This document shows positions 1-64,000 of a stretch of 64,000 nt of DNA, piece by piece (the first letter of the stretch is position 1; the number at the start of each line of letters is the position of its first letter). The notes beneath the pieces are model-generated. The model had not been told where the DNA came from and did no database searches. It was given only the letters and a program-made list of their open reading frames with translations. Source of the DNA: Catajapyx aquilonaris (Eukaryota); assembly GCA_000934665.2 (NCBI GenBank), contig KZ538005.1, positions 1 to 64,000 of the forward strand, in the 5' to 3' direction. The position numbers were made by a program, and so were the translations under genes.

Positions 1-3000
1 AGATGTGTTGGTAACCTCCATTCATCTATTTGCGGAGCTAAGTGATCCAGAGTGGTATCCATCCATACCAGTTTTTTATGTGTTTGCTGTGGTGGGGTTG
101 AGCTGTAATAATTGTGCTTGGCATCTGTAGTACTTGGGATTTGTTAGCGAAAGAAATGCATTTGCTGTTGGCGTTTTTGTTTAAAAATATAAGGAATCGT
201 GTGATTGAGCATTCTTCAGTGTCTGTTTCAATTGAGGGTCCGTATACGTTTAAAGGCAGCTTACTCTAAAAAATGCAGGACATGCACTCTACTGGCCAAT
301 GGACTACTTGTTAATCCTATTTGTAAAGTCAGTTGCGCCAGGTGCCACCATGGGATATTGATTAAACCGCACAACGTACCGAGGTACTGTATGAGCATGG
401 AGTGCAGCAGACCACTGAATGCCAGCACGTAACTCATCGTGTTACTTACAATTATCATCGATCAAACGTATATGATAATATCGTGCGACATTATTTTATT
501 TCTGAGAATCATTTCAGGGTCACTTTTAAATAAAATAATAGTAGATTGTTGTGCACGTAATAATTGGTTTCACCGGCATGTTCAAATTCATGCAATACAG
601 TTCACGCTGGCTTGAAAGCTACCCTGTACAGGCGTCGCATCGTTATATTTCATTCATAATATTGTAACAGCGGACACCACTACGTGAAATAATGATGCTA
701 ATCCGTAGCCTAATGATAGAAACTACTATTCAACATTGGCTGAATGGCATTTGCTCCATTTAGGCCAATAAACTTCCCCGAGCCTTTTGCCATATTTTGA
801 GTCAAGGAAACAATCTGAGCTTCATCCCCTTGATAATTGGAGCAGAACGACCGCCACACTGGCCCCTCTTTTCCTATACGGTAGCCCTCCCTAATTAGAT
901 CATGGAATTATGCGAGCCTTGCTTAATACTTACGGAACTGCATTATTACTCCACGCAGCATTTTAATGGTCAAATTAGCAGTTGGGGCTCCCTAATGGTA
1001 TTGATAATAGCCCTGCAGGATAGAGGGCAGATCATGCTTGTGGCTTTTGGACTCCACCTCACCTCTGCTTAGCTCTTTTTCTTCCTTTTGGTATGATATT
1101 GTTGCAACCTGTCTTCAAAAGTATATTCAAAAGTCACTGAATAAAAATAAAACAGCTTATACTCTAAAAATCTTTAGTTTTAACGACCTAATTACAGGAT
1201 GTGTGTTTGTCCATCTTTTGCATTAGTAAGGCTGCAGCTTGGGACTATGAGTAGTTAAACTTTAGGTTACTATGCGTAGCATGTTCCTTCTCGGAGAACC
1301 GGTGACCTGGAATGTGGTGGACATGTTGAGGGGTACAACTCCAGTGTTGAAGCATATCCTCTCCCCGCCACTACAGACCAACAAGTGTTGTGAATTATTT
1401 AACTGCTAACACAAACACTGTCCTCCTTTTCTTCCTAAAGAGTGTATAAATTTTGTTGCGTTTTCCGGCATTACGTTAAATGCCTCCCTTTAAAAAGAAC
1501 ACTGTAATATAAGCACTATTGTGGGGGCATATTCATTTGATTGTTTACGGAACAGAATGCAACAGGAAATTCCAGGCACGACAACAATTCATTGGAAAAG
1601 GAAGGGAATATAATGAAGGGAGTGCAGCTTACCAATTTGTGAAGATTATTATTATGAAAATGTGTACCTAACCCTTTAGCTTGTCAACACTCCCGGATAT
1701 TGCCCATAGTTACATATCGGGTTGCCAAAGACGATCAGAATTGTTGTAAGAGCTGGCACTTTTGACCTTCCCGAGGCAATATCGGGTATCGATCTGAACA
1801 AACAAGATCTCTGGAAGGTGGTAGAAAAAACGAAGAAGAGAACCGGTAAGGACTTAGCCTTGAATTTCCACATGGGTAGAGTACGTGCGACCAGCTTTAA
1901 GAGCTCTCTCTTTACCTTGAAGTCTCGTCGCTTGCCAAACGGTTCTCGCAAAGAGGACGACGCTGCCAATTTATCACAAAAAACCTCCAACCACCATTAT
2001 CTACGGAACCGAAAAGAAGAGCCATCAGAAAAAAGCCAGAAGGAAATTCGTGCTCGAGGTGCATGAAGTCCAGAAACTGGCCATGCAAGCTTGGAGAGCA
2101 AATGAAACGTGAAAGGTTGTGTTTCTTTTTCCTTTCCAGCAACCGCTGCTGCGAGAAGAAACATTCGGAATCCTCCACATCGCAGATCTTTGATCACTAC
2201 GGCCTGGTGCTATCCACCCTCAAAATCGGTTTCAGCCATTGCGAAAAAAGTAGTCATGCATAATCGAGTGGTGGGTTAAAAATAATGCAGGAACAGGCTA
2301 AGGAACTTTGAGTTTAACACCTAGGACCATGTAACATTAATGAGGTGCGCCTGGTTTCACCTGAAACCGATTAAAGAATATGCGCACATATTTTATTGAT
2401 GCGTTGGAAAACTGGTAGTCTGCTAAAAACCGAGTTTTATCTAGTAATAAGAAGCCGTGCGCTCTTTTATATGAATTACAGTTTCATAAGGTTATGTGGT
2501 AAATATTCCTCCAGCTGCATTCAGGTATTTCGAGGAGCATTTGGAGGAAGTGTGGAGGAGGAAACATGACCTAGGTTGGACGTCTTCATCTTTTCTCGCG
2601 TGCGGAAGATGAAGAGAAATGAAACAAATATTTGCATGGGGCGGAGAGGGGGGCGGGTGTCTGCTAGAGGTTGAGTAGATTAGGTGGCGCCACTTTGCTA
2701 GTCGCGACCGTAACGATATTTCACAACATAGTGTTTCATAACTTTGAGCCGGAGCTAATCTGGCCCACATCTGGCGAAGGGGTTAAGAAATGCAAATATT
2801 TTGTGCAAATTGCACATGCTGTTAGGTGGAGCCACCTCTTAAAAGTCGAGTCTAACAAATCGAGTGGTGTAATATTTCTGTTTCACATAGCAATTTACTA
2901 TCGAATCAGTTTAATTTCATCATTAACTGAATGGCTGTACTACAAATTGGTTGACAATTGTATTTAGTTGAATGAATATTCCCCGCCGAATCAGATCCGG

Positions 3001-6000
3001 CGAGGCTGGGAGCCCAAGCCTGGTCTGGATTCCGTCATAAAACATTATTTAGGTTCGTTCAACTTTTTTGGACAATCAGCCTGAACATAATTTGTGTAAA
3101 ATACTGTCGCATCGTACTGTCTTAATAGCTATTCCACTAGAAAAAATTCCCATTCTCCGTTCTTCCAGGCCAAAGTTGGTTCGGAAACGAGCGCCAAAAA
3201 CCAGGCGCAAAAACTTGTTCATTTTGGTCTAATTGCCTTGGCGGCAGACTCGAAAGTAAGGCCAGGTCTTTTCCATCCCATTTTTACCCCCCCTTTTTCC
3301 TTCTTAGTTTTCCTTTTACCCCTTTTCCACCTTTTGGGGCCCAAAACTGGGGGGTCTCCTGGCCGATCCGTTTCCACTCGGTAAACACGGCAACGCTCGG
3401 AAGTTTCTGCAGTATCTCAATTACAGGCCCTGATTAATGATCCCAATTACTCTAATCCAAAGTGTAAACCGGGAAAGTTGGGCTAATTGGTCCATACATC
3501 GCCCAGGCTGAGGCTCAGCAGGCGGGCGCCGCCTCTGCTCTCGTCATTACATCATCACGGCTCCGATTTCCGAAGCTCCCCAGTCCCCACACCCCACCCA
3601 GCCCTCTCTCTTCGACTACCCAAACCTGACTTATTAACCCTAGGACGATTTTTCACCCAAGCAACTTTTGGGCCACCCCTCACTCGTAATGTGGTTTGCG
3701 AAGCATGTTTTCGCAATTCGGGAACTTTGTGTCAATACCGTTGCAAAAGTCGCATCAGACTCCGTCCTACTGCATGGAACGTGGAAATTGAAGGAAAATT
3801 AATACAGAGTGTAATTTCGCGACAGCAGGTATGAAAAATGGCGACTCGAGTTGATTTGCAAGTTTGATGAAGGACGTTTTAATGTACACTGCATAACGCA
3901 GAAATTAGGTAATTAGGTCATATATTATTCACTTTATCCTGCCTAATTAATGCCTGATATACAGGACACTTGTAGAGTAGTACGATTTGTAGTCATTATG
4001 TTAGTGCTTCATTTGCTCATCAAATATTGTGACACTTTGTGATTTTCAAATTTATATCATTTTAAAAAAATTAGCGAATGGATATGGATTTGGAGAACGT
4101 AAATCGAGGTGATATGAAGAACTTTGCAGCCGTTCAATGAGAAAGCTGTAGAATCCCATGATCCAGGTGGGGGAAGGTGTGGCGGAGTTAGGGGGGAGGA
4201 AGGAGGAACTAGTGGAGTGTATTATTCCTTAGGACTCGGAGTCGGCTCCGGCCGTTTAAAGCCGTCTCTCCGCCAGATTATGCAGAATTAATTGTTAATC
4301 GTTGGTTGGTAGGCTGAGCGGTAAGCCCGCCTGTCACCCTGGTGATAATTTAACGGGCCTTATTGTAAGCCAACTCTCTGAAAAGTAGACTTGGGAACTG
4401 GAAACTAGTTCGAGTAACTCACTGCTGGTAACGTACAACTGAATTATTTCCATGGTATAGTTCGAACTTTAGGCCATTATTATTTTAGTTAAAATGTTAA
4501 ACATTTAAGTCCACCCAATTCTTAAACAAAGATCGTTGCACGGTGCACTCAGTTAACAATATATGACGTTAAAAGTATGTTAGATAGTAACATACCTACA
4601 TCTTCTTGCTGAATGTATACCATTAAATGTTAAGTTATGTGAATGCAGAATATACTGTTGGTTGACCCTAAAGCTCGCCGTAAAGTTAGTGGCACTTATT
4701 TTGGTAACTAAGCTGATGAATATATGCTCAGACTTATGTATAATATATTCCCCTGGGTTTTTGTCACAATAAAATTTTTAATAATACTGTGTTACAGTTT
4801 TTTTCTAAACGACCAGCAAAAGTAATAAGGTATATTTACTGAATTATATGGGGTTTTTCAGCTATTAGTTATCATAAATAAATTCACATCACATTACTAC
4901 AAAATCAGGCTATAGCATATGGCCCACAAGTACTGTACAGAATATCTATCCCACTTTGACAGCACCATTCCTTGATATCATATCAAAATATTTCAAATTG
5001 TATATCACAAATACTACGCATTAAAATATGAGTAGATAATGTACTTATAATGTCCCATGAAATTTTATTTATGATGGAATTAACTCCAGTGAGTGTGATT
5101 ATGAAAAACATGCAGGCATATTTTGTAATACTTTCATTACTGTAGTCCCAGAGTGTGAAATTACAGTGATGGTTAATATTCACACGTGGGCTCATTATTC
5201 TGTACACAAAAATTGTTACGATTATTTGAAACAACTGTCAAAGTTTGGATCTTGTGACATGAATTAATAGCCTTATCATAGTTACACCAGAAAGAGAGTG
5301 TAAATGACATGTTTTGATCCCCGTCCATTTCTGTTTGTGGCACAGCCTTTCTGTGTAGGCCTATATATTCTGCTTTAATAAGCGTTAAATGATCATCACT
5401 TTTTACACTACCGATTTGCGATTGGTTGAAAAAAAAGCTGCGGTCTCGCTAATGAAAAATTACATATTTAATCAGCTCAGAGCAAATATTCCTCGTGTAA
5501 GCGCGAGTCGAATTGACTGTGGCTTATGCATCGGGTTTCATTAGAAAGAAAAAAACCCATAATTATTGTGTGTGGATCATTATGGTTGTTAAACGCAATT
5601 TTTTTATGTATTTTTTGGAAATTCAGGATGGTCGCGAAACATTTCATGACCTCTTGGACAGATGGATTTTGAATACGATTTGAACGCCGAATCTTGTCGG
5701 GGCTCGGAAAATTTGCCTGAAGGAAATCCTCCGGGTGTCGGCTGTCGATGTATGAGGTTGAGGATTCGTGGGGCTTGGGGTTATCCCCGCCGCTGTTAAC
5801 AGGCAGGAAATTAAGCGATCTGCCAAGATTGGAGACGAGGAGAAAAGCCTCCGGGGCCTAAAACCGGGAGCATGATGGACTCTGGGATGAGACCAATATT
5901 GCGTTCTCATTTTGTCGGAATTAATATTCTGGAGCATTTCAAGTTGGATCAGTTTGACATGTGAAATATTTTGGGAACAGTTTGAAAGAAAAGGTGTCCG

Positions 6001-8337
6001 GCACTGCACTCTCCATATGAATATTGCATAACTTATAACACCAAAAAAATGTTTGCATATTCTCAATATTAGGCTCGACTTAAACCCCGGGTTGAAAATA
6101 ATGGACCTGACGCGTCAGTTTTGAGGGAATTAAATAGGTGGGCTGATACTTGTTAAAGATTAGTGTTAGCAGCTCTAATCCGTCCCTGTTGGTAAACACA
6201 TCGTTACGCTCGTGCAAATCCTACAGGAAGGGCTTCCCTATGTGAAGCCCCACAAATAAGCCTATTGTAGGGGGACGGCACAGGTCGTGGGTGGGAAATA
6301 GAACTGGCTACAAAGCTATTTATCTGAGTGTGCTAATGAATGAGTAGTGTTTGCTGTGCATGTGAGCTGACCTCCCTAATTGATTACACGGCTCTGCTCT
6401 GTGGCACCAGCCTTTGGCGGGTTGTTTGAGATTACCTCATTCGGTTTGATGTGTAACTAAATACGATAATTATTTCTAATGTGTTCTAGTTCATGGGGAT
6501 ACATAGGTTGGTGGGGTGCGTTCGACAGTCCGGATAATGACTAGCTGGGAAAAGGTGCTTGGTTGAAAAATCACCCACTTTGTAGTGTTGGGCGTGGCGG
6601 CTGATCCAATCAGGACCTTCCAAAAATGTGATGAAAGACGTCACATAGGTGACCTCGTTTATTTTGTTGGGGGTGGTATGGGGAGGAATCTTTGAAGGGG
6701 TTTATTGATTGTTTACACTGAGGGTAGGGGAGGGTGCGGGAGGGGGATGCAAACAGGACAAATTGCGTTTAAAAGCCCCGTCGCAAAATTACATTTGGTG
6801 CTTCCCTGTTTGAAATGACGAGAAAAACGCCTACGGGGGGAGAATGTAGTTTTTTTCCACCAATCCAGCAGACGGGAGAAACAGTCTGAACCAATTTGAA
6901 TCTTAAACGAAATCGTTTGGAAAGTAGGCCTATATATGAAGCGGTTTAATATTCGTTGAATTTTAATGCGTCAAATTTGATTTTTGCCCGGCCCAGGCCG
7001 CGCTTCGCCGTCTCAAAATGTGATCAATTTCCCTCCTTATAATTCAATTTTATCATCAGCATACAGATGAATCTTGCCATAAGCATCGAGTGTTCCGCTG
7101 ACACACTCCGGAAACCTTGGAAGGCTTTAGGGCAGCAGACATATGGTATCAGATCAAATTCCTTATGGAAACACTTGTTTTACTCCGCTCACAGCGTCCT
7201 AAAAGCGTTTAAAAATTTTATTAACAGTAATTATATTGTTACGATATAACCATTTTTGACGCTTAGGTGAATATGGATCAAACTACCAGGAAATCGTGTC
7301 GAGGACTTTTTAATTGCGGGGAAATCCCGAACAATCCTGTACATGTGTTGTACGGTGTACAGAGTGGGGTGGAATCTGGGTCCCCGAAATGGAGGTTAAG
7401 GCTTATGGCCCATGTTCCAGAGCCATTATGGAAAAGAGCTGCTATTCCGTCGGGCGATTGAGGAACGAAGCTGCTTCCCAGGAAATTCTTTCGAGAAGGC
7501 TGCCCGTAAAAGAGACATACGACCAGTTCTACCCTGGATCGAAACTGTGACGTCACAAAAAAGGGTCAATATACAAATATCTCTTTATATACCTGTGCAG
7601 TCCTTTCACCCTCCAAAATTTTGCACAACCGCATTTTCAGCATTTTCAGCCTTTTGCAAGCGCTGTCACACGACCAGAAGAATTACAACAATTCTGTTAC
7701 GCCTATATTACATTTCAGGAGGTACGCCCTTACTTCCTCCTCCACCTTCCCCCGATCTTCCAAGGTTTATGCCCAGAGAGCGGAAGGCGGAAACAGGGAG
7801 GTAGAGAGGGCAAGTGGAGGGGGGAAACCATTAGGGGGTGGGGAGAATAGCTGCAGCAGAATATTATTCCTCCAACCGAGCATTATTGCCTTAATACGGC
7901 AATAACACAACACATTTAAATTATACGCCGAGTCTCGCGTGTGTAGGTCCCTTTTCTTCCGAGATTGCTATTTTCTTTCTTCCTCCAGGCGACGGAGGTG
8001 GGAGGGAGGGAGGGGAGGGCTCAGTTGCGACCTGCCCATTGTTCTAACCGTTGCTCCAAGTTTGTAAACCTGAACTTTCGTGGCCCATACATTTCGTCGA
8101 TAAAGTTAGTTTAATGTTAGGTGGGGGCTGCGCTACGTAGTAATTTTACCTTTTCATTATTTCGGGAAGGTGTTAAGAAAGACGATCGTCTGTCACTTGC
8201 TCGGTCCTGCTCGAGTTATTTAACTCAATTATTGTCAAATATCAAATGACTAAGGGCCATTTATCAAAGCTCTCCAAATTGATATGCATTCTATCAATCT
8301 TAGTTTTGGAATATATTGTCAAAATTTGTGAAAAACA

Positions 8338-8667
8338 CAGGGTGTTTCAACATTTTTGTCCAAACAGTTATCGGAAAATTGACCGTAGCTGCTACTTTGT
8401 AAGCAGTGACTTGAAAACAGTGAATTTTCGGAGGAATGGGGAATATTCCCTGCGAATCGTAGGTTGAAGTGGCATACGTGCTGCCCGCTGAAAATTGAGG
8501 GTCGAGCCTGGAAAAAAGAGGGTCACACATGCCATGGGATGTGTGACCCTCTTTTTCCCCATTCCACATTCCTCCGACAAATCACCGGTTGCAAGTCACT
8601 GCTTACAAAGTAGCAGCTACGTGCAATTTTCCGATAACGGTTCGGACAAAAAAGTTGAAACACCCTG
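8338..8667. mobile_element. Tc1/mariner-type MITE, family A, copy 1
   Basis: Imperfect TIRs of about 100 bp (CAGGGTGTTTCAAC...GTTGAAACACCCTG). TA follows the right end; the left flank is CA. An internal hairpin reads aaaaagagggtcacacat-gccatggg-atgtgtgaccctcttttt. A second copy lies at 16147-16471. Confidence 0.93.
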
Positions 8668-11600
8668 TATAAGACATCATAATATGTATAATCATTCTGT
8701 CTCATACTGCCGCATACACCCACACTGATATGCTGATATAATCATTACAACAGCCGGCTTATACCATCTGACTAGAAGTTATCGATAACTAAATAACTTA
8801 TATGAAAATGACAAGTAATGACTTTTAGAGTACTGCAGGTATTGTGCACACCATTTGTTCTCACGCATGCAACACCTGCCTGGAGCTCATTTGGACGCAT
8901 TAAGTCCCATACTCCACACACGAAAGCAAAATATGGCCAACATAAGCAGACGATTCGAATCAACCCAACTCCGGTAGAAATAGGCTCACATGCAACAGAT
9001 ATCTTGTGGCGACACCGAGAAATTAAAACCCAGCGTCATCTGGTGACTGCCAAAACAACTAAATCATCCACCATATTGTGTTGGTAACGGTCACCCTGGA
9101 AGACGCGTCGCAATTCTCCAGCGACGTAAGGGTTCGTATTAGCGATTTGGCAGCCAGAAAGCATGGTTCCTATCCCTGCGTCTCCTTTCCCATCTAATTC
9201 AACGCTAATGAGATCGGATGGTGAACGAGCGTTGGTGTCGCGGCGTGCCATTTGGAAGCAAAACAGACTTTGTTTTTATGGGGAGGGGGTGGGGGTGGCA
9301 AAGGGAAGGGGGTGAGGAGTTTGCAGAGGCCGGGACGTGTTTTCCGTCCGTCCCTATCTCTTTCCCGGATCAAGGCTCCGGACAGGAAGGAAGGAAAAGG
9401 GGGGTATATACAGCACCACACCTACCCCCTCACCATTCCCGGATTCGTCAAGGGACGAAGCTTCGTTTATTTGTCCGCCTGCCTGCCTGCGGAGTGAGGA
9501 AACCCCGGATTCTTAATCCGGACGACTTGAGCGCCATTTCCAGGGCTCAATCTCACTGCTGCTGCCACGCTCTCTGATGTCTGATTGATGAATTGCGATG
9601 CTGTACGGGTGATAAGCGAACCTAGTTTTACGATTGGACAATTCGTATGGTGCTGGCCTCGGCTCCATTTTCAAAGATGTAATGCGTGCATCTGTCATGT
9701 ATAATTATACATTCTGATTTCATATGGGTCTTACGATTTGTATACTGGGTAGTAATAGATCCAAATAGAAGGAAACACCAGACATTCCTTTCCTCGATAA
9801 TGACATATTTGAATCGCAGCTTGATGTAGAGAAATAAAATGGAATAAAGAACGCGTGTTTGATTGTTATGGGTGTTGCCATATGATGCCTTTCATGTTTG
9901 ATGTGAATCATTCAGAAAACTAATATTAAAATACGGAAAGGAATTTCCACGAGGTGTTCTGTTTCACTAGATGTAAACTAATTTTAAGGGGAATTCGTTG
10001 GAGTGGTACTGCACCTACTGCACACAAAATGTGAAGGCATAATTCAATAACGCGCATGTTTAAAATATGGATTTTCCAGATTACAAAATGCACAGGAGTC
10101 AGTGTGGAAGTTTGATAGAAGAAATATTGAACCGTGAATCCGCGGTGTTCACTTGCGGTGGAGTACGGGAGAAATCATGATGAGGAATTGCAGTGTCTAC
10201 CACTTATTTTTCTGTTCGAATACATATCGACTCATTTTCATATTTGACTGTGTTTTAATAAGCGCACGAGTATGCGAGGTATTACTGAAGAATTTTATTT
10301 TTAAACTCATTAAGAGCTCAGCCACCAACATAATTATCCATTTAATTTGAAAGTGATTGGCAAAAATGTACTCCCCTGCATATACGCCATTCATCACCTT
10401 ACACTGAGCTCATTTCACCCCCCAAAAACCTATTTTTATATCACTCTCCTGTTTTGAAGCACTAGCTTACATTCCAGCTCCATTTCAATAAAAGTTGCGA
10501 GTACTCTAGCACTAAGCTCCTCACATGGAATTTGAATAGATCAGCATCATGTGTCTGGGGCAAAAATCAGCACTCCTGCCCCCAGCACTTATCCTAGAAC
10601 CAATTGCAGCATCAGAAGGCATAAAATATGTCCGACTTTTGGAGCAGTTAAGAAAACATAGTCCAGGCTAGGCAGTCAGGTCGGGCGGCTATAGCGGCCA
10701 CTCGGTGGCCATAAAACACCTCGTACACTCCCCATCCCATTTCCACAGGAAGCATTACATGGGAGAGATGGGGGGTGGAGGGGACAGGCAGAGCAACGCC
10801 CCTCGATCCCAACGCTTTCCCATCACGACTACAAGGTAATCTTTCCTAGGAACAAGCCTCATCTACAACCAACTAGCCCCTCCTTTCCATTCAAGTTAGT
10901 TCTGGTTTGGAGCCTGCATACAACTCCTATGGAGAATTCCAGTGGGCGTAACCCTCATCTCAAGTTGCTCCTTAATTCCACCCCCTCTCCCTCCCTCCTG
11001 GAAATGGTGCCCCTTACAGGTTTTCCTTTTCCGGAAGCCATTCTGCAAACTGCGGGAGTTCCCCGTGCAAACTGTACGTGACTAATTACGCTTCCCGATC
11101 TCACATTAAAACGTGATTCCTTACCCTGGGACTTATGACTTCTCATCCTTCGTCTGCTGCATCTCAAACTAGACTGATTTTCCCATGCTTTAATTCGAAC
11201 CGTGAGTTGGATTACGGTATTAAGGAGGGGGAAAAACTTTGCAGGTTTCCGCCTAATTGTTTTATGCTACTAGGGCTCAAGTCATGATGGAAATCGGCCA
11301 TTGTTACAATCCAGTGGAATTGATGGTACTTTATAATGGCAGCTGAGCGGGGTGAGCATGACGAAGCTTTAGTCAAGAAGAGTGATTATCAAGGAGTGAT
11401 GACATGTTCAGAGGAGCAGCTTTATCCGATTGATGAATATTATTTAAGAAAAATGTGTGATAGCAAAAACAATTCATCCAAATACGTAGAGTGAAACCTA
11501 TGTATAAAATGTAGCCGAATCGCTCCGTTCCTAAAATTTGACCTAGACAAGTTCCAACTAAATCTGACAATATTATGGGAAGATCTGAGATGCAGAACAA

Positions 11601-11703
11601 TAAGGCTCGAAAATGAGTTAAGATTGTGTAATATGTACTAGTCCATGACACAGTTTAAAAAATAATAAATTATCAGTGAAATTAATTAAAACGAGTAATT
11701 TAT

Positions 11704-12102
11704 TCTTACCATTTATTTATTTATTTAGGGCCAGTTTCACCGAGCTCGGTATATGATAAAACCAGGGTTCTTTCGGAAAATCCCTACATATTTATATGGA
11801 TTTTCCTAAAGAAACCTGGTTTTATCATATACCAAGCTCGGTGAAACCGGCCCTTATACCCCATTGGGAGAATCGGCGCTCCATTAGGGGGATGGAGTAC
11901 CGCCATTGAATGGGGCCAAGGATAGGGAAGGAAGGAAGCGGCTGTAGCCTATTATACGGAAACAACCCCGGAATTATCCTGGGGGGGGGGGACCGTGGAA
12001 AACCACAGAAAACCACGTTCAGGGTTGCCTGCCCCGGGATTCGAACCCAGGACCTCCCGATTAGCAGTCGGGCACCTTAACCACCACACCAACTTGCTTC
12101 AG
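11704..12102 (-). mobile_element. tRNA-derived SINE, family F, full-length copy (interrupted by a MITE at its tail)
   Basis: Minus-strand head gtggttaaggtg-cccgaCTGCTAAtcggg-aggtcctgggttcgaatccc, with the B box at 12037-12047. It has a (TAAA)n tail. A 17-bp TSD with 2 mismatches flanks it: taaaacgagtaatttat at 11687-11703 and taagacgagtaatatat at 12103-12119. It is homologous to 18629-18813. Confidence 0.9.
11728..11853. mobile_element. PIF/Harbinger (Tourist-like) palindromic MITE
   Basis: A 126-bp near-perfect palindrome, GGGCCAGTTTCACCGAGCTCGGTATATGATAAAACCAGG...CCTGGTTTTATCATATACCAAGCTCGGTGAAACCGGCCC, flanked by TTA on both sides (11725-11727 and 11854-11856). Confidence 0.9.
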
Positions 12103-12542
12103 TAAGACGAGTAATATATAGTATATATATAGGCTTGGTAATTTATTGATTTCCATTTGTAAAACAAGTTTTCTGGTGATTCTCATTATAATTTTGGTTT
12201 CAGTAATTCGACCAAATTATGAAACATTTCAGTCATCGCCAGAAGCTATACCGTAATTGATTCCGTCACTGTCGACGTAAAGTTGAGACAGATTTTCCCA
12301 TAAACGTCATGCTAAAATGGGCAGCCTGGTTCCAAATAATTAATTTTCGCTTGAAAAAAATACACTGCAAGCTACAGTAGATGAATGCATGTAAAACGGT
12401 AAAAATAATTTCTTGTCTACGCGACAGCAGTATCTCCCATGTTCTGAAAATGTAATTTTACGGTAAAACTGGGTTTAAAAATCCATATTGTAGTTTATGC
12501 GAGTAACACATGATATGATAGGCCTAGCTAGCATTATTTTTC

Positions 12543-12700
12543 GGTTACGCTTTCATAACAGGAGACCCCGCACTTTTACCTACTAGCATGAATCCGCTGA
12601 AGGATAGGCGTGTATTTGATGGGAAGGAAGGTTAGGTAATGGGGTAGGATGGTGCAGCGTGCACCTACCCCTGTCACATTCGGTCTCTCATTACGAAAGA
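12543..12700. repeat. Old interspersed element, copy 1 (imperfect near-terminal inverted repeats and an internal hairpin)
   Basis: Colinear with 40618-40794 (ggttacgctttca..ggagac..cttttacctact..gaaggatagg.gtgtat..atggggtagg.tggt.cagcgtgc..tacccctg.cacatt.ggtct). Inverted pair ctttcataacaggagacc / ggtctctcattacgaaag. Hairpin ggggtagg..gtgca-gcg-tgcac-ctacccc. Confidence 0.8.
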
Positions 12701-13080
12701 CTTTCATATTTTTCTTATCCAAAATATTTCAATACTTAAGACGTTTTGCTTATTGCTACATACTATAGAGAGACAGTCAATGAAACTGCCATCCACAAAA
12801 AGTCAATTTAGTATTTTAGGATTCATAAGAAATACTATATAGCCTAACAGAAGCGACATTATGAAATCTGACAAATAAATGACCATTTCTGGAGAAGAAA
12901 AAGGCAATAGACTTCTGGAATTACATATGGAGTCTATGCTTACAGAAGTGATGACGCGCAATTTACTCAGTGGTCACTGCATGTTGGAAAAACAATATTT
13001 ATATGGAGACAATATTATTGGTAAACTGACTGTACCGTATAATTGCACTAGCCCCATAACCTGTATAACCTATACCCGTA

Positions 13081-14024
13081 GGGGAGACTGGGGCACAGTG
13101 GTGCACTTTTGCATATTTGAATTTTTATAAGAGCGTTCCTGTTATATCTACGCACCCAATATTTTCCGGCATGGTGGGGGTATACTCATTGGTAATATAC
13201 ATCACTAATATATTCAAGGCAATGCCATCCCTTTCGCTTAATTTTTTTTATATAAAAAAGCTGCCCTATGCGGCTGGACCACTGTACAGCTAGTACACTA
13301 CCCCGATGCCTGGGGCAGTGGTCCGGAAGTGATTGGGACCCCTAATTCACACAAGAAGTATAGTCTATATTTTATTTCTTATCCTACATCTAACGTTAAC
13401 CCCTCTTAATAAATAGGAAATAAGAAAATGGGACGTCTGTTAGTGCAACCTGTGGACAAAGTGAAACATCGTTTCTCTCCGGAATATATAGACCTGGTCC
13501 TGCCACATCCTTCGGTGCATGAACTTTATTTCATAATAGTGTCTGTCAAAACCATTAGCATATAAACCTATGTTGACATTAATTACTGTTCAGAGGCAAA
13601 AAGGAGCACGGTCGTCCACAAAGAGGTGCACACTGGTCCATGGACCACTGTGCTCTAGAGGGCACCAATTGACATGATGCTATGAATTATAGCTTCCATT
13701 GCAAATGACGCTTTCCAAATTCTCAGCGTTTATAGACAAAGGAGGACACTATTCTACAACATTTTTGCATCAGGATTATGCCCGTCATCTACGCCTGACA
13801 TGGAATTTAAACTGTGAGTTAGAAATTACTTCACTACCCTTGAAGTATAGCTTTCCCCTGATACAGCAGGACCTCAGGCATCTCACAGGTGGCTGTCATG
13901 TTGGCAGGATGCACAATAATGACTTGTTTCACGAAGTACCAGATGAAGATGTTATTCAGGTTTCTTATATTGTTAAAATGGAAAGGACCACTGTGCCGGG
14001 TGAACCACTGTGCCCTGCTCTCCC
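13081..14024. mobile_element. Non-autonomous TA-targeting DNA transposon (Tc1/mariner-pogo-like), 944 bp
   Basis: TA|GGGGAGACTGGGGCACAGTGGTGCAC ... GTGAACCACTGTGCCCTGCTCTCCCC|TA, with TIRs 22/26 identical. The TIR core GGACCACTGT recurs internally near 13276, 13316 (inverted), 13640 and 13985. No transposase ORF is present. Confidence 0.85.
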
Positions 14025-16146
14025 CTATGTGATTTGAGTGAAATAAAGCCATGCCTCCAATAAGGGCATCTTCCTGTTTCCTTACTATACCCTAAACTTC
14101 TGGCAATATGGCGATATGTTTACCTTCCGTAACTACTGACCCCCGTTATGATGCATATTAATAGTGTGGTCTCCCTAAGTGGCCTGTCGAGGTTGGAAAT
14201 TTTGTGAAAGTAATGTAACTCAAGTCACGGCTTCTGATATCATTTTAGGGAGTTTTTGAAATCACGGCTAAACCAAAGAGAAATAAGATGACAGGATTGT
14301 TTCGTGGATATGTGCATGAGCAACTAATGTAGTTTAGATGAGTAGCATTCAAATCGATTTTTTACTTTCATTCTTTCATGCATTATTTTAGATCTGAAGC
14401 ACCTTTTAAGGTACATTGTTGACAGTGTTACAACTTCGACTTAGAATGCGACAATCCTCATACACTGCTTGCGGAAATAAACCTGTAAATTACGCTAATT
14501 TGCGAAGGTACATTTGGTCGGTATTAAAATCCCCGATCAATGCATCAGTCCGTAAGGATAAAACAAAGATAAAAAAGAACAACCTGACCACGTAAAGGCG
14601 CTGCGTGACGCACCTAATGCTGTAGCCTTATTAGGCAATTGCGGGGATTTTGGAAAAAGAAGTGGCAGTGTGAATAGACCATGTTTGTGTTAATGCAAGT
14701 GGACCGCACTGGTAGTCCTATATACTCACCAAAGCAGGCTAGTAAAAATAGTGAGGTAAAATATAATGTGGTCTGTGTGGCCATTTTTGTAGTAAAACGG
14801 TCAGGAATGTAGTGGAGCTATGTTTGCTAATTTGGCTTTCATGACGGCTACCGATAGTTGAGGCCCATTGGAAAGCTACAACAATATACTCTAATTTCCC
14901 ATTTTTCATGTGATGTGGTTTTGGTGGGATTTAACTTTAAAACACCCGTTATTGCTTTCAGTGGAAAATATACTCCTGTGGCGTACACTAACCGTGCACT
15001 ATTGGTCGAACATACAGTAATAGAATGTGTTCCTATTGAAGTGTCAGTAGTGGTTATTTTCCCTAAAATGCAGTTATTTTGGAACAGTTATTCTTAGCTG
15101 CCATCAAATTCTGCTAATATTAGACAAAATTATTTTAATCAATCGAAGATCGGGAAAATATCATATCGAATGGGACCTCTGACTACAGTCACCGTTATGT
15201 TAGTAAAACTCAGGTACATTTTGAAGTGCAGAGTTTTTGTACCATATAGGATTTATGTTGGACACCCGATCTGCGTTCGGAATTGAAAATCCGATCAGGA
15301 AAAAATAATTACTTTGCGAAAATTGAATCGTGTGCAGTTCTGAATTGAAATCCCACAAGAGCGGATAGGGATACGCGGAAGAGCTAATGCGCCGTATTAC
15401 TTTGTAGAGACGGACAAGGGAAGGATGTTGAAAATCATTTCATACGCGCTGAGCAATATCCTACCAATCCCAGGAGATCCTTTCGAAGCCGCACAGCCCA
15501 CATCTCAAACCAACTTCTCCCTTTCCTATCAGTTTAAAAAAAAGAGGTAACGGTAAAAGTTGTTTCCTTGCTACCAAAAATTTAACTTCCTGTACAATAC
15601 AGGTATAAAAAGACCACATTTATTTTTTAGTATTTTATTTTCAACACTTCGAAGAACAAAGATTGTGCTGAAGTTCTCATTACAAGAATGATAATTGAAG
15701 AGGGATATCAAACATAACGAACGCGTCATGTGTTTCCTAGCATGTGACGAGAAATACTTACTTTCACGTGATATGACATAATCCAGAGTCACACCAGGTC
15801 TGCTAGATGCCAGAAAATACTTCAACTGATGACGAAGACCTGACGTTTATCGGATATACGATCGTAGATACAGATTATCACAGCTAGAGCCCTTTGGAAT
15901 CGTCTATGTCACCGTCTCTGTTTATTTTGGGTTGTCGACTGTTGAAATCAGGATAATGGATTTTTTATTTTTCCTGCAATAATTTTTTGCTCTAAAAATG
16001 GCCACAGAAATCACTAGAAACATGCCACCATTTTGACTTTAATTTTAATTTTTGAGTTGCATATATTGTTCACTCGAACTTACATTTAATAAAAGAAATG
16101 CTAGGTTGAGCAATGTGGCAACAGCTCAATACGACATAATTATATA

Positions 16147-16471
16147 CAGGGTGTTTCAACTTTTTTGTCCGAACAGTTATCGGAAAATTGCATGTAGCTG
16201 TTACTTTGTAAGCAGTGACTTGCAACCGATGATTTGTCGTAGGAATGGGGAATGAGGGGGGTCACACATCCCATGGCATGTGTGACCCTCTTTTTTCCAG
16301 ACTCGACCCTCAATTTTCAGCGGGCAGCACGTATGCCACTTCAACCAACAATTCGCAGGGAATATTCCCCGTTCCTCCGAAAAATCACCGTTTGCAAATC
16401 ACTGCTTACAAAGTAGCAGCTACCTGCAATTTTCCGATAACTTGTTCGGACAAAAAAGTTGAAACACCCTG
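16147..16471. mobile_element. Tc1/mariner-type MITE, family A, copy 2 (inverted relative to copy 1)
   Basis: TA|CAGGGTGTTTCAACTTTTTTGTCCGAAC...GTTCGGACAAAAAAGTTGAAACACCCTG|TA. The interior is the reverse complement of that in 8338-8667. Confidence 0.95.
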
Positions 16472-17410
16472 TATAGGAAGTGCTAGATCTGGATCTTGAT
16501 TTGAACCATGATTTAGCAAGTGTTGTGTAGACACGATCCCTGCAGGTAATCCGGTGCATATCCTTAGGTATGTATGTCCCCTGAGAGGGCTCATTACAGA
16601 TCCGGGGTTTGGTTAGGGGTCCGGGTTGGCACCCACTGCAAATGGTTATTGTTTATCGACGGTCACGTAGGTGGCCACTAATGGGATTTTACCCGGAGCC
16701 CGGATTCCTCCTCGTTTGGGTGGGAGGCCTGGGTGGAAACAGGAGGTGTCCGGGGAGGGGATGGGACCGGATTAGTGGGCCGTTTTAATGCAGCTGCCTG
16801 GTAATTAATTTGTGATGTAAGAGGATCGGCGGCCACGTGAAGTGTCGGCTAAACTGTCGCCCGGAAAAGGGGCCCGGACTGCCATTCCGGAACAGGCGCG
16901 GGTTTAGCTTTCAACAATGATTCACGAGCTGTGCGGAAGGGGGCACAGAAATATTTCACACTGTCCTGGGCCAAGTCTTGCTTAGGATAGATGTGGAAGG
17001 AAGGGAGACAAAAAGGATAAAGTGTGGGCCAAATTGACAATGTTTCACATGTAGGAAGATTTCTGTCCAGAGTCACTTGCAGATATACAATACAGTGCTA
17101 TTTATCAGAATCAGCGAGCTCTTCAGTCCTCAGAATTTATTTCAGGAAGAATAGGAAAGCGTGGAAAACCCAGGCACTCCAGGGTATTATAGGGATATGG
17201 TAACCCGGGTCAGTGAATTCATCTTATTATGCACTGATATTTCCAAAAATAATACCTCACGATTGCACTCACTTCTTTTGTGGGATCTGACCTCCCCCGA
17301 GAGGTCACCTCAGGATCGAAGTCGTGGTCCAATCATACGTACAACAGGTTGCCACAACCTCCTTATTAGACCTATAGCCTCTCTCGAGGCTACCTTAGGC
17401 CCTACTGCAT

Positions 17411-17413
<3 letters not shown>

Positions 17414-17488
<75 letters not shown>
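17414..17488. repeat. (TA)n microsatellite
   Basis: Perfect AT dinucleotide run; it produces the IYIYIY ORF artefacts. Confidence 0.99.
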
Positions 17489-17490
<2 letters not shown>

Positions 17491-17865
17491 AACTCAAGCC
17501 TCCCCCTGATACCACAAGACATCCCTGCCATATAGTGGGGAACGTCACAACTTCAAAATGAAGCCAGGTATAATGTGAATGACTGAATACATAATGGGAT
17601 GAGATATATTTTCAGTGGAAAAAAAAAATCTGGAAGTACTTGCGTACCGGTATGGGAGTGCTTATTATTTGGAAATAAACACACCAATAAAACGCCGGGA
17701 AATTTAGACCCATGTTCCTATTCACCCCCTCAAGCGATATTTCAAGAAGTCGTTCCAAATGTGTCCATATGACTGTACAGTAGCCTACTTATGGGCAGCA
17801 CAAAATTCTATTGCAACAATGGATGACGCAATGCTCTAAAACTATTTCGATATATCCAACTTCTA

Positions 17866-18199
17866 CTGAGGGAGACGGAGTGGCGCCGCGGTAACGCGTG
17901 CGCCCACGGAAGTTAAGGTCCCGGGTTCAATCCCCACCCGGGGTTCCCACCTTCTTTCGTGCAGAGTGAGACCGTCTCTGGCTTCGTTTCGGGTGGCGAT
18001 CCTTTCACATATGCCACCCGGGGGAGTTCACAAAACGGCACATCAACGACATTGCACACGCACTTTGCACATCCCCTCCTACCTACCCTTGGAACACACT
18101 AAATACTATCTTAGTATACCGGTTCCACCCAAATGGTGGTATTTCCACCCCCCTAAAGGAAATGTAACTCCCAATGGGGTAATGCAAAAAAAAAAAAAA
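17866..18199 (+). mobile_element. tRNA-derived SINE, family G, full-length with poly(A) tail
   Basis: A box tggcgccgcgg (17881-17891), B box ggttcaatccc (17924-17934) and poly(A) at 18186-18200. A perfect 12-bp TSD, atccaacttcta, occurs at 17854-17865 and 18200-18211. Confidence 0.92.
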
Positions 18200-18628
18200 A
18201 TCCAACTTCTAGGCCTGAATAAAGCTCAATTTCATAACATTTCCACGTGAGATGGTCGTAAATCATCGCCTTTGCTGGAAAGGTGCCTATCTTCGGGCAT
18301 TTGGAGAGGTAAGACGGCAAAAAATCTCCACTTGGAACACTTTTGAGGTAATCAAGAAAAGCGTGCAGCTTTTCGATGGTAAAGCTTAGGAAATCAACTT
18401 CTTCCTCTCATTTAAAGTGGGTAAATGTTTTTGTAGAAAGTCGACTACACCAATCGATCACTCTCATTTTTATTCTGAGGAAAATACCTAAATCAATATC
18501 TGTGAGACTTTTTCCTTGCCATCCGTCCCTGAAATTAATAACGGCAGCTTCAAATGACTTAAATGCTTTGATTTTTCGCACGTGTCACGTGGTTGACATG
18601 CATGATCTTCATATAGCCATTTTTCACC

Positions 18629-18813
18629 GAAGCAGTGGTGGCGGAGGGGATATGGTATCCGACTGCTAATCCGGAGGTCCTGGGTTCGAATCCCGGTGCC
18701 GGCAACTCTAACCGCGGTTTTCTGTGGTTTCCCACGGTTCCTTCAGGAGAATTCCGGAGTTGTTTTCTAAGCTAATAGGCCACAGCCGCCTCCTTCCTTT
18801 CCTATCCTGTCCC
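18629..18813 (+). mobile_element. tRNA-derived SINE, family F, 3'-truncated copy
   Basis: ccgactgctaatccggaggtcctgggttcgaatcccgg...ggttttctgtggtttcccacgg...acagccgcctccttcctttcctatcct aligns with the reverse complement of about 11915-12100. It lacks the 3' tail. Confidence 0.88.
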
Positions 18814-21800
18814 AAAAAGCGCAGTAAAAATGAAACGAAGAGTTCCAGTCAAAAATAAACAAATAATATCCCCCCTAAAGAGCCGCCGGCTGATAACGGG
18901 GTATGAATTATTATTATTATTATTATAGCCATTTTTTCCGAAATTACCTAATTTATCACAAAACATCGTTGTCTTGTCCCTGCAATTCACCCTGCTTGAA
19001 CGGTATAAAGAATCATTTAATAATATAATTTTTATAATATATAATGTAAAATTATTACAAACACACCGCCAGACATTACATAGCTTGTCTGTACAGTGCT
19101 GCAAAAACACTACTATAATTATTAATACCAAACTCACGATTATATTAAATAGTACTAGCATATTGGAGTCTATATTAAATTTAGCGGTGGACACATTGTA
19201 AACGTAATTATAATTCTGTTGAGCTACAGGCTTCCAAAATTAAGTAAGAATTAGGCCAAAAAATTAATAAAGGCGCGACCACTTTTAAACTGGAATTGTT
19301 ATTAGATTATGAGTTTGTGACCCGTCCTACGTGACACTGGAATACCAGCCTGTAAAATTACACTGTGCTGTAGTAAGCGATCCTATATACTGCAGTTATT
19401 TTTTACACACGCCCATTAACGCCAAATAGCATTACCTAGCATCCTATGGTATTTGCATAGAGTTACAATGACTCTTGGCGGATCCAGAGGACGAACTTCA
19501 TTCTTGATACTATCACGTTTCATTAATGACATGCCTGGAAAAGGATCAACTTACCTGCTTAAAAATGTGGTGTTGTTGACATGTTTCTTCGAATTATTAT
19601 TGCTAATTCGTGTGTTTCTGCCATTTCGAGTCGCAGCTAATTTTGTATGCGTCATTAAAAAACAAACATTGTACCAACCAAATATTTGCAAAACAGAGAC
19701 GTAAATCAGCCAAGGTATGTGATAACGGGGCAAATTGCAGTTGAGGTCTGGAAATCAGAAATGTCCGATCTGAAAAGCGGCGCCTATAAGTGCTGGAAAT
19801 TAAAGGGCCACATTAGGGCCATATTTTTTGGAGCTGCAGCTGCGAGTGACTGTGCTGAGTCATAAGTCGGAATAGCCCTCCTACCACCCCCTCCAACGTC
19901 TCCGATCCCTTTCTTTAGCTGCTGCTGTAGTGTGACTGTGCTGTCGAAACCTAGTCGAAAAGATGCCTTCAAGCTGTGACTGTGATGGCGGCGTATAGCG
20001 ATATAGGTTGCCTTCGACAAATCAAGTAACAGGGTCGAATCGGCCAGTTTCCGTCCACCTTGTCTGCTTTTAAGGTTTGCTGACAGAGTTCTGGAAGCTA
20101 GTGGACATAGCCATCAGATCAAAATAGGAGCCTGGTCTGCCATAAGTAACAGGGACAAGTCTGGCATGTTGATCCCCTCAGAAGTTAACAGTACCATGAA
20201 GTTTAAGCGTATGTCTGCCGGACGTGTTGGCTTAATAAAGGGCTCATAAACTCCAGACTTTAAAGTTGGTACTACAATCTTAATAAGTTAAACAACCAGA
20301 CATCAACATGATTGAACTCTGGGTACTAAAAATTTAGGATGGTAGTGGTTACAATCTTCGGTGGTGAAAACAACATGCAGCTCGTTGTTGATTTGTAGGT
20401 CAGCCATATTGATAATGTAGAACTGGAACATGTTTCAACATGACTTAATCAGTAAATATGTTAATGTTTTATTAGCTACCTTGAACTAACGTCAATTGTT
20501 AATGAAACATTGCCGTTGGTTTAGGGCGTCACGGCACGCTGGTATAGTGATTATTGTCACAGCCTTCTGGTCCGGAACTTTTATCAGGACATGTAGTACA
20601 AATTACACTGTGCATTAAACACGTGATAGGTCGATTGTAATTATCAGCAAATACATTTAATGTTATAAACCATTTTACAGGTTTGCCGTTTAGTAGCACT
20701 GTAATCATACCCCACGCTGTTTACAGACAGGAACAACTTCCATTACATCTGCCATGATTCACGACACCGCTTCCATTCCAACAACAATCCCTATTTGTTA
20801 TCCTTAATGAGCACTCTAACCTTTTTGGGGAGGATCTTGAAAAGTGAGTTAGTGGTTTTTTGGTTCCCAAAAAAGAGCTGCTGGTTGGGTTTTGCTCGGT
20901 TTTTGCGGTTCACATGTCAGACCTAGGAAGAGGCTTCTCGGCTGGCACTTCTCGTTAGTAGGAGTGGTCAGTAACCGGAGGCGGACTCCCAAAGCGATCA
21001 TCGCGGTAATTGCCCCCGGGACCATCACCTTTTGCCGGCTGCTACTTGGAAGCTAGCTGCAGTTCTCTTTGCCAGGGGGTGGTAGGGTATGAGGGGTGCG
21101 CCCGCGCCCCCTCCTAAATCCCTGGGCGACTAGGAGACGGGCCAACAAACAGTCAAGGAGCCGTTTGTTGCCTCGTTGCCTGGTCGGCTAACATCTTCTC
21201 AACGACCGCCTCTTCTCCTATATCTCTCTCTTCGATCAATCCTCTCTCCAAATTGCCCGCTTCAAAGTTGTCAATTACAATCTAGCTGTTGCAAACACTT
21301 CGAGTACCTCAAGACTGTGCAAGCAAATAACATGATTGTTTAAGTAAGGTCATCTTGGGAGCCCTTAGTTAATTCAACCGTATTTCGTAACGATGGCAAC
21401 TTGAAATATGGCAACAAACCAACTGGAAAAAGTTTGACGTGTGCTTGACACCGTGCTTTCAAGATGGCGTTGAAGGAGTTTGGCTTGATGTTACCCAGCT
21501 ACCATGGATACCATTGAGGGCGTAATAACTTCCTCCCTAGTCCTCGTCGTACCACTTTACTTGCAACATCGAACATTCCCTATATGCACGCTATAACGAG
21601 TTGAATTTATTTTAACGAGAACACAGTTTGACGTTGTAAACATGGCTTAAGCCCAATTTAGGGGCTTACTTGAAAAGTGGCTGAAGTGTATATTTTGAGA
21701 GTTTGCTTTTTATATACAGTATATAAGTGCTAATGATCAGCAACATGCACGTTTGGCAACTCATTTTTAGAAGTGCACTGGCTGTTAGCCCTACTGTACA

Positions 21801-24800
21801 AAACACTTTGGACAAAGCCCGTAAACACAGTTTTCCATATTCATGTCCACATAAGAGAGCGGATTCAATTTCATATCCTGTACGTATCGCATTAAACCCA
21901 CATTTTAGCTGAGGTTAAAAAAACCATCTTTATACATGAACCTACAGGGTATTATGTTACCCGTTGCTGGCTCCGACATGTAAACAGAGTTCATACTCTC
22001 ATCATACTTGCAACACTTCATTATTGCTTAATTCCCCTGAATACTTGTTTTCTCCCCTTGTAGTGTGTCTAAATTCGCCCGAATGTACAGTACGTATATG
22101 CCGCACGTAGAAAAATTTGATTGTCGAAATTCATGACCTCAATTTTCGATTAAATTAGCAAAATAATCATTTTGGCCTGGTATGAAACTAGCGCGTAGTG
22201 TCAAACTAAGGGAATCTGTCTCCGCGCAGTGCAATGTGAGTAATCAGTATTGTTATGGACGTACTGTACTGTACGTATGAGACGATGCAGATCGGAAATG
22301 AAGCAGGTCAGGATTCAAGTATGTCAAAGTTACCGCGGTTGTGGAACAGCAGCCACTGATGCATTGCAGCATGGAAATGAGAAGTCCGTGGCACAATGTG
22401 TTGCCAGGGAGTCGTAAGATTGAAAATCTTTCTACGGGGGTATAGGGGCGAGAGGGAGGGGGAGGGGGGCTAGGGCATGGGAGGTGACTATTTTCCGATT
22501 AAAATACTACTGCACAGAGAGGAGTGTCACAGGAAATTGAGAAATGTGACGTTATTGAAATACGCGTTGAAATTGCAAAGAAATGGGTACATGTCTAAAG
22601 TGAAAACTGTGTCGTACTGTTTAAACACAACAGGGAATGTCGGTTAAATCAAGAATGCGGCAAATGTCATCTTTCAAGCAAAATATAGACCATTTGGAAG
22701 TTACTGTATAGTAAAATTCTAGTTTCGTTAGTTAGCATAAACGCCTTGAAAATCTGAAATGTACATACATTTTTAGATAATAAATGTGGGATCATACTGA
22801 ATGACTTGTCAGGTTCCAGTCATACAAAAAAATTCTCAAAATTACTGACACAGAGACACGCAGCTTTTTAGGCCGCCAAGTATAAGCACATATCTCCCAA
22901 ATTTACCTAAAATTACTTTTTACTTAGACACCATCACCAGCCGGCACTTCAATTTATGTAATGGCAGCCTAACTCTTACACCCAAAAAAGTGATTCTTTA
23001 TCATTTACGGTTTGCGCTGAGAATTTTAATGAAGAAAAGTTTCCGTATCACACAAGAGCAAGTGGTAGGGAAGAAAAGGGGGGGAGAGGGAAGGGGAGGG
23101 GATAGAAAAAACCCCCATCTGAGCGACTAGCTCGTGGCAAGTTGGGCGAAGAAAATTCGGGAGGGGGAAAACTGAAGTCATCTCCAGAGGAAGATGGCGC
23201 ATCAATCGCCTTTGTGCGATGAGCCCGCCATCTGGGGAGGAGGAACTCCCTTCAGCGTGGGAAGGATTGAATGAGGCGATTAGTGACCCGTTCGCCACAT
23301 TTCTGAGCTCTCTTCCGCTCTGCTTGCTTTTTGTCGGCCAGACTGGGGGGGGGGGGGGNGGGGGAGGTCGTCGAAAATCCTCCCCCTTACTCCCCTTACT
23401 CCCCCTTTCCATCCGCCTGTACGTCGTTGAATCGGAACGTCAAATTGGGCGGTCCAAAAACCTACTTGGAGAAGTGCTGGGTGTAACAGAATTCACGGCT
23501 CTCGCGAAAACGTTTCTGCACACGGTTCAGTGCTTTGCTTGCACTGCTGCAACGTACTGTACCGGCCTGCCTAAATAAGGTTCGACTAGGAAATCCTAGT
23601 ATAGCGATGCTGCTGACGGGATAATTAGGACGCCAGGAAAAAATTGCTATAGGCTCGGAAATGTGTAGTTTAATAGTTTATGGTCCTCAAAGATTCCTTG
23701 GGCTAATTTCCTATCCGACACTACAATTTTATTAGCTCTAAATCAGGAGGATTTACTTCGTCGGTACTTAATCTAGCGTATAAAACCAGGCTTGGTTGTA
23801 AGACCGATTCCTCAAAATTGTCTGTTTGTTGCAGTCATTTAACCGTAAGCAGCACATTACGTGACAATATGATGCATCAGACGCCGAAGCTCGCGAGCTC
23901 TAAACACCCCTTCAGTCTGTAACATCCCGATTTTTGTTCCGGTCGTAAACCCGCTTAGGGAAGACAATATGGACCAATTATAAACGGGAGTTTCATTACT
24001 AGAATATTAAGCCTGGGTGTTTCCACCGAATGACTAGTTTCTAGTAACGAGCGCTCCGATTGATATTTTTTTGTCATCTTTCTATTTTTTGTCGCCAAAC
24101 CAAGACTGTGCAGTTCAAATCACGGGCATATCCAATTAATTACTGAAATTGGGAATATGTTTGAATTTATTCCTCACATGAAAGGATCATCGCGGTGGGT
24201 AATTGTATCTTGCTTGTTATGCTAATTGTATGGGCGCAGGACTACCATTCTAGCTTCAGCGCCACTAGGGAGAACACAATTTAGATCGGAGAGAGGGAGG
24301 AGGGGGAAAGCGGGGGTGGGAGGAGGGAGGATTTGCTTGTGAAATGAAAATGGCGCCGACCAATTAAGGAGCCCCGTGAAGAGAAAAGAATAAGTGAAGC
24401 TTAATGATTCGTCTGTCCCGGAGAAGGGTCTCAGTAGGGTCTGAATCGAGGAGAAATTAATTAAAGACGAACGCAATCCCATTTGCATCATAATCTCACT
24501 GTTTTCTTGACTGCTGGAGACGTGACTAAAAATACACGTCACTGGAACTTGCTCCAGAAGCTAGCTGGAGCATTTGCACCGTTATGGGATTTTGGAACCA
24601 GGAGGTTGTCCAAAAATATTTATTATTTAGAGTTGTATTTTTGTGAAACAATTATTGCGTTCTGCTCAGTGACATTTTGGACATTTTTTTTTGTTCCTGG
24701 GTAGTAAACAGTGTAATTTGCTGATTGCTTATGCCTCAGAGGTTTAAAAAATAGTGTCAATACAAAAGGTGCGAATGCTGAAGAATTTTGAGTGTAATAG

Positions 24801-27800
24801 TGGAGCAGAACCTGCAGAAGTGCAAGTTTGGACTCGCTGGGGCTACATAACATGCTGTTGTCATCTCACGGGGAGAATAATTATCCCTTTTCTGCGGTGG
24901 AGTTTATGGCGTTAAAAAAGCCAACCAGGCATATCGTTGCCAAAATCTGCTTATTAGAAGCAGCTTTCCTGCTAATTGAATGTCAAAATCCAACGCTAGT
25001 CAAATGGGAATAATGTTATAATATGACTGCCAGCCATATTTTTTTGTTGTTTATGGTGCTACTGTACCTGCCATATTATGCTAATCCGAAAACAAATATT
25101 GGATTATTCATCCCTCAGAAATATTTCCATAATCAGATTGCAAAGGCACCCATATGGCTGTGTTACTTTACAAATGAAATAAGCCTATGATACAGTATAT
25201 ATCTGCAGAAATACAGAGCAGACAAGAACCAGGCCGTGCTTATTGTCCCTGAGTAACTACCGCTGCGCCATCTATTTATAAGCGGTAAATGAAGATAAGG
25301 ATGGGGGTGTAATTCGGGAAGATATGATTTGTAAATTACGCAGTTGGGGTGGGTTTTATTTCGAAAATGGAAGTGCAGCAGTCTGAGTGGGCTGCACTTT
25401 TGGTTATGTTCCACGGCTTATCTACACGTCGCGCGATGTGGCATCATCTGCAATCTGTTCCGTTTGCCCAATTATACCCAGGGAAAATATTGACTGCAAA
25501 GATCCATCTGGTGGTGGTGTTCCTGCTGCATCCGCAAGATGTATGGCGATATCCCACGCAACGCTGGATAAGATCAAACCGACTCGAGCGCACTTGATTC
25601 CGACGTTAGATAGCGTCACTACCATACCGAGTACCTACGGGCTCTATCTTTAAACCGGTCCTTCCCTCTCAGGACCAAACCTTCCCGATTACTAAGTCAG
25701 TTTGACCGCCCCCCCCCCNCCCCCCCCCCCCCCCCCCATATTCCTTAAATTGCAATATCGATGTAGCGCTAAATACGTCAAAGAACTATGTATAGCCTGG
25801 CTGAAAATAGTCGATGTACTGTATATGTCTGGGCCCTTTCTTGAGACATTAGGGCCCCCAGCGGGCTATTGAGTCCCACATGAAGGACGTGGATGAATGC
25901 TGCCGGAGACTGGAAGAACATTTGTCGGTGTTCGTGCGGTAGCCTAAGAGTAGGCAAGTGCCCGGATGATGCCCGGAAAAGGCAGCCTAGCGTGAGGGAT
26001 TCCGGAATGGAATCCCTTCGGTCAAAGGCGATTGTGTTCCGCTAGGCTTCCCTGAATGGGGGGAAGGAGCAGGGGAGGTGGGGAGGGAGCCGGGGAGCGG
26101 GAGCCCAACTTATGCGTGAGCGCCATTCGTCAGCAGCCCATACACGTCAGCCTATAAATCACTCCAACCCCCCCCCCCCCCATCTCCCCCTAATCCAACT
26201 TAACCACCATTTTAAAACGGGACATCATTTGAATATCGTGCTGCAGTTACACCGAAGGGTGGATATGGTGTGGGGAGGGGGGGGGGGCTCCTTTTTCGAC
26301 TAATTAATCCGCTCTTGACACCCATCTGCTCAAATCACGTTATTTCCACCCCGCGCACTGTAGATCAACGTACAGTACAGTTTATATGGCACATCTGCAC
26401 TCGGACTTTCACGTCTGTTTTCATTTGCCGATTTTTGAGCCCCCGCTCTACAACAGCAGGGGCATAAATTATGTATCAACAACTAATGTACAAGAGAGTT
26501 TCGCCAAATGCACTGTTGTGTAAGTTGTCGGGTGCCTGTTTGATATCTGTATTCCCATCGTGATATCACTTCCTCGTTCAGCATATGGTAATGAGCTATA
26601 GGTTTGGTCCAATTGATGGCTATGCATTCTCTCAGGGCTATGTGGAGGACAAACGTGGACATTCAAAAACGGAAGATGGTTAATTCTGGTACCGGTATAA
26701 TAAATGGCAAAAAGAATCCTAAAATGATGAAAATTTCACTATCGCATGGCAGTGTTGATATTCACATGGAAGAACCACCATACATGAATAAACAGTGTGC
26801 ATTGCTACATGTGCATGCCTGCTTCGCACTACATCATGCAAATAAATTATTTGCAACTTTTTGATATACTTCATAAAATATTGAATATTTTCGTGCCACA
26901 TGCATGTTACACTGGGACTGGGATGACCATGTTACAAATTTTAGAGAATGAAACCGATTTGGCATGCTACCGACAGTCTTCTAAAACCCATTCCAGTATA
27001 ATATTTCTTTATTTCCGAATTTTTATAACATGTTCGAGAAAGAGGCGAGAGAGGAAAATTGAAATGTTTTTTTCAGTTGTAAGGACAATTTTTGATCACG
27101 TGTTTAGCACTCTGATTACATAAATTTCTTATGTAACTACAGTAGTTGCTCTAAAGTGTTTTTGCTGACTGGTATAACCCTGGACATTTCGTGAAACCTG
27201 TCCACGCCAAATTGCGAAGTCCACTAGTTGATGGAGTGTCCTGTGATGAGTTTATTAAGCGGCAAAGCAGGTAATGGGAGACATACATCGAAAACGAATG
27301 TTAAAAAAAAAAACTATCTCTTCGAAGCGAGACGCTTGAAAATGAGGGAGTGCGTTTCATGAGCCGTGCTTGCAAGGACAGAAAACGAGGTTATTCGGCA
27401 CAGTAACCTGTAACCCCTGTAACCCCCCTCCCCCTCCAACTCTCCATTTCACTTAAATTGCTCCCTGCATGCCTGCATATCTGACGAATTTTCTGCAAAC
27501 TGGCCCGGTTCGCGACCTTTTCGAGCACAAGTCAGCTTTTTGAATGTTTCATACATTGCCCCACCTAAACCGAGTTACTCCCCGTTTATAGTATATCATA
27601 AGGCTCACTCGATGCCCTCTGCCGGCTCTCGTTTCACGAAACGAAATTATATGTATACATGTGGGGATTGCTCGTAATGTATGCTAATTAGGACCACTTC
27701 CTCTCTCTGCCCTTTGAGGAAAAACAGGTTCAATAATGAGAACAGTTAGCCTCGTAGAGACGTTCGTGCAAATCTGGGGGATTGATGGCAAACCCCCCCC

Positions 27801-30800
27801 CCAAAAAAAACCGAGTTCACAATATGCCAGAGAGAATGCAAAATAGATGTTACGAAAATGGCACAGCCAATTGGCCGATAATGCAACATTGAAACTGCGG
27901 TATTTGTGGACGATGTAAGCCCTGGGGTTAGAAGTTGTTTCTGGGAATGGCGTAATTTTTTCAGAGGGCTTTGTTTTGCTAATGAATAATTAGGGAGCTG
28001 AAAGAAGGCCGAATTGGCGGTTAAGACTCAGTGGGAAACTGTAAAAGTCTTACAATTGGTCATTCGGATGTCAACTGCAATAATTAGGCTATAAACGTGT
28101 GAAGCCAGTAACCTATACCAGTAATCTATATACGTACTTATTTTGTAAAACGGGCGCAATATATGGGAAACTTGCAGGTTATTAACCCAGATATGCATAA
28201 ACTTTTTAAAATGTATTTCTTTTTATGAACAAATGAAGATCTAACCCAATAACAAACAATCTTAACATTTGTATACAAGTCCTGTATATAGGACTCTAGG
28301 CATATATGAGATTAACTGAACAATTCCACCGCCTGCTGCCATCTGCGTGGTTTTTTGCATAACCTGAAATGAAGGTAGAGCTATTAAGTGCCAAGTCGGA
28401 AGAGATGGGCACTCGCAAACAGTTTTCTTGTCCCTATTTCGATTGGCCGCGACATTGCGTTATCTGCGTTAAACCCATTCCCTAAAAGTGGCACCGGCAC
28501 TGTGAATAATGCAAACTGCGACGGGTAATGGTGTTATAAATGGTTATTGCCACCATTCGACCATACTTATGCCGGGCGTAAAATATTCACACCAGCATTG
28601 TGAGTCAAGTTTGGACCTAGCTCCAAAGTCAGACCTATAATATATAAAAGGTAGGGGGGAAAGATTGGTGGGCAATGCATGGTCAATCCTTCAATAAATG
28701 TCGCCTAGTTTGACCAAAGTTCATTAATTATTCTTGGCACGGGATCGGTCCAATTCACGACCTCCTGTTGACATTATCCTGTCGACCTGAGTCACGGAAC
28801 GAATGAGTTTTCAAATCCGGCTTGTAGAAAAGCGCCAAAGCCACAAGGATTCGCGAATTCATGCAAGACCTATGTACATGTGACTGTCGACAGTCCCATA
28901 GATCGCGTGCTTACACTACGTTTTTCTAACCACTCCCCTCTCCCTCCCTCCCTCCCCTGTCCCACACAACTTCCCCTACCCCACACTTTTTTTGCTCCCT
29001 CACCTCTCTGAGGACTTTAATTACAAGGTAGGAGTTGGCATGACTTCTACTGACCTACAATAAAGAGATTAGGCCCAACCCGCTGGATTACGGTCTTGTT
29101 GGCGGGGTGTTGGAGGTGACACATGCAAAGAGGGGGAAGGGAGAAGGCGGGGGAGAGATATCTGTTCATGTCGCTTGATGTAATATCGAGCATAATCTCC
29201 AGAATGTCGAGGTCATTGTTGATAAGTACGAATAATTTTGTAGTTTTTCCGGATAAAATTAATGCACGATATTTCTGTCACCTCGATGCAGTAGTATTAA
29301 TTAAGGCTCTTCACTGATAAACCGGTTAACAACAAAGCACTGCAGTCAAAGCATGAAAACTAACTATATGAAGATGAATATTAACGAAACGCTCGTCAAT
29401 AGGCTTCTTTATATCATAGCCATCGTACTGGCCCTTGTACTCTTCGGCCGACCAGGAGCCGTAATGACGGATTTGTGAAGGAGGCACACATGCACGTGTT
29501 TCTGCAAATGCGGCGTATGTATTGCAGGAATTTCATATTCTCTCATCCATTGTTTGGAAAAAATTGCTATATCTCCCTGATAATTTTTTTAAAACTCAAT
29601 TATACATTTTAAAATATGACTTAAATAATTATTCCGGCAAAAAAGAGTGATTAGAAGCGCCACAAAAATATAGCTGAGTGACATTTGTAACCCCTGTAGT
29701 GTTTATTAAAAATTCCTCTAGCTATCAAGGCTGCATTGTTGATCACTTTCTGAAATGGTCTAGCTCTAAGGATACCATTCATATCAGCATTGAAAGGCTT
29801 CTTAGTAGGGTACGAACACTGTTGCTGAGGGCACGACGCCATTGAAAGACCAGGGGGTCATAACTTTGAACGCCCACGTGAATGGGTCAGTAATTGCATA
29901 AAAAATAATGGCGAATCCAAGTCGCCGTATATTTGACAGACAATGTACTAGATTCTTGTTCATTGATGGGCCGGCCGATTCTGATACGTAATTCCATTAG
30001 CTATTTGCAGAGAGTGCACCACAAACACTGACGAATACAGGTTGGGTTGCCACTAACAGTAGGCATTACCTAACCTTCATGCAATTTTGCAGGAGATTGA
30101 TCGATTCTTCTGGCAGGCTTTGATGCATAAATAAAACGTTTTCTTCGAAGACCGACCGGTCTATATACTATGATTCTAGTGCAGCACTCGGCATATCTAA
30201 TGCCAGGGAATGAGGAAATAACTCGTCCCCACGAAACCGTTGGAACTAATATTATGGAAAGCCATCAATTTCGACAGGAAATTGATTTTTTTCCCAGACA
30301 CTCTAATTTTTGCAGCTACTAAATCATTCATACCTTTCGAGTCTACTTGCAGGGGCAGAGGGGGCCTGAAAGTGCATCAGCGTAATAGTTAGGCAAACAA
30401 GAGCTGGGATGTATCAAATGTGAAGCAGCAGAGCACACAATTAGCTTCATTGCATGCAGTCGTAGGAGTGAAAAGGGGTGTATAGCTAGGATCGATCAGC
30501 AGATGAGAAAGCTCGGTAAAATGGCCAGAGAATTGCTGTGACCTCGAAGCAGGGAATTCCTACTGCCCCCTTCCTCACTTAAACCCATTCCTAATTTTCC
30601 TGGCGAATAATTTAAGAGAAACGTTCACGCGAACGTGCGCAGATAGTGTAACCCCGTGCCACTCTTCAAAATCCTTTCGTTTTCTGGAGGAAGTCGTCGT
30701 ACGGGACGGAGAGAGAAAAATAATAATAATAATTCATATACACCGAGGCCGGTTCGTAATGGAGGACAATGTCACGAGTCATGCATGACTTGGTCGATTA

Positions 30801-33800
30801 ACTTGCACTGCCAGAGGTATGGGTATGGAGGGACTTGCACTTGTGTCAGGGATGAATTATGTAAGGATGTCTTCAATTTTACAAAAGGAATGCCGGAAAT
30901 GTCATGTCACAGCGGCAACGCTGGCGAAGACCTCCAAATCTCTCGACCTATAGCCGTATGTGGTGATAAGGAAGGAATGTACGATATCATATAGCCTACT
31001 ATTGCCATTTATATACATAAAAATTGCGTTATTTTTTTTTCAAAGTCATTAATATGTCCTTTGTCTAGTGATATAGTGCAGGATTACATAATACTGCGTG
31101 TCTCCTTACTATTCCCCTATAAACAGTATTCTATTCTTGGCCCTCGCAGTGAATTATGCCTTTTAGATACAATCTGTCAACTCAGCATTAAAGCGCAGCT
31201 GACTCCTATGTTCTACCCCTGCTAGGTAAAATAGCTTCTAATTGTACTGCATAACAAAAGATGTCAGACTCTCCGTCAACTGTTGCAGGAGGCCTGGCAT
31301 CTATCGGACCTAAATGACAATCATCCACTTTTTTGCGCAATTTTTGAACACAAATTAATATTTGTGCAATATCTTCCGCTTAAGTAGTGGTTTATGCATG
31401 GCTAGCCCTAATGTGTATTTGACTCGTTTCACCTGCAAACAATAAAAAATGCATGCATCCGTACGATTGTCATTGTTCAGTATTATAGCCGTTTTGCACA
31501 ACCCCCCCATGAAAGTAGACAGTAGAAGAAACACGGAGGCTACTTCCGACACACATTTATTTGGCCAAACTGAGAAAGAAAGTTCGGGAAGTCAGCCATG
31601 AACAAGAGGCCACTCTTGTCTGAGGCTTTCCGAAACCTCTTATTACCCCTCCCCCATCCCCCCCCCCAAAAAAAAAACCCTCTTAAAAAAAAGAAGCGGA
31701 GGGTATTTGCTAAAGTTTGCAAGGAGTGAGAGGGGTGGGGAGAGGGGAAGCTCATCTGAATTTCAAAGGGAGCTTAATGATTTACACGATTTACATATCT
31801 GCGGAGAAATATCACCCCCTGACACGCCCCATTCATAAGGATGGAACGTTTCGTGCCTAACTAATTATTGCGATGCTTCATTGTGGGCACAACCGGGGGT
31901 CCCCAGTTTTTGCAGAATTGAGAAGTTTGCAGAAGGAAGCGATACAGCCATGTAATAATTTGCCAGTCTAATTGTTGCGGTTCGTGTACAAATGAGGTAC
32001 ATTCCTGGTGGCACCGCCTCCAATTGTTGGATTCTTACCTGACAGTGACCGATCAGCAGAAAAGGTTTAGGCGAAGGCGTTTAAGTGCCTGGGGCTGATC
32101 AGACCCCTTTTCGCCCCCTCCGTTTTACCCCCACCCTTTCCAGACGGTTACGTATAGTTGTGGTCTGTTCTTTGACAGAGGCAATTAGCGGTCAAGTGTC
32201 AGCATCGACCTCATAACTCACCTAGGTAATTATGAGGGCGCGTTATTGCGATACATCAAAGAGGGGGGACTCATTTTCCAGGCTGGGCTTGGGGACAACT
32301 TTTGCGAGTGTTACTCATTATCGTAATCAGGGGGTTGCAGTGCAAATATTGAAATGGCGAAAGAAGGAGGAATACAAGGAAACTATTGTGCTTCAACTGG
32401 GGCTAGGTCGAGCCAGAATCCGAATATTTACCTTCAGAACCGACCGTTACGTTATTTATAGTCCTGGCATATAGTCGGAAGGAAATCGATAAGACTGTTT
32501 ATTGTAGGGGCCTATTACAGAGCAGTTAGAGTCAAAGGCTCGTGGAAGTAATACGGGGACGGACGCCAAGAGGAGGGGGCTGTGCGTGATGATTACAAGC
32601 AATTTTTTTTAATTACCTCGCCATTTTTGCCGGCGGTTATCGTGTTTAATGCGGGCTTTATTAAGTGAAACTTGCATGACATGATGTCTGGATAAGAACC
32701 AGTCGCAAGGCCACAGCGAAAGAAATTACGGGACTGCCATTATTATGTGGTACGATTTTACTACCCGTACCAATACGGTACGGAATGCATTTGACGGTAA
32801 TGGCATTTTAGGGCATTGAAGCTAATACATTCAAGCACGCAGCACGTAGCGCAAGTACCATATTTTTACAGTCCGGTAGTTTAGAATTCCTGACGAGGCG
32901 GAAATCAATTGTCAATCCGAATTTATATAACCACAACTCACCTGATTGTTAATAATGTGGGAGAAAGTTGGCGTATCATTATTTTATATTTTTATTGTGC
33001 ATTATGTGGGTGAATATTGTTTCGACCATCAGAAACGATGCCTGCTTAAACCATTGCCATTATGGGCGAGATGCCTGTAACGAGTATCTCTTGAATGAAA
33101 AAAACTACTATTGTGTCGCATCTTTACCCCACAGGTTTGGGGTTTGGGGCTGCTTACCCCACCTTTAACCAGCAGCAGCACGTACCGAGAAAACAACATC
33201 GGATTTTCATCGACATCCAAACTTCTTGCACTTTCCCCGGAGGGAAAAGGAGGAAAGTGCTTGTTCGCAGAGGAGCATCTTGGCTGCTTTTCACACAGAC
33301 GGACGCCGCCATTTGGGCTCGTTTTTCACGCTTCATCCGGGAGCCGAGGACTCAATCATCGTTAAGGTAACAAAAAAAAAGAAGAGAATCAGCCATGGTG
33401 TAAAACGCATCGGGAATTCCCCGGCTGGACTTGCCAGACGGAGGAATTCGCGTGACGCAATTTTACTTAATGTTTTGCTTTACGCTAATTCCTGGAAGCC
33501 GGATTACTATCGGGTGGGACACGAAGGTGGGATTAGAAAATACTGCCGAAAGGTTTCAAAATTAGCGCCTATAAAAATAATACGGCTGTTTCTGGATAAA
33601 AATAACCGGCGGCTGCGTTATTTGCACGAGTCTGACTTTGACTTTTATAGCGTTTTTCATGATGTATACTTGTGAGAGTAATAAATTATTGTAAAAATGA
33701 GTTAGAGGTGTATCCCGAGTAATAGTGTGGCAGTGCGTACAGCATGGGCAAAAAGTTTCAGTAAAAAGAACGTGGTCTGTAAGGCTATACATTGCCATTC

Positions 33801-36650
33801 ATAATTTTAACGTCATTCTGTGGTTATTCACCGTAAGAGCCTGCAGGAAAGAAACGGTATACTGTGCGGTAGATTAGCGCATTAAAATTGATGAGAGTTT
33901 TATATCAAAATGCCGTCTGGCTGTAACTACTGGTGCTCCGGAGAAAATTTGTAGCCAGATTTTTATTGCCAGCACACTAATTGCTGAAAAAGTATGAGTG
34001 TAATTTTTTATGCAGTTTTTTGCTTATGTTTAAAAAATAAATTGTAGGTTATCAACGAATATGGCCATACACACTGGTAGTATAATATGTGCTTATATTT
34101 TACAAAGAAATGGAGGCGAGTTATGGTGCAATGAATTAATTTCAATATTGCCAATAATATTGATGAATTCAATTAACCAAATGATTCCATAGGCGATCGT
34201 TCCTAATCGCATTTGGTGACAAATCCACCTCGTAAGGCTCAGTTTCACGTCCTGCTGAATTCAGAAAATAAGCGGTGAGTACGTGCCTGTCTGGATCTAG
34301 ACGAAAAAAAAAGGACAGGAACCCAGCAACACTCCTTTTTCCACCTGCTTCAGCACTTTTTGAAAGAGTCCAAAAACCGTCACGCAGAGTCGATACTTGC
34401 AACCGAATGGAACCCGCCGAGTGGAAATTCAGGGACTTGTTACAATAGGACCCCCCCGAAAAAAATAGAAGAAAAAGAGAAAACGAAAAGAGAATCGATG
34501 CCGAGATATTGGCCACGAATGTCACATGCGTGCTTCTGCACCTGAACTCGCCCTAAGTTGGCTCCAAAAAGTGCAGTGTTTTCCCAATGAGGCCGCTTAA
34601 AATGGATGCACTCACCCCTGATTATTAGGCTGCAGCGAATTACCAACCCGCGGCCACATCTGGGCCTGCAATCTTTTTGCGTGATGATCGAAGCAATCTA
34701 ATGAAGGGGACGGAGGAGAGAGTGCGGAAAGGCTTTGGCAGAGCGTTTCTAAATTAATTATTGGCTAGGATGTGGGGGGAAGGGCCTGGTGCCATGTACG
34801 GTAACAAGTTGAGGGGGTGGGGGAAGGCGGGGTAGGGAAAAATGGCGAAGGAAATCGATGGCGATGCTAAATGAATGCCGTGACATTAGAAGGGGGCACG
34901 GATTCTTGCGAAAAACTCCGGATGGCAACACTGGACTGCCGAGGACCAATAGCAGCCGGTGTTGATTTGGCGGGAAACAGGCAGATTGGTCGGACGACGC
35001 CGCCTGGCTTGCCGGGAATCTTGCTTATTGGCCAACCGGTCGCAGTGTTGTCTTTATGGGTTATAACTATTTTTTAGTAGTCAGTTCACTGCTAGCCACA
35101 GTGTTCCAGACGGCGAAACTCTTAATATAGGCTATATTGTACGAGATATACCTAACTGTTCGGGCGCAATGATCCCGATTATGTGTTGGTAACCCTTCAT
35201 TATTACTAGGTACACTGCAATTCTTGGTGATTACACAGTGGAATCAGCCATTCTCTGACATCCTTGACCCCCATCCTTTCCACTTTCGCGAGCGGTGTAT
35301 GAATATCTCAGTATGAGCGATGTATATTTTAACGACTTCCTGCCTTTCGGATGTAGTTTCCATTGCGAGGAGGAAACGTTTCAAAGACGCTCACTTGACA
35401 GACCTATTTGCTAACGGGGAACACTGTAACGGGCTGCTGCGAGTTTAGTCATGGCAGGCCGGAGCAACGATTCCCGTTCGAGAAAGCGGGAAAATGGTCT
35501 CTACACCATAGTCTATATCCTTCCTAATTATAGCCGTTCAGATGTGTATTTTAGGCCTACACCTCAGGACTACATCAGCAATTTACTCCTCGTCGCTTAA
35601 CAAGCTCTTGAGTGGCGTTGTGGTTTTCTTTGCTCAAACAAATAGCTTTATTATGTACTGCGCGAAATCCTTACGCTTTCATTCATGAGGATTACGCGAT
35701 TTTGTTTCTTCTAGAGTCGGGACGTGATAAAATTTTCCGCGTGAAAATAATACGTTCGAGACATATTTTGCGTATGGAGCGACATGCCTGCACTGCACGC
35801 TACTATTTAATCACATTCTTCGTGAGAAAAAATTTGCCGGCCACACCTGTACGCGTAGCTTTCATTTACACGCCAGTAAAAATTGCCAGCCATGCATAAC
35901 TTATTTGAAAGCATAACAGTCTGCTACCGCAGTACTTTTTCTGTACTGCAAATGAGTGTTTTGAATGGTCAGTGATGCTTCATTCATTGGAACCACGAGG
36001 CATAAGATGTATTCCTACACTGCAGCGTATATGTGATCTAATAGGTAGACTGCAAACTTAATACATACATGATGCCTGTCCTGCCACTCAACTCTCCTGT
36101 ATCTGTCACGCGTTCAGCTCTTGCGAAACAGTCAACAACGCCACGTGCCACCTTCAAGTAAAATATGGCCTTTCTGCTCACGTTTCTATAATAGTCTAGT
36201 AATAAATTGTCACTCACTGGTAATGACTTGGCTCGTAATGTTACATTCTTGTAAGCGGCACACACGATGTACTTAATTCACCGCGTGCATTGTCTCGAGC
36301 AAATATTAACTCCTCGACATGTGAGCATTATTAGCCAACATATACGTTACCTCCCTTTGGCATTGTACATAAAGCGTGACTCTTCCTAAGAAACTTTGTA
36401 TTGGCACGTGCCGCCGCCGCCGTCCCTCTTATCGCGCCAAAATAAATGTTGACATTGTTGCACACCATGTACTGTAACACCCTTGCAATCAGTGGCTTGT
36501 CATCGTATATGAACTGGCACGTGCTGTCATGTACGAAAACACGTGCTGATTGTTGCCGGCCGCAATATTGTCTCCCTTGACAGCACGTGGCTTCCGAGTA
36601 ATAACACAGGGTTCCTGCTACATGCGATAGCAATGTTAATGTTGACTTAC

Positions 36651-36759
36651 CGGCCAGCTGGAGAGCCACGAGGAGCAGTAGGAGAGGCCAGGACACGCCC
36701 ACCTGGGCCACCACGCCCTCCGGAGGCCCCGCCGGTTGCCTCGGGGCCTCACGCCACAT
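36651..36759 (-). CDS. Probable first coding exon of a secreted or cell-surface protein (signal-peptide exon); whole exon 36762-36651
   Basis: The minus strand reads cccccccttttttattttgtttcttAG|acaATG: a long pyrimidine tract, an AG acceptor and A at -3 of the ATG. The exon ends ctggccg|GTAAGT, a consensus donor. The 109 coding nt give MWREAPRQPAGPPEGVVAQVGVSWPLLLLLVALQLA plus 1 nt (phase 1). It is GC-rich against the flanking intron and has the hydrophobic core WPLLLLLVALQLA. The rest of ORF 36331..36759 is intron read-through. Confidence 0.78.
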
Positions 36760-38432
36760 TGTCTAAGAAACAAAATAAAAAAGGGGGGGAGGGGTGGTCG
36801 GAGGGGGGTTCAGAAGAGGTGACCCCTACCCCTCTCACCACACGGTGTCCCTCATCGCCCCCGAGTTTACTACATGTGTGAGTCACATGTCACCCAGGTC
36901 TGACTCCGGAGGACCTCCGCCGCCTCCGAGCCCACAATCGCAACTGGAGGGACCCCCCAAAACCCACGCCAACTGGATCAATGTGCACCCCTCTCACCCC
37001 CTACCCGCCACTGCCATTTTCCTACCTGCACTCTTACCTCATTGGGCCAGAGTGGCGCTCCGGAGGCGCCGGCCCGGGGATATCCGGAAGATCTTGAGTG
37101 GAGGAACCCTTTTTTTTGGTGGGGGTGGAGATATACAATGGTGTCCCATTGTCTGGTTACGGGACGGGGGTGGGACAGGGCTTCGGGGGGGTCAGCACGG
37201 TTAATTCGATTGTCGGGTGAAATTAGTCCAAAAAGTAGGGTTCAAACTGAGGCACAAAAGATGTCAATCAATTTTTACTGGCCTGGAGGGATGTTTCCTG
37301 GAGGCGGTCAGCTGATGGCTACAAAGCATCCAGCCACAAAAATGGACGCGCAAATTTGGCTAACTCCGGCCAAAATGTTTTGGCAATGATATATCAAGGG
37401 TGCTTTTATTATTGCGGATGAGGGCTTTTCAGTATAAAAGGCCTTTATGAGCAACGTGTTTTAATTGGAGAAATGCATCACATATCTAGCTTACCCGTCC
37501 CCACACCCTGTATAATGACTAGCATTCCTTGAAATAGCTTAAATAGCTTTCCGACCATACTTGTGGCAACGTTCAATAAATCTCATGTTAGAAAACGAGG
37601 CGTGTTCCACTGAGCTGTCAATGCCGTCGTGTTTTATTCAACATGCCATTGCTGTCACGTTGAGGGTCAATATAGTGACAATGTCGTTTTCGTCAATTGA
37701 TTGCGACTGCCTTTAACATGCCAATATTCTGACGCTTCGGGAGAAGGATCAAAGTGGTCAATCGTTGTACCGCAAGAACCTTCACTCCTTCAGATTGGCC
37801 AAGAAGATAGATCAATAACTTGGTTGATTCATACTTGAAGTCAGAGAAGATACGTACGTGCCATGCGTTAGTTAAAAACCAGTTGGGCCATAATATAGTG
37901 TATAGTGAGGGTGTTTAACCCATGCGTATAGTTTATTGTGGTGATGGATTTATGTGGATTTCTACAGATGAGGTGTCAATCTGAATAATTGCAATGAATT
38001 TCTCATTAAGAATGGTATCATTGTCATCGTCAAAGATAGAACTGAATTTTGCAGGCCATAGTTGGCATAGTATGTTGTGAGTAAAGGAAACGGGATGATT
38101 CTCAGAAATTATATTAACAAATTACGCGGATTATATTAATAATGTACAGTGCATTAAAAAAGTCCATCCCAGACCTATACTGTTAAAATTTGTCATTATA
38201 ATTTGTGTTCATGCTTACTCTGTTGTGAGTCGGCAGGGATGTACGATGTGCACCCATAAATGGGTTTCCTGTTAATTTTTCACCAGCTATAATGAACAAA
38301 TATTATTGAACTGATAACTTATGCAGAACGATCAGAACCACATTTTGGTCAAATTTAAGTTAAGCCATGTGTAATACAATTTATTGATGTGAGCGCTTTG
38401 GCGCTCAAATCAGTCTTCTGATGGATAAATTA

Positions 38433-38699
38433 ATAATAATAATGGATACCCCGTGATAAGCCTCCTTGGACTTTTTAGGGGATAATTTTTTTAATTAACC
38501 GACTTAATCATTGCCTTTGCTGTGATGGATTTTGCTAGTGGGAGGAAACGGGAGAGCCCCGAGAAAACCCACGCGAACACGGAAAGAACCCATCGAAACT
38601 CTATCCACATAAGTATATCCTCTGTCCGATCCGGGGATCGAACTCGGGACCTTAGAGGTGGAAGGCTGCGGCGCTAACCACTCGGCCACCGTGTCGCCC
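38433..38699 (-). mobile_element. tRNA-derived SINE, family H, full-length with (ATT)n tail
   Basis: On the minus strand: A box tggccgagtgg (38688-38678), B box gagttcgatccc (38645-38634), central gcgtgggttttctcggggctctcccgtttcctcccac, and an (ATT)n tail. A 15-bp TSD with 1 mismatch flanks it: ctgatggataaatta at 38418-38432 and ctgatggagaaatta at 38700-38714. Confidence 0.9.
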
Positions 38700-40617
38700 C
38701 TGATGGAGAAATTATAACCTGAAAAATGTTTGAAAAAAATGTCCCCCCATAAGGAATAATAAAATTTTCAAACTAAAAACGTTAAAAAGTCTGAATATCA
38801 CGAAATCAGTCACATTTGAGTCTGATAGTTTCTCCATAGCTGTACACGAAATGTCACCCAAATGTGTAAGTCTTATCTTCTTATTTAAGCTTGTAGTCTT
38901 CATACGGAGTAAGCGCACTTTTCAGAACTTCTGCCATTTTCCTTTACTTTGATTTTTAGACTCGGTTGGGCTGATTTTACGTAAGCATCAGAATGATTGC
39001 GCATAATTTGAGCCTAAAAACTGGAAACAATCATGGAAGCCCAAGAATGCCTATCATACCTAAAGTACCAAAATTCTTCGGAACATTTGAAATGCCTTTT
39101 AAATATTTATATCAGCTGATTCCATTGATATTATCAGTTGATCAGCACATTATGGATTATTACTTTAATAAGGCAATTACCTAGAAAATCCTACATCTTG
39201 GCCGGTTCAAAACGCAGCTTGTCCAAAATTTCACGCCAGTTCCCATGTTTTGGTATCATATTTTAAATGTCTTCCTTTCGCTCTTCTTCATGCTAAATGG
39301 CCACTCCAAGTAGGTCTAATTCTTTCGTCTAACCCGACATAAAACTTGAATCTCGTTTTTTTTTCCTCCTCCTCCTTCCCAGCCTCCACTAGAAGCAGCA
39401 CCTTATCCTCCATGTCCTCCGGGCAAATTCCCAGCCTCCGTATATTCCATCGCGGAGATAAAGAGACGCAATTAGTCAACCACCATCCTTTTGTCATCCA
39501 CACCTCTCCCGTTTCCCAGTCGACTCTCTTCCCCCGCCTCCCCATTCTGCCTGCAGCAAGTATCATGCAGCCCCCCCCCCCCTCCTCCATCCCCCACCTT
39601 CCTCCCAAGCAGCGGAAAACCCCGACATTTGTTAGCCTGTCGCGATGCAAAGAGGAGGCTTAGGAGGGACTGAGTCCAATCGATCCCAGAAAAGCAGAGG
39701 AACGGCGTCAGAGGGGGGTACGGAAAGAGGACATCAAATACCGCTGCTCTTATGTTTGTCCTGCCAAAGAGAACCGTTGTTGCCGTGTGTAAATGGAGGA
39801 TTATTCCTTTTTGCTGAGGGTCGCGGCCGCGGGTTTTATGCAAAGTACACGTAAGGTCGTGTTGGAACTTGTAATTGATACCTGGGTTAAGAGGTAGGGG
39901 TGGTGGTAGGAGGGGGTTGTAAAGTACGGATCGAGAGGAGGAGGGGGCTTCTCCACTACTCTGCGCTGTTTTCCATTATGCAGTGTTTAATTAGAGGGGC
40001 GGGAAAGGCGTCGAGGGGATGGCACTTTTGGGCTGATCATGCACGAAACTGCTTCGGCCGACTAGATTGGAAGATCCCCCCTGGAGGATTCTTCCTTTTC
40101 CTACATTTCTCCTCAGAAACCCACCCCGCCTCCGACAACCCCAACTCTCCACCAAGAACCGTTCCTTTCACCTGCCGCCTTCCAAAAAAAATAAGAAAAA
40201 GAGCTAAGGAGAATTAAATTTACCTGTGAGGAAGGCAGATTGAAGGCTAACTTTCTATGGTAGAGAAAAAAGTTTTGACAGTTGAGTTTTTTTTTTTAAA
40301 AAAAAAAGGTGGGGGCGGAGTTTCCAGTTATTTGCGTGCCAGGAAAGGTCAGGGTGTAAAACATGAGTTGGTTTCTAAACTTTTTGTGTGTGTGAGAGAG
40401 AGAGAGAGAGGTAACTAAAGTGCAAAATGTTGCCTGGGGCATGCGGATTCTAATTTTGAAATTTTGCTGTGTCGTGCCAAAACTGTGTTCCTCTAATTGC
40501 TTTTAGAATTGTTATATTACAAGATATAATTTATGGTTCATCTCATACACTGTGTTACTTTATAAAGGCATACCATTAGCTTACAGTAATTCTCAACAAA
40601 ACTCGTGCTTAAAAATG

Positions 40618-40794
40618 GGTTACGCTTTCACTTTGGGAGACTTTTACCTACTTTCCTAGACTTGTATATGCTGAAAGATAGGTGTGGATCCGATGAAGGA
40701 TAGGTGTGTATCCACCGGGAAGAAAAGTTAAGTCATGGGGTAGGTTGGTACAGCGTGCCCATACCCCTGCCACATTGGGTCTTCCGATATGAAA
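40618..40794. repeat. Old interspersed element, copy 2
   Basis: Same-orientation homology to 12543-12700. It carries a tandem 22-nt unit (gctgaaagataggtgtggatcc / gatgaaggataggtgtgtatcc). Confidence 0.8.
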
Positions 40795-43700
40795 TTTTTC
40801 CTTAACAGTGTGTACAGTACATTGTTAGGAAACGACATAGTGAAACCTTATACTGGCACCTGACAGCGAAGTTTATCCTGGAAGAGACGCAACCCACATG
40901 CCTCTTCTGTTCAACGTGACGCATATTTTCAAGGGGCAAATTTTTCTGGCATTGTTACTGCTTTGTGACGTTGACTGAAATTACAACACTGATGCATTTG
41001 TTAACCTAAGTTAACCCACCACTAATGCAAGATTGGACAATCTTCCAGCGCATTTTGGGCGCAAATGACTCGAGCTGCACAATATTCCGAACTCCACTTG
41101 AAAAGCCACCTGAAATATAGGCAATATATATGCATTTTTGTGCCGGAACTCGACTGGCTTGGCAGTTTCTTTCACTTCTTTATTCCCGCCGTCCCCTCGC
41201 CCTGGTTCCGCAGTATAATCCAAAATGTATGTGAATAGGTTAGGGGCGGCACCAAGAAGAAGAAAAAAAGAAGAAGAGGAAGAAGAAGAAGGCTGGCAAC
41301 TGAAGCGGTAATATTCGGGGGCGCAAAGCAAGAATCGCAGGGAAGAAGAAGAAGAGATAGGGGAAAGCAGAAAAAAAGAAGTGCATAAAAAGGAGCGGAT
41401 ATCCTGCGGACCTTTTGCCGAGAGTAGGAAGGCGGGCTTTTGGTCTGCTCATCCACTGATGAAATTTACCTTCCGCGTCAGTCTTTGTCGAGGCTTCTTC
41501 TTTTCCAATTCTGTCTGGCAGCAGGCGAGGAGTCGGCGCAGCCAACGATAACAAGGCCTCGGGAGAAGTAGATAACAAGAGGAACGGTATAGGTGGAAGA
41601 CCCTACCCTCAGGCCCCCTCCAGGAAGCCATGGATGATAAGCAGAGGATTTCGACCCTTCTTTTCACTCACCCTCCAGTATAGGTCTGAGATGGTCAGGA
41701 ATTTTGGCCTTCTACGATAGAGTATTCAAATTAACACTATTCTCACAGATAATGTGATAACGCACAAAAGCAAATATCAGATGAGTTGAAAGAAAGAAAC
41801 TTTCATATGAAAGTGTTGCACACGGCCACTGCCTATTGGCCTCCCCCTGCATAATTGTATAGAGGTGCTGAGAAATGGCCCTTTTTGTCTGGAAGTGTTT
41901 AGAAGTCCGAGCGATAGACGCAGGGTTTTGTCGGAATAGCACAGAGAGTCTGGCTTTATTAGCCCTTGGCGTGGATTTGCTCGGATGTTAACGATTGGCG
42001 AGGACGGCGACTTCGTTAAAAGCTACGGCCCCTCTGGGAGGGTTTCACGGTTAACCGGCGGGAGAAAAACAGGCTTTTCCAGACCCAAATAATTTTCTTT
42101 CTGAGAGATAAAAATGTGTAGGAGCGCATAGGGTCTGAGATTTCATCCACGTTCGAGCAGAACGAACGAACGAACGAACCGAAGGGAGAAAAAACGTTTG
42201 GCTGAGTCTGCACCATTAGGGCAGCATCCGCTATATGTTTCCATTGGTGTCAGAAGTGGGAAATGTCTACAGAATGTTTTGGAATCGTAAGATATTTGGT
42301 TTCTGTGTGCTTTTCTGAAAAATTGCTTCCTACGTGCTGGAAACTTGGATAGGATTGCCATGCTTCATTTTTTCAGAGCTAGTGTTAAGTGTGAGGGAAA
42401 TGTCTAGGCGACAACCAGTAACGACGTTGGGTGCACCTAACACGTGCTGCGCAACCCACATGGCATATTATCCTGGAACTTATGCACACAGGTATGAATT
42501 CACCTGGCACAGACTGGGTCATGCGCATGATACAGCAAAGAACTATTGTCTGACCATCGATTCTGGCCTCCTGGTGGGAGGAGCTTCTAAGCGCGGCAAA
42601 TCTTGCCACACTACACCTCACTCATACCGAAGAAGCTGGAAGCATTATTCTAAGGTTGCCCCTTAAAAGTGTCCCACCCTCCGCAACATTTCAATCTCAC
42701 AGTACACTCGTATGCTTCTTTCCCCTTAAGTCGTGAATCGCCCAGGGACGACATTGTTGTAGACTGTAGAGCATTCATTCGCCGTGGCCAGAATTCTTGC
42801 TGGACCAATATACAGGACTGGTTGAAGGCAAATGTAGTGTGAGTTGTCACGTTTGTCAACGGTAGCCAAATGTCTTTCTTTGTCTATGTGTAGTTATCAG
42901 TTCTTACCTCGACAATTCTCACTCTTATAGTTCATATTTGTTTTGAAGACTCCCTTGTAATACGTGTATATCCCATGCAAACCTGACTTTACGGTATATT
43001 GTCTAATTGCGCCATAAAAATTATAACAACTACGATCGAGCCTGGGTGCACGTCTTACATGATGCCAATCTAAATGTTAACAATGACCTCTCGCACTGCT
43101 TTATGCTGTTTGAGATTTATTCCCCATCCATTGTTCTCGAGGAATTTTACCTTAACAGTTTCCACACTAAAAATTTGTTACAGCTTAGCGTTACTCACCC
43201 AGCAGGTCTGACCATCGGCTATGACTATTCGCAATGTTGACATAATGTCGAACCTATAGTATATTTGTAGCTTACTTGCATCATCCATTTATCAATCTGT
43301 TTACACTGTTTATTCACTAGTTTATTGTGTTTATTGATTATGATTATTTATTAGTCTGTTTTTACTGATTACACGGGTTTGATCTGTGTCATCCTGCATG
43401 CTATTGTTGGACCTAATTAAAACTTGTTCCAATAACTTATTGCTTAGTATTGTGAGTACGCATAAGGTCTCCCATTTAACCCATTGCAACAATATATGTA
43501 ACGAAAAACATGGTGTGCTAAATCAGATAACCCAGCACATACCGGCACTCCCGGGGATCCAACTCAGTGAGGAAAACGATACGCAAACCTGAGCCCGGGA
43601 ATGAGATAAGGTGCCGTAACTACCGGTACATATTTGGGGCCCAAACAACAGCAGTAAAAACTCCCAGGAACCGCTTTTCCCCCTGTACCCTGTAAAAAGG

Positions 43701-44477
43701 AAGCACGCCCCGCCGAAACTTGGCACAAAAGAGTCGCAGTTGAAAGTTTGCGCCATGAAATACCATAAACCGCACAGCGCACGCAGTTATCTGATTGCGC
43801 AGGTAATGAATATGACAAAATTACACCCTAATTGCAGAGGGGGAGGGGAAGCCTACGCAATTGCAGCTGAGAGGCGGAAGGGTAGATGGGGGAGGGTTTC
43901 GAATAGCCTCCCTAGAGACCGGTATTAGAACCCGTCTCAACTGTATATCCTACCCGTGTCAACCCAAGGACTGCGGCATTTATAAGCAAAAACACTCGAC
44001 CAGATTTACGGCACTGCCTAAATTCGGCCTGGGGAAAAGAAAGGCGGCCGAAAAATACTGTGGCCCGGCTTTTTTGAAGCCCAGCCGTAAATTTTGCTCT
44101 TACAATAGAATCCATCGCTTGAGGGGGGGTAGGTAGGCCCAAAGTTCTCTTAGTAATTCCGTTCGGTTGTGGGTGGTAAGGTGAGGCAGAGAGAATGCTA
44201 CAGGAACCCGATACAGCCATTTGGCTTTTCGGAACCGTCCGGGGATACTATGTGGGGAATCATTCTCCTGGAGCGAGAGGTAATTTCGGGGCCATAGGAA
44301 TTCGGGGGGAGACCTAAAGGGTCACACAAAGGTCAAACGGTTCCGACTATGATCGAATATACAATACTTGAGGGAGGGAGGGGGGGGGTGTATGATAGCG
44401 CTGAAATTCGATAACCGCAAGTGCAGTGGAGCTTGAGAAATGCTGGGTTGCTTGGTTCCAGTTTTCTAGGTGATTAC

Positions 44478-44580
44478 GTGTCCGGTAGTTTGAGGTGGAC
44501 ACCATATTGGACACTATGGGGGATAGTGTCCCACATAGGGATCGAACTCGGGATCCGAGCCTGAACATGGTGGCTTTTGG
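44478..44580 (-). repeat. Degenerate SINE-like remnant (B box plus hairpin)
   Basis: gggatcgaactcggga (44538-44553) is identical to the B-box region of the SINE at 38433-38699. Next to it is a perfect 9-bp stem, ggacactat-ggggg-atagtgtcc (44509-44531). No A box or TSD is visible. Confidence 0.4.
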
Positions 44581-47500
44581 GCTTGATTTTGGGACAACGA
44601 CTACAATGTAAGGTTTCGTGCGCGAGAGTGACAGTGTCACTTGCACCTAAGTACAGTTCGTGCCAAGGCAACATTCCCAGTGCGAGGAAGTGGGAGGAGC
44701 AGGGTTGGCACGTGGCTCACGAAAACCGGGCATCACGTAATCCCCCCCGCCTCATAGTATGAAGTTCAAAGTCAGGGCCTGTAACGACAAGGCAATTTTA
44801 ATTTTATTTTCTACAATCCACGTCTGAGTCGAGTGAGGGGCAGTTTTGGGAATGGTTTCTTTGCATGCGGAGTCCGCATTTAAAGCCATCACGTTGCGAC
44901 ACCACCAGTCATTAGTTAAAATAACGGCCAAGTCTGAACTCGGCAGGCAGTGACTTCTGACTTCATCATCCACAAGTATCAATTACCCTGCCCGGGATAA
45001 CATCGAAGGGTAATGTGGGGGTCCCCCCTTACCTCCCCTCCTCCCTTCCTCCAGTCCTGACTTATGGTCTTGAGGAATTGCAAAAGTGATATTTGCCCAG
45101 CCGATAAAGGCCTGTGGGCTGGTGTCTATCACGAAGGTGCATCCGGGACATTTTCGTTTCTTTGCTCACGGAAGTCCAAATTGGACAATATTAAAGCACA
45201 GGGACGATCGTGGAATCATGGGGGAAGGAGGAGATTATACCGGACGGCATTTTTCTCAAGTTGGTCGCTAGCTGGCGCTGATGTTGGTTTAGGAAGTTTG
45301 TTCTTTGGAATAATAATGTATATTACTACTAACGGAAAACTACTTAAATAAATAATAAAGCGGAATTCTATCAAATATGGGCTGCATTGTTTTTATATGT
45401 ATGACGTAGTGCCTCATCAACAATTTTTCCAGGCGGTCCACCTAGGACAGTATGTGTGATTGTTCTTTTTCACGCAGGAGAAGCTAACAGGCCGAAAATT
45501 GATTGGGTTTGATTAACAAGTTTAAATATGCAGCGAAAACTATCAATAAAGCAGGGTTGATGAAGCGGGGAACTGGCAGTGGTGGTAATTACGCCATGTT
45601 GGTGCATAAAAGGAGAGGCTGACTTTTAGTGATTCGGGATGCTGATGAGCCTGACAGTCTCGTTGTTCATGCATGCCCTTGACCCAATATGGTTTCTGTG
45701 TGCTGTGCAGTACATGCACTTCAATAAAATAACTTTGAGGCTGATTTATTTAACGAGGTATAATTATTGCGTGAGTTGGGTCATCAGGGTACACTTTCAG
45801 CAATGTAGGTTCCTCGATTTTGTGCCAATGTTGCATCTTCATCATAATACTAATGTACGCTGAGATTATAAAATAAGCGAAATAATTTAGATATTTGTCA
45901 TCAATACGGGTTCTACTTTAAAATTGCTGTCATTTTTAAAAAATCTATTGGTTTACAATAATTAGTGTCGAAAATTGACATTATCATATCATTTATCGTG
46001 CTTTCAAAGTAGACAGGAACTATAAGATAAAGATATCCGGGCCGTAACTTTGATGAGGAAATCGAGCATCAAATTATTTCCCCAATATTAGGATGCGTTC
46101 ATTATGCGGCCTGAGCAGCCTGAGATAAGTCAGGCTTCTAAAGGTCATCCGCTTTAAATATCCGGCTGAAACATTTAAAATTTCATCAAATTGGGCCACC
46201 TTATGTGCATACTCCTAATCACGCCCCACTGTAAAAAAAACAGTTGTCATTATGCGTTCAGAAGTATGCAAACTTCGTGCGTGTACACAATGTGGAATCA
46301 TGCATGGCGGCAGCCACGCGGGCGGATACTCCAAACCGTAATGGGTCACTTTATGACCCTGTTCCAAGTGACCTCGTATCCTTTCTTCCTCCCACATGGG
46401 CAGCCATTGGCAGAGAAGGCCGATGGGAGCCAGTTCCCCGGAGCCTGCTTGCTATTTCCCTCTCCCGGATAAAACCCAGGGCGCTGCAACTTGGCTTTAT
46501 TCCTGGCACTCTATGTTGCACTTGGTCTCGTCGAGTAAACAACCCTTACCTTTTTTGTGTATGTGTGTTTCCTTCTCTCCTTTTTCCGGGCTTCACCACT
46601 CCCAAGCCGGTCCCCTAAACCCCTTTACCCACAATCCACCTCGACGAGATGAGGGTAGGAACAACGATTCGCAACCTTCTAAACAAAGGATGGCAAAAAG
46701 TTGAAAATTGCTGCCTTTCAGGTGGAGCCAAGTTCAAAAATGGGTTGGACTGTAATGGAGGATTGTGCACTTTTTATGGTTCATTACTGGGAGTCATAAC
46801 ACGATGTAAGCTGCAAAGAGGAGGGGCGTCGTTGTTGCTTCGAGGCGTCCTTAAGCTGCCTAGGTCAAGATTTTATCCCTACTGGGGCAGCAAAATGAAG
46901 CTAATTCTAATATGAGTTAGGAAAGAAATATAAGCATGCACGCATAGCTCTTGCTTTTAGTCATTATGTTATGTAACTTTTTGGAGAAATATATTGCAAT
47001 GATTGATCATGTAAGGATGGCACTGCAATATATTATAATGCTCATCAATTAGGCTAATTGTGTCTGCCATGTAGAAGTTAGAAACTAATTCAGCAGCCTT
47101 TCCTGCAAGATCTAAGAGCTTAAAACGTGAGCCAATAAAGACACCCCCTCCCTAAGCACCATAACTACTGAAAGTGATTTTGTGCAATAATCGTCCTCAG
47201 ATCAGAGAGTCTGAGCAAGTACCACATCCGACACCCAACAGCGATACATAATTGACCATCTTGGAAGCAAAGTGGGCGGAGAACCACACTGCCTTAGAAA
47301 CCGCTGCAACTGTAGGGTATCACGTAGTGCGACTCGAAACTTTTTGAATCCTGGAGGTTATCAGGGGTGAATAATAGATTCCAGGATGGGAGGAACAGTC
47401 ACTATGCAATATGCATTACTTGGCAGTCCCTTTTCCAGGCCAAACTTTTCTATTCCTGCGGGCAAAATGTGTTCGGCCCGCAATAGAAAAACATGTTCAT

Positions 47501-49384
47501 CTTCCCCCGGGCCTGAGAAAGAAAGCAAGTTTGACATATCCTTCTGACAACCCGAAGATTTCAAACGAACGGAATTCATTTATTCCATTGGATGAGACAA
47601 AAAAAAAGAGAGACAGTTTGGAAACGGGTCCACTTGTACCCCCTTTTTTCAGCCAATTTTTTTACGGGAGCCATTTGCCTGTCGGATGTGGACCGTATCA
47701 ACAGGAACGAGTCCCCTGCGAATCATACTCTTCTTTTAACTACTTTGGAAATAGTTTGTTTATTTCGTGCGGGGACGTGAGGAGATTTACCTTCAGCTCG
47801 TTGGAGGATAATTGTCGCCAGGTCTTGGTGCGGGTAATGGAATTAGAGTGGTTCTCTCTACCATCTTGCGGGACCTACTTGTTGACTCCCATTGCAGATT
47901 CGGATGTATCAAAATTCCTACAAAAAATAGCTTAATGGCTGAAATGTGTCACATTTTATGCTCTAAGAATCGCTCCATAGGCCGCCTAAACAGGTCGCAA
48001 AAGGAAGGAATCCTGGTCTGACAAGACCACCGTTGATTCCCCATACGTAGCTCGCATCTGGATCAATCAATCACCCGCTGATTTACTTCGTGTCAGGAGC
48101 GAAAATCTCAGCCAAGAAAAAGGACAGGGTAAGGCACTCAAGACTGTGTCTTTCGACGACATCCGGGAAGTTGGTTCAGGGGGGATGTTGGGGAGGTGGG
48201 GAGGTGGGGAGAGGAGGAGGGGAACCAGAAAAGACGGTCCTGATTCTTTTGCTAGGCTTGCTTTGTCCTTCTTCGACCTCAGACCCATTCATGTGGCAAG
48301 AGCACAAGAATAATAGGGGGTTCCCCGCAACTTTGATTCCTTTTTAATGACTGCGTATAATAGGTTGCCGAGTTAGAAGAGTGAGTTCCTTAATGAAAAT
48401 AAGGGTCGGGATAAGTCTGAGAAATTGATGGATTAAGAGTGTGGTTTATACATCACGCATGGGTGTCACGGATCACGTGTCTCTTTCCTGTGAAGGTGAC
48501 AAATGTTGGGTGACAGGTGCAGGCGGCTTAAGCGTCAAGTGTCGTCATTGATGAAGAGACGGATTGCGATTTTTGTTGAAGCCGTTTCTCCATTCACCTT
48601 TGGCACGCTATAGTGTATGGTAAAGACCTGGTCGTTTGCGTGTCAGCAGTATAATCAACACTCATTTCCTTGTTCGAATATTAACAGTTTTGCAACGACT
48701 TTTTGGGGACCAGTTGGTCTGGTTGAAGCTTCCTACCCCACCTCGATGTATAACTTTATATATTGTTGCGGAAAGATCTACGTGTGTAAGTCGGGGACTG
48801 GCTGTACTGTAGATATAGCGGCATTTGTATATACAAGTTATTTGCAAGCTATGTAGACTACTCTCGCTAGCAAAAGGATACAGACGGTTGCTTGTATAGG
48901 TTTGATCTTGTAGGTTTGTATACTGGGAGGAACTGAGGCGATTACAGTAATGGCATACCATAGTAGGCTACTGGATGTGACTAAGGGAACTCGCAATATT
49001 TCCGTGATTAGTAGCCTACATCTCTTGCTCTCGGTCATTCAAGTACTAAGTACAAGTAGTACTGTACAAGTAGGGCCTATACACACCATACATCGTCTTC
49101 GCAACACGGAAGGGACATTACAGTGGATAATAATATGAACCAAGGCCATGAGCACTCACTTCTATACGATTTAATTGGTTGGTAATATTAAAATTATTAA
49201 TGCTTCTTTATGAGGAAACTCGTGATAATTGTATGTGTCGATGCGACGCAGTTACTTCTTGATTCGTGTCCGAATGTTTGTCTGCAACAATGGTATAGTT
49301 GCCTGTGTGCTAGGTCAAATAAAATTATCTAGAACCACATGATGAGAGTCCAAAAACCCGCAGTTTTATGTCCACCTCCACAAT

Positions 49385-49800
49385 TTAAGACGTGTCACCC
49401 ACTAACGTCTGTTCCACAATGTCAGAAAAAATGAAGGGCCATATCTGCAAGTACTTGTTCAAATTGATCGTGTGGCTCCCTCTCACCTCTTCAGTCACTA
49501 AACTCACGCTCTTTGACCAAAGCACCTCGTCGAAGCCTAAAATGTCACGCAGCTCCGGACTGTGCGATTGTGCATGTGACACGAGCGGAAACTTGGTCCA
49601 TCAACCACTTTACATATGAACTCTCTGTTAGGCCATCCACTTCATTAATAATGGCATCAATAAGGTCTGCAACTGATTCGTATCTGCCCAGGGGTGGTTG
49701 TTTCAATGTTTTTTCACGCCTTTTAAAAATTCCAAAATAACTTATCTGATTTAAATTCGAGTGTATACGTAAGTTCAATTTTACGTAGCCTAACTCGGAA
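49385..49800 (-). pseudogene. Degraded fragment of a Polinton/Maverick (adintovirus-like) minor capsid/penton gene
   Basis: Two overlapping minus-strand frames join across a frameshift near 49560: PPLGRYESVADLIDAIINEVDG..VKWLMDQVSARVTCTI / SPELRDILGF..RGSHTINLNKYLQIWPFIFSDIVEQTLVGDT*. The motif order matches the Polinton penton pattern as I recall it (P-G-Y-ES-LI-AIN; SP-L-ILGF; DLN; [YF]-[SC]DIVE-VGD). Weaker matches flank it in shifted frames or after the stop (FRVRLRKIELTYT upstream, IVEVDIK downstream). Confidence 0.72.
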
Positions 49801-50861
49801 CCTTTTAAAAATTATACTCCTATAGTGTATGCGCGGTAGTGTACCCTATAGTCTACATCTGCACTGTCCTATATCCAGTTGAGGCCGTTTCTCGCAATTG
49901 CTGGAATTGTACGTTACCAGCAGTTACCAGTTCCGTAATTTTTAGCTCTTCTAAATTATTTTTTTGAGCATGTCGGAAATCTCATACGTAAGTCCAAATT
50001 TGCGTGTGTCTGGGCTACGTAAGACGGGGACTGCCTGCACTTTCTATCGCTCTTAGCCATGCTATTATTAAGTAATTACGCTACTTGTCATCGATGGGGC
50101 TTCACAATAGCGTACCGCATGATGGTAAACCCAGAACAAGTGGTTGATCCCACAAGATTAATGATTAATTCTGAGTTTACTATTGATCACACAACCGGCC
50201 TTCATTTGAAGCATTCTTGTTGTAAAGGTCAGCCAAGGTGCCCGCAAGGTGTAGTCTAATCAGGTGACCAATATCAAGTAAAAGTGCAAGGGGTTGCAAA
50301 ACGTTTTGTGTGCAGTGCGACTGTGGAGGGAAGCATTCGATCTGCAGTAATAAAGGCGTTGTAGGAAGCATAATGTAAACCTTTCCTATCTGATGGCAAA
50401 CCAAGATTGATGAGGCACAGGCGTAGTGGAACTGGCCGCAAAGGAGCACGATGCATGGGCCCATGCCTTTCCGTTTTCGTCCTTGACGAATGTGGAGGGG
50501 GGAATACGGGGACTACCTTTCTTCCTCGACCAACTTTGACCTTAGCCCCCACACAATGACTTAATGCCAACCTCTTCCGCCCCCATTGCAATACTGCATT
50601 TCTTTCTTTCGGGACTCCCGAATTTCCGGTCGCACCCTCCCTTCCTTACCTAGGGTCACGACACAAATTACTGTTTTCAGGTCCTTACATTTATATTCAT
50701 AACTGATGTTGACAACGCACGACACACTGCCCTGTTACCTGCAGTATTTATTGTCCTGCTTCGTAGGCACGACTCATGGCTTTCTCATCATAATTTTGTA
50801 ACAATGTCCTAATTGCAATGTCCATTTTTCATACATTCTAACCCATACCTGGCGTCTTATA

Positions 50862-51263
50862 CAGGGTTCGGAAATTCAGCCTACCGTCGCGTCGCTTTGG
50901 GAAATGATAGAGGGGTTCTAGGCGATCACTTTGAGTTTCTGCAACATGGTTCTCCGACGCATAGTTACCGAGACAATCAGCATGAAATAAAAAGTGAATT
51001 ATCCCAGCTTATAGGTTTCGAATACTGCTTACGATACTTCCATTCCCTAGGGCCCCAGACCAATAACGCCTTAAACAAAAATGAAAAAGGTAAGGTCGCG
51101 TGGAGGGATGCCTACATGCCAGGATATTTTACACATTGTGTTTGAAGCACATTATTTCGGTAACTATGCGTCGGAAACCCATGTTGCTTATATACTCAAA
51201 GTGATCGCCTAGAACCCCTCTGTCATTTCCCAAAGCGACGGTAGGTTAAATTTTCGAACCCTG
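50862..51263. mobile_element. Tc1/mariner-type MITE, family B
   Basis: TA|CAGGGTTCGGAAATT..CCTACCGTCGC..TTTGGGAAATGATAGAGGGGTTCTAGGCGATCACTTTGAGT ... ACTCAAAGTGATCGCCTAGAACCCCTCTGTCATTTCCCAAAGCGACGGTAGG..AATTTTCGAACCCTG|TA. TIRs are about 70 bp. Confidence 0.93.
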
Positions 51264-54200
51264 TATATAAGATACTGTACTTGTAAAGTTAGATATCTAG
51301 TCAATGTTAGTTCCTTGATTCTCAGGATTTTTCCGGCTAAGTCTAGCATATCTCAAAATAGTTTTTTGACAAGGAATTCTCCAGTCATGGGAAACACATT
51401 TAAGATGAGGGCATTCTTGGAAGGGAGTTTCGTTCTTTCCAACAACCCCCTCCATGCATCGTTGCGTGTCCCACCCCACTTGGAGAGCCGGGTGCTGCCC
51501 CCATAGAATCACAGGTAGAAAAAGGGAGCTACCAAAAAAACACACATTGCATAACTCCCGAGTTCCCGCTCGGAGACACTTGATTCGTTATTAACCTTTC
51601 TGGGCTGGCCTCTGGCCTCGGCCACACGCGATCATTTAGGCCCCGTCACGAAAGCCTTTTACATGTCAAGCCCTAACCTGCGCAGCTAAGACCCTGGCCA
51701 GCCAGACCTGCTCCGTATTCACACCCCCGGAAATCAATTAAGGCAAAAGCCCTAAGGTCATTCATGGCACCCTTTGTCTTTCCCGCTCGCCTTTCATCTC
51801 AATTCGTGTCTCTCGCTCGCAACCATTGGATAGGATAACTCACCTCTCACAAACTGACACTGCCTAATATATGGGGGGAGGGGGGGGGGTTTAGGACCAG
51901 CTTGCTGGGTCAACACGCACTTGACGATTGCGTTTTCACGCAGATATAAAGAGCAGTGTCGTCGTAAATATATCGTAGATAAACTGGCACCGGCGGATGC
52001 TACTCGTACTGATATCAAGCAGTAATAATGTGTTATAGAGCAATATTGCACCCGTTGGTTCTGTATATGGTGGCATGCAGAGAAATTCACTATGTAAGTC
52101 TGAAAAAACAGTTTTGAGATAACATTATCATTAAGCAGTTACTTTGAACAGTTTAATAGCTTATCAATGAGCACTCTCTGTAGGCTATACAGGGTTTAGG
52201 GTTTTAGGCACTGTACCTTGAGGACGTCTTGGCTTATTTTTACTTTCAAGGTGCAGAGAGCTGGTTGTCATTGATGGTAAACTAAGAACAAATAATTAAT
52301 CCTTTTTGAATAACATGGGATTAACCACTTGTTATGGGTTTACTGTCAGGTAACCGGGTCTCAAACGATACGTCAGCTTGTAGATTGTGAACCTATAGGT
52401 ATATACAGTGCACTAAGCCACGTTTTACGTGACATTTCCCGGCCATTTGTACAGTCATCATTTTCCGCGTATAGTGACGTTGAAGGTGGTGGCGGCTTTC
52501 ATTTCGGACAGGTCCGTCATGATTGCATCACGCGATGTGCACGTTGCATCGCAGTGTATTTTTGTGCGAGTTAACCGGGTAACCTAATCTTGTAGTACAC
52601 ATTAGATTGAAAATAACTTGTCAGAGGAGGCGTACAGTTTATGGGATATCGTACCGTTTCATAATCTTGGTTGAATGTGGCATACAAGTGAAATCAGACA
52701 AGTGACAGTAGTCTTATGTATAGGGCCTATCTATAAAACTGGAGCATTTTCATAACATCAAGTAAGCGACATTATTTCCACGAAAATCATTCAAGTTCTG
52801 GTTGATAATTCATCAAGAGAACGGTTAGTAAGGCTGTAAACAGCCGTTACTTTTAACTCCAAGTAGCGATTTAATCTGTGACTGACATGGTAAGATGGTG
52901 TCACGCAAACGCCACTTACTGCAGTAAGAAGAATATAGTGTTGAATCCCAAGTAAATGGAATTCAAATGTTAATACGATAAAAAAGTTACTCATAAAAAA
53001 GAACATACCATATTTATTAAATTATATGCCGCTTATCACACACATCCTCTCGGAAACGACACTTTCAGGTGTCAAATGCGACAGTTGGAGAAAAATAGTA
53101 TCAGCACTGTTCTGTCGTCACAAATGTCGCAGCTGATATTTTAATTAAATCATACTTAAAGTAACTCTGTTACATGGATGACATGCTTTCCTACTGATAT
53201 AATAATAGGCAAGGTTGTTGCTGTTGAGTAGAGAAGAAGACATCGGTAGTCAAGCCACGCCGCCACCAGATGTAGGTGTGATACGTGGCCTCGTCTCTTC
53301 TCGACTTTCCGCTCTTTCTCTTCCACTATGCACTAAATTAATCACAATGTGCTGTGTAACTTACATCTACGATACAAGGCACCATCTACCTGCTTCCTTA
53401 TATCGATCCTTTCATTCTCGTTCAGTCCAAGCTTTGATACTAAGTTCAGATCGAGATCCGGCAACGACTTTTGTTGGCTGTTGCCCGGGACTCTTTTGGA
53501 TTTGAAGAAGCCAAAGGTGGGATGGGTGGAAGATCGAATCCTTCGGAGCTGCTTCTCTTGGTATTTTTTCTCACCCAGAGCCAAGGTGTCTGCTCCCACA
53601 TTCTGGGGCTTCCAGATAATGAAGCCTTGCACGAGGGATGTTTGGAGGTCGGTGTGGGGGGATATGAAGGTGGGAGGGCTTGGCAGAGTTGGCGTCATTA
53701 ATTTCTTCGCCCGCAAATGGGATTTGGTGTGAGCTTTGGCGGCCTCGCACAGCCTGGCAATCACCGCCAGGTGCTGAAGGAAAGTGGGGGGTAAGGGTAG
53801 GGAGAGGAAGGGAGGGAAGGTTAAAAAATGGCCGCCTGCCTTCTACTAAACTGCAAGATATTCTCGAAGAATGTTTTTTTTTTTTTCCTTCGAAGGTGGA
53901 AGGGTGGGTGGAGAGTAGGGTTGGTTCTAACCGCACGCGAAGGTTGAAGGTTGTCGGCGTTTTGGTCAACGTGCGCAGTCAGTTCGGGTTTCGATTGAAA
54001 TCGCCGGGAGAAAACTGACGTCTGACAAGCTCACCCCAGCATATGCTTCTTTGCCACGCGAAGAAGGTCACAATTCTGTGAGGAAAAGTGCTGGGGGGAG
54101 ACTCTGCAGAAGAGAAAATATTCAGGTTATGGAAGGGATTCAGAATTCATATTTTGATGGATAATTCCAGCCAGCACTCGCTGGTGGCACGTTCGAGAAC

Positions 54201-55277
54201 TATCGCTTATAATAGAATTTTTATGTCACTGCGAGTACCATGATACATAGTAGTCTACATGTACCGGTATACCTGAAATGTATGAGCTATTTCTAAAATT
54301 ATTATTTTTTAAATCACAGTAAACATTTTATTCTGTGGAGCGCAGCCTTCCTGAGACAGTAATATTGTCTACTGTATTAATTTTTTGCCAATATGGTGAC
54401 TTATATCCCTTGCCATGGGAAATTATGTCTTCTTGATAGTGCAACCACGAAAGCGGGATTGCTTATGTTGAACAAGCCGGGGGATTGGCATACAGCCGTG
54501 TTTTTATAAATCTTATGGTGAAGGGAAAAACTGGCTTGTTAATAACCGTGATTATTTTAAGTTCCGGAATAATTGAAGGGTAGGCCGGTATTAAGTGTAG
54601 CTGAACTTTTCCACGTTTTTTGTGCGGTATTTGAAGCGTTGCATGCAACAGAAGTGAATTTTTGGGGTTAAAAGTGGAAACACTGGAAAAACTAACGCTC
54701 GTTGCTGCTGTGCGAAGGGCGTTTACATTCACTTGGAATCATAGCGCATGAGTAATTGACCATCCCAAACTATTATGCGAAGGATCTGTAATAATTACTA
54801 TCGCAAAAATTTTACGAAAGGTGTGATTTTAGGACATTTTAATATGAAATCTATTTTAATCGATTACGAAAATTTCCACGTTGTTAAATTCAAGACAGAC
54901 CGTGGTTCAGAGCATAGTGTTAAGTTTTTCTTATTATTGTTCCATTTTATTCCCGCCACCAAGCACACATAACCACAAGGTGCCATCGGATCAACTGGAA
55001 AATCTAAAATGGCAAGGACTAGGCTATACTAAAATTTATTTGGCGAAAGGTGTTTATGGTTTGCTATAAGTTTCAGAGTGTAACATGTTCATTGGGTATA
55101 CCCTGCATTTCTGAAATTGTACATTCTGGCCTATAATTCAATGGTATAATGTGTACTTTACTGAGAAAGCAGGTTCCATCCTAAAACCACAAGCTGGTGG
55201 GCATGTAAGCGTCGGTCAGACAGAAGCTGCTTCTGTATATCACACGAATCATTACGATCGCGTCTACGGGGTTATCG

Positions 55278-55332
55278 TATAGGCCGGGCTTTCTCCAAGT
55301 CTAGCCTATAGCCTTGGAGAAAGCAGTCTATA
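55278..55332. repeat. Small foldback (possible mini-MITE remnant)
   Basis: A perfect 12-bp inverted repeat, gctttctccaag (55288-55299) / cttggagaaagc (55313-55324), extending imperfectly to tatag..ctata ends. Confidence 0.45.
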
Positions 55333-55366
55333 CACCTATGTCAACTCACCCGAGTTCAGCATCTCT

Positions 55367-55373
<7 letters not shown>

Positions 55374-55445
<72 letters not shown>
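55374..55445. repeat. (AAT)n microsatellite
   Basis: Perfect trinucleotide run. Confidence 0.99.
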
Positions 55446-55472
55446 TACATACATACAGTACATATAGCGACT

Positions 55473-55793
55473 TGTCTTCACTAAGGTGTGGGGACGTGAA
55501 AATTCAACTTTTGGAAGCTACTGTAAACTAACCTAACCTAACCTAACCTACCCTATACCGTAACTAACCTAGGCTGAGAAAAATGGATTATTGTGAAACC
55601 CTACAAATGAAAATAGTGGGGACATGTCCTCACTAATTTCGACATGTCCCCACTGTAATAGTACACATCACGGAAGAAAACTCTGTGGGGACCGAGAAAT
55701 GTCCCCGCAATTCGAACTGTGGGGACACACCCCACAGACGTCCCCACAGCTACAAAAAGCAAAAACGTCCGTCCCCAGACCTTATTGAAGACA
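55473..55793. mobile_element. Non-autonomous element with 24-bp inverted ends, an internal (AACCT)n tract and repeated GTGGGGAC/GTCCCCAC motifs
   Basis: The left end tgtcttcactaaggtgtggggacg matches the reverse complement of the right end tgtcttcaataaggtctggggacg at 22/24. aactaacctaacctaacctaaccta lies at about 55526-55550. Several gtggggac..gtcc(c/t)c(a/g)c stem-loops occur at 55616-55748. TACA-type simple repeats flank it. Confidence 0.8.
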
Positions 55794-57229
55794 TAAATAC
55801 ACATAATTATACCCATACATACTGTACATACATACACATACATTTCTTCACGGCATTATAGTTCCCATGGAGGGATAGCCAGTGGTGTTACCTGACCACC
55901 TCGTTAAAACCGACATAGGGCCTACGTATAATGACACCTCGGGTGACTGGTCAGGCCACGCAGAGTAAAATAAAAATGTTCGGAACGTTTCAAAGTTTCC
56001 TGGCTGCTGCTGCTGCTGCTGATATTATAATACGTGATATATAATACGATATTATAAACGTTGTGAACATTTTCATTTTATTTGGGCAAATCCAAGTTTG
56101 TAGGGTAACTAACTGTATATGACATAACTATAGAAATGTGCTACTTCCTGCACAAAGCGTACGGTACTCTATACGTACAGTAGCCTACATTGTGCTAGTT
56201 TGACACAAGGACTCCCATGCCACTCCGTCATCTCTATTCTTATAAATGTGATTGACTAAGTTTACGAGACGCTTAAAAATTTAATACCACATAATTGATT
56301 GGTCGTGTTGCCTTCTCAAGTTTTACTCACCAGAGGGGATTTTTAAAGATTCCCTCGCGTCTTACCTCTTTCTGCTCCAGCAATAATATCTAAGCTCCTC
56401 ATTTTTTATTATTATTAAGCATATTCGTACAATTATTGACTTTCGAACCCTTACACTGTTGACATTTTAATGGCCATGCAACCTACTCCAAACGACGGTC
56501 CAATTTTGTATCCGATAATTTCAAGGGTATCGAAGCAAAAGTTAGTTAAAATGTGATCAATAGCGCATTTCTAGAGCCATGAAGAGCTTCCCCCCTTGAA
56601 AGTTTCTTTTTTTCTTTAGTTAGTCTTTGGAAAGAAGTCTGTCGCCTAGTGAGGGCATTTCTTCTGGGCTCCCGACTTCCATCGGTGGCACAGGCAAAGT
56701 GGCACCTTGAGCAGAGGATAATGGGCACCAGAGGGAGAGAAGTTTGTTCGTTGATGCGTTGCAGGTTCTCATTCCCCACGATCGAGAGCGCCGGAAAAGA
56801 GCCCGAGTTGCGGACCAGAGTACTAAACGTTCATGTAAAATGACAATTTTCCGGATGGCTGCCTCCAGTTTCCAGGGGGCTCGGTATTTATGTGTCGCCT
56901 GGGTGATGACGACGCTCGCGATCATCTTGTTTCCTCTTTCTTCAGGCCTTCCTTTCATCTATCTGACATGGAACTCGGGCATTATATTTTGAACCAGGGA
57001 GGTCTCATTATGGGAACGCAGAAATAGTTTAACTTCAATTTGACAGGTTATGAACATTTAAATATGGGTCTAGCACGAGGTGTAATTATAGCATTGTCAG
57101 TGGTATTCTTTCAAATAACCATTGCATCAGTGTTGTCATACACAATTATTGGAAACGGCTTTTTTCGCATGAATTTGGACTACTTACCATATTGAAAGTA
57201 CATCTGACCAGATGCTTGAGCAATCATAT

Positions 57230-57247
57230 AACAACAACAACAACAAC

Positions 57248-57296
<49 letters not shown>
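57230..57296. repeat. Compound (AAC)n(AAT)n microsatellite
   Basis: Seen directly; it produces the TTTTIIII ORF artefact. Confidence 0.98.
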
Positions 57297-57298
<2 letters not shown>

Positions 57299-59948
57299 AA
57301 ACAATCATGTTCTTCAAGGTACCCATCACACCTATAATCTTACATCTGAAAATAATGGTACATTTGCTAGATGAGGTATTTTCAGCCTGTTCAAATATTT
57401 AACTTCATGTCGCATTTCAGGCTTTCAGAGATACGGTAGAGGTTCATTTAGGGACAGGATTTTGGACGCTTGGTTATTTTCAGTTGCATCCGTTACAGCC
57501 CATAGAATGAGGTGTGGAAGCCCATTCTGTTCAAATAGGTTTGTCTGCATGTGAAGAGTCATTAGAGCTGCCCATAAAGCATACGGGCCTAATGGACTTA
57601 ATATTTCAGCATACTTCTGTCTCAGATTCCTCACTTTCCTCGCTTTCCTAATAAAACATTGAATGTGCATGGTAAGCAAATTCTAAAGATTCTTCCTTGA
57701 AATGACTGCCCAACCCTAATAATAGAGCATATAGGTGTTGCAATTAGTATTCCTCAGCAGTCTATAGGGTACCCAACCGTGCCAGATGTTCCCAAATTAG
57801 TAAATCCTAACAAGTTTGTCTGCAGCGTTGCCATTAGAACGACACCTATTAGGAATGAGGCTCTCAGGGCCTGGGGCGAGATCGCGTGTGGCAGCGGAGT
57901 GGCCACCCAGGGACCCACCAATCCAACACAATAATGGGGTCGGAGTGTTAGTCTAGTAGCAAAGCCACCGGAATGGAAAACGCTGATGAGACTCCCGCTG
58001 TGACCCGGTAATACAGACGGCCAAATTAATTCAAGAATGCTGCTCACTCGCGATTCAGATATCACTCCAATTTGCATGGGCATGGATCATCAAGTCTCAC
58101 CCTTTGTCTAGTGCTGCCCATCGTGGGAATGGCCGTGAAAATGCTCCAAATTTCAGGCTCATGTTTGGTCGGGGTCCAACACCGGTTAGGACAAAGCTGG
58201 AAGCCTCCTTCCAGGTCCCCTTCCTGGCGAAACTCCCAACAACGCCATCTAGTGGACGCGTGGGTAAAAGGTGATCCAAAATCGGCCATTTTGAGACCCA
58301 ATCTGTTAGGAGATATATCCGCAACGTAGTGCAGGTGCCTATATTCCTAGCCCACTTTTTAAAAACTTGCACTTTACCTGCGACTCCTGTATTAATAATG
58401 CCGTCCGCCATTCATCACCTTAGCACAATGCAGAGCGGAAATAATTTCTTCCAGGTGGCTCCCATTTCCTAAGCCGACTTGGAAAATTGCGGCAGGATCT
58501 CAAAACCTCCACGCTGATTTCCACCCATAAATCATGGCTCCCCAATCTGAGTAGGAGAGCCAGGGGGGTGAGATGGGAAAATTGGGTGTAGAACTAAGTT
58601 TTTTTTTACATCCAACTGTAGGTACAGTGCAAGTCAACAGTATGTATCAATTGAATATGTATGATTAAGATAGGCTGATTTTTTTGTGGAAATCTGCGCA
58701 GTGAGTCGGTACGGCATGAAATCGATGGGATTAGGCCTGAATGGGTCTCCCCCCGCATGTTTGAACTCTCATCCGGCGCTAATTTGGCGGCAGAGGTTGC
58801 TTAATTCGCCTACTCCATTGATTGGTTAAAGCTGGCATGTCCACACCGTAGTCTGGACCCCCTCACCCACCCACCTCCCGCCTTCCCCCACCAGCATCTG
58901 TGTCAATATTTGCCTCCAGCCGAGTGGGGAGGCCCCCGCTTTGGTACCAATTGTACCATTCTTGGAACCCAGAAGCCCGCTCAGATCGGGGAAGGAAAGT
59001 TCGCAGATGTGTTGGCCACACTTTTACATAACATTCAGGAGTTTCAGATTTACTTTAGTGGAGGAGAAAACTTCTGCTATTTGTTGTACGCGGGAGGGTA
59101 ATTAGAGTAATGCATTATCAATGTCGCTGGTGATGAACTGTATGGGGGAGTCGATATATTTACCCATTACAAACTAATTTGCTGCAAATTGCAACTGGAC
59201 AGTAATGGTCCAGGCACCAGGAACAAGTATATATTTTTGCTAGTTTATTGGGCTATAAAATAGCGTTGTTGATGGAGGAAAGTGGAGTAGGAAATAGGCC
59301 GATATTATGATGCTAGCTGTGGCAATCTACTGAATTAGGTGTTCAAGTTGTCATTGGGGAGGGCCTGGGTTTGATACCCTGGGCCAGGGTAGGGCACGTC
59401 GCATTGTCTCGTACACAGGCTCTTTAAGATTTTTTTTTACACGAGATTGCCATACTGTAGTTGATTTTGGCGAGGATAATCGCATGCCAGTTCCAGTGCT
59501 GTCACCCACGTGAATGGCGAGAAACATCATATTTATTCATATAATATTATAGGCAGTAGCTGGCATATCTATACGATCTCCCAAAAATAGTCTTTGTTAT
59601 TTATCAACTTCCTCTTCTGCCAGTAAAAGTTCAAAAACCCATCAAAATTTGGTACTTCAAAGTCATATCTATGGTGGTATCTAATGTATAAGGTCATAAA
59701 ATAATATAAGCATTAGGATACTACACTTCGCCATTTCATTTCCCTCTATCTTCTCCCAGCAGAGGCAGCATTCAGAAGTAACCATTATTTTGAGGTTTGG
59801 CTGGGTGCCTTCCCATTATTACAGTAGCACTGGATATGAATTACAGTCAACTTCTTTTCCATATGAGAGGGTGTAAATATAACACATTGTATGACTAAAA
59901 AGTTAGTCACCGTTCTGCAGTTATAACATTTTTTTGAATTTCTATATA

Positions 59949-60372
59949 CAGGGTGTATCTGAACTCAGTGCCCCGACATATATGACTTCCTTCCTAGCCA
60001 CCAGAGGATCAACTTATGTAGAGGAGTCATTATGTCTGGGAAGCCTCATTACTGCGATACACTCTTTAGCGATTTTTGCCTAATCGCTCCTTCTGACTTT
60101 TAAATAGAATTATCTGGTGTAACTAGCCAAAGAGGCCTTACCACCTGTGGGCAACAAGCCAACAAAGTCCGGCCCCCAGACCTTCCAGAGCCTTCTGACT
60201 GGGGGAGGGTTCGATGGGTGGCCTAACCGACAGGATATTTTGTACTACATGTTTCGGCCAATTATCTCAGTAATGCGGCGGCCATACATAATGACTCCCA
60301 TACTTAAATCGATCCTCTGGTGGCTAGGAAGGCAGTCATATACGTCGGGGCACTGAGTTCAGATACACCCTG
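59949..60372. mobile_element. Tc1/mariner-type MITE, family C
   Basis: TA|CAGGGTGTATCTGAACTCAGTGCCCCGACATATATGACTTCCTTCCTAGCCACCAGAGGATC ... GATCCTCTGGTGGCTAGGAAGGCAGTCATATACGTCGGGGCACTGAGTTCAGATACACCCTG|TA. The TIR is near-perfect for about 60 bp and imperfect beyond. Confidence 0.94.
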
Positions 60373-61608
60373 TATAGAGACGTTAAATTCTACTATTTCT
60401 GACACTTTATTACTTCAGTTATCGAATTTTACTATCACTACCACTACCACTGAGGCAAAAGATGTCACAATAAAGATGTTTCACCAATGTGCAACTTTCA
60501 AAAAAGTGAAAGGATCGGCGCATAAGTTTTGGTATTATTAGCTATATGATAAAGTAATTGATATTTTGAATAATAATTATGCATACAATGACGTTCGCAT
60601 ATTTATCTGATATGATTATGGTGTGACATCATCCAAATGGTAGGCCTAATAATAGGTGTCTCCTCTCAAAATTACATCGCGTAATTTTAAACAAATGTCA
60701 CCTTATAATGTTGAAGACATCCGGGCACGTGAATGTCAGACCAGGTGTAAAAAATTTTCTTTTTTACATTTACAAAACCAGCTCTGTAGGCATTGTTTGA
60801 GTCACCATAGTCGCAAAAATAAATAATGCCTGAATGCATGGGGTATCCTGCAAAAGTTGTGGAATGAGCCGGACTGTTCCTGAGTCCAGTACTAATGAAA
60901 TATTTTCATTTGGCGCCGCAGGTTGGGACTATCAAAAGAGCATACATTGTCTGTACCAACCCGATTCTTTGACCTCCCCCTCCCCTCTCCTCCCCTCCCC
61001 AAGCCCCGGAGTTGAGCAATTCAAACCTGTTCCCGTGTAAAACAGCAGTAAAGTGGCGGAGTAAATTTCACAGCCCCGACCGACTTAATTGAAATGTTGG
61101 GGAGGCATTGCGTAATTCCGCTGTCCTCTAATTACCGTCGGTGCAGCATAATTCAATGAAATTATAACGCCTTCCAGTGCGATGCAAAATGCACCGCAGT
61201 TGCACTGCAGGGAACTCTAATGTCCAGGGTGGAGTGAGAATAATAACCCCAGGCTCTCCCCTGCCATGCCCTCCACCCTCTAACCCTCCCAAAAATTCGG
61301 ACAGTCGCGGCCACCGGGTTTTAAGTGGTTGTTCTGGTTGTAGACCAAGCAGCACTCTGGGCCACGGGAATAAATCCAGGGGCCCTCGGTTATGAATTGC
61401 AACCTCCGGACCCTGTTTCCAAGCAAGTTAAGGCCGCACGGGACCGTTATAAGGACGCTTGCATAAATGAAGCCCGGCTAAAGACTCGGGAATTGCTTAC
61501 ACCCCTATTCATTATGCCTACCTTCTATATCTCAAATCAAGCTCAGTTTAATTTTTAAGTCGCAGGCATTATTCCATCAAGAAAAATGGTGGAAAGTAGC
61601 CTACTATA

Positions 61609-61763
61609 TATGGGGCTCAAATTGTTTTGGCCACTTATCCTGGTCTTGAAGCAACCCTTCACACACACACACACCCACCCACACACACCTGCTCAACGTG
61701 GGGCCTGTGCGAAGGGTTGCTTCAAGACCAGGATGAAGTGGCCAAAACAATTTGAGCCCCATA
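61609..61763. mobile_element. Short hairpin MITE (TA-flanked) with a CA-rich loop
   Basis: Arms of about 55 bp: tatggggctcaaattgttttggccactt(c)atcctggtcttgaagcaacccttc(a/g)caca and its reverse complement, differing by 1 indel and 1 mismatch. The loop contains acacacacacacacccacccacacacac. Confidence 0.88.
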
Positions 61764-61964
61764 GTACCTAGCAAAATAATTCGGGGAATTTATTGTGCAG
61801 TACCAGTTATAATAATAACTAATGGGAGTTATTTTCATATCAGGTTTACATGCTCACTTATAAACACCATGTCACATATTATGAGGATCATTAGGTTCAT
61901 CCCTCCTGACCCCGCAAGGTCACTCAGGCTTGTGGTCGTGATCAAATAATACAACAGGTTCGGA

Positions 61965-62207
61965 CAGTGACGTAGCCGGGGGGGGGGGGGGGATTTTTNN
62001 NNNNNNNNNNNNNNNNNNNNNNNNNNNNNNNNNNNNNNNNNNNNNNNNNNNNNNNNNNNNNNNNNNNNNNNNNNNNNNNNNNNNNNNNNNNNNNNNNNNN
62101 NNNNNNNNNNNNNNNNNNNNNNNNNNNNNNNNNNNNNNNNNNNNNNNNNNNNNNNNNNNNNNNNNNNNCCCCCCCCCCCCCGAACTGGAACCCTGGCTAC
62201 GTCACTG
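61965..62207. mobile_element. hAT-type MITE spanning the assembly gap
   Basis: TIRs CAGTGACGTAGCC / GGCTACGTCACTG. A perfect 8-bp TSD, ggttcgga, occurs at 61957-61964 and 62208-62215. Poly-G and poly-C lie inside the TIRs. Confidence 0.9.
61999..62168. other. Assembly gap (170 N)
   Basis: Run of n characters. Confidence 1.
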
Positions 62208-64000
62208 GGTTCGGAGCAACCAATTTATTAAACCAGCCCGAAACAAAGCCGTCTCACGACTCTCTATATAAAGTCAAACCCCTCCCCACCATACAGGTCC
62301 AAACCCAGACGCCACTGCTCTCTAGTGAGATTTCTATGAATTACCCTTCCTATCCCGCTTCCCTGAAATGAAATTCTTGCTAGTTTTACACCATGCCATC
62401 CTTTCCGCTTTTCTCCTCCATACGGTGTCAGCAGATTTTGCCTATACCACCACTCAAAAAAAGAGGGACCGCAGCTTTCACATCTTCCGAATCTCATCAC
62501 GCCATATTAGCCCCGAGTCTAACAACAGCAGGAAGGGAAAAAAAGGCCACCTTTTTTCTCATCCCGCTGATCACGAACAATCCATCTCATAAAAACAGAG
62601 CCAAAGAGACGCATATATATAAAGAAGATGCAGGAACGCAATTGAGGGTTTGGAGACATTGTGCGGATGGTGAGCAGGAATTGCTCCGTGAAGATGGAAG
62701 GACCGGGTCGAGTTTGCCTTCCGTCTTCAACTGGCTGCCAAACCAGGTTAGGACCCAACGAACCAATCCTCCTTTTCCAACTGGGACTCTCAGATCCGTG
62801 TTCGGGGACAGGACTATGGCACCACTACCACCCAGCAGCCTCTCTGGAAAAAAAACGAGTGTGACGTCATGTATAACATGGATGGGGAGGACTTACAAGG
62901 ATTGGGTTCGGGTGCAACAAATCGAATCAATGGAGGACCACCTGAGCGGAGTTCTAATCGGTTTGGGTTGGTTGGTAAGAAGGAAGCAAATGGTTGCATC
63001 ATTCCCCAGCAGAGCAACGAGTTCTGCGGATGACGGGTCTCATACACTATGTCCTAAAAATATGGGGAGTGTACCTTCGTCATGTCATACCACCATCGCG
63101 CTCTGGGAGTTGTTAGACCATCCTAAGTTAAGTCATATTTTCCTTTGAAGCAACGTCTCAAACACTTCCTGCGAGAATCCCCTGCAGACCTATTCCCGCC
63201 CCGGACTGACATTTTCCAAATAATTTCAGCGTATACCCTGCAGCTCACTTTGTTATTCCCAATGCTGCAGCTTGCAAGGAGACTCTTCTCTCTCACTTAC
63301 TGCTCGGGCCCGAATTTTCCGTCATGAATAAATCACAACCGCCGGAAACGGCACGAATTGGGTGCTCTCAGGGAGAGTAGACACACATCGTGCCTTATAC
63401 GGCCCATGTATATCCATACCAGTTGGTGTATATATATGTATAGGCATATGCATTGCCTCCCCCACCCGAAGCTGAGAACGCTCTTGTTGGGCCCAGAGCG
63501 AGGAATAATCGGTCACTATCGATTGGAAAGGGGGGAGAGATCTATTGGCATCTGCGAAAGGGACCGATGCTTGCACTTATTGTACCTCTTCTGAGCCCGC
63601 AGAGTGCGCGAATCTATCATGACTATTCATGGCTCCGGCTTGCATGTCGGCGTACCAAGGGGCGTCGGATTCAAAAGACATGGCCATTCAAGCTGCTGCC
63701 TGGTAACTTGAACCCACATCGATTTCCTCTTAATTATTTACAATTTTCCCACACAACTCAAGCCGGCTGGGGTAAATACCATGTAACAAAACATGCGACG
63801 GAAAAGTAAAACGCAAGTGCGCCTAGCTCAAGATCAGTAACACCTAGCAAAGCTTCGTAATAACTGTCACCTCCAGTCACACTCAGTTCTTGGGAAGTTA
63901 CATTACACTTTGGGTAGAGAGAAAGCGCAGGAGGAATGTGGACTTGACAGGAAATTATTAAAAATAAACATCAAGTTTCGTCTATGAGTTTTAAAACAAT

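Follow-up and report, generated by a model that had tools for sequence, protein, structure and literature searches.

A probable fossil of a Polinton/Maverick-type penton gene, frameshifted and apparently rearranged, in 64 kb of otherwise non-viral DNA

The protein PX of Polintons was identified as their predicted penton, with an alignment, by Krupovic, Bamford and Koonin (2014, PMC4028283). In the rows of that alignment for Ciona, sea urchin, Xenopus and turtle, the N-terminal block reads LPSN.S..FP.N / WEVGL.EI.YP.SW.N. It is followed, in order, by G.Y.S...L...IN, ...L..ILGF and Y[ST]DI[VI].....VGD..PLLR, and the C-terminal block reads I.I.I..D.....F..GK....LHFR. Ancient, degraded Maverick integrations have been described in vertebrate genomes and dated by orthology across mammals (Barreat and Katzourakis 2022, PMC9683012).

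We compared these systems with a locus in a 64-kb stretch of DNA, the whole of which is referred to here as the window. By eye, the read-through of two minus-strand frames contains the middle three blocks of the four PX rows in the same order (GRYESVADLIDAIIN; SPELRDILGF; FSDIVEQTLVGDTS). The original prediction had placed the conserved motifs in their expected order, and the rows of the published PX alignment (Additional file 3 of PMC4028283) agree with it on visual comparison. Seen against the same rows, the N-terminal block (FP.N...F.T / VGL.E..YP.S..N) is in the window on the plus strand, and the C-terminal blocks are absent. Unlike an intact PX gene, the window has ~45% of the gene, with a probable further 18% on the other strand, and the sequence is frameshifted and terminated by a stop codon. 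Unlike Polinton elements, it lacks terminal repeats and is not linked to genes for a capsid protein, integrase, ATPase, protease or polymerase. Like the vertebrate Maverick fossils of PMC9683012, it would be an old, decayed fossil of a non-retroviral DNA virus in a host chromosome. We interpret the locus as a non-functional germline fossil (an endogenous viral element, EVE) of the PX/penton gene of a Polinton/Maverick-type, adintovirus-like virus, and we put the probability of this reading at roughly 0.92.

The first of the two frames (frame A) occupies 49548..49811 of the minus strand (stop-to-stop 49545..49811, 88 aa). Its homologous part, at ~49721-49560, corresponds to positions 70-126 of the penton (PX) profile described below and extends from GRYESVADLIDAI... 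through ...ARVTCTI. Upstream of ~49721, the frame cannot be reliably aligned as homologous sequence. The second frame (frame B), at 49388..49600 of the same strand (stop-to-stop 49385..49600, 71 aa), corresponds to profile positions 129-184. It spans SPELRDILGF through FIFSDIVEQTLVGDTS and ends ...IFSDIVEQTLVGDTS, and a minus-strand TAA stop codon at 49385..49387 follows straight after ...VGDTS, at profile position 184 of 252. The minus-strand overlap of the two frames (49545..49600) holds a +1 frameshift, frame B being +1 relative to frame A, and the profile alignment places the break near 49567. The homologous run comprises ~111 codons (49721..49388), in line with the original description of two minus-strand frames that join across one frameshift for ~110 aa and then stop. 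Joining frames A and B with an X at the break gave a read-through of 141 residues (P0003). Because 47 stop-to-stop frames of at least 110 aa occur in the 64-kb window, long frames are common in it, and the case rests on homology and not on openness.

Direct searches with the window fragments were unproductive. Pfam returned no family for frame A or frame B at E ≤ 10. Word-indexed protein searches (5.8 billion clusters) returned no match even at E ≤ 10, whether frame B was compared with longer proteins or the read-through P0003 with longer and near-length proteins. Only two matches came from an exhaustive phmmer search that compared frame B with 1.84 billion representatives: a bacterial MBG-repeat protein and a 1069-aa tandem repeat. 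We judged both to be spurious because these long repetitive proteins were matched in 3 and 7 stretches. An ESM Atlas lead (0.90) to unrelated DUF3684/DUF8348 fragment clusters was set aside, as its recognition was low (1298, with 95 of 256 features shared) and it was superseded by the profile. A search for related loci among viral contigs found none with frame B, and the same search with the penton of the reference contig L001 (see below) found L001 itself only. Given these empty direct searches, the case rests on the profile of motif-retrieved sequences.

We retrieved the reference family from public contigs, which we scanned for the PX motif by means of a degenerate DNA pattern. In IMG/VR, one contig matched the pattern (IMGVR_UViG_3300040792_000067, here L001), and in the metagenome collection at least 120 stretches did. 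Among the matches listed, 119 of 121 loci carry a relative of the L001 protein (tblastn, E ≤ 1e-3), where the 121 exclude L002, a duplicate of L001. Intact full-length penton ORFs were found in 33 of the loci among these matches, and ORFs with internal stops in 3 more. The family alignment (A1) comprises 31 of the 33 intact ORFs. We left out L011, which is short (213 aa), and L032, whose length and score are the same as those of L055.

L001 is 12.3 kb long, and its penton gene (8098-8865) is intact and encodes 255 aa. The genes on this contig are, in order, a 1157-aa polymerase-sized ORF, an ATPase, an integrase, the 255-aa PX-like gene, a small basic ORF, a 472-aa ORF and a protease. Pfam identified the ATPase (Adeno_IVa2 and Pox_A32), the integrase (rve+chromo) and the protease (Peptidase_C5, adenain-like). 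There was no Pfam match for the 1157-aa and 472-aa ORFs, so the names polymerase and major capsid protein are presumptive for these two, and we take them from size, position and motifs. Read in this way, L001 (1-12321) carries a near-complete adintovirus/Polinton-like gene set. Among the loci listed, relatives of the L001 integrase were found in at least 47, of the small basic protein in at least 49, of the capsid-like protein in at least 44, of the protease in at least 22, of the ATPase in at least 10 and of the polymerase-like protein in at least 9; these counts are lower bounds because many loci are shorter than 2 kb. Pfam annotation of 78 ORFs from 20 loci of at least 5 kb detected rve in 12, the A32/IVa2 ATPase in 3 and Peptidase_C5 in 2.

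Two further genes of these loci are of separate interest. A small Arg/Lys-rich protein (~130-180 aa, with a conserved QRGHGLGS.LGG.FRR) is encoded directly downstream of the penton gene in at least 49 loci. It is without a Pfam match and may serve as a core protein or condense DNA. The PC4 coactivator/ssDNA-binding domain (PF02229) is matched by an ORF at 1971-2513 (+) of locus L056 (E=4.6e-11) and, below the Pfam cutoff, at 11373-11882 (−) of L001 (E=0.0034). The PC4-like ORF may be an accessory gene of penton-bearing elements.

We assessed the identity of the family from a predicted structure. The AlphaFold2 model of the L001 protein, built with A1, is nearly all beta, with a mean pLDDT of 90.4 and a pTM of 0.81. 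Foldseek comparison of the model with the PDB gave 40 matches at E ≤ 0.001. The mavirus penton came first (6g41, E=5e-12), and the matches included Sputnik (3j26_N, 2.2e-7), adenovirus penton bases (~1e-5) and PBCV-1 (8h2i_bG, 2.5e-4). Matches in BFVD comprise adomavirus LO5, a MELD-virus 'putative penton capsid protein', a Drosophila-associated adintovirus protein and the mavirus minor capsid protein. The model shares the jelly-roll penton fold with mavirus (6G41/6G42), Sputnik (3J26), adenovirus (1X9T) and PBCV-1 (8H2I) at a Foldseek probability of 1.00, although sequence identity to these solved pentons is only 8-11%. The family profile had no sequence-level match among PDB sequences, and the family is therefore linked to the solved pentons by fold. 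Judged by this model, the proteins that make up the profile are genuine pentons. The single-jelly-roll fold that had been anticipated was found in the family representative L001; the window fragment itself is too incomplete to fold.

Both frames stand out when the window is searched with the family profile. In hmmsearch over all six-frame pieces of the window of at least 8 aa (n=4081), frame B ranked first (E=3.8e-5, profile 131-183) and frame A second (E=0.05, profile 63-126). The two are neighbors on the same strand and collinear on the penton profile. The read-through P0003 aligned with A1 in hhalign at a probability of 96.9% (E=1.9e-10) over 100 columns (query 35-140, template 74-185). This comparison of the joined frames with a penton profile had been proposed as the check on Polinton/adintovirus penton homology, and its outcome agrees with that homology. 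A frameshift-aware profile-to-DNA alignment scored 51.1 bits (profile 40-184, 49800..49388), whereas 94 same-length segments of the window, taken on both strands, had a mean of 15.4 (sd 1.9) and a maximum of 22.5. As the profile family had been retrieved by a motif that is partly shared with the window, we ran the test again with profile positions 75-165 alone, which exclude the retrieval motif. The fossil then scored 27.0 against a control mean of 11.0 (n=198). This motif-excluded control meets the objection only in part. In tblastn, 59 of 788 ORFs from the retrieved loci match 49388-49580. At the level of the sequence profile, the two frames match the Polinton PX (penton) family above chance.

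The frames could in principle be chance ORFs in non-coding DNA whose resemblance to the motif is coincidental, and the lack of a direct database match for the fragments and the commonness of such frame lengths in the window would both fit. Such a coincidence would have to produce a score ~19 sd above the controls, as well as 27.0 against a maximum of 17.2 once the motif is excluded. It would also have to place two adjacent frames on collinear profile segments and yield the hhalign E-value of the read-through. We regard its probability as close to negligible.

Compared directly with the L001 penton, the fossil has 24 of 72 residues identical (33%; BLASTP 34.3 bits, E=3e-7 for the pair), and the two have the SPEL.D.LGF and DIV....VGD segments in common. 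Unlike L001, where an intact 255-aa gene lies within a 12.3-kb viral gene set, the window has a lone broken piece. A source in some other penton-bearing lineage (adomavirus-like, a protist Polinton-like virus or a virophage) might be considered, since penton folds are common to these groups and the window has no linked polymerase or integrase by which to assign a lineage. We consider such a source very unlikely. The sequence matches a family that adjoins rve+chromo integrase and adenain-like protease genes, and its motifs form the series seen in the PX of Ciona, sea urchin, Xenopus and turtle, a series missing from the rows for mavirus, Sputnik and insect PX in the same alignment (PMC4028283).

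The reliable match covers profile positions ~70-184 of 252 (49721-49388, minus strand), that is, the middle ~45% of the PX protein. Profile positions below 75 add only 1.8 bits on the minus strand (49.3 of the 51.1 bits lie at positions ≥75), which makes a second frameshift near 49757 doubtful; it is possible but weak. The C-terminal third is normally the best-conserved part of the penton family, and its absence in the fossil is a weak point of our reading. The corresponding sub-profile (185-252) scored 13.1 against 49100-49387, a value that 60 of 414 controls reached, and no C-terminal third of the penton was detectable elsewhere in the 64-kb window. A tblastn extension to 49265 through two stops (E=0.026) was rejected as unsupported. 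Upstream on the minus strand (49760-50150), a search for the N-terminal part scored 9.5 bits, and 288 of 304 controls did as well.

There is no complete penton ORF of ~250 aa at the locus, given the frameshift near 49567 and the stop at 49385-49387, and we regard the minus-strand remnant as a pseudogene fragment and not a gene. No capsid protein would be made from it, and no current function is evident. Domestication as a functional penton-derived host sequence (an exon, a regulatory element or a small-RNA source) is highly improbable. Nothing positive speaks for it, except that the fossil shares its strand with a possible downstream gene. Against it are the frameshift, the premature stop, the missing C-terminal third and an N-terminus on the other strand, and a jelly-roll cannot fold from such a fragment.

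A probable N-terminal penton piece, FPCSNINSFATTF..VGLVEASYPTSMYNF, lies on the plus strand at 48665..48841, 550 bp from the minus-strand fossil. It aligns with profile positions 18-86, with the signal in 18-62. The plus-strand frame 48614-48853 ranked third of the 4081 pieces in hmmsearch (E=0.38, profile 42-85). In the frameshift-aware alignment the piece scored 26.8 bits, of which 22.8 fall in profile positions ≤62. No other site in the window scores as high with the sub-profile 1-62 (22.8 vs 19.9 for the next best). hhalign gave a probability of 61% (E=8.1e-5), and 16 penton queries match the piece in tblastn (best E=0.01). These alignments indicate that the N-terminal piece of the penton gene (positions 18-62, about 18%) probably survives at 48665-48841 (+). 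Were the match due to chance, the fossil would consist of the minus-strand middle fragment only. The hmmsearch E-value of 0.38, an hhalign probability of only 61% and a modest margin over controls that reach 22.0-22.5 with similar-looking alignments leave some room for this. Yet none of 114 controls reaches 26.8 (maximum 22.5), the best N-terminal site in the window lies less than 1 kb from the main match, and the 16 penton queries match it. We therefore consider a chance match unlikely, although it deserves to be kept in mind.

With its N-terminal piece on the opposite strand, the remnant would be rearranged as well as truncated. The signals of the two pieces are complementary (positions ≤62 on the plus strand, ≥75 on the minus strand), so that the simplest reading is one gene split by an inversion of ~1 kb. 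The complementary profile coverage would place the inverted segment at 48842..49800. On this reading, one end of the ~1-kb inversion would fall within the gene (profile ~60-75); two independent fragments would look similar. Polintons often insert repeatedly, and the pieces might be remnants of two Polinton copies, or of nested insertions, instead of one inverted gene. The nominal profile coverage of the pieces does overlap (positions 40-184 and 18-86), and no breakpoint signature was found. However, the real signal is complementary (≥75 minus vs ≤62 plus), no more than 550 bp separate the pieces, and there is no further penton, capsid, integrase or polymerase remnant in the 64 kb. We hold an origin from two copies to be doubtful, though a serious contender.

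The two-piece layout is present in a single Logan contig of ~10.1 kb in each of four sequencing runs, with no differences; the four runs come from one sample of one study, and this sample may be the source of the assembly itself. The occurrence of the layout within single Logan contigs excludes a scaffolding artefact and does not constitute independent support. There was no RNA run among the sequencing runs listed as holding the stretch. The depth of the contig at the fossil equals that of its flanks. An episomal genome, as of an exogenous adintovirus, is not what we find, as the fragment lies inside the ~10.1-kb Logan contig and within 64 kb of otherwise non-viral DNA.

We searched the window for other genes of the presumed element. 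Six companion-family profiles gave no significant match in the six-frame translation of the window; the best (E=0.039) was of the small basic protein at 9616-9714, 40 kb from the fossil. Comparison of the 788 ORFs with the window by tblastn produced no consistent match beyond the penton pieces, and Pfam found nothing above cutoff in 150 of the 172 window frames of at least 78 aa. The absence of pPolB, integrase, ATPase, protease and major capsid remnants, as originally reported, therefore holds for the window in profile, tblastn and Pfam searches. Several weaker candidates were rejected. A CAS_C Pfam match at 33565-33798 (−) was weak, and comparison with solved structures gave no confirmation. 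The match of the small basic family at 46308-46421 (+), with a best E of 0.004 among the 788 queries, is short and compositional. PX-like chains at 60323-60645 (+), 55379-55513 (+, a run of Asn codons) and 16234-16051 (−) scored 22.0-22.5, at the top of the chance distribution. The first of these chains aligns with profile positions 73-181, including YCDII..QMVG (22.4 bits), and might represent either noise or a second penton fossil in a far more advanced state of decay.

No terminal inverted repeats, which together with a target-site duplication would mark the ends of a 15-20-kb element, flank the fossil (30000-64000, inverted repeats of at least 40 nt), again as the original prediction had stated for Polinton TIRs. 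Without companion genes or flanking repeats, the fossil is isolated in non-coding DNA. The earlier reading of an isolated, deleted endogenous viral element is thus supported by a profile match in a window that holds no other Polinton remnants. The only inverted repeats of at least 40 nt within 30000-64000 are two local palindromes. The first (50890-51240), of ~350 bp and 1.1 kb from the fossil, has arms at 50890-50936/51194-51240 (98% complementary) and 50941-50996/51132-51187 (80% complementary) and looks like a foldback or MITE-type transposon. The second (59934-60387) has 106-nt arms that are 89% complementary and 242 nt apart, and is probably another small foldback element. Rfam had no match in the window, and no tandem repeats were found at 46000-53000. 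The open frame at 36334-36762 (−), which had previously been noted as an exon, includes a signal-peptide-like stretch (WPLLLLLVALQLAG) and has no Pfam match; as originally suggested, a 5' intron of its gene may contain the fossil. Runs of N (assembly gaps) occur at ~23.2 kb and 62.0-62.2 kb and are seen as runs of X in the translations.

The history that we propose for the germline fossil has four steps. An element of 15-20 kb would have integrated via an rve-type integrase, and nearly the whole of it would later have been lost by deletion. An inversion of ~1 kb, with one breakpoint inside PX, would have parted the N-terminal piece from the middle. The remnant would since have decayed neutrally.

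Degraded Maverick/Polinton fossils are common and well documented in animal genomes (for example, in the vertebrate integrations of PMC9683012), so the fossil is real but ordinary. On its own, it changes nothing in the understanding of Polinton/Maverick elements. With it, the record of Polinton/Maverick (adintovirus-like) viruses infecting eukaryotic germlines gains a further datable fossil, which also illustrates that very short, frameshifted capsid remnants, missed by Pfam and by direct protein searches, are recognizable with a family profile. Its value would rise only if the host lineage is thought to lack Polintons, or if orthologous copies permit dating. As a long shot, the locus may be the last trace of a Polinton/Maverick lineage in a host group whose intact elements have died out or gone unreported or, more boldly, its middle piece may have been kept because it feeds a small-RNA or transcript-based antiviral defence of the host. 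If it is indeed such a last trace, the inversion that split the gene would be a rare shared-derived marker with which the integration could be dated across species.
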